A stretch of DNA of 64,000 nt, taken from NCBI GenBank assembly GCA_013390945.1, contig JACAUC010000003.1, positions 5,274 through 69,273 of the forward strand. Direction: 5' to 3'. A program made the translations under genes and the position numbers. This stretch comes from Candidatus Chloroheliaceae bacterium (GTDB lineage: Bacteria; Chloroflexota; Chloroflexia; Chloroheliales; Chloroheliaceae). Below the pieces are notes generated by a model. That model was not told the DNA's origin, did no database searches, and saw nothing but the letters and a program-made list of their open reading frames with translations. Positions 1 to 64,000 of this stretch are shown here, piece by piece. Every line of letters starts with the position of its first letter. Within the stretch, counting starts at the first letter, position 1.

Positions 1-49
1 AAGTACTATAGAAAATAGTTCTAATTGCCTACCGTTGCGGTTAGAACGA

Positions 50-2317
50 CTATTGCTGACCGATTTCCCGTTTGAAGGTACGTAGCATATTGCGTAGTTC
101 GAGATCATTGGGATATTTATCAATGCCCATTTCCAGCAGCAGTAGGGCAAATTTTTGTCGTCCGGTGGCACTATAGGCGTTGGCGAGGGCTTTATAGCCT
201 AATACGGGCATTTGATCAAATTCTTCTAGGCCACCAAAATCGAATAGAGGGTCATACTCGACCACTTTACGAAACTCGTCGGTACTAGCCTGCAAACGTC
301 CAGCATAAGCATAATCAATAGCCTGACGTGCCCTCGCTCCCAGACTGTCCGCGCCTCCGGTAGGTGTACCAAAAAAGTTACGGTCGTTACCTCGCTCGGT
401 TTTCTCGCTACGTGTAGGTGGTTGGGAGAGTGGTGGTCGTTGGGAGAGTGGCTGGGCAGGACGTAGCCGATCTATCGGCGAATTTAAGTCGGGTTTTTGT
501 TTAGGTTCGGCGGCAGTACGATTGGCATGGTTAGACATTCTCGAATTGGGAAGAGGATTTTCTCTTTCCCGCTCCGGTTGGGTGGGCACCCGATTGGTTA
601 GTGGTGCTATGTTAGGAGCAGGTGGTAAAGGTTGGGGTGATTTTACCTCCGGGCGCACCTCTGGTTGCTCGGAAATTGCTTGGTTATCTTCTAACGCAAA
701 GGGTTGTAATTCATCAAAAAAGCCATCTAGTGGGTTGTTATCCGCTACCTGCTCTGGTGGCGTAGGACGGGGCCGGGAGGGGTTTTGGGCCGTGCCGGAT
801 TTTGAGGTGGTGCTAGGTCGCGTGTTCTCAATGGTGCGAGGATTTGGATTTACCCGCTCGCGATAACCTGTCGGGCTAGATGACCTTGAAGTTGGCAGGT
901 TGCGCGATACTGGAGGAGTCGCCGCTTCATCCGGGTGGTTACCCGGTTTGAGAGCGACGAAGAGACGCTTGAGTCCATGTTGGGTGAATCTTACGGCGAT
1001 CATAACCATATCTTCGAGCCACAGTGCGGTATTACGTCCGGTTTCACCTCCTAAGTAGCCTGCTCTTCCCAGACCAAAAAGTATACTGACTAAGATTAGA
1101 AATATAAGGAGTACCACAAAGAAATTTGGCCCACTATTTTGTTTGGCACTGTTGGTAGCAGGCGGAGTAATGCTGTTCTCTCCGCTAATATTAGTAGCAG
1201 TTGGCGCAGGTGCAATCGTAGAGCTATAGGCAGTGCTGATCTGGGCAGCGATAGCTGATTTTGGCTCGTTAAGGTCGAGTCTGGTGCTTTGGAAATTGCC
1301 AAACACTTCGGCGTTAGCACCTTGGGCTGACATCAGTAAATTGCCTTTAGGATAGCCAATATATTGAGCGGTGCTATTAATCGGGCCACCACCAGAGGAC
1401 GGATTTTTGACTGCTTCGGGCAGCTCAAAGGTAAAGTTGAGCATCGTGGCAGCATCATTGGTAAAACCGGCTTGATCGGTGTTCATTACCACTGCAAGGG
1501 CGGTCTGACCGTTGCGAGTAGCACTGGCGACGAGGCATAAACCGGCTCCATCAGTAAAGCCAGGCTTGATACCGTTGGCTCCACTATAGCGTTTTAGGAA
1601 GGTGTTGATATTAACCAGCCCATGACCTGCTACAGTAGCTTGTTGCTGACTGACTATTTTGGCAAGGGTGGGATTATGCAGGGCGTACCAGCCTGTTATT
1701 GCCAGATCAAAGGGACTGGAATAGTGATCCGTCTGGTCAAGACCGTGTGGGTTGGCATAATGGGTATTGCGTAAGCCCAGCGCGGTAGCCTGACTATTCA
1801 TATGGGCGACAAAGCGGTCTACCGGATTACCCTCTCCCGGCAATTTTGATCCGGCGTAGCGGGCGATGGCTTCGGCAGCATCATTACCACTATTAAGCAA
1901 CATTCCATAGAGCAAATCGGAGAAGGTGACCACTTCCCCTGCTCGCAGACCCATACTAGCCTCTCCGATCAAATCCTCTTTGACAACGGTGTAGGTTTCG
2001 TTTAGGTCAGTGCCGAGAGTGTCGAGCGCGGTAAGGGCAGTCATAATTTTGGTAGTGCTTGCCATTGGAGCGCGACGATGGATATTTTTGGCATAGGTAA
2101 TAAGACCAGTGGAGGCATCTACCGCAATAGCCGCCTGTCCGGTGACGTTTGGAGTGGCTGATTGGGCCTGCACGGGTATGACCCAGCAGAATGGGATCAG
2201 CAGCATCATAACCAGTGCTAATAGTAGAGCCGTTAGACCCTGCCATCCAGAGCTTAGTTGAATGGGTGATTTTGCTCTTTTTCGCAGCTTGACCGCGCCT
2301 CTTGCTTTATCTTCCAA
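50..2317 (-). CDS. D-alanyl-D-alanine carboxypeptidase (S11 / PBP5-like) fused to a second TM helix, a ~330-aa Pro/Ser-rich tail and a C-terminal TPR-like module
   Basis: 755-aa ORF with an N-terminal signal anchor. Penicillin-binding motifs occur in order: SxxK (ASTTK), SxN (NSGND), K(T/P)G (KPGFTDG). A second TM follows (FFVVLLIFLILVSILFGLG), then a long P/S/R/N-rich low-complexity region. The last ~100 aa are helical-repeat-like (YKALANAYSATGRQKFALLLLEMGIDKYPNDLELRNML). Confidence 0.75.
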   Translation of the reverse strand: MEDKARGAVKLRKRAKSPIQLSSGWQGLTALLLALVMMLLIPFCWVIPVQAQSATPNVTGQAAIAVDASTGLITYAKNIHRRAPMASTTKIMTALTALDTLGTDLNETYTVVKEDLIGEASMGLRAGEVVTFSDLLYGMLLNSGNDAAEAIARYAGSKLPGEGNPVDRFVAHMNSQATALGLRNTHYANPHGLDQTDHYSSPFDLAITGWYALHNPTLAKIVSQQQATVAGHGLVNINTFLKRYSGANGIKPGFTDGAGLCLVASATRNGQTALAVVMNTDQAGFTNDAATMLNFTFELPEAVKNPSSGGGPINSTAQYIGYPKGNLLMSAQGANAEVFGNFQSTRLDLNEPKSAIAAQISTAYSSTIAPAPTATNISGENSITPPATNSAKQNSGPNFFVVLLIFLILVSILFGLGRAGYLGGETGRNTALWLEDMVMIAVRFTQHGLKRLFVALKPGNHPDEAATPPVSRNLPTSRSSSPTGYRERVNPNPRTIENTRPSTTSKSGTAQNPSRPRPTPPEQVADNNPLDGFFDELQPFALEDNQAISEQPEVRPEVKSPQPLPPAPNIAPLTNRVPTQPERERENPLPNSRMSNHANRTAAEPKQKPDLNSPIDRLRPAQPLSQRPPLSQPPTRSEKTERGNDRNFFGTPTGGADSLGARARQAIDYAYAGRLQASTDEFRKVVEYDPLFDFGGLEEFDQMPVLGYKALANAYSATGRQKFALLLLEMGIDKYPNDLELRNMLRTFKREIGQQ

Positions 2318-2527
2318 TATTGTAGCTTTCTATAGTTTTACCAAGATTGACCGCCTTATGGCATTTCATTCTATCACACGGCTATTTTTATGTAAAGAGG
2401 TTTAGATGCTAGTATTGTATAAATTTGGTCGAATTGACCGAACCGAAATTTAGCGTTAAAGTAAGCAGGAGCGTTTAAGGGTAGGGAGCGGCTTTTGAGT
2501 TAATTGAAGAGGCTGGAATAAAGGTTT

Positions 2528-3424
2528 ATGGCTAAATTTTTAGTGACCGGAGCAAGTGGCACCTTGGGACGGATGGTGTTGCAACGATTGGTAGAACGGC
2601 GCGAAGAGGTACGGGGACTAGTGCGACCGGGCAAATTGGATCTCTTGGCTCAGGAGGTGCGGCGCGAGGTAGAATTGGTGGCGGGAGATTATGACGATGA
2701 GGCTTCTTTACAAGCGGCCCTAGAAGGGGTGGATTATGTGATAACGGCGGTACGGGCCAGCCTTTATGATTCGCCCAAGCAGCATTATGCCTTAGAAGCG
2801 GATGGTAATCGTCGCCTCTTCCGTTTGGCGGCGGCAGCGGGGGTAAGCCACCTAACCTTTATTTCGCTGCTTCACGCTGAGAAATTTCCTGAAATTCATA
2901 TTTTCAATGCCAAACATCAGGCCGAGAATATTTTGAGGGAGAGCGATTTGGATTATACGATCCTCCGTCCGGGGGCATTGATGAGTCGGGCAATGTTGCT
3001 GCGAACGCTCACTGGCTTGAGCAAAGGTTGGTTTACCCCGGTGGAGGGCGAGAATATGCCCCATTCGCCCTTGATGTACGACGATTTGGCCGAGTTCTGT
3101 GTGCGAGCCTACGCTCTACCTGAAGCTTGCAAGCGTACCTTTAATTTAGGTGGCCCAAAAGTGTATCATGGCAGCGATTGGGTGCGGGATTTGGCGGCTA
3201 ACTATGGCTTGCCCTTTAAGCTCCGTCCGCGTGGCAGTAGCTTTTTGGCTAATACCATGATGCGATTGGTTCAGCCTCAGAGCCGTTATGCGACCGCTTA
3301 CATCCACCTCAAGACCACTCAAGACTTTAGTGTTAGCCCGGAGGAGATGGCCCACACTGCTGCCCTCTTTGGAGTTAAGCTGCGTCCAATGGAAGAGTTT
3401 TATCCGCCTATTCCATCGAGTTAA
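2528..3424 (+). CDS. NAD(P)-binding atypical short-chain dehydrogenase / NmrA-like protein
   Basis: 298-aa ORF with an N-terminal Rossmann glycine motif (VTGASGTLGRMV) and the overall length and layout of atypical SDRs. The substrate cannot be inferred. Confidence 0.6.
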   Translation: MAKFLVTGASGTLGRMVLQRLVERREEVRGLVRPGKLDLLAQEVRREVELVAGDYDDEASLQAALEGVDYVITAVRASLYDSPKQHYALEADGNRRLFRLAAAAGVSHLTFISLLHAEKFPEIHIFNAKHQAENILRESDLDYTILRPGALMSRAMLLRTLTGLSKGWFTPVEGENMPHSPLMYDDLAEFCVRAYALPEACKRTFNLGGPKVYHGSDWVRDLAANYGLPFKLRPRGSSFLANTMMRLVQPQSRYATAYIHLKTTQDFSVSPEEMAHTAALFGVKLRPMEEFYPPIPSS

Positions 3425-3875
3425 ATTCTATTCATATTAAGCTAGAAATTTTTTGCTTTAATAGCGTTCTTAAATCTTCCCACTTACTAGGTTCAAGATG
3501 CCCTACTAGATGAAACCTGCTTCACCCGGTTTTACCTCTGTTACTTTCATGCCGGGTGGTATCGGAGTCTTTTAGCCCGGTAGACGATTATATTTAGCAA
3601 ATCCAATTTAATATTAATTGATAAAGAATAAAATCTATTCTAGTAAAATTTTGGTAAAAATAATCAAAACTAGTATTATGATACTGGTGGTACAACTATA
3701 TTTGGTGGAGTTTCGTGGTCTTAATAAAAGGCCGCCTCTCGGTTATTCTCACCAGAGACAAGGTTAAGATTCTGCTAAGTGGTTCTGGAGAGTGGTATAA
3801 TGCGCTAAGTTTAACGAGAATATTAGGTTTTGGTTCTAGGTAAGCTGCCAAAGGAGGGGCAATTCAAGAGGAATT

Positions 3876-4238
3876 ATGGCAGATGCAGATATGAATGCGG
3901 TTAGGCTAACCGCCAAACGGTTTAAAGATCAGCCTCTAACTACGCTGGGCCGTTCCCGGTTGCGCGAACGGATTGTTGAGATTACCGACATAGGTTTGAT
4001 GGTGGAGAGCGAAGATAAATCCGGCCACTGGAAGCCTGCTACCCTCGTGGAATGGTTATGGATTAAAGAGGTGCTGGATTATTATGCCCAGCGCGAGCGC
4101 GAACTTACCAAGGAGAGTCTGAAGGTGCGAGGTCTCAAGGCCCAGCGCAAGGCTCCTTTTATCTTTGCCTTATTGGTAGCCAGTGGCAAATTTATCGAAA
4201 CGGATGACCACCTTACTACCCTCGTCTATCGGGGGTAG
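3876..4238 (+). CDS. hypothetical protein
   Basis: 120-aa ORF preceded by a purine-rich RBS (aaaggagggg ... agagga). A TGgTATAAT extended -10 lies at 3793-3801. No motif recognised. Confidence 0.45.
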   Translation: MADADMNAVRLTAKRFKDQPLTTLGRSRLRERIVEITDIGLMVESEDKSGHWKPATLVEWLWIKEVLDYYAQRERELTKESLKVRGLKAQRKAPFIFALLVASGKFIETDDHLTTLVYRG

Positions 4239-4279
4239 TAGGTAATTAATCTATCGCCAGTCGCAGGAGGTATCTACCG

Positions 4280-6250
4280 ATGTCAACCCGCAAATTATTC
4301 TGGGTGAGGTGGCTTTCGTCCCTGACGATTGCTGGTCTCCTGATAGTAATAGTCTTTAATCTGGCGGATTGGAAAGTCGCTCCCTCCCTTTCCGGCTCAA
4401 AATCTTTGGTTCAATCTAACTCGGTGGAGCTTGGCCCTTGGAATAAATTCGCCTCCCCTAGTGGGTTAGACCGCATAGGCTTAAAGCCGTCGGTTCAATC
4501 TAACCCAGTGGAGCTTGGCTCTTTGAATAAACTCGCCTCTTCTGCCACGTTGGGCCGCTTGCGGACTAATGGGGTGGATCTAACCAAGCCCCTCCCCTCT
4601 TTTAATAGTTGCGGGGCGGGTAGCGCAGTGGGCGATACTTATTTCACCCTTGCCGCCGTTGGCGATTTACTTTTACACTATAATATTATTAATACGGCTG
4701 ACCGCCAAGGTTACGATTATCTCTTTGATAAAGTGCGGCCCTTCTTGCAGGCCGCCAACCTGACTTATGCCAATTTCGAGGGGAGCAGCAATCCTAACGC
4801 GCCCTATTCTGGGGTCTTTCCCCTCTTCAACTATGACCCTAAATTGGCTAAGGCGGCGGCTAAGGCCGGAATTGATCTAGTCTCGACCGCTAATAACCAC
4901 GCGCTGGACACTGGCCCTAGTGGGCTAGATGCCACCCTTGGATCGCTCGCTACCGCAGGTTTGGCTCAGCATGGCACGACCGCCCGTAACGCCAAAAGGC
5001 AAGTCTACCAGCCTTTTGAGCTAAAGCAGAACAATATTATCCTCAAAGGAAGTTTTTTAGCCTACACTTGGGGTACTAATGGTTTGGCTGATCCTTACAA
5101 GCAGGTAAATGAATTGTGGGATGCCAACGGTAGGCTGCGGCAAAGTGTGAAAGATGATCTGGCCCGGGCGCGTCAGGAGACCGAACTGGTAGTAGTGGCG
5201 GCTCATTGGGGTAACGAGTACCAGTTTCTACCGACTAGCCAGCAAATTCAGGGTGCGAAAGAATTGACCGCCGCTGGAGCCGATCTAATCTTGGGAGACC
5301 ATCCTCACACGCTGCAACCTGTAGACTTGATTGAGAGTGAAGGCCGTCAAGCGATGCTTATTTATAGTTTGGGCAATTTTATTGCGGCTCAGGATGCTTA
5401 TCAAGCCCAAAGCTTTACTCAGACTAGCCTGATCCTCTACTTGGGCGTTACCAAACAGGCTGATGGTAAAGTGGCACTCAATGGCTATCGCTACTTGCCC
5501 GTTTTTATTGAAAACAATACCCGGCCTGTACCACTCTTGCTCGGAAGCCACCCTGAAGCCTATCGCCATATTTTACAGCAGATGCGTGATCCACAAGGAA
5601 CAAGAGCAGTCAATCCACTAAACCCTCCCTCAAGTATCGTTTCGATTTGCCCTGAATATACTTTTGCCGAAGCATCGGGCCTTTCTATCCCCGGCGACTT
5701 TGCCCAATATTTTGCTACCTTGGGAACTGGAGATAAATCCTACCAGCTTTCACAATCGTTGGCTCTTATCGGCTTTCCTACCTCAAAGGTGGTGGAAGAG
5801 CTAAGCGGCGATTGCAGCCATCTCACCCGCGTTTTGTATACCGAGCGAGCAAGGCTGGAACTTCAACCCGAAGCCAACTGGCCCTTCCGGGTGGTAGGAA
5901 CTCAGCTTGGCACTAACGTCTATTTTACGAAATACAAACCGCCCTACGCTTCACCTGAGCTAATCCCGCGCAGGCTGAATTTAGCTATCGCCAATCCTCG
6001 GTTCAAAGCCTTCTTTCAAGCCTTCGGAGGCTTGAACCACTTCGGCTATCCGATTAGCGATGAATTGACCGAAATTGATCGGGAGACAGGTAAAACCAAA
6101 ATAGTCCAATATTTTGAACGCAGTCGCTTTGAATATGTTAAAGATGAGCCAGAAAATCCTGACCCGCTCTATCGGGTTCAATTGGGCCTGCTTACCAAAG
6201 AGGCCGATCCGATTAGTAAGCAATGTTTTAACGCAATGGTCAAGAATTAG
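4280..6250 (+). CDS. CapA/PgsA-family metallophosphatase-fold protein with C-terminal LGFP-like repeat modules
   Basis: 656-aa ORF with an N-terminal TM. CapA-type motifs: AVGDLLLH, STANNHALD, AHWGNEY, GDHPHTLQPV, YSLGNF. The C-terminus has two modules of the form G(F/Y)P(I/T)S..E....G....VQYFER.R.EY. The same module occurs in the deacetylase at 46730-48271. Confidence 0.7.
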   Translation: MSTRKLFWVRWLSSLTIAGLLIVIVFNLADWKVAPSLSGSKSLVQSNSVELGPWNKFASPSGLDRIGLKPSVQSNPVELGSLNKLASSATLGRLRTNGVDLTKPLPSFNSCGAGSAVGDTYFTLAAVGDLLLHYNIINTADRQGYDYLFDKVRPFLQAANLTYANFEGSSNPNAPYSGVFPLFNYDPKLAKAAAKAGIDLVSTANNHALDTGPSGLDATLGSLATAGLAQHGTTARNAKRQVYQPFELKQNNIILKGSFLAYTWGTNGLADPYKQVNELWDANGRLRQSVKDDLARARQETELVVVAAHWGNEYQFLPTSQQIQGAKELTAAGADLILGDHPHTLQPVDLIESEGRQAMLIYSLGNFIAAQDAYQAQSFTQTSLILYLGVTKQADGKVALNGYRYLPVFIENNTRPVPLLLGSHPEAYRHILQQMRDPQGTRAVNPLNPPSSIVSICPEYTFAEASGLSIPGDFAQYFATLGTGDKSYQLSQSLALIGFPTSKVVEELSGDCSHLTRVLYTERARLELQPEANWPFRVVGTQLGTNVYFTKYKPPYASPELIPRRLNLAIANPRFKAFFQAFGGLNHFGYPISDELTEIDRETGKTKIVQYFERSRFEYVKDEPENPDPLYRVQLGLLTKEADPISKQCFNAMVKN

Positions 6251-6390
6251 GATTTCAGAAGGGATTAATTCTGTTCAGGACTTCCTGCCTGTGTTATACT
6301 TACTAGGTAAGGCTTTAAGGGGGTATTGTTTGTCTCATCTTCTATAATCTTACGAGCTATGGAAGCTTTAGGGTAAGGGGGAAGAAACCT

Positions 6391-6987
6391 ATGCAACTTG
6401 ATATTCGTGGTAAAAACGTAAAAGTTTCAGAAGAACGTCGTCAACTGATTGAAAAAAAATTAGGCAAGCTGGATCGCTACCTAGATAGCCTTGGCGAGGC
6501 TACCGTCGAATTGGCGGCGGAACATGCCCGTAAGGGGGGGGAAGGTCGGTTAGTAGTTGAAATGACTGTCCGTACTCCCGCTCATGGTTCTCTACTTAGG
6601 GCAGAGGAACGTGATAATGATTTAGGTGTAGCTTTAGATCGGCTTTCCGAGAAGATGCAGCGCCAAATTACCCGTTTTAAAGATCGGATGGTACATCATA
6701 AAGGTCGTCCTCGTGTAAGTGAAGTGGCAGCTCAACTTCAAGAGGCGGCTGAAGCCAAGGAGGTGGAAATTGCTCCTGATGTAGACACAGATGCAGAAGA
6801 GGTACTTCATCTAGTCAAAATCAAGAATTTCCAAGTCACGGCGATGTATGTGGATGAGGCGGTCGAACAGATGGAATTGCTAGGTCATAATTTTTTCATT
6901 TTCCAAGATACTGAAACTGAAAAAATCAGTGTGGCTTACCTTCGTAACGATGGGGGTTATGGCCTTCTCCGGCCAGAGCTTGGCTAG
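6391..6987 (+). CDS. hpf: ribosome hibernation promoting factor, long form
   Basis: 198 aa. The N-terminal RaiA/HPF domain is MQLDIRGKNVKVSEERRQLIEKKLGKLDRYL. The C-terminal dimerisation domain is VKIKNFQVTAMYVDEAVEQMELLGHNFFIFQDTETEKISVAYLRNDGGYGLL. A strong RBS (gggggaag) lies upstream. Confidence 0.9.
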   Translation: MQLDIRGKNVKVSEERRQLIEKKLGKLDRYLDSLGEATVELAAEHARKGGEGRLVVEMTVRTPAHGSLLRAEERDNDLGVALDRLSEKMQRQITRFKDRMVHHKGRPRVSEVAAQLQEAAEAKEVEIAPDVDTDAEEVLHLVKIKNFQVTAMYVDEAVEQMELLGHNFFIFQDTETEKISVAYLRNDGGYGLLRPELG

Positions 6988-7011
6988 ACCTCTGCTTCAG
7001 TCTTGAAATAA

Positions 7012-7050
7012 AAAAGGTGGGGTACCGTTCTGGTAGCCCACCTTTTTTTT
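7012..7050 (+). terminator. rho-independent terminator after hpf
   Basis: GGTGGGGTACC gttct GGTAGCCCACC stem with one mismatch, followed by T8 (7043-7050). Confidence 0.7.
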
Positions 7051-7201
7051 GGTAATTTGTTGCTTACTTCTAATTTAATAGTTTCTTACCTTTTTAGGCA
7101 CTTATTTAGACCTAGATTATGGTAAAATAGAACTGTTATTAAGGGTTTGCCTAAGATATTAGCTTAAAAGTACTCTTTTAAATAAAGACAAAGGATAATT
7201 T

Positions 7202-7609
7202 GTGCCAAACAGTAGCTCTAAGCGTCAACGGAAAAGGCCATTAGGTCAGCGGACCCTACCCCAACGTCCCGATTTACCACCAGTCTCTAATAATAAAGAG
7301 AAAGCAGAAGACCACTCTTTGCCTGGTCTTTTGGGTTGGCTGATTCGCAATCGGCGCCTGTTGGGTTGGATCGAACTAATTGTTGCCATTTTTTTACTTT
7401 GGTTAGCCATTGTGGGATTTTTAGGTGGAACCCTCTTTTTGCCTTTTGCCTTTGGCCTGATAGGGTTGTATTTCTTTTACGCCTATATCCAGCATAACCT
7501 AGGGGTTAACCTTGGCAAAACAGGTACTATCCTGAACTTGGTTTTACTACTTGGGGCGTTGGTCTGTGCCATTTTGAGCGTAGTGAATAAAGAAAATATC
7601 AGCAGTTAA
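7202..7609 (+). CDS. small integral membrane protein, function unknown
   Basis: 135-aa ORF with a GTG start. It has a basic N-terminus and three hydrophobic helices. A TGgTAAAAT extended -10 lies at 7120-7128. Confidence 0.45.
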   Translation: MPNSSSKRQRKRPLGQRTLPQRPDLPPVSNNKEKAEDHSLPGLLGWLIRNRRLLGWIELIVAIFLLWLAIVGFLGGTLFLPFAFGLIGLYFFYAYIQHNLGVNLGKTGTILNLVLLLGALVCAILSVVNKENISS

Positions 7610-7759
7610 ATTAAAAACTCATATTTAGAAAAAGCCGTTATTAGTGAAAGGAAGATTCCAGATTATGGAGACCGCTTGTAAGGTGACCACGCTGGGGTAC
7701 CACTTGGCAGGGTGCGTCGCGTGGACCATAAATAAATTGAAAGGTGAAGGTATCGCCCA

Positions 7760-9040
7760 GTGAGCAAACCAATTTATAGGGTGGCGATGCTGAGCGTTCA
7801 TACCTGTCCACTAGCCGTATTAGGTGGCAAAGAAGCAGGTGGTATGAATGTTTATGTACGCGAATTAAGCCGGGAATTGGGGCGAAGGGGTATTCAGGTA
7901 GATGTCTTCACTCGCGCTCAAAGCTCCATTACACCTTTTACCCATACCCTTAGCGAAAACGCTCGCATTATCCATTTACCTGCCGGGCCACTCAAACCCT
8001 ACAATAAAAAAGATGTTTTTTATCACCTACCCGAATTTGTGCAAAATATTACCAATTTCCAGCATTGCGAAAAGAGACCTTACAACCTGATCCACGCGCA
8101 TTATTGGTTAAGTGGTTGGGCTGGACTCTCCCTCCGCAAAAAGTGGGGTACGCCAGTCGTGCAGATGTTTCATACCATGGCCCACTTCAAAAATGCCACT
8201 CTCCACAGCGAAGCGGAGCGCGAACCAGATTTAAGAATCGAGCGCGAAAGTGAGCTTATGCAGCGAGTGGATCGGATCATTACGGCTACTCCAATGGAGA
8301 AGGCTCAGCTTAATTGGAAATGTAATGTACCCACCGACAAAATCGAAACCATCCCTTGTGGCGTAGATTTGAAATTATTCCGGCCTTGGCCCCAAGCAGA
8401 AGCGAGAGCCAGATTAGGTCTAACGGCCCGGCGGGTGGTTCTGCTGGTAGGTCGGATAGACCCGATTAAAGGGGTGGATGTGCTGATTGAGGCCGCTCGT
8501 CGTCTGATTGTGGAGCGTGGGTGGGGAGCCGAAGATTTTCAGGTTTTGGTGGTAGGCGGAGGTAATACTCCCGGTCAGGATGAAAACCCGGAGGCCCAAA
8601 GGCTCCATGCGCTGGTGGAGGGTCAGGGTTTGAGCCAGCAGATTCGTTTCCTACCCTCCGCCCCGCAACCGCAGATGCCCCTCTTCTATAGCGCGGCTGA
8701 TATTACGGTTATGTCCAGCCATTATGAAAGTTTTGGCATGGCCGCGCTCGAATCCCAAGCCTGCGGGACTCCGGTAGTGGCGAGTCGGGTAGGTGGCTTG
8801 CCCTATGCGGTTCAAGACGGCTGTAGTGGCTTGCTTTTTGGGGATAACGAGGCCGAGGAGTTGAGTGATAAACTTGGTCTGCTCTTTGATAATCCTGCCT
8901 ACCGCCGAACTTTAGGCTTGCAGGCCGTCATGCGGGCGGAGCAGTTTGGTTGGCGAACCATTGCGGATCGCATGTTGGAGGTTTACCAAGACCTGACTGG
9001 TTCACTTGGTCGCGATGCCCTCGTAGGAACTTTGCCCTAA
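7760..9040 (+). CDS. GT4-family glycosyltransferase, MshA-like (retaining GT-B)
   Basis: 426 aa. The N-terminus (RVAMLSVHTCPLAVLGGKEAGGMNVYVRELSRELGRRGIQVDVFTR) closely resembles the MshA / sucrose-phosphate-synthase-like GT4 signature. The C-terminal E-x7-E region is SHYESFGMAALESQACGTPVV. Confidence 0.7.
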   Translation: MSKPIYRVAMLSVHTCPLAVLGGKEAGGMNVYVRELSRELGRRGIQVDVFTRAQSSITPFTHTLSENARIIHLPAGPLKPYNKKDVFYHLPEFVQNITNFQHCEKRPYNLIHAHYWLSGWAGLSLRKKWGTPVVQMFHTMAHFKNATLHSEAEREPDLRIERESELMQRVDRIITATPMEKAQLNWKCNVPTDKIETIPCGVDLKLFRPWPQAEARARLGLTARRVVLLVGRIDPIKGVDVLIEAARRLIVERGWGAEDFQVLVVGGGNTPGQDENPEAQRLHALVEGQGLSQQIRFLPSAPQPQMPLFYSAADITVMSSHYESFGMAALESQACGTPVVASRVGGLPYAVQDGCSGLLFGDNEAEELSDKLGLLFDNPAYRRTLGLQAVMRAEQFGWRTIADRMLEVYQDLTGSLGRDALVGTLP

Positions 9041-9048
9041 ACGTATTA

Positions 9049-9214
9049 TCTCAATAGGTAGGGGTTTATGCGCGTCAAGCTAATTTTACAATTGATGTAA
9101 ATAGCCGGAAATAAATTTCCGGTCTTACCCGGATTCTAAAGCTAATAGCCCCGATTTTGAACCTGTGTTAGCCGCAGGTTGGGTGTATGCAATACGCCCC
9201 TACGCCGTATTATT
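9049..9214. repeat. MITE-like palindromic intergenic element, copy A (long variant)
   Basis: Left end TCTCAATAGGTAGGGGTT. Core hairpin GGGTGTAT-GCA-ATACGCCC at 9181-9199. Right end CCCCTACGCCGTATTATT. The ends and core are shared with the copies at 35405-35492 and 42857-42957. Confidence 0.5.
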
Positions 9215-9356
9215 CCCTAACCGCTGTTTGAAAAAAAGAAGAAGAGCCAATTCTCTTAATCAAGGAACTAGCTCTTCTTTATTTTCCTAACCTCTTACTT
9301 AAAAGCAGTCTGTTAGGTGATGATAGAGTTCTGCTCTATCATCCCTATTACCTTTT

Positions 9357-10367
9357 TTATGAACTACCCCCCCAAGGAGTGGAAGTTGGTAGCGGCGTGG
9401 AAGTTGGCGGAATGGGTGTCGGCGTGTTGGTCGGTGGAACGGGTGTCGCGGTTTTGGTTGATGTCGCCGTGTTGGTCGGTGGTGCTGGTGTTGGCGTATT
9501 GGTCACAGTCGGCGTATTGGTGACGGTCGGTGTGCTGGTTGGCACTGGCGTATTAGTGACCGTCGGCGTTGGTGCTGCCGTCTGAGTAGCCTTCATATTA
9601 GCGGTTGCCGTTGCCTCGTAGATCGCCGTAATGGTAGAGTTGGCATTGGTGGTATTTTGCGCGATGGTAGCGTTAGCATTGGCAGTAGCTTGTACCACTG
9701 TACCAGTAGCATTAGCAGCAACCTGTGTTGCGGTAGCGATAGCATTGTTGGTAGCCTGCGCGATGGCAGTGTTGGTTTGTCGGGCTATCCTTGTTGCGGT
9801 AGTGTTAGCATTGTTGGTAGCCTGCGCGATGGCAGTGTTGGTCCAAGCGGCTATGGTTAGAGGTGCCGGTGTATTAGTGGGTGTGGCCGTATTAGTGGAT
9901 GTGGCCGTATTAGTGGCCGTACCAGTGGATGTAGCCGTACCAGTGGATGTAGCCGTATTAACTGGCGTTTTGGTACTGGTGGACGTATTAGTGGATGTGG
10001 CCGTATTTGGCGCAGTGGGTGCCGCCGTGCCAGTCGGTGGTATGGCGGTCTGGGTTGGAGTATTAGTGGGTATTGGTGCAGGGGTGGGTAATGATCCCGC
10101 TGTACTCCCCAAAGTAGCAGCAGGAGCAGGCGTAAACTGCGTAAACTCTACACCACCTTCGCCTACGCTGTCTTTTGCACCTTTAAACGCACTGTCCACG
10201 CTGTTAGTGGAAAGCACGATTGCTCCAACAACTGCCAACGAGATCAAGGCGAGTAACACGGCATACTCCACTAAACCTTGCCCACTCTCGCCTTTTCTTA
10301 AAGCTCGGATTTTAGGTTTGTCACGACGTTTCAAATTAGTACTCCTTCCGAATAAATCAGATTTCAT
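9357..10367 (-). CDS. flp: Flp-family type IVb pilin with a ~280-aa Thr/Pro/Ala/Asn-rich repetitive C-terminal extension
   Basis: The Flp signature is GQGLVEYAVLLALISLAVVGAIVL, i.e. the G/XXXXEY processing motif plus a hydrophobic helix. The rest is low-complexity (TNTPT, TSTGTA, NTAIAQATNNA repeats). The track ORF extends to 10397. I prefer the MKSDLF start at 10367. It sits immediately upstream of, and divergent from, the cpaB-cpaE-cpaF-tadBC genes. Confidence 0.65.
   Translation of the reverse strand: MKSDLFGRSTNLKRRDKPKIRALRKGESGQGLVEYAVLLALISLAVVGAIVLSTNSVDSAFKGAKDSVGEGGVEFTQFTPAPAATLGSTAGSLPTPAPIPTNTPTQTAIPPTGTAAPTAPNTATSTNTSTSTKTPVNTATSTGTATSTGTATNTATSTNTATPTNTPAPLTIAAWTNTAIAQATNNANTTATRIARQTNTAIAQATNNAIATATQVAANATGTVVQATANANATIAQNTTNANSTITAIYEATATANMKATQTAAPTPTVTNTPVPTSTPTVTNTPTVTNTPTPAPPTNTATSTKTATPVPPTNTPTPIPPTSTPLPTSTPWGGSS
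9741..9842. repeat. perfect 36-bp direct repeat (period 66 bp) inside the flp extension
   Basis: agcattgttggtagcctgcgcgatggcagtgttggt occurs at 9741-9776 and again at 9807-9842. Further degenerate 18-24 bp tandem units lie at 9883-9960. Confidence 0.9.
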
Positions 10368-10759
10368 GACAAGTACGATTAAGATTAGAATAAACAATCG
10401 GACATTTTAGGTTTAGTACTGGTTAGGAGTAAGAGTGCGACATTGGCTTGGAACAAAAGAGAGATTAAAAAAAAACAATACCTGCAATCCGATTAGAAAA
10501 GGCTTCTAACCCTCCCTACTAGCCACTCTACCCAACTATTACAATGTCCCATGTTCTATTTTATAATTATAACATTACGAAGAGCATTACGGAAGTTGTG
10601 AAAAACGTAACAAATAGTACCCCCTGCGAGCCTTTTTGAGGCTAAAGGCTCTGCCAGAAGCGACTTTAACAGTACTTTGGTGTAGGTTTCTTAAGGCGAG
10701 GTACTAGTACCTAATTAGGAAAAGAGTAATAGGGCGACCATTTTCCTATTGCAAAGGTG

Positions 10760-10768
10760 TGTTATAAT
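10760..10768 (+). promoter_or_regulatory. candidate extended -10 promoter (TGtTATAAT) for the cpaB operon
   Basis: ggtgTGtTATAAT lies ~100 nt upstream of the cpaB start. The same GGTGTG-Y-TATAAT pattern occurs at 18584-18592. Confidence 0.35.
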
Positions 10769-10867
10769 TAACATAACGACACGACATAACATGAGAATAA
10801 GCCCCAAAAAGTTGCAGGCTCACGCATTACTCGACGGGTTAGATGATGAAAGGATAGCAGGCGATTT

Positions 10868-12070
10868 ATGAAAGTTGGTAATAATCGGCTTCTACTGGTC
10901 TTTGCCTTGGTAATAGTGGTAGTAGTTGGTCTCGTGGTTTTTGTGCTTCTGAGTGCCAGCGGAAGCAAGAGTCCACGTTCTACTACCGCCGACCTAGGTC
11001 TTGCGCCTAGTAGCTTTCAAACAGTTGGGCCGGGTACGGTTGCCGCGCCAACCTTAGTAGCGGCTACCCCGCCTCCCCAGCAGGTTTCGGTGGTAGTGGC
11101 GGCGCGGGCTTTGGCTGCTGGAACCCAGCTAAGAGCGGATGACCTAGATACCATACTTAAACCCACCTCTGAAGTCAATGAGGCGGATGACATCACTCAA
11201 AAAGAGTTTGCCATCAACCGTATTACCAAGGTGGCCTATAATCCCAACCAGCAAATCAAAAAGTCCGAGCTAATTGAAGGTTCCTTCTCGAACTATATGC
11301 GCCAACTAGTAGCGGATCGGCGGTTGGAACCAGGTAAGAAGGCTTTTGCTTACGTCACCAACGATCTTTCGGCGGTGGCTGGTCTGATTCAGGAGAATGA
11401 CCTAATAGATGTAGTAGCCACTTTTGCCGTGGAGCGCCGCCCAGTGAATGTGACCGTTAACGGTCAAACCACCACCATCCAAATTTCCGGTTTTGAAGTA
11501 ACCACCAAAACCATTCTCCAAAATGTGCGGGTGCTTAAAGTCATTAAGTTCGGTCTAGGGCTTGCCCCGGTGACAGTGCCACGTCCCACCAACACTCCTG
11601 GCCCTGTTGTAGGAGATACCCCTACCCCAGTCGCGGTCGCGCCTCCTCCCGGCACGGCTACGCCGTTGCCGACGGTTCCACCCTTCAAAGAGACTGGAGA
11701 AGGCTTCGATAATTCCATTATCTTGGTCTTAGCCGTAACCGATCAAGAAGCTGAAATTCTAAAATTCACCCGTGAAAGTCGCTTAACGCAGTCGGTGGCC
11801 CAAGTACCCTCGTTGGCTAATGCTGTGGCCGCTCAGTCTCAGACTACGGCCCTTTCGGTGGCCTCTGATACGAGTAAATCGGCCAATTTCGCGGCTTTAA
11901 CCACTGTGCCAATCGTCCATTTCTTGTTACGAGCGCGTCCTCAAGATACCACTAACCCGCAAGACCCGGCGATTACGCTGGATCGCACTAGTGGCGCAAC
12001 CTTCCGGGTGCTGGTACGTGACTATGGACTACCGATTCCAGAAGTGGTTTATGCAACCAACACCCAGTAA
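10868..12070 (+). CDS. cpaB: Flp pilus assembly protein CpaB/RcpC (SAF domain) with a Pro/Thr-rich insertion
   Basis: 400 aa with an N-terminal TM. SAF-like segment: VVVAARALAAGTQLRADDL. Position is at the head of the tad operon. The insertion is PTNTPGPVVGDTPTPVAVAPPPGTATPLPTVPP. Confidence 0.7.
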   Translation: MKVGNNRLLLVFALVIVVVVGLVVFVLLSASGSKSPRSTTADLGLAPSSFQTVGPGTVAAPTLVAATPPPQQVSVVVAARALAAGTQLRADDLDTILKPTSEVNEADDITQKEFAINRITKVAYNPNQQIKKSELIEGSFSNYMRQLVADRRLEPGKKAFAYVTNDLSAVAGLIQENDLIDVVATFAVERRPVNVTVNGQTTTIQISGFEVTTKTILQNVRVLKVIKFGLGLAPVTVPRPTNTPGPVVGDTPTPVAVAPPPGTATPLPTVPPFKETGEGFDNSIILVLAVTDQEAEILKFTRESRLTQSVAQVPSLANAVAAQSQTTALSVASDTSKSANFAALTTVPIVHFLLRARPQDTTNPQDPAITLDRTSGATFRVLVRDYGLPIPEVVYATNTQ

Positions 12071-12436
12071 ACGGTCTCTAGTAGGATTTTGAGATAGAGC
12101 TAAGAGTGCCACGGGTCAAAATAGGTATTCTATTCTCATTTGGCAATCCGCGCCAAGCCTAGGGCATAGCGCGGATTGGCGTTGTACTAATAAAATATAC
12201 CTAAGAGGGTATATAATAAGTTTGTGTTCTAACCCGTTAGGCAACACAATAGTACTATAATTCTATCCGTAGTATCTATTGCAAGCCTCTTCCAAAAATG
12301 TTAGAATTTTGCTAAGGGTCGTGGGTACGGCTAGTTATTACTACGCCCAATCTTGTAACCTTAGATTAAAGATCAAACAGCGTGGTTAAACGTCAGTAGG
12401 AGCGGTAGCCGACATTGCAAATAAGGAAAGCTGAAC

Positions 12437-13744
12437 ATGAGTGATCCGCAGCGGAAAATAAAATTGCTGGTGGTAGACGATATTGTCGAAACCCGCAACA
12501 ACCTCATCAATTTGCTCTACTTCGAAAAAGATATTGAAGTAATTGGCTCGGCTACACGCGGCCAAGAAGGAATTGATCTAGCTAAAAAGCTTCAACCAGA
12601 CATCGTTTTGATGGACATCAATATGCCCGATATGGACGGCATTACCGCGACTGAGCGGATTATGCAGCAGGTTCCGGGTGTATCAGTCATCATGATGAGT
12701 GTACAGGGGGAGCAAGATTACTTGCGCCGGGCCATGCGAGCCGGTGCCCGTGAGTTCTTGGTTAAACCTTTTACCAGTGAAGAGTTGACGAGCGGGATTC
12801 GCCACGTCTACGCCGAGAACCAGAATTTACGTAGGCTCCAGCCAGTGGTTACGGCAGGGCAAGGTACCCCAGCGGCGGATGCCAGCGATGACCACTTAGG
12901 TGAAGTCATTAGCGTCTTCAGTCCCAAAGGTGGTGTAGGGCGGACAACTATCATTACCAATCTGGCGGTAGCCGTGAAACAACACAGCAAAAAGCGGGTA
13001 GCCCTAATGGATGGTAGCCTCTTTTTTGGGGATGTCGGCATTATGCTGGATGTGCGTAATAATAAAACTATGAATGATCTGCAAGGTCGGGTAGATCAAC
13101 TCGATGCCCAATTACTGACCGATGTAATGATGACCCACTCCAGCGAGGTTAAGATTTTATTGGCTCCACCTAAACCGGAACAAGCCGAATTGGTGGTAGC
13201 CGAAGATCTTAAACGGATTATTCAGGAATTGCGCCGTAATTTTGATTATGTCTTTATAGATACATTTCCATCCCTTAAAGAAGAGACTCAGCTTGCTATC
13301 CTAGATGCCAGCGACTATATTCTTACGGTGATGACCCTAGAAATGCCTTCTATTAAGGATGTACGTCTTTTCCTAGAAGTAGCCGAATTACTGGAATATC
13401 CCCGTGACAAAATTGTCTTAATCCTAAATCGAGCCGATAGCAAACATGGTTTACGGGCTGAAAATATCGAGGCTACGATTGGTCATCCTATTACCGCTAC
13501 AATTGTCAGTAGTGGTGCGGCGGTTACCCTCTCGATCAATCGGGGTACTCCGCTGGTGATGGATGCTCCTGATAATCCCTTCTCAAAGGATATTGAAGCC
13601 TTGGCTAAACGGATCATCGCCGGAACCCTTAACCAGAAAGAGTCAGGAAAGAAAGGCAAAGAAGTAGCCGCTGTTGGTGGTGAGCATGGAAAAGGTTCGG
13701 GTAAACCGGGTGGTTTACTAGGTGGTCTCTTCAAAAAAAGGTAA
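12437..13744 (+). CDS. cpaE: response-regulator receiver domain fused to a CpaE/TadZ-type ParA/MinD ATPase
   Basis: The REC domain has canonical residues: LVVDD, LMDINMPDMDG, MSVQ, KPF. It is followed by the deviant Walker A SPKGGVGRTTI and a MinD-like fold. Confidence 0.8.
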   Translation: MSDPQRKIKLLVVDDIVETRNNLINLLYFEKDIEVIGSATRGQEGIDLAKKLQPDIVLMDINMPDMDGITATERIMQQVPGVSVIMMSVQGEQDYLRRAMRAGAREFLVKPFTSEELTSGIRHVYAENQNLRRLQPVVTAGQGTPAADASDDHLGEVISVFSPKGGVGRTTIITNLAVAVKQHSKKRVALMDGSLFFGDVGIMLDVRNNKTMNDLQGRVDQLDAQLLTDVMMTHSSEVKILLAPPKPEQAELVVAEDLKRIIQELRRNFDYVFIDTFPSLKEETQLAILDASDYILTVMTLEMPSIKDVRLFLEVAELLEYPRDKIVLILNRADSKHGLRAENIEATIGHPITATIVSSGAAVTLSINRGTPLVMDAPDNPFSKDIEALAKRIIAGTLNQKESGKKGKEVAAVGGEHGKGSGKPGGLLGGLFKKR

Positions 13745-13807
13745 AATGGTCTCCATTTAATCCGCTCCGCGGGGCAGAACGAATAGTTTTACAAAGGTGG
13801 TGTTAAG

Positions 13808-15307
13808 GTGTCACTCTTAAAACGTATTGGTGGTGAAGGCGATTCGAATCAGGGTAATAGTTCATCCGCTACAAATTCGAACGCTAATAACTCAAGTACC
13901 TCTCAGCCAAAAATAGAAACAAGTTCTAATGGCACTGGAACCGAAGGATCTGTTCGGCTTGGCAATAGCGGTGGTGGCTTGAGTAGCCGCCGAAATGAGA
14001 TTACCGAGGCTCCGGGCAATAAACAGGATAAAATCACCCAAGAACTCAAGGGTCGTATTCAGGAACGTCTGATTGCCGAATTGGAAAAGAAGCGCATACC
14101 TGTCACGGATGATAAGGCGGTACGTAACAATACCGAAGAGATTTTTGCCCAGATCCTTTCCGAAGAGCCTGTTCCTTTGAGCCGTACCGAGAAGCAAACC
14201 CTGCTAGAAGCTATCCTTTCTGAAATTATGGGCTTGGGGCCGATTGACCCCCTCTTGCGCGATGATAGCATCAGTGAAATTATGATTAATGGTCCAAAGC
14301 AGGTTTATATTGAGCGTAAAGGTAAGCTAGTCAAGACCGATGTGGTTTTTCAAAATAACGAACACGTGATGCGAATTGTGGAGCGGATCGTCGCTCCTAT
14401 TGGACGACGTATTGATGAGAGTCAACCCCTCGTAGATGCTCGTCTGCCTGATGGGAGCCGCGTAAATATCGTAATTCCGCCCGTTGCTATCAAAGGACCC
14501 ACCATTACGATCCGCAAGTTTTCCAAAAAACCCTTGCAAATTGAAGACTTGATTCGCTTTGGCAGTATCTCGGCTAGGGCCGCCGACTTCTTGAAAAACT
14601 GCGTGGTGGGTCGTCTCAATATTGTAGTCTCTGGTGGTACTGGTTCGGGTAAAACAACCCTGCTAAACGTACTTTCTAACTTTATTCCAGATGACGAACG
14701 TATCATCACCGTAGAAAACGCCGCCGAACTTCAACTTAACAAAGATCACGTGGTTACCCTAGAATCGCGGTCAGCTAACATTGAAGGTAAAGGCGAAGTC
14801 AGTATTCGCGATTTGGTAATTAACTGCTTGCGTATGCGTCCTGAGCGCATTGTGGTAGGAGAGTGTCGTGGTGGTGAAGCCCTCGAAATGCTTCAGGCTA
14901 TGAATACTGGTCACGATGGTTCACTCACCACTGCCCACGCTAACAGTCCTAAAGATACCATTAGTCGTCTGGAAACGATGTGCCTTATGTCTGGTATGGA
15001 TTTGCCGGTACGGGCTATTCGGGAACAAATTGCGGCAGCAGTGCAACTAATCGTTCAGCAAGAACGTATGAAAGATGGCTCGCGCCGCGTAACCAGTGTT
15101 ACGGAAGTGGACGGAATGGAGGGCGACATCATTAAGATGCAAGAGATCTTCCGTTTTGAGCAGACTGGCACGGATGAGAATGGTAAAGTCATCGGTCAAC
15201 TCCGTCCTACTGGGGTACAGCCGCGCTTCCTTGAAAAATTCGAGACGTTGGGCCTTTACTTGCCTCCCGATACGTTTGGGGCGGGTAATATGATGCGGGC
15301 CTTCTAA
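13808..15307 (+). CDS. cpaF: Tad secretion ATPase CpaF/TadA
   Basis: 499 aa with a GTG start. Walker A is SGGTGSGKTTLLN, Walker B / Asp box is RPERIVVGECRGGEA, and the His box is GHDGSLTTAHAN. Confidence 0.9.
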   Translation: MSLLKRIGGEGDSNQGNSSSATNSNANNSSTSQPKIETSSNGTGTEGSVRLGNSGGGLSSRRNEITEAPGNKQDKITQELKGRIQERLIAELEKKRIPVTDDKAVRNNTEEIFAQILSEEPVPLSRTEKQTLLEAILSEIMGLGPIDPLLRDDSISEIMINGPKQVYIERKGKLVKTDVVFQNNEHVMRIVERIVAPIGRRIDESQPLVDARLPDGSRVNIVIPPVAIKGPTITIRKFSKKPLQIEDLIRFGSISARAADFLKNCVVGRLNIVVSGGTGSGKTTLLNVLSNFIPDDERIITVENAAELQLNKDHVVTLESRSANIEGKGEVSIRDLVINCLRMRPERIVVGECRGGEALEMLQAMNTGHDGSLTTAHANSPKDTISRLETMCLMSGMDLPVRAIREQIAAAVQLIVQQERMKDGSRRVTSVTEVDGMEGDIIKMQEIFRFEQTGTDENGKVIGQLRPTGVQPRFLEKFETLGLYLPPDTFGAGNMMRAF

Positions 15308-15396
15308 AAAATTGACTAAATTGACTATGGAGGGTTAGCGTGGCGAGAATCAACGCTCTAAACGCTAACTAAGCTAGGGCCAGGAGCCAATTTCTT

Positions 15397-16380
15397 ATGC
15401 AACCAATAATACTTATCATAGTAGCGGTGTCTATTGTGGTAGTGCTGGTAGTCGTTCTTTTTATTACCCGCTCTCGTCGTCGCAAAAAAACCAATGTTAC
15501 CGACCGCCTGACCGATTATGCAGGCGGCAGCACTCGTGCCGGGGAAACTACCGCCGTCACTAAATCCTCTAACGCCCGCGAGGAGGTGGCAGCACGAATT
15601 GATAAAGCCTTGAAAGGTAAGGGCTTTGCCAACGAAATTTCGCGTAAATTGGCCCGGGCGGATTTGCGCTTGACCGTGAGTGAGTTTATTGGCCTTAAGG
15701 TGCTAAGTATGGGGGCGGCTTTTGCCATTGGCTCGTTTCTTGGGCGCGGCTTTGGTTCGTTCGCTTTGGTAGTGGGCTTGCTCTTAGGCATTCTTGGCCT
15801 TTATATTCCTGATATTATGGTTGGTCGAAAGGGTAATAAACGGATCAAGACTTTCAATAGTCAATTGGGCGATACTATTATGCTTTGTGCCAACTCGTTG
15901 CGCTCTGGTTATAGCCTTTTGCAATCGCTGGAATTGATTTCTAAAGAAGCTCCTGTGCCAATGTGCGATGAGTTCCAGCGCGTTATTCGCGAAGTTAGCC
16001 TTGGCTTAGCCACCCGCGAGGCACTCAGCAATATGTTACGCCGTGTACCCAGCGATGACCTTGATCTTCTGATTACCGCGATCAATATCCAAAGCGAAGT
16101 AGGTGGTAATCTGGCAACTATTCTGGATAAGATTGGGCATACTATCCGTGAGCGGGTTCGCATCAAAGGTGAAATTAAGGTGCTGACGGCCCAACAACAA
16201 TATGCGGGCTACATCATTTCGGGTCTGCCTCTCGCCCTTTGTGGGGTGCTAATGTTAATCAGTCCCCAATATGTAACCAAAATGTTTCCTTGGCCGTATA
16301 CCTGTATGCCGATCTGTGGTCTTATTTTGATTGCAAGTGGTTTCATGGCGATCATGAAAATTGTTCAAATTGATATTTAA
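15397..16380 (+). CDS. tadB: Tad pilus platform protein TadB (T2SS F family)
   Basis: 327 aa with an N-terminal TM, a cytoplasmic T2SSF domain and C-terminal TMs. It directly follows cpaF. Confidence 0.8.
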   Translation: MQPIILIIVAVSIVVVLVVVLFITRSRRRKKTNVTDRLTDYAGGSTRAGETTAVTKSSNAREEVAARIDKALKGKGFANEISRKLARADLRLTVSEFIGLKVLSMGAAFAIGSFLGRGFGSFALVVGLLLGILGLYIPDIMVGRKGNKRIKTFNSQLGDTIMLCANSLRSGYSLLQSLELISKEAPVPMCDEFQRVIREVSLGLATREALSNMLRRVPSDDLDLLITAINIQSEVGGNLATILDKIGHTIRERVRIKGEIKVLTAQQQYAGYIISGLPLALCGVLMLISPQYVTKMFPWPYTCMPICGLILIASGFMAIMKIVQIDI

Positions 16381-16435
16381 CCTCTTAGGAGTTAAATATC
16401 AATAAATTGTCTAGAATTTCTTTAGGAGGTCTTAT

Positions 16436-17371
16436 ATGTCTCAAAATGTAGTCTATATGATACTAGTAGCCCTGCTGGTAGTTGGGTTAGGTGCTGTGGG
16501 CTATGGCTTTATCAAGAACCGCCGTCGAATGAGACCCGACTTGCTTGAGAAACGCTTGGCCGAATATATAGATGCTCCGGTTTCCTTAGAAAAACTGGAA
16601 CTAGATCAGCCCTTCTCTGAGCGCGTGTTGAAGCCCATCTTCAACCGTTTTGCGGGGGCGGGCAATGCTATGACACCCGCCAAAACGGTTGAACGGCTTC
16701 GCCGCAATTTATCTATTGCGGGTAATCCCAATGGGTTGCAGCCTGCCGACTTCATGGGCTTGCGGATGGTAGCAATGTTGGTGCTGGGTGGTATTGTCCT
16801 CTTTTTGGCTTTTTTGGCAAAAATGTCTTTTGTCATGGTGATTATGGCCGGGGTGGTCTTTGCCCTAATTGGCTATATGCTACCGATTTATTGGCTGGAT
16901 GGCAAAATGAAGGCTCGGCGTAAACTAATCCAGCGAGCTTTACCAGATGCCATAGACCTCCTGACGATTAGCGTAGAAGCAGGTCTTGGTTTTGATCAGG
17001 CTCTCCAGCGCGTAACCGAGAAGTGGGAGACTGAACTGGGCAAAGAATTTAAACGGGTGCTAAGCGAAAGTCGCGTAGGTAAACCCAAACGCGAGGCTTT
17101 GCGCGAGATGTCTAATCGCTGTGATGTGCAGGATTTGAATATCTTTGTCGCTTCTATCATTCAAGCCGAACAATTGGGTGTTAGCATCGGTAAGGTTCTT
17201 AGCATACAGTCTGACCAAATGCGGGTACGCCGTCGCCAACTGGCTGAAGAGATGGCCCATAAAGCACCGATCAAGATGATCTTTCCAATGGTCTTCTTGA
17301 TCTTCCCTTCGGTCTATATCGTAATTCTTGGACCGGCTGTACCGACTATCGCACCGGCTCTTGGCTTCTAG
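16436..17371 (+). CDS. tadC: Tad pilus platform protein TadC (T2SS F family)
   Basis: 311 aa with the same architecture as TadB (PDAIDLLTISVEAGLGFDQAL). It is the second F-family paralogue, as is usual in tad loci. Confidence 0.8.
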   Translation: MSQNVVYMILVALLVVGLGAVGYGFIKNRRRMRPDLLEKRLAEYIDAPVSLEKLELDQPFSERVLKPIFNRFAGAGNAMTPAKTVERLRRNLSIAGNPNGLQPADFMGLRMVAMLVLGGIVLFLAFLAKMSFVMVIMAGVVFALIGYMLPIYWLDGKMKARRKLIQRALPDAIDLLTISVEAGLGFDQALQRVTEKWETELGKEFKRVLSESRVGKPKREALREMSNRCDVQDLNIFVASIIQAEQLGVSIGKVLSIQSDQMRVRRRQLAEEMAHKAPIKMIFPMVFLIFPSVYIVILGPAVPTIAPALGF

Positions 17372-17400
17372 CCTTAGTTGGTTAGAGTTAGAAAGAAATT

Positions 17401-17790
17401 ATGCGAGTTGTAGATAAAGCCCGTGGTCAGACCTTAATGACACACGGGCGTATTGCTGATACGTTCTGGGCGCGAGGGGTGGGCTTGCTCAACCGTAAGA
17501 GTTTGGGCGAGGGCGAGGGTTTGATAATCATTCCTAACAATAGCGTCCATTGTTTCTTTATGCGTTTTACGATTGATGTGGTCTTTGTCTCTAAAGAACA
17601 GCGCATTGTCTATCTCTATCCCCGCATGAAACCTTGGCGAGTAAGCAAAATTGTGGGTAAAGCTCACTATGTAATTGAATTACCGGAGGGAACAGTGGAG
17701 CGAGCCGGGGCCAAAATCGGAGATGTGGTGGAATGGCAGGATGAGACTAGCTACCAGCCACTTGACCCTTTCAAAAAACCATCTAAGTAA
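17401..17790 (+). CDS. DUF192 family protein
   Basis: 129 aa. The pattern GLLNRKSLGEGEGLIIIPNNSVHCFFMRFTIDVVFV ... HYVIELPEGT is typical of DUF192 (COG1430), which is frequently tad-associated. Confidence 0.65.
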   Translation: MRVVDKARGQTLMTHGRIADTFWARGVGLLNRKSLGEGEGLIIIPNNSVHCFFMRFTIDVVFVSKEQRIVYLYPRMKPWRVSKIVGKAHYVIELPEGTVERAGAKIGDVVEWQDETSYQPLDPFKKPSK

Positions 17791-17799
17791 AAGCCACTT

Positions 17800-18525
17800 A
17801 TGAATCTCAGGCTTTTGTCTGGTCTGCTAGATTTTTTCTATCCACCGCGTTGCCTAGTCTGCAACAAAATAGGGGCACAGGTTCATCCGGCTTGCCGGGC
17901 CGAATTACCTTTTATCCTTGCCCCTTTCTGTAGCTACTGCGGTTTGCCTCTACCAACGGCTGCTTCGATTTGTGATAGTAGTTTGTGCTTGCGCTCCCCG
18001 GAGGAACGTAGCCTTGATCGGGTTTGTTCGGTTTTCCGGCATAGTCAGGGCGCACGTCAAAGTGTTCTACGCTTGAAATATAAGGGTGTTTCTAGCCTGA
18101 CCGATTGGTTGGTGAGCGAATTGGCTGGAGCCGTCCGACGCAATAAATTAGAGGTAGCGGATGGGGTGCTGGCGGTGCCGTTACATTCGCGCCGCTTACG
18201 TGAGCGAGGCTATAACCAAGCGGGGTTATTGGCGGTGGGTCTTTCGCATTACCTGAACCTTACCTCTTATGAAGGGTTGTTAGTACGTAGTCGGGAAACG
18301 CGCTCCCAAGTGGGCCTTGATGGTTCTAGCCGGACAAAAAATATGCGTGGAGCCTTTACTTGGCAGGGCAAACCACTGGAAGGTCAGACTTTGCTTTTGA
18401 TTGATGATGTCTGCACTACTGGGGCTACTCTTTCGGAATGTGCCGGGGTTCTCAAGTTAGCCGGGGCTAGTCGAGTTTGGGGAGTGACTGTAACCCGCGA
18501 ACTGCGCCACGAATCACAATATTAA
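17800..18525 (+). CDS. comF: ComF-family phosphoribosyltransferase-like protein
   Basis: N-terminal Cys pairs (PPRCLVCNK ... CSYCG) plus the PRT motif LLLIDDVCTTGATL. Confidence 0.8.
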   Translation: MNLRLLSGLLDFFYPPRCLVCNKIGAQVHPACRAELPFILAPFCSYCGLPLPTAASICDSSLCLRSPEERSLDRVCSVFRHSQGARQSVLRLKYKGVSSLTDWLVSELAGAVRRNKLEVADGVLAVPLHSRRLRERGYNQAGLLAVGLSHYLNLTSYEGLLVRSRETRSQVGLDGSSRTKNMRGAFTWQGKPLEGQTLLLIDDVCTTGATLSECAGVLKLAGASRVWGVTVTRELRHESQY

Positions 18526-18828
18526 ATTTTTATTAGAATAGACCATATAGCCCTTTTGGGCAGTAGTAACTCTTGCAGCGGTGTGCTATAATGATCTCAG
18601 CGTGAAGAACTTGTGAATATCCATTCAAACTCTTGATGAGTTTAGATGCTAAAGCACTGGTTACCTATCCCAATCTGTTCTGGGGATAATACGTGAGTGT
18701 GGTTAATCTTATTTTAGTGGACATGCCGACAATGAAGACGGTGTGACGATTAGCGTCGTAAGGTCTTCTTTACAGCGTCATGTAAAGCTGAGACCAGCGG
18801 CAATCCAGCAAAGGAGCTGACACGACTT

Positions 18829-19107
18829 ATGGCAATGACTCTCAATCTGCGGGCCGACCGTGAACTCTGGAAATATATCTTTGTACATTATCCTTTCTCT
18901 AGTTCTTTACATTTGTCGGTACTTCCTGATTATAATCATGTTTGGGCCGAACAGTTGTATCGGGAGGATCCCGAACTCCACCCTGAGCTTTTAACACCAC
19001 GCCACCAGCGCATTATTAAGGCAGTGGCACGGCAGGGACGAGTGATGGGTGTTCAGATTAAACAGCCAAGTGCTGTAAAGGAGTGTGAACTAGCCGTGAG
19101 TAGATAG
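18829..19107 (+). CDS. hypothetical protein
   Basis: 92-aa ORF with an aaaggag RBS. It is preceded by a ~240-nt structured leader and followed by a hairpin terminator. Confidence 0.4.
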   Translation: MAMTLNLRADRELWKYIFVHYPFSSSLHLSVLPDYNHVWAEQLYREDPELHPELLTPRHQRIIKAVARQGRVMGVQIKQPSAVKECELAVSR

Positions 19108-19161
19108 TACATCTTCTTGTTACGTCTACTTCTTGCCTTAGCAATTAAATATAATTATATT

Positions 19162-19195
19162 AGAGGCAAACCAAGGGCGGTTTGCCTCTTCTGAT
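19162..19195 (+). terminator. candidate intrinsic terminator
   Basis: AGAGGCAAACC aagggc GGTTTGCCTCT stem (11 bp), followed by a T-rich tract. Confidence 0.5.
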
Positions 19196-19334
19196 TCCTC
19201 CTATTTTTTTTCAATAATGCTGGTAGGGGGCAGATTCAATCTACCCCAACCGACTGAGGAGTAGTAGCAAGAAATGGTGAAGGAGCGTATAATGGTTCAA
19301 GTTAAATTCAGCTAAATCTTTTCGTTTTGATCTT

Positions 19335-20990
19335 TTGATAAGGATAAAAGCCATGCAACAGGAGTTACTGTTAGGCGATTTGACCCGGCAAGGACTGTTA
19401 ATTTATCCTTCCCGTACTGCCCTGCTCTGGCGTGACCAAGAGCTAACCTATTTAGGACTTAATAGTTCAATTGATACAGTAGCGGCTGGTTTACGTCAAT
19501 TGGGAGTGCAACGTGGTGATAGGGTGGCTCTCTATCTTCACAACTTGCCCCAGTTCATTCAAACTTTTTATGCGCTGGCCCGATTGGGTGCTATTGCCGT
19601 ACCTATTAACCTTCACTGGAAGGGACGCGACTTACACTATTTACTCTCCAACGTGGATGTGAGCGGTGTAGTTACTATTACCCCGCTGTGGCCGCGCCTT
19701 AAAGAGATTCGTCCAGCCCTTCCCAACCTAAAATGGGTAGTGGCAATCAATGCCCGCGACCCTCAACCAGACGATACAATTAGCTGGGAAGAGCTAACGG
19801 GTGATTTGTTGTCCGACTCGGTCTATGTGCGTGGCCTAGAAGGGCTTGACCCGGTGGTGATTGCTTATAGTGCCGGGATGGATGGGCCACCTAAACCCGC
19901 CATGCTTAGCCATTTCAATCTGTTGGCAAATTGTGAGCAAATCGAAGATATGGAGCAGGCTCAGTTATATCCCGCGCTGGTGAAAGACTACCGCACGGGC
20001 TTAGAAGGTGCCTTGACCCATTTCGAGGTGGCCTTGTTAACCTCGCCTCTTTCTGACTTATTTAGTCTGAATATTGGCTTGAACCTGACTATGAAATTGG
20101 GCGGTACTGCCGTGCTAATGGAGCGCTTTGATCCTGATACCGCTCTGAACTTGATCGAACTGCACAAATGTACGCTGCTCTTTGGCTCGCCCCGTATCTT
20201 TGCCGAACTGGTGGCTTCACCGCGCTTTGGCAAGGTGGATCTGAGTAGCCTCAAATATGGTTTTTCCTATGGAGGCTCTCTTCCGGCCTATATTAGCCAA
20301 GCTTTTTACCGGCGTACTGGTAAGCCGCTTTTTGCCGCTTATGGTGCGGTGGAAGCGTCACCTGTAATTACTTGTACTGCGGCAGGACCTTTAACTACGC
20401 CCGACCCTGCCAGTCGCTCAGTCAACCAGAATGTGGGCTATCCGCTCGGAATAGTCCAAGCGATGGTAGTTGATCGGCAAGGCAATAATCTAGTCTCTGG
20501 TCAGACCGGACAATTAGTGGTGCAGGGACCTAACATTGCTTTGGGCTATTATGATCCAGCTAGTCCAGAACAGCCCCTTCCGGTGGGCAAAGAAGGCTGG
20601 TTTATCACCGGGGATATGGCCCAAGTCGAGACCGACGGTAACATACTCCTTGTGGATCGCAAAGAGGATGTCTTATCGGCCCAAGGCCGCACGGTCTTTC
20701 CGTACCAAATTGAGCAGGCATTACTACTTCATTCGGGGGTAAAAGAAGCCGCCGCCTTAGCAGTGCAGGATCGTTATGGCAGCCATATGGTAGCTTTTAT
20801 TATCCCAACTGCGTCGCCCTCAAATCAAATGGAGGCCGATTTGCTGCTTCATTGTCGCCAGCAGTTGCCCGCTCCGGTCTGTCCCCAACGTATCTATATT
20901 TACAACGATGCACCAGAATTGCCGCGCCTGCCCGATGGCCGAATCTGGCGCAGACCGCTCCGTAAGATTGCTAGTCAAAAGTTAGAATAG
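19335..20990 (+). CDS. AMP-dependent synthetase/ligase (acyl-CoA synthetase-like, ANL superfamily)
   Basis: 551 aa with ANL layout. The AMP-binding P-loop is degenerate (IAYSAGMDGPPKPAMLSH). Other elements: YGAVEA, a GWFITGDMA hinge and a C-terminal subdomain. The track start is TTG at 19335; an ATG at 19353 is the alternative. Confidence 0.7.
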   Translation: MIRIKAMQQELLLGDLTRQGLLIYPSRTALLWRDQELTYLGLNSSIDTVAAGLRQLGVQRGDRVALYLHNLPQFIQTFYALARLGAIAVPINLHWKGRDLHYLLSNVDVSGVVTITPLWPRLKEIRPALPNLKWVVAINARDPQPDDTISWEELTGDLLSDSVYVRGLEGLDPVVIAYSAGMDGPPKPAMLSHFNLLANCEQIEDMEQAQLYPALVKDYRTGLEGALTHFEVALLTSPLSDLFSLNIGLNLTMKLGGTAVLMERFDPDTALNLIELHKCTLLFGSPRIFAELVASPRFGKVDLSSLKYGFSYGGSLPAYISQAFYRRTGKPLFAAYGAVEASPVITCTAAGPLTTPDPASRSVNQNVGYPLGIVQAMVVDRQGNNLVSGQTGQLVVQGPNIALGYYDPASPEQPLPVGKEGWFITGDMAQVETDGNILLVDRKEDVLSAQGRTVFPYQIEQALLLHSGVKEAAALAVQDRYGSHMVAFIIPTASPSNQMEADLLLHCRQQLPAPVCPQRIYIYNDAPELPRLPDGRIWRRPLRKIASQKLE

Positions 20991-21067
20991 TTCGCAAAAA
21001 GTAAGTAGGAAACTACTTGGTCAGTTGACCTGTTAAAATGAAAAGTTAGAATAAGGAGTTTAACTAG

Positions 21068-21607
21068 ATGACACCCTACGGTGCCCCACTTCATCCTATC
21101 TTAATCCATTTTCCCATTGTGCTGTTGATTACAGCCGTGGTACTTGGTTTCGTAGCCAGTTTACCAAAATTGCACCAGTTTCGGATAATCGAGCTTGTTT
21201 TATTGTGTATCGGCGGCATTGCGGCCATCATCGCCAAAGAAGCAGGTGAGCAGAGTGAACATGCGTTCAGGGAGGCCATTCATCGTTCATCCACTTCTGC
21301 CGATGTCTTTAATACTCACTCTAAGCTTGCCACTGGCGTGATCTTAGTCTTTGGCCTGATTACCTTGCTTCGGCTAGGCACTTGGGCTTGGCAAGTTTGG
21401 AAGCAACGCCAAGAACTGCTCTCCAAAAAAAGCCAGCCCCTTCAACTTTTGGCAGGGGTAATTCTTCACTCCCAGACCGTACCGCTCGTGATACTGATCA
21501 TTTATCTATTGGGTGGTTTGGTGGGTGTTGGTTTGCTTACAGCGACTGGTTACTATGGCGGTGAACTGGTTTATACCTACGGTGTGGGTATTAGTGCTAA
21601 ACCTTAA
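21068..21607 (+). CDS. DUF2231-like membrane protein
   Basis: 179 aa with the LHPILIHFPIVLL motif and four TM helices. Confidence 0.55.
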   Translation: MTPYGAPLHPILIHFPIVLLITAVVLGFVASLPKLHQFRIIELVLLCIGGIAAIIAKEAGEQSEHAFREAIHRSSTSADVFNTHSKLATGVILVFGLITLLRLGTWAWQVWKQRQELLSKKSQPLQLLAGVILHSQTVPLVILIIYLLGGLVGVGLLTATGYYGGELVYTYGVGISAKP

Positions 21608-21709
21608 ATAAGATGCAATGTCGGGATTGGAAATCCCTCCTACAGGTGGGAAGGTTTTAGCCAAAAGAGGCTGGTTGATTTCAACAGATCAACCAGCCTC
21701 TTTGCTAAA

Positions 21710-23518
21710 TTACATCATAATTTGGGGTAGCACTTTTAAAACCATTTGAGGTGTTACCTCAGATAGGTTGTTACTACGTGTTTCACGCACCGCAGCATTG
21801 CGGAGCTTGTCCGAGGCCGATATACGCGCCACCCAAGGTACTTTTTCGATTAGCTGGTCAAAAACCGCTTTGGCATCGGCACTCCAAGGGAAACCGGAAA
21901 CCTCGTCTAAGTCTGCTGAAGGTTTGGCGGTTGGGGTAGTGGCTGCCGGAGGGCCACCCGCTTGGGAAGCTACCGACTCAGACCTTCCAGCCGCCGTACC
22001 GCGCCGTTCTCTGGGCAACACATCAAAGAGAACATCGAATAGAGCATTGGTAATAGTCTGCATCAGATAGACCGCTCCACGATAGCCCATATAGGGCGTA
22101 CCCACTGAGCGAGTGATAAGCGGAATCGGCAGCGAAGCAGGCAGGAATTTGGCGGGGATATTAGCTTCCGCGATGTAAATCCGCTCGTTCATACTCCCCA
22201 TTACAAAAGTAGGGCGTTCCTTTGCTAGGTGATTGCGTAGCATATAGTTATTGGTGTCGTTAGAACGTTGGCGACTGATAACGGTGCCAACTGCCAGACC
22301 TAGTTCTTCACCTAAAAATTGTTTTAAGCCCTGAGCATAGCTTTCATTGGCAATAATCGCCACTTTGCAGGTACTATAGAAATCTTGGGGAGCGCCTAGC
22401 CAAATGTCCCAGAGGGGTAGCAAGGTCTCCTTTTTCTCTTTCTTGACGAAAGCTTTGGCCTGCTCCTCTGTACCCATCAAACGGCCAAGCTCCAAAATAA
22501 ATTTAGTGGTTCCCTGCATACCAAACGGGGCAAAGAGGTAGGGTTTACCAAGTTCTTTCGCTAGTGTTTCGCCAAACTCGCGGTACATTACCACATTGAC
22601 CGCACTTTCGTCTAGGCGATCCATGTCAGCGTAAGCTGCCTCAAAGGGGAAGACAAAATGTAGCTCACCACCGGCACCCCGCACCAACCGCTTGAGTTCG
22701 TGTAGGTCGGCGTAACTGTTGAAACAGGAGTAGCTAGGGCCAATAATATTGATGGTAGTGGGTGATTTAACCGAAACTTCTTTTTGGCCTTCTGGCCGTT
22801 TCTTGCGCTCTTGATAGAGCCAAAGTAAAGCGGCATCTCGGCCCTGCCATTCGTCTTCTTCAAAGGCATGGCTGGTGAAGTAAAGTGCGTCGGGATGCTT
22901 GTGCTGAAGGCTCCTCACATGGTCGGCCCCAATCAATTCGCTTTCTTGGCTACTGACCACAATCAATTGCTTCTTGTGGCCTTTGGCGGCTTCACGGGCT
23001 TTAATGCGGCGTACTGCGTCTAATACTTTACGGGTAGTGCCATCAAGGGTTACTTCGATTTCGGTAATATTGCTGCTGGCAAGGTTTTCCAGTTCGGGTA
23101 ACGCATCGGTGTAGTTGATAGTAGCGGTGGCAGGCAGGCTATAACAGCCCACTGGGGCATCTACTATCATCTCTACGTCTTTGATACAGGTTAGGGCAAA
23201 AACCGCGCCCCAGTAGCCATTAGAGACGGGTGTATCGAGCGGGATATTGGGAGCTTTGAGACCTTCTTCGCCAAAGACATTCTCCGCCATTCGCCGAATG
23301 CGTTCGCGTTCGCTGGTTTCGCCATCTAGCTTTGCCACATTCCTTCTGCGGGTAAAACCATTTTGGATACTTGATTCAAAGCCGATTTCATCATCCAGTC
23401 CACTACTGGCTCTCTTTGATCTTTGATTACTTGGGGTTGCCAATTTTGGTGGTAGGCTTCCGAAATCCTCGTCGGCCAAAGGGTCAAAATCGGTGCTAAA
23501 CGTGTCACTTTTAGGCAT
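21710..23518 (-). CDS. bchZ: chlorophyllide a reductase subunit Z, with a ~105-aa N-terminal extension
   Basis: BchZ core: NGYWGAVFALTCIKDVEMIVDAPVGCYSLP. C-terminal PCP-reductase-type domain: FPWSADAKAVFDQLIEKVPWVARISASDKLRNAAV. It follows bchX-bchY. I place the start at the MPKSDTF ATG (23518). The track ORF runs to 23623 through the bchY stop. Confidence 0.85.
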   Translation of the reverse strand: MPKSDTFSTDFDPLADEDFGSLPPKLATPSNQRSKRASSGLDDEIGFESSIQNGFTRRRNVAKLDGETSERERIRRMAENVFGEEGLKAPNIPLDTPVSNGYWGAVFALTCIKDVEMIVDAPVGCYSLPATATINYTDALPELENLASSNITEIEVTLDGTTRKVLDAVRRIKAREAAKGHKKQLIVVSSQESELIGADHVRSLQHKHPDALYFTSHAFEEDEWQGRDAALLWLYQERKKRPEGQKEVSVKSPTTINIIGPSYSCFNSYADLHELKRLVRGAGGELHFVFPFEAAYADMDRLDESAVNVVMYREFGETLAKELGKPYLFAPFGMQGTTKFILELGRLMGTEEQAKAFVKKEKKETLLPLWDIWLGAPQDFYSTCKVAIIANESYAQGLKQFLGEELGLAVGTVISRQRSNDTNNYMLRNHLAKERPTFVMGSMNERIYIAEANIPAKFLPASLPIPLITRSVGTPYMGYRGAVYLMQTITNALFDVLFDVLPRERRGTAAGRSESVASQAGGPPAATTPTAKPSADLDEVSGFPWSADAKAVFDQLIEKVPWVARISASDKLRNAAVRETRSNNLSEVTPQMVLKVLPQIMM

Positions 23519-23619
23519 GAGTGAGAGTTGCCTTTCTTTTGTCGGGTGTTGGGTGTTAGGTGTCGGGTGTCGGGAATTATCCAGCACCTGATACCCGATA
23601 CCCCACCCCTGATACCTAA

Positions 23620-24966
23620 TCAAATTCCTACTTTTAAGGGTTCACGTACATGGTCATCGTCATCTACATCGGCAAAGAAGTCGCGCATATTCCGGTAAGT
23701 GTTGAGTTGGCTCAAAATTAGCTTCATTTGGTCTACCAGAGGACGCACACCTGCGGCCAGCAGAATTGGTCGGCCAGCTACAATATTAGTGTAGTAGACT
23801 GCTGGGATACCGCGCCGTTTAGCTACCGCTTCTATATTGCTGGAACCGACTACAAGGTCGGGAGCCATTTCGTCTAGGGCTTCAAGGTCATCTTCATGGC
23901 GCTTGCGGAAGAGTAGCGGAATATTCCGTCTCCGTAGCCAAGCTGCATCATCTTTAGTCCCCGGCCCCTCCTTAATGCTAGTGGAGACATAACAGACTTT
24001 GGCCCCAGCCTCGTGCATCAGACGGGCGAAGAGTAATTCGCTACCCTCATAACCCGCAATCATAATCTTGACTCCATCGAGCCGATTCTGGTCTAATTCA
24101 TCGGCTACCTTTTGAGCCTCCTCATCGGCGATAGCCTCGATTTCAGGGTTGGGCAATTGCATCAATAGTCCCAAGTTCTTTAACCAACTATAGGTGCCTT
24201 CTGCGCCTACCGGGGCACTGTAGAGTGGCTGCACACCAAATGAGTTTAATTCTTTGACAGTGCGGTCGTAGAAGGGGTGGAGCATTGCTGCCACTTTTGC
24301 TTTAGGCGCGTCATAGTAGGCCGAAATATCCTTATGGGGCAGGGCAGTGCGTAACCGCACTCCCATTCGAGAAACGGCGACACCTAATTGCACCGGGTCA
24401 GTTGGAAAGACTTCGCCAATGACCGCGAGACCATCTAGTTGTCCGTCGCTGGTCTTGCCCTCTGCCGCCATATTTTCGCCGACCCGCTTGATAATTTGGC
24501 TGATTGCTACATCTTTGGCCTCGGCGTGGGTGGGTACGCCATAAGCGGGAACTCGCATCGGTATAATTTCGGTGCGCCCTAACTTCCTAGGCAAAAGCTC
24601 AAGGTGGAGGCCGCTGGTCTCCGGGGTGCAGAGCGACATAACCGCAATCATCTGCGGGTTTTCGTGTTCCACCACCTCTTTGATTATGCCAATTACCTTA
24701 TCCGTCAGGTCGGTCTCCACCAGTTCGCGGGTGGTCAGTGAAGGTGAGACAATCGGTTTGTTGGAAGCATAGAAGTGGGAGACAAAATCTAGCCCGTAGA
24801 GGCAACCTACCGCTCCTACCAATACCGGCACCAAGCCCTCAATACGCATGGTTACTCGCAGCGAGCCAAAAGCTGGACACATGGTGGCACTGTGCATACT
24901 ACATTCGCTGCTCTCTTTAGGGGTTAGGTTAATGCTGCGCCCACTCTTTAATTCTTCGCTAGGCAT
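23620..24966 (-). CDS. bchY: chlorophyllide a reductase subunit Y
   Basis: MHSATMCPAFGSLRVTMRIEG ... VPAYGVPTHAEAKDV matches the BchY signature. The ATG at 24966 overlaps the bchX stop by 8 nt (ctATGcctag), consistent with translational coupling. Confidence 0.85.
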   Translation of the reverse strand: MPSEELKSGRSINLTPKESSECSMHSATMCPAFGSLRVTMRIEGLVPVLVGAVGCLYGLDFVSHFYASNKPIVSPSLTTRELVETDLTDKVIGIIKEVVEHENPQMIAVMSLCTPETSGLHLELLPRKLGRTEIIPMRVPAYGVPTHAEAKDVAISQIIKRVGENMAAEGKTSDGQLDGLAVIGEVFPTDPVQLGVAVSRMGVRLRTALPHKDISAYYDAPKAKVAAMLHPFYDRTVKELNSFGVQPLYSAPVGAEGTYSWLKNLGLLMQLPNPEIEAIADEEAQKVADELDQNRLDGVKIMIAGYEGSELLFARLMHEAGAKVCYVSTSIKEGPGTKDDAAWLRRRNIPLLFRKRHEDDLEALDEMAPDLVVGSSNIEAVAKRRGIPAVYYTNIVAGRPILLAAGVRPLVDQMKLILSQLNTYRNMRDFFADVDDDDHVREPLKVGI

Positions 24967-25837
24967 AGACCAGTTCCTCCGTGCTACGCCTGCTCCTAAG
25001 TTCATCCGGCGTGGCGCGGCGTAACCGTCCCCGCGTCTTCTGCTGGAACATGCGGTAAAATTCCTCAAAATCGAGTGGATTCGGGATGACGGATTCGGTT
25101 TGATCCATATTAGCAATAAACTTATCCATTGCCTCCCGCATTTCGGGAATTTCCATTACTTCAAAGGCATCTTTCATCATTACCGCCTCTGGTACAAATG
25201 GCATATTGGCTAGGATCGGAATACCGGTTTGGGCGGTGTAAGACTTAGCTACGCCCGTACCATCATCTTTATTGAGGATTAGGCCCAAGACGCGGCTTTC
25301 GCTTCCCTCCTCGGCGTAGTGCGCTACGGCCCGGCTAACATTGTTTGCCACGTAAAGCGATTGTTGGTCATTACCGGCCACAATCACAATCTCACGGGCG
25401 ATGGAACGGGCAAAGCTCATTCCAAAGCCACCACAAACCACGTCGCCTAAGAAGTCCAGCAGTACCACATCAAAGTCCCAGCTAAAGAGTCCCAGCTTTG
25501 AGAGGGTGTCAAAGCCGAGGACGATACCCTTACCGCCACAGCCCCGTCCGGTCTCCGGCCCGCCTAACTCCGCCGCGTAGACTCCGTTGCGTTCAAAGAT
25601 CACATCGCTGGCCGTTAGGTTTTCATCCTCACCATTTTCGTGGAATTCGCGCCAGACTTCTAGGATAGTAGGCAGTAAGACTCCCTTAAAGAGGGTTGCA
25701 GTCGAGTCGTGTTTGGGGTCACAACCAATTTGCAAGACACGTTTGCCTTGCTGAACTAGCCGGACACTTAGGCAACTGCTCAAGAAACTCTTGCCACTAC
25801 CACCCTTGCCGTAGATGGCAATTACTCTCTGGCCCAT
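24959..25837 (-). CDS. bchX: chlorophyllide a reductase iron protein
   Basis: IAIYGKGGSGKSF, GGPETGRGCGGKGI, VLLDFLGDVVCGGFG, NDQQSLYVANNV and NKDDGTG are BchX-type blocks, not BchL or NifH. The next two genes are BchY and BchZ. Confidence 0.9.
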   Translation of the reverse strand: MGQRVIAIYGKGGSGKSFLSSCLSVRLVQQGKRVLQIGCDPKHDSTATLFKGVLLPTILEVWREFHENGEDENLTASDVIFERNGVYAAELGGPETGRGCGGKGIVLGFDTLSKLGLFSWDFDVVLLDFLGDVVCGGFGMSFARSIAREIVIVAGNDQQSLYVANNVSRAVAHYAEEGSESRVLGLILNKDDGTGVAKSYTAQTGIPILANMPFVPEAVMMKDAFEVMEIPEMREAMDKFIANMDQTESVIPNPLDFEEFYRMFQQKTRGRLRRATPDELRSRRSTEELVYA

Positions 25838-26507
25838 AGACCTAGTTACCTTTCTATATCTTCTATATCTATATCTATATTGTCATACGTTATTGAAAGC
25901 ATAAGTTTTAGGTGTATCAAAGCTGTAGGGTTGTGGCAAAAGGAGACTGCAACCTAAGTGGTGGCATAGAAAATACCATCTACCATATTTTGAAGAGTTA
26001 TTGCACTTTACAACAGCCCTAACCAATGCCGTCAGAAACCACCTTGGATTCTGTTACCAAGTAGGTATAGTAGAACCTAGGGGCATCTATTTTCTGGCAT
26101 TTCTGACAAATGAACAAACGGTCTTTGCTCTTATAAGGAAAGGTAACATAGGGGTTAGGGGTGGTAAGTATTAAATGCTACAAAAATTTTGCCATTATGG
26201 AAATGGCTTTGGGCTAATTCCACATTCTTAAATTAATATTTATTCATACTGGTTAGACCAAAACCAGCCAGATTGCGGTCTTGGAGCCTTAAGAGCTTTG
26301 AAAAGGTTCTGAATTTAATAAAAATACCTACCAATAGTCCTGATTAATCGCCTTTGGCGTAGGCTATAAGCCTTGAAACGGCACTGTGTTTGGTAGGCTT
26401 GGGAGTTAAAACCAAACTCTTTAATTAAAATTTATATATGGCATTTAGCTCCTAAGCACCTAAGCTGTGGCGATTATGAATTTTTAATAAAGGTTGCTTT
26501 GCGCCTC

Positions 26508-26535
26508 TTGACATTTATGAAAAGTCTGTTATCAT
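26508..26535 (+). promoter_or_regulatory. candidate sigma-70 promoter (TTGACA-N16-TGtTATCAT)
   Basis: TTGACA at 26508-26513 and an extended -10 TGtTATCAT ending at 26535. It lies ~470 nt upstream of the next ORF (27010), inside the long AT-rich spacer. Confidence 0.4.
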
Positions 26536-27009
26536 TGTAAATATAAGGGTTGTGTTATGTGAAATTAGTCAAACATTCAAGTTAAAGCCGTTCGCTATAA
26601 CATATCGGGTTTGTTACAGTTCTTCTCTTCTATAGATGAGCCTTAGTTGTATTTAGCCTAAAATGATATTAATTATCTTTTAGTCTTAACTCAAGGAACA
26701 ATCTATTATAGTTAGAAGAATTGCATTGAGATTCTAAAAGGCTTTTAATTGAGATTTATCTTTCAATATTAAATCCTTTAAGTAATTTCGCTCTGCTATA
26801 TGTTCAGAAAGATTAAATTCTCCTTATTCGAGTTTTCCTATCCATTATTTATTGGGGCTATAGTTTTTATTACTTCCATTTTTATTTTGTGGAAGGTTTG
26901 TTTATTATTATATTTGGGTCAAGTATGTTAGCTTTAAAGTGTAACCTGTTAGTTGTTTCTCTGTAGAGAGAACCATAAGGACCCTAGTATTTAAGAAGGT
27001 TGGTGCTAT

Positions 27010-28500
27010 ATGCAAAACCGTGAACTTGATAGATCCTTACTCAAGGCACTTTCCCTTGGGCCTGTGCCAAAGTTACAACCGCGAACTGTCTCGCTTCACT
27101 TTTCCGAGCGGAAGCTCTTATTGGTAGTTACTGATTTACTATTGGTCAATTTCGCACTATTAGTATCTTTTTTACTTCAGCCAGATCACAACTTCGTGGC
27201 AGATGATTTGCTGGATGATTTAGGGTTTAGGCTTCCTTGGTTCGTACTTCTCACCACTCTCTGGTTAATTAGCGGTATGCTTTTTAATCTTTACGATCTG
27301 AAACATGCGTCCAATTTATATTCTTCGGTAAAGGCTAGTTCGTTATCGGTAGTGATGACTTTAACGGTCTATATGGCGGTCTCCTTTATTATTTTGGCAA
27401 CGCCTAGCAATCTATTTGAAGCGTCTCTCTTCTTGGGGTTAACCCTAATAGGCGTTGTTTCGTGGCGCACATTCTACTCAAAGGTTTTGGCCCATCCCTC
27501 CTTCCAATCCAGAGTACTAGTAGTTGGGGCAGGCAAAGCTGGAAGCGAGTTAGCGAGTCTCTTTGCAGGCAAGGATAATGTACAGGGTAGCCCGATAGGG
27601 TACCAACTCTTAGGTTTTGTGGATAACGACAAGAGCAAGCAAGATGCTGTAATAGAGGGTGCTAAGGTCTTAGGAACCAACCTAGACTTGATTAGCCTAG
27701 TAGAAAGTTTGATACCTGACGAAATCATAGTAGCCATCACTAACAAGGAGACCATCGAACCAGAATTATTCGACGCTTTTATGCGTTGCCATGAGCTAGG
27801 TATTCGGCTTACTACCATGCCAGAGGTATTCGAGCGCATCACTGGACAGATCGCGATAGCTCATACCAAAGGTTTTATGGGTACTATTATACCTCTAACC
27901 TACCACCCGATGCAGCGTCTCTACCTAATACTCCATCGCGGGGTTGATCTTCTGGTTAGCTTGATCGGTTGCCTTCTTTTAGTAACAATTATACCTTTTA
28001 TCTGGGCCTCTAATCGCCTCTGGTCTCCTGGGCCTCTTTTCTACAAGCAGGAGCGCGTGGGCAAGAGTGGCAAGCATTTCTCAATCGTTAAGTTCCGCTC
28101 GATGAGAGTGGATGCCGAGAAGTTTGGTGCAGTATGGGCCACCGAAAAAGATCCCCGTATTACCAAAGTAGGCAACTTTCTGCGAAAGACCCGCTTAGAT
28201 GAGATTCCACAATTCTGGAATGTCTTGAAGGGGGAAATGAGCTTGATCGGCCCCCGACCAGAGCGTCCGCAGTTTGTTATGCAATTAGAGAAGAAGGTTC
28301 CTTTCTATCGCTTACGCCACGCCGTTAAACCCGGACTAACCGGTTGGGCGCAGGTTGAATATCGCTATACCTCTTGTATCGAAGACTCCTCGACCAAGTT
28401 GCAGTATGATCTCTACTATATCAAGCATCAGAGTCTCTTCTTGGATCTTAAGATCGTCTTCAGAACTATAAATGTGATACTTGGACTCAAAGGACGCTAA
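27010..28500 (+). CDS. polyprenyl-phosphate glycosyl-1-phosphate transferase (WbaP/EpsB-type bacterial sugar transferase)
   Basis: 496 aa with N-terminal TMs and a central Rossmann-like domain. The C-terminal catalytic block is LFYKQERVGKSGKHFSIVKFRSM ... DPRITKVGNFLRKTRLDEIPQFWNVLKGEMSLIGPRPERP. Confidence 0.9.
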   Translation: MQNRELDRSLLKALSLGPVPKLQPRTVSLHFSERKLLLVVTDLLLVNFALLVSFLLQPDHNFVADDLLDDLGFRLPWFVLLTTLWLISGMLFNLYDLKHASNLYSSVKASSLSVVMTLTVYMAVSFIILATPSNLFEASLFLGLTLIGVVSWRTFYSKVLAHPSFQSRVLVVGAGKAGSELASLFAGKDNVQGSPIGYQLLGFVDNDKSKQDAVIEGAKVLGTNLDLISLVESLIPDEIIVAITNKETIEPELFDAFMRCHELGIRLTTMPEVFERITGQIAIAHTKGFMGTIIPLTYHPMQRLYLILHRGVDLLVSLIGCLLLVTIIPFIWASNRLWSPGPLFYKQERVGKSGKHFSIVKFRSMRVDAEKFGAVWATEKDPRITKVGNFLRKTRLDEIPQFWNVLKGEMSLIGPRPERPQFVMQLEKKVPFYRLRHAVKPGLTGWAQVEYRYTSCIEDSSTKLQYDLYYIKHQSLFLDLKIVFRTINVILGLKGR

Positions 28501-28644
28501 TCTAAAGTTAAGTTAGTTCTTAGCTCTAAAGCTAGAAAACCTCGATGGCTAAAGGTCAGAGAGGTTTTTTGGTTTTATAGAATCCTCGCATCAGGATTAA
28601 AAATCCCTCGTGCAGGGAAAGATAAAAACTCTTCAAAAAACCTC

Positions 28645-28673
28645 TTGACAGCCCTACGTAACTATGCTATAAC
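28645..28673 (+). promoter_or_regulatory. sigma-70 type promoter (TTGACA-N17-TATAAC with TGc extension)
   Basis: TTGACA at 28645-28650, a 17-nt spacer and TGcTATAAC ending at 28673. It lies ~30 nt upstream of the MerR start. Confidence 0.55.
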
Positions 28674-28702
28674 AGTAGTGCGTAGTAGTGTTAAGAAGGG
28701 AG

Positions 28703-29392
28703 ATGGTGGTGGAGCGAATAAATTACAGTTTGAAAGAGTTGTGCCGCGCCTCCGGTGTAACCGAACGGACGGTACGCTATTATATAACTGAAGGCTTGTT
28801 GCCTCCCCCCAACGGAACTGGCCCTTTCAGTCGCTATGGTTACGAACATTGGTTGCGTCTAAAGTTTATCCTTCGCCTTAAAGAAGAATATTTGCCGCTA
28901 AACGAAATTAAAAGTTTGCTGGTAGATAAATCGGTAGCAGAACTGGAGACTCTGGCGCAAAGGAGTGGCCTCTTTGGTGAAATTTCAGCCGTTGGAGGTA
29001 AGGTTGGTAGCAAGGATGCACCCGAAAATGACGAAACTTTTCTCAATTTGTTGCGCTCCCAAACCTCGGCAGAGGCCCGCTTATTGCGCCAACAAATGAC
29101 CCCTTATACCACTGAATCTGGTGATTTACTGGAGGAAGGGGCAGAGGAAACGGATGACCTACAGACCGCACCCAAGAAAAAAGAGTATTCTAAAGCACCG
29201 TTCCTACGGGAAGAAGTTAGCCAAGTGACTTCTACTGCCCCACCTGAGCCGCTTCAGCCAATTAGCCAGAATTGGGAACGAATTATAGTGGCACCCGGAA
29301 TAGAATTACACGTTGAGAGCCATATCGCCAACCAGCACCGCCCTGCTCTCAATCTCCTGTTGAGAGAAATCCACCGCTTGCTAGGTAAATAA
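28703..29392 (+). CDS. MerR-family transcriptional regulator with a long acidic / low-complexity C-terminal region
   Basis: The MerR HTH is YSLKELCRASGVTERTVRYYITEGLLPPP. The preferred start is the ATG at 28703, after the aagaagggag RBS. The track ORF starts at 28688. Confidence 0.8.
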   Translation: MVVERINYSLKELCRASGVTERTVRYYITEGLLPPPNGTGPFSRYGYEHWLRLKFILRLKEEYLPLNEIKSLLVDKSVAELETLAQRSGLFGEISAVGGKVGSKDAPENDETFLNLLRSQTSAEARLLRQQMTPYTTESGDLLEEGAEETDDLQTAPKKKEYSKAPFLREEVSQVTSTAPPEPLQPISQNWERIIVAPGIELHVESHIANQHRPALNLLLREIHRLLGK

Positions 29393-29494
29393 TTACGGCA
29401 GGCGAAGGTTTTATCCAAACCTCTTCTAAAAGTTCAGACTTGTTTAGACAATTCGTGATTAGTTGATTCTAACCTCACGAAGAAAGGTTTTGCT

Positions 29495-32400
29495 ATGCCA
29501 AAATTAAAGATTGACGTAAGTGATTATAACTTGGCATCCAGTTATGCTCACCAAACTTGGGTAGGGAGTGCTTTTGCTTTTGTGGCTCCGACCTCAATTG
29601 AGGGTACCCTTCAGGCCGGGTTAGCTAATTTTTACGGTTTGCCAACGGTGGCCCTGCGCCGTACCCTACCCCTCTTGCCCGAAGCGCAAGCTCTTCCCGG
29701 TTTCCAACTTCAGGCTACTAATCGCCCACTTAAACCCATCCCGGTCTTGCTCACCGATAAGGAGATTTATCGGGCAGGAGAAGATAACGTCCGTCTTTTG
29801 GTAGTCTCACCCGGCTGGCTCTTTCCCGATAAGGTTGAGGGTAGTACCGCTCGCTTGGTAGTAGAGAATAATGGCAGCACCTATCGCACCCAAGCGGTCA
29901 AGCTGAACGAAGGGGGTTTGACCCTAGTAGAACTAGGTAAATTGCCAGAGGGTGGCTACCGCATCTATTGGGACAACGAGGAGCTTACCGATCATCAGGG
30001 CAACAAAGCCGAATGTCACTTTAGCAGCGTAACCTACGTACTCTCTCCTCTTCAGGCTACTCTGTTGGCCCACCAACTCCGCGAGCGACAACTGAGTTGC
30101 CGCCTTAAAGTTGAGCGGTTTAATGAGCCTCTGAGCGAACAGATTCAAGTGGAGTTGTGGAGCGGTACGCAAAGACTGGGTCAACAGCGTCTTAAACCAG
30201 AGACACCGGGAATTTTTAATACCACGTTCAAGGTAAAATCTGCTGCTACCGAACGTTTGGAACTACGGGTGAGCTATCTCGATCAATTGGCGACGGTGGT
30301 TATTCCGGGTTCGCGCAAGGCTGAGCGAGATGAAACCCTGCTCTCAGGGTTGGGTCGGGAGGTTAAGGTCAGTCTGATGCCCGGCGCAGGAACTCGTGAA
30401 GTGCGCGGCTTATATCTGAACGATGCTACTCTGGTCAAGAATACCCCGGTCACGCTGACCGATCCGGCCCCCGATAATCGTCGGGCGCGATTGCGTTGGC
30501 AGGTAGCTGCTCAAGCGGCCCGTCTCTTGATCTTGGATCTGCGCGGAGCGGTAGTCGAAAGCAAGGATTTGGGTGAGATAGCGGCGGGACAAGAGATTGA
30601 GGTTGAAGTGGCTGCACCGGGTGGCTTCTTGGCAGTAGGCGGTTGGCTAGGCGACCGGGCTTGGGAGGGTTGGGCTGTTCTATTGGCCCCCTCTACCTCC
30701 AAGTTGGAAGTGAAAGCTCCGGTTACGGCTCGGCCCGGTCAAAAAATAGAACTGAATTTGAGTGCCAATAGCCCCGCCTCGATCTACTTGTTGGTACGCG
30801 ATAGCCGCTTGACCGGGTCTGGCCCACAAGAACGGCTGGCGGCCTCGCTCAAGGGGGGGTTAGAAGGTGCAAGCGATTGGGGCAATCTGGGCTATCTCAC
30901 CCAAACGCTGGACAATCACCCGGACTGGCCTAAAGGTTTTGATCGCTATCGGGATAGCTATGGCGGTGCGGTGGTTTATTCTGCTATGCCGGTTCCCATG
31001 ATGCCTCAAACTATGCCTGCTCGTCCAGGTGGTGGGTTGCTTAAAAGGATGGGTCCCGCCGATATGCTTTCTAATGTGGCAGATGCCGCTGGTGCGGTAA
31101 TGAAATCCGGCCCAATGAAGATGAAGAGAGAGCTAGAAAGTGCTATTGTTGAGGATTTGTTACTGGAACCTTCTGAACCTGAAGCCGCCGGGCCTGCCCC
31201 TCGCAAAGATTTTGCCGATGTAGCCTATTGTGCCGTGATTCAGACTGACGCACAAGGAGAGGCCACTGTTGCGTTCCAATTGCCAGAGGCGATTACCTCC
31301 TACAGCATTGAGGCATTTGCCTTGAGCCGAGATGGAGCCGAATGGTCTACCACTCGCGAAAGCTTGGAGGTCTCTCAACCACTTTGGGCCGAGTTCAAGT
31401 TACCCGCTTTTGTCTATCCCGGCGACCGAAGTCCGGCAACATTGGAAGTAGGTTGCAAGGGAGAGCAGTTCCGGTTGCGGCTATGGTGCGATGGGGTAGC
31501 CGTACCCTTCACCCTTTCGGGGGCAAATCAGACCGCGCCCGATACCTTTACCGGACACCGCGCCAAAATAACTTTTGAAGCCTACCCCGGTCTGTGGCGA
31601 GCAGAATTGGAAGATTTAGTAACCCACGAAAAGGATCTTACCGAACGCACGGTTGAGGCTATCGGTCAATTTAAGGCTTTGGCCCGTCGTTTCCAACTGC
31701 TCTTGACCGGGGAGACCCTTTCCCTAAGTGTGACGGGGGCTTTGCAAATGCGCCTCTTGCCGTCGCTAGATAAGCCCTTTAACGTGCTGTGTGATGCTAC
31801 TACCAACTACGACCATCGCTGCTGTGAACAGACCGCCGCCAAACTAATTGCGGCTGTCGCCGCTTTAATGGCCGGAGGTGACCAACACAAGTTGCGCGAC
31901 GTGATCGTGGCCGGAGCAGAGCGGGAGAAGCTGATGCACTTGCCCGGACGTGGCTTTATGATGTATCCGCCTCAAGAATCGGGTGGCAATACTTCCCCCA
32001 ACGATTATTGGGGTAAACGGGCGGCTGAGCATTTAAGTAGCGTAGCCTTAATTGGTCAACCGCTCTTTGCTGATGGAGCCACTTCCTACGATCCGACCAT
32101 TGTTCAGGCTTTGCGCCAGGTAGTCGAAATGGGACTGGATGCTGCTAAAGCCTACCGAATAGAAATGCAACCCTCCAAAATTGAAAACGGGCGGGATGCT
32201 TACCGAGCCGTTGCCCGACAAGCTGCTTCCAAGAGCGACGCGCTAATCTATGCCCAACGCACCTTAAAGAGTTTTGCCGATAATAAAACCCCCGCCCCCG
32301 GTGGGGCAGTCTTGGCCCGTGAGGAGCAGGCATATTGCGCCGCCGCATTACTGACCGGAGGCGATCAGACCAACCTAGGGTTGGCAATTGAGGCCACTAA

Positions 32401-33016
32401 CCGTTTGGCGAGTAGTTTGGATGGCGAAGGTCGCCTCTACTCAACCGTAGATTCGGTGGCTCTTATTAGCCTGATGGCGGCTTTACGGGTGGCTGGAATC
32501 GGGGTTGGCGGAAAGGGTAGTTCGCTAGTGCGGTTGGATGGTCAGGAAATGCCGCTTACGCAGGCACTGGAAGTAGCAGGCGCAGGGCAAACCTCCGAGA
32601 TCACCGTCTTGGAGGGTGTTGCTCTGGTAGAGCTAACCAGCGAGATAAGCGAGGATTGGAATACCTTCAGGGCAGAGTTACCAGTGGCAATCCAATTAGC
32701 CCGACCGGGCAAACTAAATCTACGTCCGCTCCGGGTAGGCGATACGTTGGAACTAGTGGTAAAACTGGAGCAATACGAGCCGGGACTACTGGCACAGGTC
32801 TGCCTACCTTCCGCACTTTCTAGGATTGAAGGCGGTGGTGAGGTCAAAAAGTTTTCGGTAGACTTTTCTGGTCGCACCGAAGTACGACTACCGCTTCGGG
32901 CTACCGGACATACCTTAGCAGGTGGTGAGCATTGGGCCATCCTAGTGCGTAACATGTTCAAAGAAGAGCAGGCAGGTAATCCCGGCCTGCAACTAATCCG
33001 GGTTAGTGCCGATTAA
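29495..33016 (+). CDS. alpha-2-macroglobulin-family (thioester-containing-protein-like) large protein, no signal peptide
   Basis: 1173 aa. A Met/Pro-rich flexible segment could be a bait region (AMPVPMMPQTMPARPGGG ... EPSEPEAAGPAP). The A2M-domain consensus is RKDFADVAYCAVIQTDAQGEATVAFQLPEAITSYSIEAFALSRDG. CCEQ occupies the position of the CxEQ thioester (31820-31831). A helical TED-like region and a C-terminal beta domain follow. The N-terminus (MPKLKIDVSDYNL) is not hydrophobic. Confidence 0.65.
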   Translation: MPKLKIDVSDYNLASSYAHQTWVGSAFAFVAPTSIEGTLQAGLANFYGLPTVALRRTLPLLPEAQALPGFQLQATNRPLKPIPVLLTDKEIYRAGEDNVRLLVVSPGWLFPDKVEGSTARLVVENNGSTYRTQAVKLNEGGLTLVELGKLPEGGYRIYWDNEELTDHQGNKAECHFSSVTYVLSPLQATLLAHQLRERQLSCRLKVERFNEPLSEQIQVELWSGTQRLGQQRLKPETPGIFNTTFKVKSAATERLELRVSYLDQLATVVIPGSRKAERDETLLSGLGREVKVSLMPGAGTREVRGLYLNDATLVKNTPVTLTDPAPDNRRARLRWQVAAQAARLLILDLRGAVVESKDLGEIAAGQEIEVEVAAPGGFLAVGGWLGDRAWEGWAVLLAPSTSKLEVKAPVTARPGQKIELNLSANSPASIYLLVRDSRLTGSGPQERLAASLKGGLEGASDWGNLGYLTQTLDNHPDWPKGFDRYRDSYGGAVVYSAMPVPMMPQTMPARPGGGLLKRMGPADMLSNVADAAGAVMKSGPMKMKRELESAIVEDLLLEPSEPEAAGPAPRKDFADVAYCAVIQTDAQGEATVAFQLPEAITSYSIEAFALSRDGAEWSTTRESLEVSQPLWAEFKLPAFVYPGDRSPATLEVGCKGEQFRLRLWCDGVAVPFTLSGANQTAPDTFTGHRAKITFEAYPGLWRAELEDLVTHEKDLTERTVEAIGQFKALARRFQLLLTGETLSLSVTGALQMRLLPSLDKPFNVLCDATTNYDHRCCEQTAAKLIAAVAALMAGGDQHKLRDVIVAGAEREKLMHLPGRGFMMYPPQESGGNTSPNDYWGKRAAEHLSSVALIGQPLFADGATSYDPTIVQALRQVVEMGLDAAKAYRIEMQPSKIENGRDAYRAVARQAASKSDALIYAQRTLKSFADNKTPAPGGAVLAREEQAYCAAALLTGGDQTNLGLAIEATNRLASSLDGEGRLYSTVDSVALISLMAALRVAGIGVGGKGSSLVRLDGQEMPLTQALEVAGAGQTSEITVLEGVALVELTSEISEDWNTFRAELPVAIQLARPGKLNLRPLRVGDTLELVVKLEQYEPGLLAQVCLPSALSRIEGGGEVKKFSVDFSGRTEVRLPLRATGHTLAGGEHWAILVRNMFKEEQAGNPGLQLIRVSAD

Positions 33017-33030
33017 CTCCTCGTGTGGGA

Positions 33031-33066
33031 GGGCGTTGAGTGGCAGAAAAATTGCCTTCAACGCCC
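33031..33066 (+). terminator. candidate terminator hairpin after the A2M-like gene
   Basis: GGGCGTTGA ... TCAACGCCC outer stem plus a GGCA/TGCC inner stem, giving ~14 bp with one bulge. There is no clear U-tract. Confidence 0.4.
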
Positions 33067-33264
33067 CCTCAAATCACAAAATAGGACAAAGTAGAAGTAG
33101 CGAAAAACAAACTATGGGCTTATAATAGGAGGATGGATACAAAGCAAAGAAAGATAACGAACCGAATAGACCGCAGCGTGGCACTACTTTCTTCAAATAA
33201 ATTGACCTAACAAAGTGGAATCGGTAAAGCAAATAGTCAGGCAAAAAGGTTAAACTAGTTCGGT

Positions 33265-33588
33265 TTGGGTGGAGAAGAGATGAATATGAAACATATGAGT
33301 GAAGCCGAGGCACTTGCATTATTGGAGGCTTGCAAGCCGCTAATCACACAAATGACCCACTATGGGGTAAATTTTTGGATTGACGAGGCGGCACGTAGTG
33401 TACTAGAAGGATTTGAGCAAGTGCGACAGGCAGGTTACACTTACCTAGAATTACAGCAGATGGCTTATCGGGCCGGGCTAATGTTCGGTGATTTAGGTAT
33501 ATTAAGTTGGGCCTATCGTTGGCGGGTAGCTAATGGCAATGTGAATTATAATATAGCTAATAATGATAAACAACACTATACTCAATAG
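33265..33588 (+). CDS. hypothetical protein
   Basis: 107-aa ORF. No motif recognised. Confidence 0.35.
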   Translation: MGGEEMNMKHMSEAEALALLEACKPLITQMTHYGVNFWIDEAARSVLEGFEQVRQAGYTYLELQQMAYRAGLMFGDLGILSWAYRWRVANGNVNYNIANNDKQHYTQ

Positions 33589-33633
33589 TAGGCAACTTAC
33601 CCAAAATTGAAGATCGCGCAAGGGGAGCATCTA

Positions 33634-34554
33634 ATGTCTGTGCTTGTCTTTGGTAGCCTCAATATGGATCTGGTGGTGCTTACACCACGCTCTCCTTTAG
33701 CTGGAGAAACTCTTATTGGGCATACCTTTTTCACTACCCCTGGTGGCAAAGGTGCTAATCAAGCGGTAGCTGCCGCCCGATTAGGTGCTTCTACCGCTAT
33801 GGTAGGCCGTGTAGGTGCGGATCTTTTTGGTAGCACTCTTCTCCAACAACTGAGTATTACGGGTGTAAAGGTGGAGGGGGTCATTACAGATAGTGAGCAA
33901 CTTTCCGGGGTGGCACTCATTACGCTGGATGATATGGCCCAAAATCGGATTATAGTAGTACCCGGTGCTAATGGTGCAATCGGTTCCGAAGATTTGACCA
34001 GACTATCTTCGCTATTAACCGAGTCAACCGTTCTGCTTCTCCAGCTTGAAATCCCCCTTGAAGTGGTGACGGCGGCGGCCCAACTTGCTGTTAGGCAAGG
34101 TCTCAAAGTAATCTTAGACCCGGCTCCGGCGTTGCCTTTGCCGCCGGAATTGTACCAAGCCACCACCATTCTTACACCCAACGAGACCGAGGCTGCCGTG
34201 TTGGTAGGCTTTCCCCTTTCCAGTGATGAGGCCATCATTGCGGCGGCAAAGGAATTGCATCAGCGTGGAGCAGGTACAGTTATTATTAAGCTGGGCAGTC
34301 GGGGGATCTATTGGACCGATGGCTTAAAAAGGGAGTTCCGCTCAGCCCTCCCGGTCAGAGCTATAGATACTGTTGGAGCCGGAGATGCCTTCAATGGAGC
34401 GTTGGCTGTAGCCCTAGCTGAAGGCAAGGATTTGAATGAAGCACTCAATTGGGGGTTGGTTGCTGGCTCCCTTGCCACCACCAAAACGGGCGCACAAGCC
34501 GCTATGCCAGAGCGGGAAGCACTCTATTTGGCGTTGACAAGCTTGAAAAATTAG
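33634..34554 (+). CDS. rbsK: ribokinase
   Basis: LVFGSLNMDLVV, PGGKGANQAVAAARLGA, TPNETEA and DTVGAGDAFNGALAVAL (PfkB signatures). The ATG at 33634 follows a caagggga RBS. The track ORF starts at TTG 33607. Confidence 0.85.
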   Translation: MSVLVFGSLNMDLVVLTPRSPLAGETLIGHTFFTTPGGKGANQAVAAARLGASTAMVGRVGADLFGSTLLQQLSITGVKVEGVITDSEQLSGVALITLDDMAQNRIIVVPGANGAIGSEDLTRLSSLLTESTVLLLQLEIPLEVVTAAAQLAVRQGLKVILDPAPALPLPPELYQATTILTPNETEAAVLVGFPLSSDEAIIAAAKELHQRGAGTVIIKLGSRGIYWTDGLKREFRSALPVRAIDTVGAGDAFNGALAVALAEGKDLNEALNWGLVAGSLATTKTGAQAAMPEREALYLALTSLKN

Positions 34555-34565
34555 ACTACTTAACC

Positions 34566-35303
34566 TCAATTCGGTTGGGCCAATAGAATTAGTTGGCTTC
34601 CAGAGTTAAAAAAGTCATTAAAATAAAAAAGACGATAAAGTATCGCAAAGATGAGTTTCTTGGAAAGGGTATAGTCACCCCCCGAAAAGGAATCATAGAC
34701 CTTTTCTGCGGAGATATTGTTAATCAAGTTCTTGTAAAGTGAGTGTACAGGGAAGCCCCAGCGTCTAAGCTGATGTACCGTAAAGTTGTGGTTTCCAAGA
34801 GTTGCTACAAGCTCTGAACCTTGGAAATGACGGTAATGACCTACCATTTTGTCTATCGGGCGTACTTCGCCGGTAGGTACAGTGATGAGTAGGTACTTTT
34901 TAGTCATTTTAGTCAGATTTTCTACCGCTGACTGCCAATCATTAATATGCTCCAGAACTTCCGAGCAGGTTACTAGATCAAACTGCCGTCCCTGCGGCCA
35001 AGTTTCACACTCTAGGTTTAGCTCCATAAATTGACAATGTGGCATTTGCTCTCGATTAGTAGCGATTACCTTATCGGACAGATCACAACCATAACCCGCG
35101 ATATTATGGTGCTTAACGATCTCTTGAAGAAGGTAGGGTTGGGCGCAACCTACATCTAGGCAATCCTTAATCTCCAATTTGGAGATCATTTGGGCCAAAA
35201 GCCTCCGACGATGTCGGGGTGCAGGGCTATAACGATGTAGGCTATCCCAGCTAGTTGTAATATTTTTATAATCGAGTTCTGTTAGAGTTTCTCTACTTTT
35301 CAT
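34566..35303 (-). CDS. class I SAM-dependent methyltransferase
   Basis: Motif I is CLDVGCAQPYL; post-I/II is DLVTCSEVLEHI. 245 aa. Confidence 0.7.
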   Translation of the reverse strand: MKSRETLTELDYKNITTSWDSLHRYSPAPRHRRRLLAQMISKLEIKDCLDVGCAQPYLLQEIVKHHNIAGYGCDLSDKVIATNREQMPHCQFMELNLECETWPQGRQFDLVTCSEVLEHINDWQSAVENLTKMTKKYLLITVPTGEVRPIDKMVGHYRHFQGSELVATLGNHNFTVHQLRRWGFPVHSLYKNLINNISAEKVYDSFSGGDYTLSKKLIFAILYRLFYFNDFFNSGSQLILLAQPN

Positions 35304-35404
35304 TATATAGCTAAACTGCTCCTTCTAAAATAGAGGTAAAAGGTTGATTTTATACCTGTGTTCTTCACCGCTTGTAAATCTCTCCCGAAAGCTTTAGTTA
35401 TCTT

Positions 35405-35492
35405 CTCAATAAGTAGGGGTTTATTGAATAAACCCTCCGTAGGTCAGCCTCACATTGGGCGTATGCAATACGCCCTACCCCGAATTATTGAG
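35405..35492. repeat. MITE-like palindromic intergenic element, copy B
   Basis: CTCAATAAGTAGGGGTT ... core hairpin GGGCGTAT-GCA-ATACGCCC (35457-35475) ... CTACCCCGAATTATTGAG. The termini are inverted repeats of each other. Confidence 0.55.
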
Positions 35493-35795
35493 GTGATACA
35501 GCTTTAGTTGGGGTCTGCTAATTACACCCCTAGCTCAATTTCAAACCTGCGTCATTTGGTGACACCTAAAGCACGAAGCCTTTGATAGGTGATATAATAA
35601 GGATTATACACGATATGACAATAGTGCGCTTGACCAAACTGCTCATTTTACAACGTCTACGCTAGGGTGTATTATATAGGGCAATTCCGAGCAAATCTGA
35701 GCGGTTACAAGGCTTATTACAATTCCAATTTCGTCTGAGCTTGGAGATTTACAAGGGGTGAATAAGAACCACCAAACCTGCAAACTTACCACCTT

Positions 35796-38159
35796 ATGAG
35801 GAAAATGCTGAGAATAAAAACCAAATTTCTGCAATTTGAGACTAATACCCTCAAGGTTTTTCAAACTAGTCGAAAAATATTTTATAGCTGTAGCCTGATA
35901 GCTTTCTTAATAGCGGTGTTGCTTTTTCAATCATGGTACACTCTTTTTCCCGCCCATACTTTTCCGGTCACCCTTAAAATGGCGGCGACCGATTTGCAAT
36001 ATGTTCGAGTTTATTGGGATGATCCTGCCCTCTATCCTAAAGCTTATGAAAAAATTACGGTTAATGCCAGCAGAGAACCCTCCCCTTGGCAAGTAAAAAT
36101 AGAGGCATTGGCTGAAAAGAATCCCCTCTCTGTCTCTACAGAGGTCTGGATTCTGGATCTATCTACCCCCCAACAAAAGGTAGACTGGTCAAAAGCCGAG
36201 ATGATTGGTGTACCTTGGGAATTACGTGACCAGAGTGATGCACCACAGGGTAAGGTAGCACTGGCCTATAATAATGGCCCTCAAACTTTAAAAGCTTCTC
36301 TTCAGGGCGAAGATTTAACCCTCAAGTTAAAAGCCCATCACTGGAGCGGTAAAGTGCGGGTTACGGTTAACAATCATGTTCAAGAACTGGATTTGTATAG
36401 GCCAGTGGAAAAGAGTGAAACCGTTACTTTAACTTTTTCCACTGTTGTATCTAAGCCGGGCGATGGAAGCCTCCAAGATTATACCCTCAATGTAACCCAA
36501 TCCGCTTGGTCAAAGTTGCGGTTTGTACCAGAGGGCCAAGGTTCTTTCCAGCTTGAAAGTTTGGAGGCTAAGGGTCAAAAGAGCAAGCTCAATTCTGCGG
36601 GTAATGAAGCAACTTTACCCTTTAATCTGAAAAATAAGTTTAATTTTGCTGTAGTTGCCACTTTCATTGGTTTTTTCTGGATGTTGCTCCTCTTTATTAG
36701 CGTGGTACACCTTTGGCTGGGTCAGTTTCACAAGCGTTTTAGTGTATGGTCTTATATGTTTGGAATGGCCCCAGTTATCGGAGCTTTCTGGACGTTGGTC
36801 TTCTACCCGGCTACCATGAGTCCTGATTCACTATCACAATGGGGCCAAGCGATGACCAATAGGTACAACGACTGGCATCCTATTGGAATGACCCTGTTAA
36901 TACGGGGCGTAATGATTTTAGTTCCAAATTTTTCATCCAATGCTCAGGCAGCTCTTTTTAGTTTTCTACAAGGCACTTTGTTTTGGTTAGCCATTTTTTA
37001 TACTATCCATAATTTTATAAAAGCACCCAAGTTAAAATTTTTCTTGCTAATAGGCATAATTTTCTATTATCCTCTTTGGGTATATAGTGTAACTATCTGG
37101 AAAGATGTTTGGGCGGCTACATGGCTTCTTCTGTTTACAGTGGAATTATATAAATTTTTGTATCAAGACCGAAAAGGATATTGGTTACATTTTATTACCA
37201 CTACCTTATTTTGCACCTTTGCCATTCTTACCCGGCACAATATTCTGATAACAGCATTAATAATAGCTCTAATATTTAGCGGGTTATTATTTTTCAAACT
37301 TGGCAAGCGCGAATGGCTAAAAATAAGTGGTCTATTGATGGCAATAGTTATTATTAGTATTACCATTACAGAATTGACTTACGTGTTGGTCAATACTGAG
37401 CATATTAACACTACCAATATGTATTTAAATTTTGATGTCATTGGTACGCTCTATTTCACTGGGGAAAAAGCAGAAAACTTACAAAACTTGGCAATTTACC
37501 AAGAGTTTGGCCCAACTAATCTGGATAGAGCAATTAATGGTTACAGTTGCGAGGTGGATTTGAGTTACATTGACTTTGGGGCGAACGCACCGTTTCCTGT
37601 AGAAAGGATCGTCAAGTATGAAGGTAGCCTTAAAGATCTGACTTATCTAGTAACTACTTATCCACTTCCTTTCCTAGAACATAGGATGTGTACAATTAGT
37701 GGTTTGTTTCAGGTTTCAAAAGTTACTTTACCCCAATTTCTCTTTATTATGAACAATCCTTATGGCCTTTCTTCTTCCAGCAAATTGCCCCAAGTCTGGT
37801 CATATGTTAAACGATTTTTGGCATCCAACTTCACACCAAATAGCTGGTTTACCATTCCGTATAAACATGGATTATTATTTCTTTTAGCTATAGTAGCTGC
37901 TATTATACTTTATAAAAAAGTTAAACAAATAGATCGCATGTTGCCTACATTTTTCTTATTAACGGTCGGAATAGCCTATCTTCTACCTTACCTTATTGTA
38001 ACAGGCTCCGATTGGCGGTATCTTTTGTTTTCGCATATCTGCTGGTTGCTCAGCTTGATCGTATCAATTCAGCAATTTTTTGTCCGGCCTGCGGTTGGTT
38101 CTCAGGTTGACAAGGTAGAAGCTACCCCAAAAGAAGAGCCGAGGATAGTCAAAGTTTAA
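35796..38159 (+). CDS. large polytopic membrane protein, possible GT-C-like glycosyltransferase or glycan polymerase
   Basis: 787 aa with one N-terminal TM, a ~260-aa extracytoplasmic domain and then ~12 or more hydrophobic helices. The gene is visibly AT-rich. It is embedded among sugar-modification genes. The function is inferred from context only. Confidence 0.45.
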   Translation: MRKMLRIKTKFLQFETNTLKVFQTSRKIFYSCSLIAFLIAVLLFQSWYTLFPAHTFPVTLKMAATDLQYVRVYWDDPALYPKAYEKITVNASREPSPWQVKIEALAEKNPLSVSTEVWILDLSTPQQKVDWSKAEMIGVPWELRDQSDAPQGKVALAYNNGPQTLKASLQGEDLTLKLKAHHWSGKVRVTVNNHVQELDLYRPVEKSETVTLTFSTVVSKPGDGSLQDYTLNVTQSAWSKLRFVPEGQGSFQLESLEAKGQKSKLNSAGNEATLPFNLKNKFNFAVVATFIGFFWMLLLFISVVHLWLGQFHKRFSVWSYMFGMAPVIGAFWTLVFYPATMSPDSLSQWGQAMTNRYNDWHPIGMTLLIRGVMILVPNFSSNAQAALFSFLQGTLFWLAIFYTIHNFIKAPKLKFFLLIGIIFYYPLWVYSVTIWKDVWAATWLLLFTVELYKFLYQDRKGYWLHFITTTLFCTFAILTRHNILITALIIALIFSGLLFFKLGKREWLKISGLLMAIVIISITITELTYVLVNTEHINTTNMYLNFDVIGTLYFTGEKAENLQNLAIYQEFGPTNLDRAINGYSCEVDLSYIDFGANAPFPVERIVKYEGSLKDLTYLVTTYPLPFLEHRMCTISGLFQVSKVTLPQFLFIMNNPYGLSSSSKLPQVWSYVKRFLASNFTPNSWFTIPYKHGLLFLLAIVAAIILYKKVKQIDRMLPTFFLLTVGIAYLLPYLIVTGSDWRYLLFSHICWLLSLIVSIQQFFVRPAVGSQVDKVEATPKEEPRIVKV

Positions 38160-38186
38160 AGAATTTAAAGAAAAAGGAAATTTTAA

Positions 38187-39152
38187 ATGGTATCTTATTT
38201 TGTATGTGGAGGAGCAGGCTTTATTGGTAGCCATCTGGTAAAGTCTCTCTTGGATGAACCAGACGCTACTATAACGATTTTTGATAATTTTTCATCTGGT
38301 CAAATGTGGCACTTAGGTGAAGCCGCCAATGATCGGCGAGTCCGAATTGTGCGCGGTGACATCAAAGAGTTGAAGCTCTTAACAGAAGCAATGCAAGGAC
38401 ACCAGCATGTATATCATTTTGCCTCTAACCCGGATATTGCTAAAGCAACTACTCAGCCAGATATTGATTTCTGGGAGGGTACTTACTTAACTCAAAATAT
38501 TTTGGAGGCTATGCGTCTGAACAGCGTGAAACGCTTAACCTATGCCTCTGGTAGCGGTATTTATGGCGATACTGGTGAAATTCCGGTCTCTGAGGAATAT
38601 TCTCCAAAGCTGCCGATTTCAACTTATGGGGCAAGTAAATTAGCTTGCGAAGCCTTAATTTGTTCTTACAGCTATATGTTTGAGATAGATGCTAGGGCTT
38701 TTCGCTTTGCTAATGTGATTGGTTCCCACCAAACTCATGGTGTAACTTATGATTTTGTGTTACGCTTGATGGCAGATCCCTCCAAACTGACGATTTTGGG
38801 CGACGGTCAGCAGAGCAAATCTTATGTTCATGTGGAAGATGTAATTCGGGCTTTACGCCATATTGCTAAGGAAGATTGGCATGGTTTTGATTACTTTAAT
38901 GTTGCGACAGAAGATTATATAACTGTGCGCGAGATTGCTGATCTAGTCGTACAGCACCTAAATCTATCGGGGGTAGAATATCAATTTGCCGGAGGTAATC
39001 GTGGCTGGAAAGGTGATGTACCGATAGTACGTTTTGATACTACCAAGATACGCTCGCACGGCTGGCGCAATTTTCTTACCACAAGAGAAGCTCTGGAAGA
39101 CGCAATTGCTTCTATGATAGTGGATGTTAAAGAAGGAAAGATTAGTCGTTAA
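38187..39152 (+). CDS. NAD-dependent nucleotide-sugar epimerase/dehydratase (extended SDR)
   Basis: GGAGFIGSHL glycine motif, YGASKLACE catalytic YxxxK, 321 aa. Confidence 0.85.
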   Translation: MVSYFVCGGAGFIGSHLVKSLLDEPDATITIFDNFSSGQMWHLGEAANDRRVRIVRGDIKELKLLTEAMQGHQHVYHFASNPDIAKATTQPDIDFWEGTYLTQNILEAMRLNSVKRLTYASGSGIYGDTGEIPVSEEYSPKLPISTYGASKLACEALICSYSYMFEIDARAFRFANVIGSHQTHGVTYDFVLRLMADPSKLTILGDGQQSKSYVHVEDVIRALRHIAKEDWHGFDYFNVATEDYITVREIADLVVQHLNLSGVEYQFAGGNRGWKGDVPIVRFDTTKIRSHGWRNFLTTREALEDAIASMIVDVKEGKISR

Positions 39153-39227
39153 CACAGGTTTGGCACTTAGTATCGGCTTTGTTAATCAAACCAGCTATAA
39201 TATCAAATAGATGTAGATAAGGAATTT

Positions 39228-40007
39228 ATGGAGATTGAGAAATTACTTCATTCTTTGATACCAACCGAATTTCAAGTTCCAGCTAATCCGGTTCATCGGA
39301 CGCTCACAAAAATTGGCTATTTTCGTTTACGCACGTGGTTAGCTTCGCGGGGCGAAAGAGTACCCAATGCAAACCTCTACCAGCCACTTTACTCGCCTTG
39401 GGAGGGAGAGCCTGCCTTTGAAATGCTTTATCGTCAGACCCAAAACCTTACTCTAGTGAGTCGGGATCGCTGCTATCTTCTCTGGAAAACCCTGCAGCAG
39501 TCCTTAAATTTAGCGGGCGATTTTGTAGAGTGCGGTGTCTTTCGAGGTGGTACGGCTTTGTTGGAAGCCCGAACCTTACAGGGTCAAATGTCCAAGCGTA
39601 AATTACACCTTTTTGATAGCTTTGCCGGAATGCCTGAAACTACTGACGGGGTGGACTCTTTTGAGGCGGGCGATTTTTCCAGAACTTCGGCTGAAGCCGT
39701 AGCCCGTTTGCTCAAGCCTTATAGTTTTGTTGAAATGCACGTTGGTTTTATACCGGATACTTTCCAAGGCTTAGAGCTTGAGCATATCGCTTGGGTACAT
39801 ATAGATGTAGATTTGTATCAGAGTGTTCAAGAGTGTATCAGTTATTTTTATGCTCGGTTGGTGCCTGGTGGTTTTATGATTTTTGATGATTATGGCTTTC
39901 CAAGTTGCCCCGGTGCTAGACGTGCGGTTGATGAGGCGTTTGCCAAATTGCCGGAGGTACCTATTTGCCTCCCAACCGGACAATGTCTTGTGGTTAAATT
40001 AAGGTAA
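39228..40007 (+). CDS. TylF/MycF-type SAM-dependent O-methyltransferase
   Basis: The GDFVECGVFRGGTALL and HIDVDLYQSVQECI motifs are characteristic of the macrocin-O-methyltransferase (TylF) family. Confidence 0.65.
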   Translation: MEIEKLLHSLIPTEFQVPANPVHRTLTKIGYFRLRTWLASRGERVPNANLYQPLYSPWEGEPAFEMLYRQTQNLTLVSRDRCYLLWKTLQQSLNLAGDFVECGVFRGGTALLEARTLQGQMSKRKLHLFDSFAGMPETTDGVDSFEAGDFSRTSAEAVARLLKPYSFVEMHVGFIPDTFQGLELEHIAWVHIDVDLYQSVQECISYFYARLVPGGFMIFDDYGFPSCPGARRAVDEAFAKLPEVPICLPTGQCLVVKLR

Positions 40008-40027
40008 GTTTAGTTAGTAGGTGATTT

Positions 40028-41224
40028 ATGCAGACCGAATCAAGCATTTTAGAAGCTGCCAAGCAATCAAACTCAACAACCCAACGCTTTGTTTCTATTG
40101 TGGTGCCTTGTCTTAATGAGGAGATGGTAATCGGTGAATTTGTAGATTGGTGCTTTGAAGGCTTGAAGGCCGCTAACGTGGCAGGTGAAGTGCTAATTAT
40201 AGATAGTTCCACCGATAAATCACCTGAAATCGCCGAGGCCCATGGAGCGCGTGTCTTGCGAGTGCCTAAACGTGGTTTGGGTCACGCCTACCTAGATGCT
40301 TTACCCCATATTCGGGGCAATTATGTGATTATGGGCGATGCCGACCTCACTTACGACTTCCGCAAAATTGCAGATTTTGTGGCTAAGCTCGATGAAGGTT
40401 ATGAATTTGTTATGGGTACGCGCCTAAAGGGTTATATTGAACCGGGTGCTATGCCTCCACTTCACCGTTATTTTGGCACACCACTTACCACTATAATTCT
40501 AAACACTATTTATCATTCAAAATATAGTGATATTCACTGCGGTATGCGGGCTATGACTCTAAATGCGCTTAAACGCATTGATCTGCAATCTACTTCTTGG
40601 GAATATGCCTCGGAGATGGTACTCAAATCTTCCTTACTGAGGTTGAAGACTACTGAAATCCCGATTAACTTCTATAAAGATCGTGAGGGTCGTCAGAGCC
40701 ATCATAAGCGCAGTGGTTGGTTTTCACCTTGGTTAGCCGGGTGGATTAATCTCAAGGTGATGTTTTTATTTGCCCCAGACTTCTTTCTATTTTGGCCTAG
40801 CATTGTTATGTTGGTGTTGGGTTTGGTGGTAGTATTAGGTGTGTCTCAAGGCCAGGTTACGATTGGGCAATTAAGTTTTAATCTACACTGGATGCTTTTT
40901 GGTATGACCCTTTCCACACTAGGCTATTCGGCTCTCCATTTGGCCCTTTTAGCTAGGGCTTATCACAATTTCAGGCCGAAGGCTACCGCCCGGATTACAC
41001 GTTTCTGGACCTATAATCGGGGTATGCTGGGTGGTGGTTTGGTGATGTTTATAGGCTTTCTACTCGATTTAACTTTAATGTTTGAGTGGATCGGTAATGG
41101 ATTACGCCTGACCCAAATCTCTTATATAGGTGTGCTTGGACTTTTGCTACTTATTTTAGGCTTTCAAACTATCACCCATACGCTTATTTTACAAATGATC
41201 TTGCACTATCAGCGCAGATCTTAA
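40028..41224 (+). CDS. GT2-family glycosyltransferase with a C-terminal multi-TM domain (polyprenyl-phosphate sugar synthase-like)
   Basis: VSIVVPCLNEE, IIDSSTD, a MGDADLTYD (DxD) motif, and four C-terminal TM helices. Confidence 0.8.
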   Translation: MQTESSILEAAKQSNSTTQRFVSIVVPCLNEEMVIGEFVDWCFEGLKAANVAGEVLIIDSSTDKSPEIAEAHGARVLRVPKRGLGHAYLDALPHIRGNYVIMGDADLTYDFRKIADFVAKLDEGYEFVMGTRLKGYIEPGAMPPLHRYFGTPLTTIILNTIYHSKYSDIHCGMRAMTLNALKRIDLQSTSWEYASEMVLKSSLLRLKTTEIPINFYKDREGRQSHHKRSGWFSPWLAGWINLKVMFLFAPDFFLFWPSIVMLVLGLVVVLGVSQGQVTIGQLSFNLHWMLFGMTLSTLGYSALHLALLARAYHNFRPKATARITRFWTYNRGMLGGGLVMFIGFLLDLTLMFEWIGNGLRLTQISYIGVLGLLLLILGFQTITHTLILQMILHYQRRS

Positions 41225-41244
41225 GATTTAAACTAGGGAAACTT

Positions 41245-41853
41245 ATGCGTCAGGAAGCATTTGGTCAGAAAAAGCTGACTTTTGTAGACCGTTTTGGAGT
41301 TTATCTTTCACAAGAGCCTATTTTTAAGGTAGTGCGGTCTTACCAACACCCAAGCCTCTTAGATATTGGCTGTGGTTATCAAGCCCATCTGCTTCAAAAT
41401 TTGCGACCCTTAATCGAACAAGGAGTCGGTGTGGATGTACAGATCAATCCCTCTGCCAGAACCATCCCAAATTTAAGCTTTTATGAGCAACCCATTGAAC
41501 AGGCTTTTGACCAGTTGAAGGGTCAAGCTTTTGATATTGTAATGATGGTGTCGGTGTTGGAACATCTGGTTGAGCCACTCGATGTGTTGAGAGCATGTTA
41601 TGGCTTGTTAAAGCCGGGAGGCACTTTAATTTTGAATGTTCCAAACTGGCGTGGCAAATTTTTCCTTGAATTATCGGCTTTCAAATTAGGTTTGAGTCCT
41701 GCCTATGAAATGGATGATCATAAAATGTACTATGATAAACGTGATCTATGGCCTTTGCTGGTACGCGCAGGCTTCAAACCTAGTCTTATCCACTTGAAAT
41801 ATCATAAATTTAGCCTGAATTTATTTGCTACTGCCCAAAAGGGCAAGAAGTAG
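41245..41853 (+). CDS. class I SAM-dependent methyltransferase
   Basis: LLDIGCGYQAHLL motif I, MVSVLEHL, LKPGGTLILNVPN. Confidence 0.75.
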   Translation: MRQEAFGQKKLTFVDRFGVYLSQEPIFKVVRSYQHPSLLDIGCGYQAHLLQNLRPLIEQGVGVDVQINPSARTIPNLSFYEQPIEQAFDQLKGQAFDIVMMVSVLEHLVEPLDVLRACYGLLKPGGTLILNVPNWRGKFFLELSAFKLGLSPAYEMDDHKMYYDKRDLWPLLVRAGFKPSLIHLKYHKFSLNLFATAQKGKK

Positions 41854-42820
41854 ATTCGTTTTGCCAACATCTGAAACCAATTTAGCTGAACCCACTGCAC
41901 GTCGGTTTGGTCTTCAGCCTTATCTGCCCTTGATGGCCCTAACTACTATTATATGGGGCGCGGCTTTTCCAATTACTAAGCCGGGCCTAGCCGATATGCC
42001 TCCGGCTACTTTTGCCTTTTTGCGCTTTGTAATTACCCTAATAATTTTGTTGCCACCGCTCTTTATCTTGCGCGGAGGTTGGCATATTTCCCGGCGCGAT
42101 TGGGGACGGGTGGCTTTGGCGGGTTTAATGGGCTTTGCCCTGATCCAGTTGGGTCAAAATTGGGGCTTGATCCTTAGCCTTGCCAGCGATATTTCTGTTT
42201 TAGCGGCGACCGAGCCGATTTCAATAACTCTGTTGGCGGCGTTTCTGCTGGGCGAGAAGCCTAACCGGGCAGTTTGGTTGGGTTTGCTAGTCAGCTTAGC
42301 TGGAGTTTTGCTGGTCATTGGAATCAACCCCCTAGATTTATTTAGCGCAGGCGGAGGCGCGAAAGGGGATAGTGGTAGTCGGATTTTGGGCGATTTAATC
42401 TTTCTCTTTGGCACTTTGGGTTGGGCTGCTTATAATGTAATAACCCGTAGCCTCTCCCGCCGCTATAATGGGTTGGAGATGTTGACTGGGGCACTCATCT
42501 TCGGGTTGCTCGGTTTGGCTCCCTTTAGCCTGCTTGAACTAACTGTAATGGCTCAGCCGATACGTTGGAGTGGAGCGGTAGTGATAGGTTTGGTCTATTC
42601 GGCTTTGTTGGTCACGATTTTTGGTTTTTTGGCTTTGTCATGGTCACTCAAACGGGTTCCGGCGGCAAAAGTGGCCCTGCTCTTTTATCTTCAGCCGCTT
42701 TCTGGGGTATTGGTGGCGTGGCTAGGTGGTGAACAATTGTCGTGGAATTTTGGGGTAGGCGCACTTCTGATCTTAGCCGGGGTCTATCTGGCCGAACAAC
42801 TCGGTCAGATAGAGGGCTAA
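41825..42820 (+). CDS. EamA/DMT-superfamily transporter
   Basis: Ten predicted TMs arranged as two EamA repeats. The track start overlaps the upstream gene by 29 nt. The ATG at 41933 (MALTTIIWGAAFPITK) is a plausible true start. Confidence 0.75.
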   Translation: MLLPKRARSRFVLPTSETNLAEPTARRFGLQPYLPLMALTTIIWGAAFPITKPGLADMPPATFAFLRFVITLIILLPPLFILRGGWHISRRDWGRVALAGLMGFALIQLGQNWGLILSLASDISVLAATEPISITLLAAFLLGEKPNRAVWLGLLVSLAGVLLVIGINPLDLFSAGGGAKGDSGSRILGDLIFLFGTLGWAAYNVITRSLSRRYNGLEMLTGALIFGLLGLAPFSLLELTVMAQPIRWSGAVVIGLVYSALLVTIFGFLALSWSLKRVPAAKVALLFYLQPLSGVLVAWLGGEQLSWNFGVGALLILAGVYLAEQLGQIEG

Positions 42821-42856
42821 TCTGCTCTATTTTGGAGGGCTACCTATTTTGCATCA

Positions 42857-42957
42857 TCTTAATAGGTAGGGGTTGTAGGCTGGCCTATTGAAACCAGTTT
42901 ACATAAACCCGCCCACTTTGGGCGTATGCAATACACCCCTACCCAGATTCTTGAGAT
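42857..42957. repeat. MITE-like palindromic intergenic element, copy C
   Basis: ATCTTAATAGGTAGGGGTT ... core GGGCGTAT-GCA-ATACACCC (42920-42938) ... CTACCCAGATTCTTGAGAT. It has the same orientation as copy B. Confidence 0.55.
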
Positions 42958-42963
42958 GATACT

Positions 42964-44457
42964 CTATTTTAAGCCGTACACCGCCACCCAGTGTTCATAT
43001 AACCTTGCAACCCTAAATCCTGTTACTATCAGATGACCCTCGGCCACAGCCAAGTGTTGAATAGGATATTCCTCCTTACTAGTAACGTCTAATTTATGTA
43101 CGATCTTACCTGTAGTAGCCTGCAAAGCATAAACGTTGTTACCTGCTGCAATAAACAGTAAATCATTGGTTAGGGCAGCAGAACTGAGAGCTTCAAGTGG
43201 TTGTTGCCAGAGTACTTTGCCTGTGGCTAAGTCTAGGCTGTAGACCATGTTGGTATTATTGAAAGTAGAAACAAATACCTGTGTACCGTTGGTGGCTAGA
43301 AGTCTACCTGAACCAGCGTTATCAGGGGTTTTGCTCCATTTGAGATTACCTGTCGAAGCGTCATAAGCATAAAATTCAGACTTCCGAGCGGAAACTATCA
43401 CTGTTCCATTAGCTGCCATTATGTCCCGTCCCAAAGAATCAGAGTAGGGTAAATCTTTGTGCCAGACCTCCCGCCCACTATTCAGGTCATAAGCTATTGC
43501 TGTTGGTGTATTGAGGATTGCTAGATTACCTGCTACCACCCAATCTTCCCAATCTCCTGCCAAGCCTCCATTGGCAGATCTTGAGTCAGTAGGTGTAGTT
43601 TTACCTAGTTCTTTGACCGACCATTTAACCTGACCGTTTTGAGCATTAAAAGCATAACCCACAAGGTCCTTCTTTTCCTCACTAAAAGTGCTGGTCAGTA
43701 CCAAATTATTAGCCTGAACTATCTGGCTTACCGAGTTATTGTCTGACCCTTGATGTGGTACACACGAAACTAAGCTACCACTTAGCAGGTCATAAGAAGT
43801 TAAACACCGACCTTTATCCTGTTTGGTATAAAGGAAAAGCAGTCCACTGCTGAGAATAGCAAAGGGTTCCAAATACTCAGACGCGATGTAGGTGGAGAAG
43901 GGTTCCGAATTAGACCCGACATAGGTGGCTGCTGGTTCGCCCGTGTTAATTTCATAACTTTGCAATTGCCCATTTGAATTACTTGATATTACAAACCCAT
44001 TCCACACGAGTGTGTAAGTTGACGGCGTACCCATTATCCACTTTTTAGCCAGTGAACTGACGTTAGCTGCCGTAAGCACCTTCTCATTGGGGTTGTAGTT
44101 AGTGTTACTAGCATCGTGGTTTACGTTCCACCAATCGGATAGGCTAGAGAACGAATTACCACCAATCGGTTGCGCGGTTGAAGCTGGAGCAGTGGCGATA
44201 GGTCGTATTGGAGTAACGGTGGCAACTTGGGTTGGGGGAATTGGAGTAGCCTTAGAGGTGTTGGGGGCTTGGGTAGGTAAGATTGAAGTAACTGTAGAAG
44301 TGTTAGGGGCTTGGGTAGTTGCTACAGCAGTAGTTATTACTGCTAACGGGGTTATAGTTGGCACAGAATTGGACTGTTCGCTGCCACACGCCGCTAGGAG
44401 CAAGCCTAGCATTGTGAAAACCATTAGCAGGTGTGGTACACGTTTAGGGTTCACCAT
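42964..44457 (-). CDS. PQQ-like (BamB-type) beta-propeller lipoprotein, paralogue 1
   Basis: Lipobox LLLAAC, a Thr/Pro-rich linker, then repeated G.(V/L)(K/L)W(S/Q) blade motifs (GQVKWSV, GREVWHK, GNLKWSK, GKVLWQQ). 497 aa. Confidence 0.65.
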   Translation of the reverse strand: MVNPKRVPHLLMVFTMLGLLLAACGSEQSNSVPTITPLAVITTAVATTQAPNTSTVTSILPTQAPNTSKATPIPPTQVATVTPIRPIATAPASTAQPIGGNSFSSLSDWWNVNHDASNTNYNPNEKVLTAANVSSLAKKWIMGTPSTYTLVWNGFVISSNSNGQLQSYEINTGEPAATYVGSNSEPFSTYIASEYLEPFAILSSGLLFLYTKQDKGRCLTSYDLLSGSLVSCVPHQGSDNNSVSQIVQANNLVLTSTFSEEKKDLVGYAFNAQNGQVKWSVKELGKTTPTDSRSANGGLAGDWEDWVVAGNLAILNTPTAIAYDLNSGREVWHKDLPYSDSLGRDIMAANGTVIVSARKSEFYAYDASTGNLKWSKTPDNAGSGRLLATNGTQVFVSTFNNTNMVYSLDLATGKVLWQQPLEALSSAALTNDLLFIAAGNNVYALQATTGKIVHKLDVTSKEEYPIQHLAVAEGHLIVTGFRVARLYEHWVAVYGLK

Positions 44458-44565
44458 TGGTGTAGGCTATCCTTCCTGTTTTAGGGTTGACTTGTGATTC
44501 CAACATTCTATCTGACCGAACAATACTGTCAGATAGCGAAAATAGATTAGAAACGTGCGGCTACA

Positions 44566-46062
44566 CTATTTTAGGCCGTACACAAATGTCCGGTATTGAT
44601 CGCCACTCTTTCCTGTTACTATTAGATGACCTTCGGCCACAGCCAAGTGGCTAATATAATCTCCTACTTCTGTGAGGTCTAATTTATATAAGAGCTTACC
44701 AGTGGTAGCCTGTAAAGCAGAAGCGGTGTTGCCTGCTCCGATAAACAATAAATCATTGGTTAGAACCGCACTGGAAGCTTCACGTGCAAGTGGTTGTTGC
44801 CATAGTAATTTGCCAGTGGCTAAGTCTAGGCTGTAGGCTGTTTCTGAACTGCTAAGTAAACGTGCGTCAGTTTTACTGTAGGTTTCATTGTGGGTGGAGA
44901 CGAATACCTGTGTACCGTTGCTGGCTAGAAGTCTACCTGGACCAGCGTTATCAAGGGTTTTGCTCCATTTGAGATTGCCATTCGTAGCATCATAAGCCGT
45001 AAATGGAAGATTATCCACTCCACCACCCCTCTCGTAAGCTACCAATGTGCCATTAGCTGCCAGTATTTCCCGCCCAATACCAGTGAGTAACTTTTTGCGC
45101 CAGATCTCCCGCCCACTATTCAAATCGTAAGCTACTGCTTCTGATGACTTGAGAATTGCCAAATTACCTGCCACTAACCAGTCTCCTCCGTAGCCTCCAA
45201 AGGGAATATCGCCACTCGCTTTGACTGACCATTTAACTTGACCGTTTTGAGCGTTAAAAGCATAAGCCACTGGGTCTTTCTGTTCCTTATTGAAAGTGCT
45301 TGCCAGTACCAAATTATTAGCCTGAACAATTTGGCTTACCGAGTTGTTGTCTGACCCTTGAGGCGAAACACAGGAGACTTGGTTACCACTCAGCAGGTCA
45401 TACGAAGCTAAACACTTGCCCTTGTCTTGGTTGATATAAACCAAAAGCCGTCCGGTATTGAGAATAGCAAAAGATTCCGCACCCTCAGTCCCAGCGTAGG
45501 TGGCGGCTAGTTTGCCCGTATCAATCTCATAACTCTGAAGCAGACCTTTTGGATTTCTTGAAATGACAAACCCATTCCAGACCAGCGCATAACGTGAGGA
45601 TGTATCTATTGTCCACTTTTTAGTCAGTGAACTGACGTTAGCTGCCGTAAGCACCTTCTCATTGGGGTTGTAGTTAGTGTTACTAGCATCGTGTTTTTCG
45701 TTCCACCAATCGGATAAACTGGAAAAGGAATTACCCCCAAGCGGTTGCGTGGTTGAAGCTAGGGCAGTGGTGGTAGGTAGTATTGGAGTAACGGTGGCGG
45801 GTTGGGTTGGTGGGATTGGAGTAGCCGTAGAAGTGTTGGCAGGTTGGGTTGGTGGGATTGGAGTAGCCGTAGAAGTGTTGGCAGGTTGGGTAGTAGTTAC
45901 GGAGGTGGTTGTCGCTTGAGCAGTGGTTGCCGAGGTAGGTATTGTTGCCCCCGGAGTTGTAGTTGGAACAGCATTGGACTGTTCGCTGCCACACGCCGCT
46001 AGGAGCAAGCCTAGCATTGTGAAAACCATTAGCAGGTGTAGTACACGTTTAGGGTTCACCAT
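44566..46062 (-). CDS. PQQ-like (BamB-type) beta-propeller lipoprotein, paralogue 2
   Basis: Same architecture as paralogue 1. The signal peptide is almost identical (MVNPKRVLHLLMVFTMLGLLLAACGSEQSN), as is the conserved block GGNSFSSLSDWWN.KHDASNTNYNPNEKVLTAANVSSL. 498 aa. Confidence 0.65.
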   Translation of the reverse strand: MVNPKRVLHLLMVFTMLGLLLAACGSEQSNAVPTTTPGATIPTSATTAQATTTSVTTTQPANTSTATPIPPTQPANTSTATPIPPTQPATVTPILPTTTALASTTQPLGGNSFSSLSDWWNEKHDASNTNYNPNEKVLTAANVSSLTKKWTIDTSSRYALVWNGFVISRNPKGLLQSYEIDTGKLAATYAGTEGAESFAILNTGRLLVYINQDKGKCLASYDLLSGNQVSCVSPQGSDNNSVSQIVQANNLVLASTFNKEQKDPVAYAFNAQNGQVKWSVKASGDIPFGGYGGDWLVAGNLAILKSSEAVAYDLNSGREIWRKKLLTGIGREILAANGTLVAYERGGGVDNLPFTAYDATNGNLKWSKTLDNAGPGRLLASNGTQVFVSTHNETYSKTDARLLSSSETAYSLDLATGKLLWQQPLAREASSAVLTNDLLFIGAGNTASALQATTGKLLYKLDLTEVGDYISHLAVAEGHLIVTGKSGDQYRTFVYGLK

Positions 46063-46113
46063 TGGTATAAGCTATCCTTCCTGTTTTAGGGCTAATTTTT
46101 GATTTTAGAAGAG

Positions 46114-46545
46114 TTAATCCTCTCTAGCGTGGGCTAGGCTACTGGCAACCAGTTCACGAATGTGTTGATCTATCAGAGAATAGCGCACCCGTTGTCCTTG
46201 CCGCTCCGCTCGTACAATCTGGGCCGAACGCATTAATCGAAGCTGGTGGCTGATAGCCGACTGGCTAAGCGTTTGTCCAGTCTTCAAGCTATTTAACAGA
46301 GCCACAAGATCGTGAACGCAGAGGTCACGCTCTAGGAGGGCCACCACAATTCGTAGTCGGGTGGAGTCGCCCAATAATTTGAAGAGTTCCGCCATCCGAC
46401 CATAAGCCTGAGCATCGGGTAGGCGTTGGGCAATTTCGGCTAATTCTTGTGGGTCAACCGAATCGCTTAAACAGATTTCGTCCTGAATCTGAATTGCCCC
46501 AATCTCTTCCAGTTCTACCGATTTCTGATTTATTTCTATATCCAT
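46114..46545 (-). CDS. ArsR/SmtB-family metalloregulatory transcriptional repressor
   Basis: ELFKLLGDSTRLRIVVALLERDLCVHDLVALL ... SQSAISHQLRLMRSAQIV ... GQRVRYSL. The preferred start is the MDIEINQ ATG at 46545, after an agaggga RBS. The track ORF extends to 46689. Confidence 0.85.
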   Translation of the reverse strand: MDIEINQKSVELEEIGAIQIQDEICLSDSVDPQELAEIAQRLPDAQAYGRMAELFKLLGDSTRLRIVVALLERDLCVHDLVALLNSLKTGQTLSQSAISHQLRLMRSAQIVRAERQGQRVRYSLIDQHIRELVASSLAHARED

Positions 46546-46729
46546 CTGATTAATCCCTCTTGAACAAAGATATGAATAGATACTCATATCTTTTGCAGGA
46601 ATTATAGAACTGGACTTAGTTTCTGTCAAGTTAACTAACTTGGCAGTATGTGGCAAAAAATCCTTCAATAATTGGAGGTAGGGACACATTTAAGCATGTT
46701 GGATACCTTCAATGTGCCTCTACAAGGTG

Positions 46730-48271
46730 TTATCGTTTTGGTGGTGAAATTGGAGTTTTTGGCATTGGTGCTGGTGCTTTGGTGGGGGTATTGGTTTTAA
46801 CCGGAGCTTTAGTTGGAACTTTAGTGGGCGCGGGCTTCTCTGTACTGCTTGTATCTGCGGTTGGAGTGTTATTGTTTATAGCCGCTTTGGGGGCTGCTAA
46901 TATTTTATTGGCAAAGGTGGTTACTGTATCGTCGCCTGTGATACCTAGGGTTGGCTGGGTAAAGTAGCTGCTGGGTGTCCAGCCATAGCCACCATTAGTA
47001 GTGACCGCCACTTCATAGCCAGCCTCTTGGACCAGTCGCAGAATAGTCGGGCCATATTTACCGTAGGGATAGGAAAAGTCGCGTACCGGATGGCCTAGCA
47101 TCGTCTCCAAATCCAGTTTGCTGCCTTTGATCTCGCCCTCCAAATCCTTTGAACCGCGTAAATCGGGATGGGTGCGGGTGTGGGCTGCTACTTCAAAGCC
47201 ATCGGCATCTATCTGTTGCCATTGGGCAGGTGTTAGTTCAAGGCGTTGGCTAATTACATAGAACGTAGCGGTCATACCCCGCTTTTTGAGTTCCTCGTAA
47301 ACGAACCACATACTACTATGCCCATCGTCAAAGCGCAGGTTAACTGGCTTACTAGGCAGGGCGACCCCATAGCGCAAATAGTCATTAATCTGGAGGGCTG
47401 TGACGGTATTGTAACCGTTTTGTTTAAGCCAGTCGGCAAATTTCACAAAATTTTCAGGTGTTACCGAAAGGCCAAAGCCGAGCGGGTCTTTTTTAATGTC
47501 TACTACCCGCACATAATGGATCATCAGCGAAGGTATTCGTACTGATCGAGGCTGATTTAGATTGGCGAGAGGTACGCGCTCTAGCTCGGCAGAAGTAACT
47601 TGTTCCCCGGCCTGTTTACGCCCAAGTTGACCGATTTGTACGGCATTATTTGTTTTGGCTAAGTCTGGATGATATTCCAGCCGAGCGTATTCAAAATATT
47701 GTACGGTAATTTTTTGGCCTTTGGCATCGGTCTCCTCCATCTCTTCGCTGATGGGCAGACCGAGCGAATCCCGCTCCCCATGGTTGCGCCAAAATTCGAG
47801 GAAGCCAAAATTAAGGCTATGGCTAGTTTCGGGAAAATACCATTGGTTAGGATTGTTGGGGAAGGGGGTGACGGTCTCGAGGTTGCGATTGGCGGTATCC
47901 AATACGCCTAGCGGGAGTTGCTTGACCTCATATTCCGTTCCAGCATAATTCGGGTTAAATTCCAAGACACTACGCTCAAAAAACTGTTGATACTTGCCCT
48001 TAACCGAAATCAATTCGGTAAGGGGCAGCCCGTGTCGTTCCTCTCCGCCCGTGCGGTTGTAGAAACCTAGCACCACACCACCAATACTATGTCCAGTTTG
48101 GTCGAAATAGCGGGGTTGGCCCGGTATTTCGGCGGCGGCTTGAGCCGTTGGAGCCGCGCTAGTGGCTAAAATACTTCCGAAACTAACCAATAGTGCCAAT
48201 CCTAGCAAGGTAAAAGTTTTAGACTGGATTGACGATATATAACTAACCCATCGGTGTTTATTAACGCGCAT
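46730..48271 (-). CDS. secreted polysaccharide deacetylase (NodB homology domain) with N-terminal LGFP-like repeats and a C-terminal Thr/Pro/Lys-rich tail
   Basis: Signal peptide, then two G(L)P(L/I)(T/S).E ... QYFE..R.E(F/Y) modules. NodB motifs are LRFDDGHSS and AAHTRTHPDL. The tail is TPTADTSSTEKPAPTKVPTKAPVKTNTPTKAPAPMPKTP. Confidence 0.8.
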   Translation of the reverse strand: MRVNKHRWVSYISSIQSKTFTLLGLALLVSFGSILATSAAPTAQAAAEIPGQPRYFDQTGHSIGGVVLGFYNRTGGEERHGLPLTELISVKGKYQQFFERSVLEFNPNYAGTEYEVKQLPLGVLDTANRNLETVTPFPNNPNQWYFPETSHSLNFGFLEFWRNHGERDSLGLPISEEMEETDAKGQKITVQYFEYARLEYHPDLAKTNNAVQIGQLGRKQAGEQVTSAELERVPLANLNQPRSVRIPSLMIHYVRVVDIKKDPLGFGLSVTPENFVKFADWLKQNGYNTVTALQINDYLRYGVALPSKPVNLRFDDGHSSMWFVYEELKKRGMTATFYVISQRLELTPAQWQQIDADGFEVAAHTRTHPDLRGSKDLEGEIKGSKLDLETMLGHPVRDFSYPYGKYGPTILRLVQEAGYEVAVTTNGGYGWTPSSYFTQPTLGITGDDTVTTFANKILAAPKAAINNNTPTADTSSTEKPAPTKVPTKAPVKTNTPTKAPAPMPKTPISPPKR

Positions 48272-48511
48272 TAAATATTAGACCTCGAAAGGGTTTTCGC
48301 GGCGATTTGGCTGTTTAAAGGTAATTGGTGATCTGACCTCACGCTACTTGATCTGAGCCAAAACCCACTCCCCATAATAATCGAAATGGCTAAACTTCCA
48401 AGTTAAGGTTTTAGTTTTGAGCTATTAAAAATCCAATCTGATTATAGCATATTGGGGCCGGAATTTGGCAAGTTTTTTAGAGAATAAAGGGTGCTAAACC
48501 TGTTAGGAAAT

Positions 48512-48541
48512 AAAAAACTAAAAGCGGTCCTTGACCGCTTT
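48512..48541 (-). terminator. rho-independent terminator after the ferredoxin gene
   Basis: AAGCGGTC / GACCGCTT 8-bp stem with a 3-nt loop. An A-run on the plus strand (48512-48517) gives a U-tract on the minus-strand transcript. Confidence 0.6.
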
Positions 48542-48583
48542 TTAGCTTAATCTATCTGGTTAACTCTTTCCGCCAAGTTTAGA

Positions 48584-48886
48584 TTAATCGGCGGAACGTT
48601 TCTCCGGGTAGAGTTTATCTATCTGGGTGCGGGCCTCTTCCTTATTTTTGACAGAGAGCCGAGCAATTGAAACAAACGTCTTCCACTTGTCGGGTACTTC
48701 TTCTTCGGCGAAAATAGCGTTTACTGGACATTCCGGCTCGCAGGCTCCACAATCAATGCACTCATCGGGATGAATGTAGAGTACGCGAGCATCCTTGCCA
48801 TCTTCATAAATGCAGTCTACCGGGCAGACGTTGACACAGGACTTATCCTTGACATCTACACACGGTTCGGTAATAACGTAAGCCAT
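48584..48886 (-). CDS. fdxA: 7Fe ferredoxin ([3Fe-4S][4Fe-4S], FdxA type)
   Basis: [26 protein letters not shown] ... [17 protein letters not shown]. The Cx7Cx3CP plus CxxCxxCxxxCP pattern and the ~100-aa length are typical of Azotobacter/mycobacterial-type 7Fe ferredoxins. Confidence 0.85.
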
Positions 48887-49192
48887 TACAGAAACTCCTC
48901 TTTTCTAAAAAGTTTAATTTAATCTATTTTGTCAAAATTCTATTTTTGACACGTGTTACTACTAGGAATGGTCAAACCATTACTGGGGTACGAATAGCAT
49001 CGCTTTGAGATGGTGAGATCATACCACACTTGCAATATAAATGGCAAGCTCTCTTTTAAAACTGATAACTGGTACTAGGAAATTAGAGTATCTTCATCAA
49101 TATCGTTTTTACGCGACTCACCCGAGCCAAGTAGACCACGAAATCTTTTTCGGAAGCTTTTAGTGATGATTTGGTAAATTCAATCTTAATAT

Positions 49193-49259
49193 AATACCTC
49201 GTCAAATCATTTGACGAGGTATTGAATAATAACCGATTAAATTAAACCGGTTATTATTC
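49193..49259 (-). terminator. two tandem perfect hairpins immediately downstream of bchD
   Basis: Hairpin 1 is AATACCTCGTCAAA-tca-TTTGACGAGGTATT (49193-49223, 14 bp). Hairpin 2 is GAATAATAACCG-N12-CGGTTATTATTC (49224-49259, 12 bp). AU-rich sequence follows on the minus strand. Confidence 0.5.
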
Positions 49260-49268
49260 TTGCTTTAT

Positions 49269-51362
49269 TTATCGCAATCCCTCGGCGGCGGTGGTGACGC
49301 TGTGGGTAATAGTTCGGGCATCGGCGCGAGGTAGATAGATGTAGTGACCGCACAACTTACGGGCTAGACTAGCGGCCTCGCCTCGACTAAGGAAGCTAGT
49401 TTGGGTATCTAGCACCACCGTCGAAAGCCCTTCACTAGCCAGCAACGAAGCCAATTGCTCTACTTCTTGGGCCGCTTGCGACTTGCGCTCGTCTTTGGAA
49501 AGTGTGGCAGTTTCATCATTCTCCTGAAGCAAAACATTCCCGCGACCATCGGTAATCAAAATTACCATCGTCTTATTGATTCCTTGCCGCCTAGCACTTT
49601 CACTCATTCGCCAAGCGGTCATCATCGCGGAGGCCAGCGGCGTACCACCACCAGTAGGCAACACGTCCAATGACCGTTTGGCTAACTCTACGCTCTGGCT
49701 AGGAGGCAGCAGCACCTCGGCTTCGCGGCCTCGGAAAGAGATCAAGGCCACTTTATCGCGGTGAACATAAGCCTGCTGTAGCAATTGAGTTACGGCTCCT
49801 TTTGCTTCGCGCATTCGGTTTAAGGCCATCGAACCACTGGCATCCACCACAAAGATAAAGAGTACCCCAGCCTTATCTTTATAGCGTTTGAGCCTCAAGT
49901 CATCGGAACGCACCAGCACTTTAGCACCACTACTCGGCTTCCTTGCTCTGGTTTTAGGGGCAGGAACGGGTATTGGTTTAAACACCGCTTTCCGGCCTTT
50001 TTTACCTTCCAGTTTTCGAATATTTTGGAAGGGAGCCGCCGCTCGCAAAGTATCAATAATAGCAATCCGACCTCGGCCCGGTTTACCCGGCACACTCTGG
50101 ATGTGGCGACCGCGCTTCCAGTTATAGGTTTCGCCTCGGCTGCCCGACTTGGCTCGCTGTTGGCGGGCTTGAACCAACGACAGAATATCAGCTGGTAATT
50201 CGGTCTCTAGGGCTGCCATTATCAAATCATCCACTTGAGGTTCCTGCTCCTCCTGCTGTTCGGGAGGTTCCGGTTCCTCATTCTCTGGTGGAGGCGGTTC
50301 TTCTTCTTCGGGCTCTTCTGGTTCGGGCGGCTCTGGCTCTTCCGGTTCTGGTTCGGGTAAACGGGTAGCGCGTGGCAATAAGACTAAACGCACCGCCGCC
50401 TTCAGATCATCATCGTCTACCTCTATCCGTCCCTCCAAAGCGGCGGAGGCCAAAGCAACCCTAGTGGAGAAGAGATCCACCCGATTGCCCATTACTCCCA
50501 TTCGCAGGGCCGTCTCACTCAAGGCTCTCAACTGCTCGTCCGTGATTGTGACATGGGGCAAGACTTTGCGCCCTTCGACAATCAAGGTGCGTAGCATTTC
50601 GGTTTCCTCTTCGTACACGGCATTCAGGTTGACCGGATCACGATCCCAACTCAGGGCGCGAGTCATAATCTCGGCCCGATCATTTGGCCCTACAGGAGGA
50701 GTGCCAGGTACAATCAGCCCTACCCGGTCAGTCAGTCCATCCCGTACCTCGCCTTCGTCCGGGTTAAAAGTACCGATCAGGATAAACTCGGTGGGATAGT
50801 CGGCACTTAGTCCATCTCGTTCTAAGGCCAACCGACCTCGGCTCAAGGCATCCATCAGATAGTTACCCGGCCCATCATCCAAGAGGTTCATTTCATCGCA
50901 ATAAAGTATACCCCGATTGGCCTCGGCCAACAGACCGCGTTCGGCAATACGCTGTCCCGTTTGCAAAGTAGCTTCGAGGGCCAACCCACCTAACAACCGA
51001 TCTTCGGTTATATTAAGGGGCAGATTGACAAAAGGTGGGGGCGAATTAGTAATGGTAAACTTCTGGGCATGGGAACCTCTATAACTCTTCTTGCAATCGC
51101 TACACCACTTTTCGGGTTGGGCCGGATCACAATGTGATTGGCAACTAGCGATAGATTTGATAGAGGGTAATAGGGCATGAAAACTACGGGCCATAATAGT
51201 TTTAGCCGTACCAGGCCGGGCTGAGATAATCACCCCGCCCAATTTTGGGTCAATTGCCAGTAGCAAAAGCCCCCGTTTTGCCCAAGGGTGTCCTACCACC
51301 GCTGCAAAGGGATAATGCAGATAATCCGCTTGGTGCTTCTCCTGTTTATCTAAAGTTAACAT
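49269..51362 (-). CDS. bchD: magnesium chelatase subunit D
   Basis: N-terminal AAA+-like module (YPFAAVVGHPWAKRGLLLLAIDPKLGGVIISARPGTAKT). Acidic Pro/Glu linker (PEPEPEEPEPPEPEEPEEEEPPPPENEEPEPPEQQEEQEP). C-terminal vWA domain with MIDAS (FVVDASGSM). Confidence 0.9.
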   Translation of the reverse strand: MLTLDKQEKHQADYLHYPFAAVVGHPWAKRGLLLLAIDPKLGGVIISARPGTAKTIMARSFHALLPSIKSIASCQSHCDPAQPEKWCSDCKKSYRGSHAQKFTITNSPPPFVNLPLNITEDRLLGGLALEATLQTGQRIAERGLLAEANRGILYCDEMNLLDDGPGNYLMDALSRGRLALERDGLSADYPTEFILIGTFNPDEGEVRDGLTDRVGLIVPGTPPVGPNDRAEIMTRALSWDRDPVNLNAVYEEETEMLRTLIVEGRKVLPHVTITDEQLRALSETALRMGVMGNRVDLFSTRVALASAALEGRIEVDDDDLKAAVRLVLLPRATRLPEPEPEEPEPPEPEEPEEEEPPPPENEEPEPPEQQEEQEPQVDDLIMAALETELPADILSLVQARQQRAKSGSRGETYNWKRGRHIQSVPGKPGRGRIAIIDTLRAAAPFQNIRKLEGKKGRKAVFKPIPVPAPKTRARKPSSGAKVLVRSDDLRLKRYKDKAGVLFIFVVDASGSMALNRMREAKGAVTQLLQQAYVHRDKVALISFRGREAEVLLPPSQSVELAKRSLDVLPTGGGTPLASAMMTAWRMSESARRQGINKTMVILITDGRGNVLLQENDETATLSKDERKSQAAQEVEQLASLLASEGLSTVVLDTQTSFLSRGEAASLARKLCGHYIYLPRADARTITHSVTTAAEGLR

Positions 51363-51495
51363 GGTCGCCTAGTTAATCCTTTTAATAATACAAACCTAGT
51401 TTGACGCTCCGCTAAAAAAAATGCTATACTTTTTAGGCTTTATAACTCCTGATTATACATACTTGGCAAAGACTAGTCTACAGAGGCGCGTTCAA

Positions 51496-53199
51496 ATGAA
51501 TCAACCTGAATCGGCAGGACCACCACCTGCTCCCAACCTTGAACAGACAACTCCGTCCTCCGCTTCACCCGATGAGCCTAAAACTTCAAAGGCAGCTAAG
51601 AATATGTCGTTGGGGCGCAAGACTGGTCGCGCACTCTTTTGGAATGTCTTCTTTCTACCCCTCAAAGCTGGTTTACAACTCTTCGTGACCCTCGTTATCG
51701 TCAAGACCTTCCCACTAGAAGCTTACGCAGTGTTGGCGGCAGTTACTGCTGTCCTTAGTACATTGGGACTCTATGTAGACTTAGGTATCGAACGGGCCTT
51801 GCCGCGTTTCGTAAGTGAGATTGAGCAGAAACAAGGCCGGGCGGCACTACGTCTCTTTATCACCCGTATTACCCTCATCAAACTGGCCGTGCTAACCGTC
51901 GTAGTCTTGATTATCACCGTAGCCGCCGAACCAATTATCAGTTGGATGGGTAGTTGGGGCGATCAGGGTCACATTTACTTAGCTCTAATTAGCATGTTAT
52001 TGGTATTGGGCGCACTTTATGACATTTGTACCCAAATCCTCTATAGCTTTTTCAAGCAAAAAGTCACTAACCTGCTTGACATTGTAGTAACTGTACTCAA
52101 TCCTCTGCTCACGCTGTTACTGGTTGGCCCTTTGGGGCTACGGGTCTATGGCGTAGTGCTGGCCCTACTTATCACCACCGTTATTAGTGTCGGAATTGCT
52201 GGCTGGCAAGCTTGGCTGGCTTCAAAAGACCTTGAAGTCAAATTAAAAACTCCCAAACCTAACCCAGCCCCTTCCGCGACTGATACCGGAGTGATCCCCC
52301 GTGAAAGCCTGCTCAAGCGCTTCATTCGGTATGCGGCCCTGATGTACTTTTTCAACATCTCAGCTTGGTTCTACGATGCCTCTTTCGCGATGTTGGTCTT
52401 CACCTTCTACCGGGAGATTGTCACAGTGGCCTTGATCCGCTTGATTTACAATTTCATCAAGACCCTATTAAAGAACTTGTTGTCCCCCTTTGTAGGAGTA
52501 CAAACACCTCTCTTTTCCTCCATCCATGCCGAGGGTCACACCCCTAAATTGCACACTGCTTATGCTTCAATCAGCAAACTTCAAATTTTTATTCTAGTGC
52601 CAAGTAGTATTGGTGCGATCATCTTAGCCCGTAACATCCTTGAACTTCTCTTTGCCCGTAAGAGTGCCGATGCGGTGCTACCTGTTACGCTGCTGGAACC
52701 GGCTACTTGGGCCACCATCCTCACTATCATCTTTACCTTTGCCGAAGCCCTTATCAGTCTGCCAATGGTGATACTGATGGTCTACGAACGTTATCGGGCG
52801 GTAATTTTGGCCCGTACCTTACCACTGTTAGCAGGGCCACTGCTGATACTAACTGCCGCCCTACATTGGAATGTGGTGGTTGCCGTAACGATAATGGGTT
52901 TGATGGCAGTTAGTTCACGAGTGATGGCCATGGTCTCATTACAACGGACGCTGGGCCTCTATTACCCGGTTAAATTCCTTCTCAAAGTCTCGAAAGCGGC
53001 CCTAGCCTTTGGTATCCCTTTGCAAATCCTCGTTCTCTTCTTGCCGATCAACTGGCCTATAACCCTAGGCATAGCAGGTACGGGTGTTATAATCTTCTAT
53101 GCGGTTTTTAAAGGGTTGGGCGGTTTTGACCTAGAGGACAAAAACCGCCTACAAACCCTTAAAATGCCTTTACGCAAATATATAATTAAGTGGTTTTAG
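51496..53199 (+). CDS. MOP-superfamily (Wzx/MurJ-like) polysaccharide/lipid flippase
   Basis: ~14 hydrophobic helices with a polysaccharide-biosynthesis-protein-like layout. I prefer the MNQPES ATG at 51496 over the track start at 51421. The 3' end overlaps the bchI 3' end by 4 nt (convergent). Confidence 0.55.
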   Translation: MNQPESAGPPPAPNLEQTTPSSASPDEPKTSKAAKNMSLGRKTGRALFWNVFFLPLKAGLQLFVTLVIVKTFPLEAYAVLAAVTAVLSTLGLYVDLGIERALPRFVSEIEQKQGRAALRLFITRITLIKLAVLTVVVLIITVAAEPIISWMGSWGDQGHIYLALISMLLVLGALYDICTQILYSFFKQKVTNLLDIVVTVLNPLLTLLLVGPLGLRVYGVVLALLITTVISVGIAGWQAWLASKDLEVKLKTPKPNPAPSATDTGVIPRESLLKRFIRYAALMYFFNISAWFYDASFAMLVFTFYREIVTVALIRLIYNFIKTLLKNLLSPFVGVQTPLFSSIHAEGHTPKLHTAYASISKLQIFILVPSSIGAIILARNILELLFARKSADAVLPVTLLEPATWATILTIIFTFAEALISLPMVILMVYERYRAVILARTLPLLAGPLLILTAALHWNVVVAVTIMGLMAVSSRVMAMVSLQRTLGLYYPVKFLLKVSKAALAFGIPLQILVLFLPINWPITLGIAGTGVIIFYAVFKGLGGFDLEDKNRLQTLKMPLRKYIIKWF

Positions 53200-54368
53200 G
53201 CTTTAACGCCTAACACTTTTTCTGCCGCTTGCTCAATCTTGATGCCACTATCGGTATTGTCGAGGGGGTCTTTTCGCAGGCGGTGGCGTAGCGAAAGACC
53301 TACTACATTCCGTACATCCTCCAGCGTGACAATCTTCTTGTGGCTAAGAGCCGCTTGAGCGGTAGCAGCGCGAGCAATGGTCAACTCGCCCCGGTGTCCG
53401 TCCACGCTCAAGGCTAGGCATAATTCGGCAATTTTTAGCAAGACTTCATGGGGCAACGCTACTTGGGGTAGAAGTTTCTGAGCATTTTTGATTTGGCGGC
53501 GCAATTTTTCCTGAGCAGGCTCCCACTCTGCCATAAAATCGGCTGGATTTAGCTCAAAACTCTGGCGACGTTTGACAATCTCCACTCGCTGTTCCAGATC
53601 AATAATGGTAATAATGCGAGAGTGTAGACCAAAGCGATCCAACAATTGCGGACGCAAATCGCCTTCCTCAGGATTGCCACTACCCACCAACACGAACCGG
53701 GCTGGGTGGCGCACACTAATACCTTCGCGTTCTACCGTATTTACCCCACCAGCCGCCACGTCCAGCAATACGTCCACAAGGTGATCTTCTAAGAGGTTTA
53801 CCTCATCAATATAGAGGAACCCGCGATTGGAACGGGCCAACAGTCCTGGCTCAAAAGCTTTGATACCTTGATTTAGGGCTTTTTCAATATCAATTGTGCC
53901 GCAAACCCGGTCTTCGGTAGCACCTAGCGGTAAGTCTACCACCGGAACAGGCGCATAATGTCCCGTGAGTTTTTGCCCTTTCGACAGCTTATCCCGGCAA
54001 TCGCGGCAGAGTGCGCCACGCCGCTCGGTATCGGGATCGCAGCCATAGAAGCAGTTTGCTACTACTTTAATGCGTGGCAACAAATCGGCGAGGGCGCGAA
54101 CAATGGTGCTTTTGCCAGTTCCGCGGTGGCCCATAATCATTACCCCCCCAATTTTGGGGTCAATCACATTGAGCAAAAGCGACCGCTTCATCTCTTCCTG
54201 TCCCACGATGGCAGCAAAGGGATAGACATAGTGGGCTTCTACCTCATCTTTGCCCTTTGCCGTAGTTTTTGCTTTCCCTTTGACAGTAGGCGTTTCTTCG
54301 CCATTACCATTTTCCAGCAGCTCGTCCGGTTCGTCTACAGGTATGGTATTTTCTATTAGCTCGGTCAT
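53196..54368 (-). CDS. bchI: magnesium chelatase ATPase subunit I
   Basis: YPFAAIVGQEEMKRSLLLNVIDPKIGGVMIMGHRGTGKST (Walker A), FLYIDEVNLLEDHLVDVLLDVAA (Walker B), SGNPEEGDLRPQLLDRFGL. It has a ~40-aa N-terminal extension. Confidence 0.9.
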   Translation of the reverse strand: MTELIENTIPVDEPDELLENGNGEETPTVKGKAKTTAKGKDEVEAHYVYPFAAIVGQEEMKRSLLLNVIDPKIGGVMIMGHRGTGKSTIVRALADLLPRIKVVANCFYGCDPDTERRGALCRDCRDKLSKGQKLTGHYAPVPVVDLPLGATEDRVCGTIDIEKALNQGIKAFEPGLLARSNRGFLYIDEVNLLEDHLVDVLLDVAAGGVNTVEREGISVRHPARFVLVGSGNPEEGDLRPQLLDRFGLHSRIITIIDLEQRVEIVKRRQSFELNPADFMAEWEPAQEKLRRQIKNAQKLLPQVALPHEVLLKIAELCLALSVDGHRGELTIARAATAQAALSHKKIVTLEDVRNVVGLSLRHRLRKDPLDNTDSGIKIEQAAEKVLGVKA

Positions 54369-54432
54369 TAACTCTATTCTTTCTCTCTATACTAGATTAA
54401 TTCTTGATAAGCCATAACTACAAATTTCCTAA

Positions 54433-55491
54433 TTAGCTTTTTAGCGCATTTTCAAGTCCAAACTCTAATGACTCTGATTTACCATTACTAGAATCATTGG
54501 TAATCATTGTGGTCAAGTTAATAGAAGCGCGGGTTAGGTGTAACTTGAGCAAAGTTGCCACCTGAGCAGGTAATTCAGCCAAGATCAGATGACCACAATG
54601 GGGCATAACAAAATAAGTACAATTAGGCAGTAAGGTGGCAAGGCGTTTACTGCTTTTCTGACTGATTACTTTGTCGTGCGAACCAGCCACTAGGAGTGTG
54701 GGCATTTTGAGTGAGACTACCCATTGAGGTAACTGATCCAATACCTCCCTTGACATAGTAGATTTAGCCATATAAAAGGCGGCATTGGGCGAAGTATCTC
54801 GCAGGCTCAAGAGTCCATACTCAATATCACGACGTGAGGCCGGATTTTTTAGCAGGGTGAGGCGGGCATAGTAGTAGACGGCCCGCCAAGATTTGAGTCG
54901 TCGCAACACTTTGCTAAAAACTGTAGCAAGAGCTTTGGCCCCAAACTGCTCAAAAGCGGCACTATACTTGAAAAGACCATAGTTGAAAAAGGCCACACTA
55001 GCCACCGATTCAGGATAGCGAGCGGCGTAAGCCGTAGCAATTAGCGAACCGACCGAGAAAGAGAGGAGATGGAATTTTTCCAACTGGAGCAATTCGGCTA
55101 GTTTACGGAGGTCGTCAACTAGCGTGGCGATTTCGTAATCCGCTACGATAGGGTCATCGGTGAAGCCATGTCCGCGTAAATCATAATTGATCGTGCGAAA
55201 GCCTGCGATATTGAGAATGTCTACGATGCTGTGCCACCAAAAAGAGGAACAATCCCAGCCATGCAATAGGATCACCGACTCACCCTTGGGTGGGCCTTCA
55301 TCTAGGTAGAAATGGTTGACTCCGTTTATTTTTACGAAGTGGGCCTGCTCCAGTTTGGAAAGGTCTTCCTGCAGGTTGGCTCGACGCTGTGTATTGGTGT
55401 GGGGTAAGGCAATTTCAGCCTGGGCGAGTGTGGCATATTCCAACGCTTTCGCTGTAGGCACCCCTTCACAACCTACCTTCTGCTTCATCAT
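54433..55491 (-). CDS. alpha/beta-fold hydrolase, BchO-like by position
   Basis: HGWDCSSFWW oxyanion region, nucleophile elbow SFSVGS, C-terminal HCGH histidine. It lies directly upstream of bchI. Purple-bacterial bchI-bchD-bchO clusters encode a similar hydrolase, so the BchO label is a context inference. Confidence 0.55.
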   Translation of the reverse strand: MMKQKVGCEGVPTAKALEYATLAQAEIALPHTNTQRRANLQEDLSKLEQAHFVKINGVNHFYLDEGPPKGESVILLHGWDCSSFWWHSIVDILNIAGFRTINYDLRGHGFTDDPIVADYEIATLVDDLRKLAELLQLEKFHLLSFSVGSLIATAYAARYPESVASVAFFNYGLFKYSAAFEQFGAKALATVFSKVLRRLKSWRAVYYYARLTLLKNPASRRDIEYGLLSLRDTSPNAAFYMAKSTMSREVLDQLPQWVVSLKMPTLLVAGSHDKVISQKSSKRLATLLPNCTYFVMPHCGHLILAELPAQVATLLKLHLTRASINLTTMITNDSSNGKSESLEFGLENALKS

Positions 55492-55993
55492 TATTTGCCC
55501 TCTAATTTATACTCTGCTAACTTAATCATATTTTTAGTTTAAGTAAAGACTAGTAAGAAGCGCAGAAAAACAATTACCGCCAAAACGGACATGTTACAAT
55601 TATAACAAGGCCAAAGTGGGGTAGTATGTAGTAATAACTACACCTTAAGGGGGTGGTTGTTACTGCACCGATAGACCAAGCGAGTGAAACTCTGGATAAT
55701 ATTAGTGCAAGGCGGGTTAAACTTAGCCAGAAATGAGGCTGTAGCTAAAACTACCGCTAAAAAAGCGGGGCTTGATATAGAATAGGACTATCGCATAAGA
55801 ACTTTTTCGCTCACTCGGCCTTCTCGTAATCGCTTTATATTCCCCGTGTGAGTAGTTTTAAGATAGTTACTGTGCCTGGCAAAAAACCAGGTAGGTTTTG
55901 CTTTACCTGAAAACTACAGGGAGCCAAATTCCCTGTGGATAAGCCGCACCGATCTTACAAACGACAAAATTTAACTAGAGAGGAGGCTGGCCG

Positions 55994-56671
55994 GTGGCTT
56001 TTCAAAGATTTCGGTTCAACTCAAGACGAAACAAAATTGCCACCAGTGTGCTGGGGCTACCCGAAACCCAGGCAGTTTACTTTAGTGTCTGGCTCGCTGG
56101 CATATTAATTGGTGTCGTATTAATGATTATCCTTGTAGGTTTAATCGGCAATGGTGTGGATACACCACGTACGCAACAAACCGCTAGGGAAAATCAGGGG
56201 GACATCGTAGCACCAATCCAACTAGTCTACCGAGATGCTCAGGGAAATCTAGCTACTGCACAGCAAGCTGGTTTCTCTAATGGCGTGGTAGCCCAAGTAG
56301 ATAGTTGGGAACGAGCAGCCGCGCAGGGTGATAAAGTAGCTCAAGCCGAGCTACAAGCAGCACGTGGTCGCGGACAAGCTAACTTTAATCGGATCTGTAT
56401 TGGTTGTCATTACGGCGCACCCCAAGCATCTTCCAGTGGCCCTTATCTGGGGAACCTTTACCAGACTAAGACCGTCTTCAATGGTAAGCCGCTCAATGAT
56501 GCTAATGTAGTTACTTTTATCTTATTAGGCAGTCAGTCTCACAACTTGGTGGCGGATGGTCAGCATGTGCTGGTCAATGGGAGCGGTGGTTTTATGCCGA
56601 TGCCCTCCGGAATTGCTACACCGCAGCAAGCTGTAGACATAATGCTTTATTTGAAACAACAAACGAGTTAA
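55994..56671 (+). CDS. membrane-anchored monoheme c-type cytochrome (candidate reaction-centre electron donor)
   Basis: 225 aa with a GTG start after a gagaggagg RBS. One TM (VWLAGILIGVVLMIILVGLIG). The CXXCH heme motif CIGCH is at 56396-56410. A distal Met candidate lies in GGFMPMPSG. It ends 30 nt upstream of the pscA-like gene. Confidence 0.75.
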   Translation: MAFQRFRFNSRRNKIATSVLGLPETQAVYFSVWLAGILIGVVLMIILVGLIGNGVDTPRTQQTARENQGDIVAPIQLVYRDAQGNLATAQQAGFSNGVVAQVDSWERAAAQGDKVAQAELQAARGRGQANFNRICIGCHYGAPQASSSGPYLGNLYQTKTVFNGKPLNDANVVTFILLGSQSHNLVADGQHVLVNGSGGFMPMPSGIATPQQAVDIMLYLKQQTS

Positions 56672-56701
56672 TAAACCTTAGGCTAGTAAGGAGCACAAGC
56701 G

Positions 56702-58489
56702 ATGAGCATTACCCTGCAACCGGGCGCCCGTCCGCTCATCAATCGGCCAGCACTAAACAAAGCGGCTGAGCTGCATGTGCCAGGATACCGCTGGTATCAG
56801 CTTTTTGCCTTTCCGCGTACCGAAGATCAGATTTTTGGCGGCCACTTGATTGTGGCCGGTGCAATCGGTTCGATGGTAGCGTTCAACATTGGCAGTGGGC
56901 TTACCTTCCCTGGTAACTATTTTTTCCTTACCATCGAGCCACAGCTTTACAATCTAGGTATTGATACCAAAGAAAAGCTCTTGACCTATACCCTGATCCA
57001 TATCATCTCTAGTCTGGGCTTAATCTTCTTTGGTTGGTGGCACTATCGCAATAAAGTGTTACAGGCTGCCGCCTCAAGCTACGCGAAGGCGTGGGGTGGG
57101 CATTTGGTCTATATCGCTTGGTGGTGCTTCGCCTGGGTGCTGTGGAGTACGTTGGTAATGCAGCGCGGCCCTAAGTTTGGTACAGATGGATGGATATGGG
57201 CCGCAGCAGGAGCGCAAGATTTAACCTTTAATGGTGACGCCCTACTGCTTTGTCTGTCGGTAATATTGCTGGTAACCGGGTTGGTAACTTGGCGCAAGCC
57301 GCCGACCTTTAATCGGCATTTGGAAGATCCAAAAGCGCAACTTCACGTCAATCTGGTGGTCTTTGGCTGGACAGGCATGTTGTTCAGTGCCTTTGCCTGG
57401 TTCACCTTCCCGCGAGGCTCAAACGCCGCCGCAGGCCAGTGGAGCGATGTGGCTCTTAATCTCTACGTGTGGAACCACATTAACTGCAGCTTCCTCTACA
57501 TCATCGGCGGTGTCTTTCACGGCGCTCAGTACCTCTGGGACGTGCGCGAGGATGACTCCAAGAACCCTTGGGTAGTAAGTCGCTGGGTACGCTGGTTCGA
57601 TAGTCAAGACCGTCAGGCCAGTATCACGAGTACAATCTTCCTCTTGGCCTTCTTTACCGGCTTTAGTGCTTGGTCTGTAATGGGTATCAACTCAATGGTG
57701 GATTTTAAGCTCTTTCCCCAAGAGTGGTACATTGACGGTCTGCGGCCTTACGTAATGGAATGGTTGACCCCCGGCCTGCTGCACGTCTGGCCTGGATATA
57801 AAACGAGTGTCAGTGATTGGGTCTTTATACATGCTCTTGTAGCTGGTTTCTTCTTTGTAGGGATACCAGTCACTCGGTCAGTATTTTTCACCAGACGTAG
57901 TCCCTTGTTTGATGCAAAAGGGATCACTAAACGTAGTTTCGATTATCCTTGTCTAGGGCCGGCCTATGGCGGTACCTGCGGTTACAGTATTCAAGATCAA
58001 ATCTGGTTAGCAATGCTATGGGGAATTAAACCGCTCTCGGTTATCGTTTGGTACATGATGGGTGTCTACTTTGGTAGTTTGCAGTTCGCAATTAACCCGA
58101 AAGACCCATCAGGTGATACTAGCTTCCCTGGAAGACCCGGAGCTTTGTTCTTCATCTTCCAAGCTACCAGTAAAATCTGGAATGATGGTCACTTGACGAT
58201 GATACTCTATCTTGGACACCTTGTTTGGCTATTAAGCTTTATGTTCTGGTTTGAGTATCGGGGTAGCCGTCTCGAAGGAGCGTATATCCTCAGTCAGGCA
58301 CTTAAACGTTGGTTCGGTATTAATATGGTGCCTGAACGCTTTGTTATGACGCTGGTAGGTAGCCGTATGTTAGGTACCTTCCTCTACTATGGTGGAGTCT
58401 TCATGTGTGTCTTTACCTATCTCTCGGTAGGTTTCGCTTGGAGGCCAAACATCCTAGCGCCAGTAGTCGCACCATTAGGCGGTCCATAG
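56702..58489 (+). CDS. pscA: type I photosynthetic reaction-centre core protein (PscA/PshA/PsaA-PsaB family), divergent and compact
   Basis: 595 aa and polytopic. The FX [4Fe-4S] loop FDYPCLGPAYGGTC has Cys417 at 57950-57952 and Cys426 at 57977-57979. Compare the family consensus FPC.GP.RGGTC. The penultimate helix ILYLGHLVWLLSFMFWFEYRGSRLEG (His506 at 58217-58219) aligns with PsaA [26 protein letters not shown], which carries the special-pair ligand. RBS is taaggagca. Confidence 0.85.
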   Translation: MSITLQPGARPLINRPALNKAAELHVPGYRWYQLFAFPRTEDQIFGGHLIVAGAIGSMVAFNIGSGLTFPGNYFFLTIEPQLYNLGIDTKEKLLTYTLIHIISSLGLIFFGWWHYRNKVLQAAASSYAKAWGGHLVYIAWWCFAWVLWSTLVMQRGPKFGTDGWIWAAAGAQDLTFNGDALLLCLSVILLVTGLVTWRKPPTFNRHLEDPKAQLHVNLVVFGWTGMLFSAFAWFTFPRGSNAAAGQWSDVALNLYVWNHINCSFLYIIGGVFHGAQYLWDVREDDSKNPWVVSRWVRWFDSQDRQASITSTIFLLAFFTGFSAWSVMGINSMVDFKLFPQEWYIDGLRPYVMEWLTPGLLHVWPGYKTSVSDWVFIHALVAGFFFVGIPVTRSVFFTRRSPLFDAKGITKRSFDYPCLGPAYGGTCGYSIQDQIWLAMLWGIKPLSVIVWYMMGVYFGSLQFAINPKDPSGDTSFPGRPGALFFIFQATSKIWNDGHLTMILYLGHLVWLLSFMFWFEYRGSRLEGAYILSQALKRWFGINMVPERFVMTLVGSRMLGTFLYYGGVFMCVFTYLSVGFAWRPNILAPVVAPLGGP

Positions 58490-58697
58490 CCTTATCTGGT
58501 TTAGGCTTATCGAATGAAGTGGGCAACTCACGGGGTTGCCCACCAATGTCAAAGGTTGTGGTAAGCTAAACTATAAGATCCGTAGTTTCTGGCTCAACGT
58601 TAAAAGCAACAAAGATTTTCGTTTCTATTTCTTAACCAAAGTAAAGAGTTATTTCTTTAAGAAATAAACGATCCATTAGCTAAGGAGGTTCCCACAT

Positions 58698-59819
58698 ATG
58701 CCGCAGTTCCTAGAAGGAAGGGCAGAACAGGGGAGAGGTCAGGCCGATTGGCGCTGCCGATATGATGATGATTGGTGGTTAAATACCCAAGTTCGCGCAC
58801 TTCTTGGTTGCCCTACCGCTGTCCCCAAATTGCCACTCGAAACGGAAGTTGAATTCCGCGCTCGCCCTAAAGGTGACGATATTTCAGAGTGTACCGTCAA
58901 GGTCGAATCATTGGTGGAAGGGGTCAAAAAAACCCTTGAAATTAGTGCTTTAATTACAGACCTAGATGAACATACTCGCGAAAGTAAGGGTTTTGGTCGT
59001 ATTATTGTAGGTGACTTTATTCACCCCTTTGAGTGGCGCGGTACGGTCAAGCGCGAGACTTACGTACCTGATAGCAGTCTTAATCTGACTCGCTCACAAA
59101 CTTACATCGGTGGTCGGCTCTTACACGACGTGACCGCTCGTATCGCGTTGGATACCCCGATTGCCCGTGAAGCTTGGGAGCAGGTTCGCACTGTAACTGC
59201 TCGCAATAGCGATGTTTTGACCAAAACGGTCTTCTTTGGCCCACTCTGGCGCACGGCTGACCTAACCGGGCAGCTTTACGAGGATATTCAGGTGAAGACC
59301 CTCAGTGCCAGTGAAGGGAAAACCTTAAGTCGCGTCAGCTTTATCACCAGCGGTACAGGCCAAGTAGACAGTATTACTTACTGGACACGTCTCTTCCCCA
59401 TTTCGTTGCTCAAAGGACGTGAGGCTTTTGTCAAAGGTAAGTATGTAACCGATGCCAGTAGTATTAGGGTTTCGGTAGATGCCGAACTACCCGGTTTAGT
59501 GGAACGCAAAGATGGACTTCTAAAGGTAATTGACCACCCGCAGATACCCATCCTGCACCATGGCCTCGTTGGTCAGCCCATTCCGCTAGATCTGGATTTC
59601 AAGCTCAACCTAACGACACCCAATGGTTGGCGCATTAAAGAAGCCGATCCAAGTTATCGCAAGAAGATTGGTAAGAATGATTACCTATTCCAAGGCGGTG
59701 CCTATCTCAGTTTCGTCAATACTATCGCGCGTGGCAACTTAGCCCCGTTCGATGTCTGGTTTGATCGCGATGAGGCCGGTGCCTCGCTTAGCCCCAATGC
59801 AGCTATCGCAGTGAAGTAA
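58698..59819 (+). CDS. fmoA: Fenna-Matthews-Olson bacteriochlorophyll a protein
   Basis: 373 aa. Blocks align to Chlorobaculum FmoA: VGDFIHPFEWRG (cf VGDFSHTFSFEG), GGRLLHDVTARIALD (cf QGRQFHDILMKVPLD), VDSITYWTRLFP (cf VDSISRWAELFP), IDHPQIPILHHGLVG (cf LNHPLIPLVHHGMVG), QGGAYLSFV (cf SGGAYARWV). All five His ligands are conserved. RBS is taaggagg. Confidence 0.9.
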   Translation: MPQFLEGRAEQGRGQADWRCRYDDDWWLNTQVRALLGCPTAVPKLPLETEVEFRARPKGDDISECTVKVESLVEGVKKTLEISALITDLDEHTRESKGFGRIIVGDFIHPFEWRGTVKRETYVPDSSLNLTRSQTYIGGRLLHDVTARIALDTPIAREAWEQVRTVTARNSDVLTKTVFFGPLWRTADLTGQLYEDIQVKTLSASEGKTLSRVSFITSGTGQVDSITYWTRLFPISLLKGREAFVKGKYVTDASSIRVSVDAELPGLVERKDGLLKVIDHPQIPILHHGLVGQPIPLDLDFKLNLTTPNGWRIKEADPSYRKKIGKNDYLFQGGAYLSFVNTIARGNLAPFDVWFDRDEAGASLSPNAAIAVK

Positions 59820-60100
59820 CTTATCGGAGACCCGCTTTCAGCCATCAGCTTTTGATAAGTTGATGGCTGGCGGCGGATGGCTGATAGTTTTTTAACAACA
59901 AGCTACATCCAAGCTTATTTAAATGGCTGACTCGGCAAGATCGTTCTTTTGGTCGGCTGATGACCTTCTATCCGTAGGGGCCAACAGTGTAAAGTCGGCA
60001 AGCAAGAGCGGTTGAGGCGCAAGCGGTTGAGTCGGGCAGGCAGGTAAGCGAGCAAGTCAATATAGCTAGTGACAGTGAGTAAGTGAATCCACAAAACAAT

Positions 60101-60134
60101 GTCGGCTCTTTGAGTGAGGGAGCCGGCTTTTTTT
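60101..60134 (+). terminator. orphan rho-independent terminator ~280 nt downstream of fmoA
   Basis: GTCGGCTC-N11-GAGCCGGC stem followed by T7 (60128-60134). No ORF of 60 aa or more ends here. Confidence 0.5.
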
Positions 60135-60205
60135 ATGGGCAGTCTACTTAAATCTAAAACAATTTTGGTTTAGCCTTGGGCTTAGTACCATCTCAGTTAA
60201 TCGAA

Positions 60206-60249
60206 AAGAGGCTCCACCAGAAAGAAATAACTTTCTGGTGGAGCCTCTT
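60206..60249 (-). terminator. perfect 19-bp hairpin terminating the 32-aa minus-strand ORF
   Basis: AAGAGGCTCCACCAGAAAG-aaataa-CTTTCTGGTGGAGCCTCTT. On the minus strand it is followed by UUCGAUU, giving CUCUUUUCG. Confidence 0.55.
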
Positions 60250-60281
60250 GCGCTGTATCACCTCAAAAACCTGATAGACCG

Positions 60282-60380
60282 CTAAGAAGCCGCTACCGTA
60301 TTTAGAGCTAGAAACACTAAGCCAATTACACCAAAACCTAAGGATATTACGCGAGTTAAGTGTTGCTGATTTGTCTTCAT
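60282..60380 (-). CDS. candidate 32-aa single-TM peptide (below the ORF-track length cut-off)
   Basis: My translation is MKTNQQHLTRVISLGFGVIGLVFLALNTVAAS. A gaggt RBS lies 5 nt upstream of the ATG. A strong hairpin lies 30 nt downstream of the stop. Confidence 0.4.
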   Translation of the reverse strand: MKTNQQHLTRVISLGFGVIGLVFLALNTVAAS

Positions 60381-60497
60381 CTTTACCTCAAAATTTCTTG
60401 AAACAGATTGGGTTCCAAAGTTCCATAAAATCAGGTTACATAAATTTTTGGTCTATACAACTAAAACTAGTTAAAATCTATGCGTGTCAAACTACAC

Positions 60498-60535
60498 AAA
60501 AAAAACCAGTCTAAGTAGAATTCTACTTAGACTGG
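60498..60535 (-). terminator. rho-independent terminator after the 93-aa ORF
   Basis: CCAGTCTAAGTAG-aatt-CTACTTAGACTGG perfect 13-bp stem. A plus-strand A8 (60498-60505) gives U8 on the minus-strand transcript. Confidence 0.7.
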
Positions 60536-60556
60536 GAATTTATTTTGGTGGGATAA

Positions 60557-60838
60557 CTAAACGCGCTTTCGTCCTGTTTTGCCACTAAATAGTGCGGCTA
60601 GACCACTGGAGTTGTTGGCTACAATTTGGGTGGCTTTATTTTCGGCACTATTTGACGAAGGCAGTGTTTTGCCTTGCTTGAGGCGACCAATTAGTTTTGG
60701 TTTAGGAGTCAACAGGTCGCTGACAAAGGGATGCGCTCCCCATCTAGGTGCATCGGCGTGGTGCAGCACATAGCCTAAATTGAGGTCTTCATCGTGTATA
60801 CCGGGGGTAGGTTTTTTAGTTTTTGGTGATTCCATCAT
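60557..60838 (-). CDS. hypothetical small basic protein
   Basis: 93-aa ORF bracketed by a clean terminator. No motif recognised (HHADAPRWGAHPFVSD). Confidence 0.45.
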   Translation of the reverse strand: MMESPKTKKPTPGIHDEDLNLGYVLHHADAPRWGAHPFVSDLLTPKPKLIGRLKQGKTLPSSNSAENKATQIVANNSSGLAALFSGKTGRKRV

Positions 60839-60981
60839 TCATCTCTTCTTGTTATGTAAAATTTTGTTAAAATTAAACCAACCTAACAATACCACGAAAT
60901 GCCGCTAAATTCAAGTTTGGAATCAATCAATGGACGGAGCCATATCCCACAAGATTCGCGCTCTTGTAGGAAGCGGCTCAG

Positions 60982-62670
60982 TCAGCCGAATTTTAGAAAG
61001 GGAGCCGGGTCTACCACTTGGTTTTGATAGCGGATCTCATAATGGACATGTGGCCCAGTAGAATAGCCCGTATTGCCAGAAAGGGCAATCACTTCTCCGG
61101 CCTTCACCGTTTGACCTGCTACTACCAATAACCGCGAGTTGTGACCATAGATGGTGATGAAGCCTCCCGGATGGTTAATAAAAACTACTTGACCGTAGCC
61201 CCCACGCCCATCTCCCGCATATTCCACTACTCCACTGGCGGTAGCTTTTACTAGAGTTCCTTGTACTACCCCAATATCAATGCCCGTGTGAAATTCCATA
61301 CCAGACCCTACCTCAATGCTACTACTACTTACCACAGGCTCCTTCAGATTAATACTAGGGGTCGGGGTAAGCTCTGGTGTAGCGGTTGGGGTAACGTCGG
61401 GTAGAACGGTAAGCGTGGTGGTGATGGTGGTCTCTGGCGCAACTGTAGGTGTTGTGGTTGCGGTAAAGGTAGGCGTGGTGGTGGTTAGTGCCGGAAAAGG
61501 AGTCAGGGTAAGGGTTGGGGTGATAGTGGTTAGCATCGGAATACGGTTAATGATGGCAGGAGTGATATTGGTCTGTATTGGGATAGTGGCAGGGCGATTA
61601 CCCGTCAGAGAAGTTGGGGTTGGTGTCGTTGTGTTGGTTGGGCTGCTTGTAACTTGGGCTATTCCAGCGCGGGCGGTAGTCGGGTTATTTCCACCTTTGC
61701 CTTCAGCGACCGTTGTGCCACTATCTTCAGGCTTAGAATTTGTCGTGGTATCGGTAATAATAAGAATAGGACGTGGGCCAAAAGGTGACGTAATCGGGCC
61801 ATGAACCGGCCAGCCTTGCGGTGCGTAGCTAAGAGCGGCTAGTTTTTCGGCGGAAGTTCCCAAAATGGCTGCTACAATGCTAGGTGTTACGCTATTATTG
61901 CTACTAAGATTGCTGTGAGCCACGCCATTAGCAGCCGTCTCTACCCTGCTATAATTCAAGAATGATTCCCGTACCTCATTACCTAGCGTGGAAAGGTCTT
62001 GCGAAAAACTTAGTAGTTGTTCGTTAAAAGTCTTTAGTATTACCTTCTCTTCATTTACGCCACTTAGTGCCAAAGAAGTGCTGGTTGGAGTTGGTGTAGT
62101 AAAATCAGGAGTGAGGGTGGTGATTGGTAACGGAGTGTCGGTTGAGGTGGTAGAGCTAGGAACGGGGCTAGTGACTGGCAACAGGGTGCTGGTTGGAATG
62201 GGTGTTGTAAAATCAGGAGCAGGTAGGTTAAGATTTTTCTCAAGAGTAGCGGCATACTCCTTGAGTTTGTCTACCAAAATGTGCAATTCCAACAAATCTT
62301 GTCGTACAGATTCTAGATCATTTTGATAATGCCCTAGCACCGAATTATCCGGGTTTAACGGGTCTGAACTGGTCTGACCTTTAGCCGCAGCCGTTTGGGC
62401 TAATTTGGCGGACGTTTCCTTTTCTGTGTCCAATAATTTTTGAATACGATCCACTTCTTCCTTTTGCTTGGCGGCAACGCTGATTAGATCACTTCGTTTT
62501 CCAGCCGCAATAGTGGCTTGACGATCACGTTCTTGGCTCTCTTGGTTCCGCTGGGCTTTAAGTACATTTACCTCTTGGCTTAAGCTTTCTCCATCCCAGT
62601 ATAGTGACAGACTAAGCGCAATTGCTGCAAGTAGCAACCCGATTAGCCCAAGTATAATCCATTTTTTCAT
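60982..62670 (-). CDS. M23-family (LytM-type) metallopeptidase with an N-terminal TM, a coiled coil and Thr/Pro-rich linkers
   Basis: The C-terminal LytM domain is HTGIDIGVVQGTLVKATASGVV ... IYGHNSRLLVVAGQTVKAGEVIALSGNTGYSTGPHVHYEI (HxxxD and HxH). The N-terminal region is heptad-rich. Confidence 0.85.
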   Translation of the reverse strand: MKKWIILGLIGLLLAAIALSLSLYWDGESLSQEVNVLKAQRNQESQERDRQATIAAGKRSDLISVAAKQKEEVDRIQKLLDTEKETSAKLAQTAAAKGQTSSDPLNPDNSVLGHYQNDLESVRQDLLELHILVDKLKEYAATLEKNLNLPAPDFTTPIPTSTLLPVTSPVPSSTTSTDTPLPITTLTPDFTTPTPTSTSLALSGVNEEKVILKTFNEQLLSFSQDLSTLGNEVRESFLNYSRVETAANGVAHSNLSSNNSVTPSIVAAILGTSAEKLAALSYAPQGWPVHGPITSPFGPRPILIITDTTTNSKPEDSGTTVAEGKGGNNPTTARAGIAQVTSSPTNTTTPTPTSLTGNRPATIPIQTNITPAIINRIPMLTTITPTLTLTPFPALTTTTPTFTATTTPTVAPETTITTTLTVLPDVTPTATPELTPTPSINLKEPVVSSSSIEVGSGMEFHTGIDIGVVQGTLVKATASGVVEYAGDGRGGYGQVVFINHPGGFITIYGHNSRLLVVAGQTVKAGEVIALSGNTGYSTGPHVHYEIRYQNQVVDPAPFLKFG

Positions 62671-62885
62671 TCATATCCCAACTAGTCTTTTTGAGGGTCT
62701 ACCTATTAATGTTACTGCTTCTATTCTAACAAATTTGGTAAGAGAAGGTGTAAACGGAGACCTAAAATAATGTAAAGATTCTGTAATTGAATTTAAATTC
62801 TTTTTTGGACTTCTCTAAAGGTCAGACCCTAAGATTAAAATTGGGTTAGAGAATTTAAAAGCTGGAAATTGATAAGGAAATGGAC

Positions 62886-62914
62886 TTGACCGAGATAAGT
62901 GAATCCGGTATAAT
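62886..62914 (+). promoter_or_regulatory. sigma-70 type promoter (TTGACC-N17-TATAAT) upstream of rpoB
   Basis: TTGACC at 62886-62891, a 17-nt spacer and TATAAT at 62909-62914. It lies ~195 nt upstream of the rpoB ATG. Confidence 0.55.
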
Positions 62915-63110
62915 ACTAGCCTACCAAAATAATGAATACTGCCTTGAAGAAGGATGCACAGCATAACCCCCTGTAAAACCTAGGGTGGGTACTTGAAACC
63001 AGTTTCTAGATCTTAATTATAAAGATGAACCAAGAAAAATCAGTTTCAAAAGACCCATTTTAAGAGGAGGTAAATGCGTGTGCTTATCACTGTGTGAGGA
63101 GTAATTTTAC

Positions 63111-64000
63111 ATGTCAATTGCTGCCGTGAATCTGGAAACTCTCCCCTCTTATGCTTATCGTGTTTCCGAACAAGAAGACCTGCTCTTGCAGCGTCCTACC
63201 CGGCGTTGGTTTAGTCGAATCCCGACCGTATTAGAGATGCCCAAATTGATTCAAACGCAGGTGGACTCGTTTGAATGGTTTAAGAAGGAGGGCTTGCGAG
63301 AGCTTTTTGACGAGATTTCGCCGATTAGCGATTTTACGGGAAAGAGCATGGAGTTGCATTTCCTAGATTATAAATTTGATAAGCCGCGCTATAGTGATAG
63401 CGAGTGCCGGGATAGGGATGCGACGTTTGCTGCGCCGTTGCGGGTGAATGTGCGTTTAATAATAAAAGAGACGGGAGAGGTAAAGGATAGCGAGATTTTC
63501 ATGGGAGATTTCCCGATTATGAGCGAGAATGGAACGTTCGTAATAAATGGGGCGGAACGAGTGGTGGTGTCGCAGTTAGTGCGTAGTCCGGGTATTTATT
63601 TTATCAAGGATGAAGACCCGGTGAGTGGTCATCCCCTATTTGGGGCGAAACTGATTCCGAATCGGGGGGCGTGGCTGGAGTTTGAGACTAGTAATAAGAA
63701 TATAATCAGTGTGAAGGTAGACCGGAAGCGGAAGATACCAGTGACGGTTTTACTAAGGGCGGTCTTAGCGGTTCTAACGATGGAGGAGCATCCGGGGACG
63801 AAGCCTGGGGAGGTGGGAAGCGATGAGGATATACGGAAGCTCTTTGAGGAGGCGGATGTAAGCTCGCTCAATCCGAATACGAATGTGGGAACTGGCCCTA
63901 ATTCTACCCGTTGGTCAAATAGTCTGACGATTCAGCAGACGATAGATAAAGACCCTACGAAGAATGGGGAAGAAGCGTTGGTGGAGCTTTATAAGCGGCT
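63111..64000 (+). CDS. rpoB: DNA-directed RNA polymerase beta subunit, 5' part (runs off the window)
   Basis: Not in the ORF track because it has no stop in the window. My translation from the ATG at 63111 is [18 protein letters not shown] ... [31 protein letters not shown] ... [39 protein letters not shown]. These are canonical RpoB N-terminal blocks. Confidence 0.95.

Follow-up and report, generated by a model that had tools for sequence, protein, structure and literature searches.

Does an open reading frame (ORF) next to a reaction-centre gene in a Chloroflexota genome encode a genuine Fenna-Matthews-Olson (FMO) bacteriochlorophyll (BChl) a protein, and which pigment-binding, redox-active and terminal features of its green-sulfur counterpart has this protein kept? 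FMO is a textbook model for excitation-energy transfer and, to our knowledge, was known from only two phyla until 2024. In the current work, this question is addressed for a 64,000-nucleotide stretch of DNA from a Candidatus Chloroheliaceae bacterium (the window, being the whole stretch that was analysed), in which an earlier note had recognised a divergent FmoA with remodelled termini. The ORF is very probably the FmoA orthologue of a 'Ca. Chloroheliales' phototroph (Chloroflexota), acting as an antenna between the baseplate of the chlorosome and a type I reaction centre. We base this identification on a homologous and collinear sequence with conserved ligands, on the fold, on purifying selection, and on the genomic linkage with pscA and BChl biosynthesis genes; that the protein trimerises, which pigments it carries and which way energy moves through it are what we infer.

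Identity of the gene and its setting

The ORF is present exactly as it had been described, including both quoted terminal sequences (Table 1). Position 58698 is taken as the true start of fmoA because of the strong AAGGAGG ribosome-binding site and the N-terminus MPxFLEGRAEQG, which is common to all homologues. The product matches Pfam BChl_A (PF02327) with E=6.6e-49 and 167.1 bits (gathering threshold 25 bits), its residues 27-354 corresponding to positions 13-354 of the 355 in the profile. A phmmer search of the PDB returned the FMO structures 3EOJ/4BCL with E=1.3e-48 (residues 26-355 on 25-364), and six distinct FMO sequences in that database match residues 26-355 with E-values of 1e-47 to 1e-48. 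Comparison with a green-sulfur profile by hhalign gave a probability of 100% and E=1.9e-40, with residues 7-355 aligned on 5-366.

An AlphaFold2 (AF2) run on a shallow alignment of 10 Chloroheliales sequences reached a pLDDT of 41 and was discarded; green-sulfur sequences were then added, and the model from the resulting 17-sequence alignment has a pLDDT of 64 and a pTM of 0.62, with the shell strands at 70-90. This model displays the two-sheet "taco shell" of FMO, its interior helices being of low confidence. When submitted to Foldseek, its top 16 matches were all FMO chains (E~1e-26, TM 0.61-0.66, ~360 columns), and these were the only significant PDB matches, the next one having E=7e-3. A fold other than the FMO shell had been named beforehand as a refutation; the predicted fold resembles FMO structures alone, and the designation "divergent FmoA" is borne out by sequence, profile and fold. 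Two interior segments involved in pigment binding, 119-232 and 280-294, have a pLDDT below 50, so pigment geometry lies outside what the model shows.

Table 1 Features of the fmoA locus and their positions in the window
Feature	Position	Strand	Remarks
Membrane-anchored monohaem cytochrome c gene	55994..56671	+	One N-terminal hydrophobic helix, CIGCH; first in the row cytochrome c-pscA-fmoA
pscA-like type I reaction-centre core gene	56702..58489	+	595 aa; FX-cluster motif FDYPCLGPAYGGTCGYS; directly upstream of fmoA
Shine-Dalgarno sequence AAGGAGG	58682..58688	+	Read in the sequence; 9 nt 5' of the fmoA ATG
fmoA, Chloroheliales clade (FMO BChl a protein)	58698..59819	+	373 aa + stop
N-terminal 25 residues MPQFLEGRAEQGRGQADWRCRYDDD	58698..58772	+	Collinear with green-sulfur N-terminus; W18 at the position of C. 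tepidum Tyr16
Thr49 codon	58842-58844	+	At the green-sulfur Cys49 position
His109 codon	59022..59024	+	P. aestuarii His110, BChl 1 ligand; invariant column
Tyr122 codon	59061..59063	+	P. aestuarii Tyr123; invariant in all three FmoA clades
His143 codon	59124..59126	+	P. aestuarii His145, BChl 6 ligand
4-residue deletion between Q162 and V163	59181..59186	+	Loses the equivalents of P. aestuarii 165-168, helix over BChl 8
Leu232 codon	59391..59393	+	Leu242 (presumed numbering), BChl 5 backbone O ligand; invariant column
His280 codon	59535..59537	+	P. aestuarii His290, BChl 4 ligand
His287 + His288 codons	59556..59561	+	P. aestuarii His297 (BChl 7), His298 (BChl 3)
Ala344 codon	59727..59729	+	At the green-sulfur Cys353 position (redox quencher next to BChl 3)
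C-terminal tail DRDEAGASLSPNAAIAVK, lineage-specific	59763..59816	+	Variable acidic linker 356-363, then conserved motif 364-373

Ten species-level Chloroflexia genomes carry fmoA, with identities of 79-83%, and the protein analysed here has the traits of this Chloroheliales clade, namely at least about 79% identity to the FmoA of Ca. Chlorohelix, a length of 373 aa, the N-terminus MPxFLEGRAEQG and a tail ending in NAAIAxK. Across 11 Chloroheliales fmoA genes pN is about 0.08 versus a pS of about 0.72, indicating purifying selection; since synonymous sites are saturated (pS 0.72-0.78), dN/dS proper is not computable, and pN, pS and regional amino-acid identity were used instead. Judged from such sequence evidence, fmoA is a real gene of functional appearance.

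The neighbouring genes place it in a photosynthetic setting. The pscA-like product has C. tepidum PscA as its best PDB match (E=6.5e-82), followed by Chloracidobacterium PscA and heliobacterial PshA, and contains Pfam PF00223, while the cytochrome c product matches Pfam Cytochrom_C (E=4.4e-4). The order cytochrome c-pscA-fmoA, with pscA adjoining fmoA, is kept in 8/10 related loci, and the cytochrome c gene is syntenic in all ten. The same 64-kb window includes bchI, bchD and a NifH-type/nitrogenase-like (bchXYZ-like) cluster. BChl a/c biosynthesis genes, csmA and chlorosomes are documented for the cultured relative (Tsuji et al., Nature 2024), and a type I reaction centre together with a BChl a/chlorosome apparatus is accordingly represented by the upstream pscA-like gene, by the bch genes and by this relative. 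A Pfam scan of the window ORFs of at least 110 aa (csmA-sized ORFs fall below this length), excluding ORF 41825-42820, returned no candidate for pscB, pscD or csmA. Two small reading frames on the minus strand, a 32-aa hydrophobic peptide (60282-60380) and a 93-aa ORF (60557-60838), were considered as reaction-centre subunits and rejected, neither being conserved in the ten related loci. The pscA-fmoA intergenic region shows no conservation except for bases close to the ribosome-binding site in one locus, promoter-like matches in 55400-61000 are in no excess over chance, no tRNAs were found in the window, and an Rfam search over it gave nothing at the gathering threshold, with sub-threshold miRNA-hairpin noise near a conserved element downstream of fmoA. 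This element, in the region 60000-60140, may be the end of the fmoA 3' UTR or a small RNA of its own.

Pigment ligands and the eighth bacteriochlorophyll site

For P. aestuarii FMO, the BChl partner of each histidine ligand has been assigned, and the ligand of BChl 5 is of the backbone carbonyl type (PMC2882565). The earlier note had equated the five histidines of FIHPF, LLHDV, DHPQ and ILHHG with the ligands of BChl 1, 3, 4, 6 and 7, and the alignment to FmoA structures, run as the check on this claim, places H109, H288, H280, H143 and H287, respectively, in register with them and without offset. The five columns are invariant in ~20 FmoA sequences (10 from Chloroheliales, 1 of Chloracidobacterium type and 8 from green sulfur bacteria); besides these histidines, the three FmoA clades of the alignment share L232, Y122, Q192 and Y336 without exception. 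The residues donating backbone carbonyls to BChl 5 (L232) and BChl 8 (Y122) are kept, as judged by residue identity. We take Leu242 to be the residue number of the BChl 5 ligand, in agreement with the aligned RWTELFPVE, and Tronrud et al. are said to have described, in 2009, the backbone carbonyl of Tyr123 as the ligand of BChl 8.

Most likely, then, the protein would fold into the predicted FMO two-sheet shell and, to go by its conserved residues, would bind seven core BChl a through the ligands known from green sulfur bacteria, namely five histidines, a water molecule and the backbone carbonyl of a leucine. Excitation energy arriving at the protein from the baseplate of the chlorosome would then be handed on to the homodimeric type I reaction centre, the core gene of which lies just upstream. 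A literature search returned no biochemistry on pigment binding, trimerisation or Qy absorption for any Chloroheliales FmoA.

The site of the eighth pigment is where the clade departs from this scheme. In P. aestuarii, what keeps BChl 8 in place is a backbone carbonyl together with a covering helix around residues 165-168, both of which are internal (PMC2882565); the proposal that the termini contact the eighth BChl does not agree with this arrangement, and the change observed at that site is an internal deletion of four residues. An FMO with an altered pigment set may be considered, in which the eighth BChl a site, through which energy enters from the baseplate, has been lost or rebuilt, leaving seven BChl a per monomer or an eighth in another pose. 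The deletion, found in 10/10 Chloroheliales, falls exactly at P. aestuarii residues 165-168, within the helix which lies over BChl 8 and, in green sulfur bacteria, modulates how this pigment is bound (PMC2882565), and the loop past the carbonyl-donating tyrosine is likewise shortened, having 1 residue fewer than its green-sulfur counterpart and 3 fewer than that of the Chloracidobacterium-type protein; in the alignment the deleted segment is present in green-sulfur FmoA, and both segments are full-length in the Chloracidobacterium-type sequence. In green-sulfur-type FMO the complete capping helix comprises residues ~155-175. Against this, Tyr122, whose carbonyl is the ligand, is invariant and backbone ligation is independent of side chains, the occupancy of BChl 8 varies among green-sulfur preparations anyway (PMC2882565), and the AF2 model is of low confidence in this region. 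On balance, an altered eighth site appears possible but somewhat unlikely.

The two ends of the protein and docking

Of the remodelled termini that had been proposed, the C-terminal part stands as a lineage-conserved addition and the N-terminal part does not, the N-terminus being collinear with that of green-sulfur FmoA, equal to it in length and divergent to a nearly uniform degree. The first ~90 residues had been described as hardly resembling Chlorobi FmoA; the HMMER alignment, however, begins at residue 26 and that of hhalign at residue 7, with W27 matching the green-sulfur W27. Residues 1-90 are 26.7% identical to green-sulfur FmoA and residues 91-355 are 31.9% identical, so that divergence is close to even along the protein. 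Within Chloroheliales the N-terminal 25 residues have a mean pairwise identity of 87.5% and a pN of 0.076, being constrained like the core, and AF2 predicts a strand at residues 12-22 with a pLDDT of about 80.

The extra C-terminal tail was confirmed: the green-sulfur alignment ends at F355, beyond which 18 residues follow, versus 2 in P. aestuarii. The tail comprises 16-18 aa, namely an acidic linker of variable sequence and then LSPNAAIAxK, is of equal length in all Chloroheliales, and is absent from green-sulfur and Chloracidobacterium-type FmoA. Its mean pairwise identity among Chloroheliales is 43% in the linker and 78% in the last ten residues, with synonymous sites saturated; pN over these ten residues is 0.14 versus a pS of 0.75. 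Along the tail the AF2 pLDDT declines from 61 to 36.

Such a tail could act as a lineage-specific docking peptide which anchors FMO trimers either at the baseplate or at the smaller, PscA-like reaction centre, in place of the clamp formed by the PscB arm and PscD. Its restriction to one of three clades, its fixed length, its predicted flexibility and its architecture, in which a variable linker precedes a constrained ten-residue end as in a tethered short linear motif, are consistent with this reading. Green-sulfur FMO is attached chiefly through PscD and the arms of PscB (PMC9945994); a search for pscD was made by Tsuji et al. (Nature 2024), whose main text and supplements report no pscD and just a possible pscB, so that the docking partner PscD is not reported in Chloroheliales. 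Yet the tail could equally pack on its own or a neighbouring subunit and thereby stabilise the trimer, and a docking role of this kind is, in our estimation, unlikely. The C-terminus of green-sulfur FMO is presumably placed near the BChl 3 side, which faces the reaction centre; the open literature was searched for FMO residues at the reaction-centre interface, and it describes the partner subunits but not FMO terminal residues.

The cultured relative has a CsmA homologue without the histidine thought to bind baseplate BChl a (Supplementary Note 2 of Tsuji et al. 2024), so something may be unusual on the donor side of energy transfer as well. It is plausible that Chloroheliales FMO docks differently. 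The fuller proposal, that it docks and receives energy unlike the green-sulfur protein because an LSPNAAIAxK tether to the PscA-like reaction centre or the His-less CsmA baseplate replaces the PscB/PscD clamp and a shortened lid removes or repositions the eighth BChl a, carries low odds; if true, such a tether and altered lid would constitute a third, structurally distinct wiring between chlorosome and type I reaction centre.

Redox cysteines, other FMO systems and relatives

In green sulfur bacteria, Cys49 and Cys353, located near BChl 2 and BChl 3, mediate oxidative quenching (PMC10355171). The Cys353 position is occupied by alanine in 10/10 Chloroheliales and the Cys49 position by T, S or L, with cysteine at neither position in any of them, so the cysteine pair of green-sulfur-type redox regulation is missing from the protein studied here; this loss has already been noted in Supplementary Note 2 of Tsuji et al. 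(Nature 2024). Chloroheliales FmoA further has valine for the green-sulfur Trp184 and tryptophan for Tyr16, and in the alignment 4-5 residues are deleted from the 205-215 loop relative to green-sulfur FMO. By sequence comparison, four differences set the clade apart from green-sulfur FMO: no quenching cysteines, the lid deletion, valine for Trp184 and the C-terminal tail. The existence of the gene, its divergence and the missing cysteines were published by Tsuji et al. (2024); new here are residue-level details, that is the retained ligands, the shortened BChl 8 lid, the Trp184-to-Val and Tyr16-to-Trp exchanges and the terminal motif, as well as the correction concerning the N-terminus. These details are useful for planning spectroscopy or cryo-EM and are no discovery in themselves.

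Green-sulfur FMO (P. aestuarii 3EOJ/4BCL, C. tepidum 3ENI/3BSD; reaction-centre-FMO complexes 6M32, 7Z6Q, 7UEA/B) shares with the protein of the window the fold (predicted here), the core length, the five histidines, the leucine and tyrosine backbone-ligand residues, Q198 and Y345, and both are found alongside chlorosomes and a homodimeric type I reaction centre. The Chloracidobacterium-type FmoA (P0032), which we take to be that of the Chloracidobacterium thermophilum type, has the five histidines and, like our protein, no Cys49; unlike it, Cys353 is kept, the BChl 8 lid is full-length, a tail is absent, and an insertion of 6 residues of its own follows the region of the BChl 5 ligand.

When 1.84 billion representatives were searched exhaustively with HMMER, FmoA turned up in only three clades. 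Identity of the present FmoA to the other two is 30.6% and 30.9%, and these are closer to each other (40.5%) than it is to either. With about 31% identity to both and every pigment ligand kept, Chloroheliales FmoA is the most divergent natural variant, and thereby offers a natural experiment on the features that set site energies, redox quenching and docking. The idea that the gene is a decaying or recently transferred green-sulfur or Chloracidobacterium copy without a role, for which the patchy phyletic spread over three clades speaks and nothing further, is effectively refuted by this equidistance, by an intact frame that purifying selection strongly constrains in 11 or more genomes, by the retained synteny with pscA and by lake metatranscriptomes in which the fmoA homologue is reported to be highly expressed (Tsuji et al., Nature 2024). 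A word-indexed homologue search had returned Chloroheliales sequences alone, green-sulfur FmoA being missed because no 5-mers are shared, and the exhaustive HMMER search and a mixed-alignment query were used for the wider set.

The nearest counterparts are the FmoA proteins of 'Ca. Chlorohelix allophototropha' L227-S17 (OZ401_003705 / WJW68102.1) and of the Chloroheliales MAGs in Tsuji et al. (Nature 2024). The L227-S17 protein, likewise of 373 aa and collinear from end to end, is identical at 300/373 positions (80.429%) and shares the N-terminal motif, the five histidines, the loss of Cys49/Cys353 and the C-terminal tail. Supplementary Data 2 of Tsuji et al. (Nature 2024) lists the FmoA of bin L227-5C (NWJ94304.1) at the identical 80.429%, and from this matching value and the gene spacing the window appears to be part of that bin. 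Gene order differs among these relatives: in the window and 8/10 other genomes, pscA separates the cytochrome c gene from fmoA, whereas in L227-S17 pscA is on chromosome 1 and fmoA on a contig that, at 2.45 Mb, equals chromosome 2 in size, and in L007 and L008, close relatives of L227-S17, the cytochrome c gene directly precedes fmoA.

FMO identity and pigment ligands

The fmoA product of the window is very probably a functional FMO antenna, in which seven core bacteriochlorophyll (BChl) a are predicted to be bound through conserved ligands and which would link the chlorosome with the neighbouring type I reaction centre. An earlier note, made from the DNA alone, had proposed an FmoA with five histidine ligands and remodelled termini; its observation is partly confirmed here and its interpretation partly supported. 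The ORF position and the terminal sequences which it quoted match the 373-aa ORF listed in the table, opposite which the other strand contains many stop codons. Since the N-terminus MPxFLEGRAEQG is common to all FmoA homologues found, the start codon is secure.

The Pfam profile BChl_A (PF02327) covers the whole protein, matching at 13-354 of its 355 positions (E=6.6e-49; 167 bits, the cut-off being 25), and a phmmer search of all PDB sequences returned FMO matches only, being those of P. aestuarii, C. tepidum and Pelodictyon phaeum (E 1e-47 to 1e-48, residues 26-355 aligned). Comparison by hhalign of ten Chloroheliales with eight green-sulfur sequences gave a probability of 100% (E=1.9e-40) over 348 columns, spanning residues 7-355 of the window protein and 5-366 of the green-sulfur one. 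AF2 modelling reached a pLDDT of 41 on a shallow alignment, and a pLDDT of 64 with a pTM of 0.62 when green-sulfur sequences were added; the beta-shell is confident and the interior pigment-binding segments are of low confidence, as is expected where a protein folds around its pigments. When the model was compared with the PDB using Foldseek, 16 FMO chains were matched (E~1e-26, TM 0.61-0.66, ~360 columns), with no non-FMO fold below E=7e-3.

BChl ligand types are those reviewed in PMC2882565. P. aestuarii numbering was reconstructed from a HMMER alignment and checked at the landmarks H110, H145, H290, H297, H298, L242, Y123, F165, S168 and C353, and the ligands were then read from a 20-sequence alignment. 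In this alignment H109, H143, H280, H287 and H288 correspond to P. aestuarii H110 (BChl 1), H145 (BChl 6), H290 (BChl 4), H297 (BChl 7) and H298 (BChl 3), respectively, so that all five histidines claimed are in register, and their columns are invariant among ten Chloroheliales, one Chloracidobacterium-type and eight green-sulfur sequences. Equally invariant are L232 (=L242, the residue giving BChl 5 its carbonyl ligand), Y122 (=Y123, the carbonyl donor of BChl 8), Q192 (=Q198) and Y336 (=Y345). Neither offset ligands nor a non-FMO fold, the two outcomes named in the earlier note as speaking against its reading, were therefore found.

Departures from known FMO proteins

The first ~90 residues, said to bear little resemblance to Chlorobi FmoA, turned out to be collinear with it: the hhalign alignment starts at residue 7, W27 aligns with green-sulfur W27, and the length of the N-terminal segment is equal within two residues. 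Identity to green-sulfur FmoA is 26.7% over residues 1-90 versus 31.9% over residues 91-355, and divergence is thus about uniform along the protein. Within Chloroheliales, residues 1-25 show a mean pairwise identity of 87.5% and a pN of 0.076, being constrained like the core, and a confident strand is predicted by AF2 at residues 12-22. The stand-out N-terminal substitution is an invariant Trp18 in place of C. tepidum Tyr16, a residue which is reported, in the literature on the Y16F mutant, to hydrogen-bond BChl 3.

The termini had also been put forward as the region contacting the eighth BChl; the relevant segment is instead internal, because the window protein lacks equivalents of P. aestuarii residues 165-168, a four-residue deletion in the helix over this pigment, whose binding is tuned by residues 165 and 168 (PMC2882565). 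This deletion makes it conceivable, though rather unlikely, that the eighth BChl site has been changed or lost. Further differences are a post-Y122 loop shorter by one residue than in green-sulfur and by three than in Chloracidobacterium-type FmoA, a 205-215 loop 4-5 residues shorter than in known FMO, and Val instead of Trp184. Cys49 and Cys353 of green-sulfur FMO, located at BChl 2 and BChl 3, respectively, and implicated in oxidative quenching (PMC10355171), are missing in all Chloroheliales sequences, among which C38 is the sole invariant Cys. As a separate observation, two of the eight green-sulfur-type cluster representatives (P0035 and P0039, from metagenomes) carry Ser or Arg at the Cys353 position, stated to be conserved in all green sulfur bacteria (PMC10355171).

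The C-terminal extension is real, as alignments by all three methods end at F355, beyond which the window protein has 18 residues versus two in P. aestuarii. This tail is present at constant length in every Chloroheliales FmoA sequence and consists of an acidic linker (356-363, 43% mean pairwise identity) followed by a terminal decapeptide LSPNAAIA[VIL]K (78% identity, pN 0.14, with pS saturated at 0.75); it is predicted by AF2 to be flexible. It could conceivably, though with low probability, serve as a docking peptide in place of the PscB/PscD clamp described for green sulfur bacteria (PMC9945994, PMC9529944).

Distribution and published record

When 1.84 billion representative proteins were scanned exhaustively with HMMER, three FmoA clades only (Chloroheliales, green-sulfur and Chloracidobacterium-type) were retrieved at the 50% identity level, besides one fragment and one spurious weak match. 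The window protein is far from both other clades (30.6% identity to green-sulfur, 30.9% to Chloracidobacterium type), which are closer to each other (40.5%), making recent transfer implausible. That the gene is a relic or a recent arrival by transfer can in effect be dismissed. Orthologues at 79-83% identity occur in ten species-level Chloroflexia genomes, with non-synonymous divergence ~1/9 of synonymous.

Chloroheliales fmoA is already known: from cultured L227-S17 ('Ca. Chlorohelix allophototropha'), the L227-5C MAG and lake MAGs, a 'remote homologue of fmoA' was described by Tsuji et al. (Nature 2024; PMC10972752), with an FmoA phylogeny, custom HMMs and strong expression in lake metatranscriptomes. 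Their Supplementary Note 2 gives 21-26% identity to known FmoA and the absence of Cys49 and Cys353, and in their Supplementary Data 2 the identity between L227-5C FmoA (NWJ94304.1) and the L227-S17 protein is put at 80.429%; the window protein is identical to the latter at 300/373 positions (80.429%). A distance of 26 accessions between NWJ94304.1 and bchZ of the same bin is likewise consistent with the gene arrangement here, so that the window most probably belongs to L227-5C and its very FmoA sequence is present in NCBI. No published account of the tail, the lid deletion or a ligand map for Chloroheliales FmoA was found in the literature, and what interest remains attaches to the differences at residue level, together with a conserved non-coding element downstream of fmoA.

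Reaction-centre row and downstream element

Directly 5' of fmoA lies a gene for a pscA-like type I reaction-centre core protein (595 aa) with an FX-cluster motif. Among PDB sequences this protein is most similar to C. tepidum PscA (E=6.5e-82), and next to Chloracidobacterium PscA and heliobacterial PshA. The cytochrome c encoded ahead of pscA, syntenic in 10/10 related loci at 42-69% identity, may supply the reaction centre with electrons, with one helix where green-sulfur PscC has three. The order cyt c-pscA-fmoA is kept in 8/10 related genomes; in the other two (L007 and L008) fmoA directly follows cyt c. This arrangement agrees with the separation in L227-S17, whose pscA lies on chromosome 1 and whose fmoA contig measures 2.45 Mb, the same size as chromosome 2. 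Judged from gene order, the row has been split by a lineage-specific rearrangement.

Coordinates of features in the window and in ten related Chloroheliales loci (L001-L010)
Feature	Locus	Position	Strand	Remark
Tad/Flp-type pilus row	window	10868-17371	+
NifH-like and two nitrogenase-like genes	window	21710-25837	-	bchXYZ-type
bchD-like	window	49269-51362	-	AAA+VWA; just 5' of reaction-centre row
bchI-like	window	53196-54368	-	just 5' of reaction-centre row
cyt c-pscA-fmoA	window	55994-59819
Monohaem cytochrome c	window	55994-56671	+	225 aa; N-terminal transmembrane helix; CIGCH; directly 5' of pscA
Spacer hairpin	window	58519-58543	+	right after pscA stop
Shine-Dalgarno AAGGAGG	window	58682-58688	+	9 nt 5' of fmoA ATG
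fmoA	window	58698..59819	+	ORF, 373 aa
Conserved element	window	60040-60135	+	non-coding; terminator-like hairpin and T-run at 60101-60127
Mini-ORF	window	60282-60380	-	32 aa
M23 peptidase	window	60982-62670	-	562 aa
cyt c-fmoA	L007	9370-11119
cyt c-fmoA	L008	7861-9665		'Ca. Chlorohelix sp.' ELA319
Conserved element	L001	11366-11385
Conserved element	L002	11352-11371
Conserved element	L003	11149-11168
Conserved element	L004	6943-6962
Conserved element	L005	11432-11451
Conserved element	L006	11416-11435
Conserved element	L007	11306-11325
Conserved element	L008	9910-9929
Conserved element	L009	11238-11257
Conserved element	L010	10277-10296

The conserved element is found as a single copy per locus, 27-310 nt 3' of the fmoA stop, in 10/10 related genomes, and is all that blastn recovers over the 1.1 kb fmoA downstream region, though fmoA synonymous sites are saturated. 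Its invariant core GTGACAGTGAGTAAGTGAATCCA precedes a hairpin with an invariant loop GAGTGAGG, compensatory changes at 6 pairs of the stem and a T-run thereafter. It corresponds to no Rfam family and may represent either a small RNA or a regulatory or terminator element of the 3' UTR, tied to fmoA.

The pscA-fmoA spacer contains a strong GC-rich hairpin devoid of a T-run (GTGGGCAAC...GTTGCCCAC), beyond which the spacer is not conserved among genomes. This hairpin may act in the processing or stability of the mRNA, or may set the pscA:fmoA ratio as a partial terminator. The hydrophobic mini-ORF MKTNQQHLTRVISLGFGVIGLVFLALNTVAAS, which one public contig from this organism has annotated as a gene, is unconserved in the ten related loci and is probably not a reaction-centre subunit. 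BChl biosynthesis genes do not make up a single photosynthesis gene cluster but are dispersed across the window among genes for polysaccharide synthesis. The pilus row encodes RcpC/CpaB-like, response-regulator-ParA-like ATPase, T2SSE ATPase and two T2SSF membrane proteins, and the M23 peptidase, secreted or anchored, combines an N-terminal hydrophobic segment and a coiled-coil-like region with a very long Thr/Pro-rich low-complexity linker ahead of its catalytic domain.
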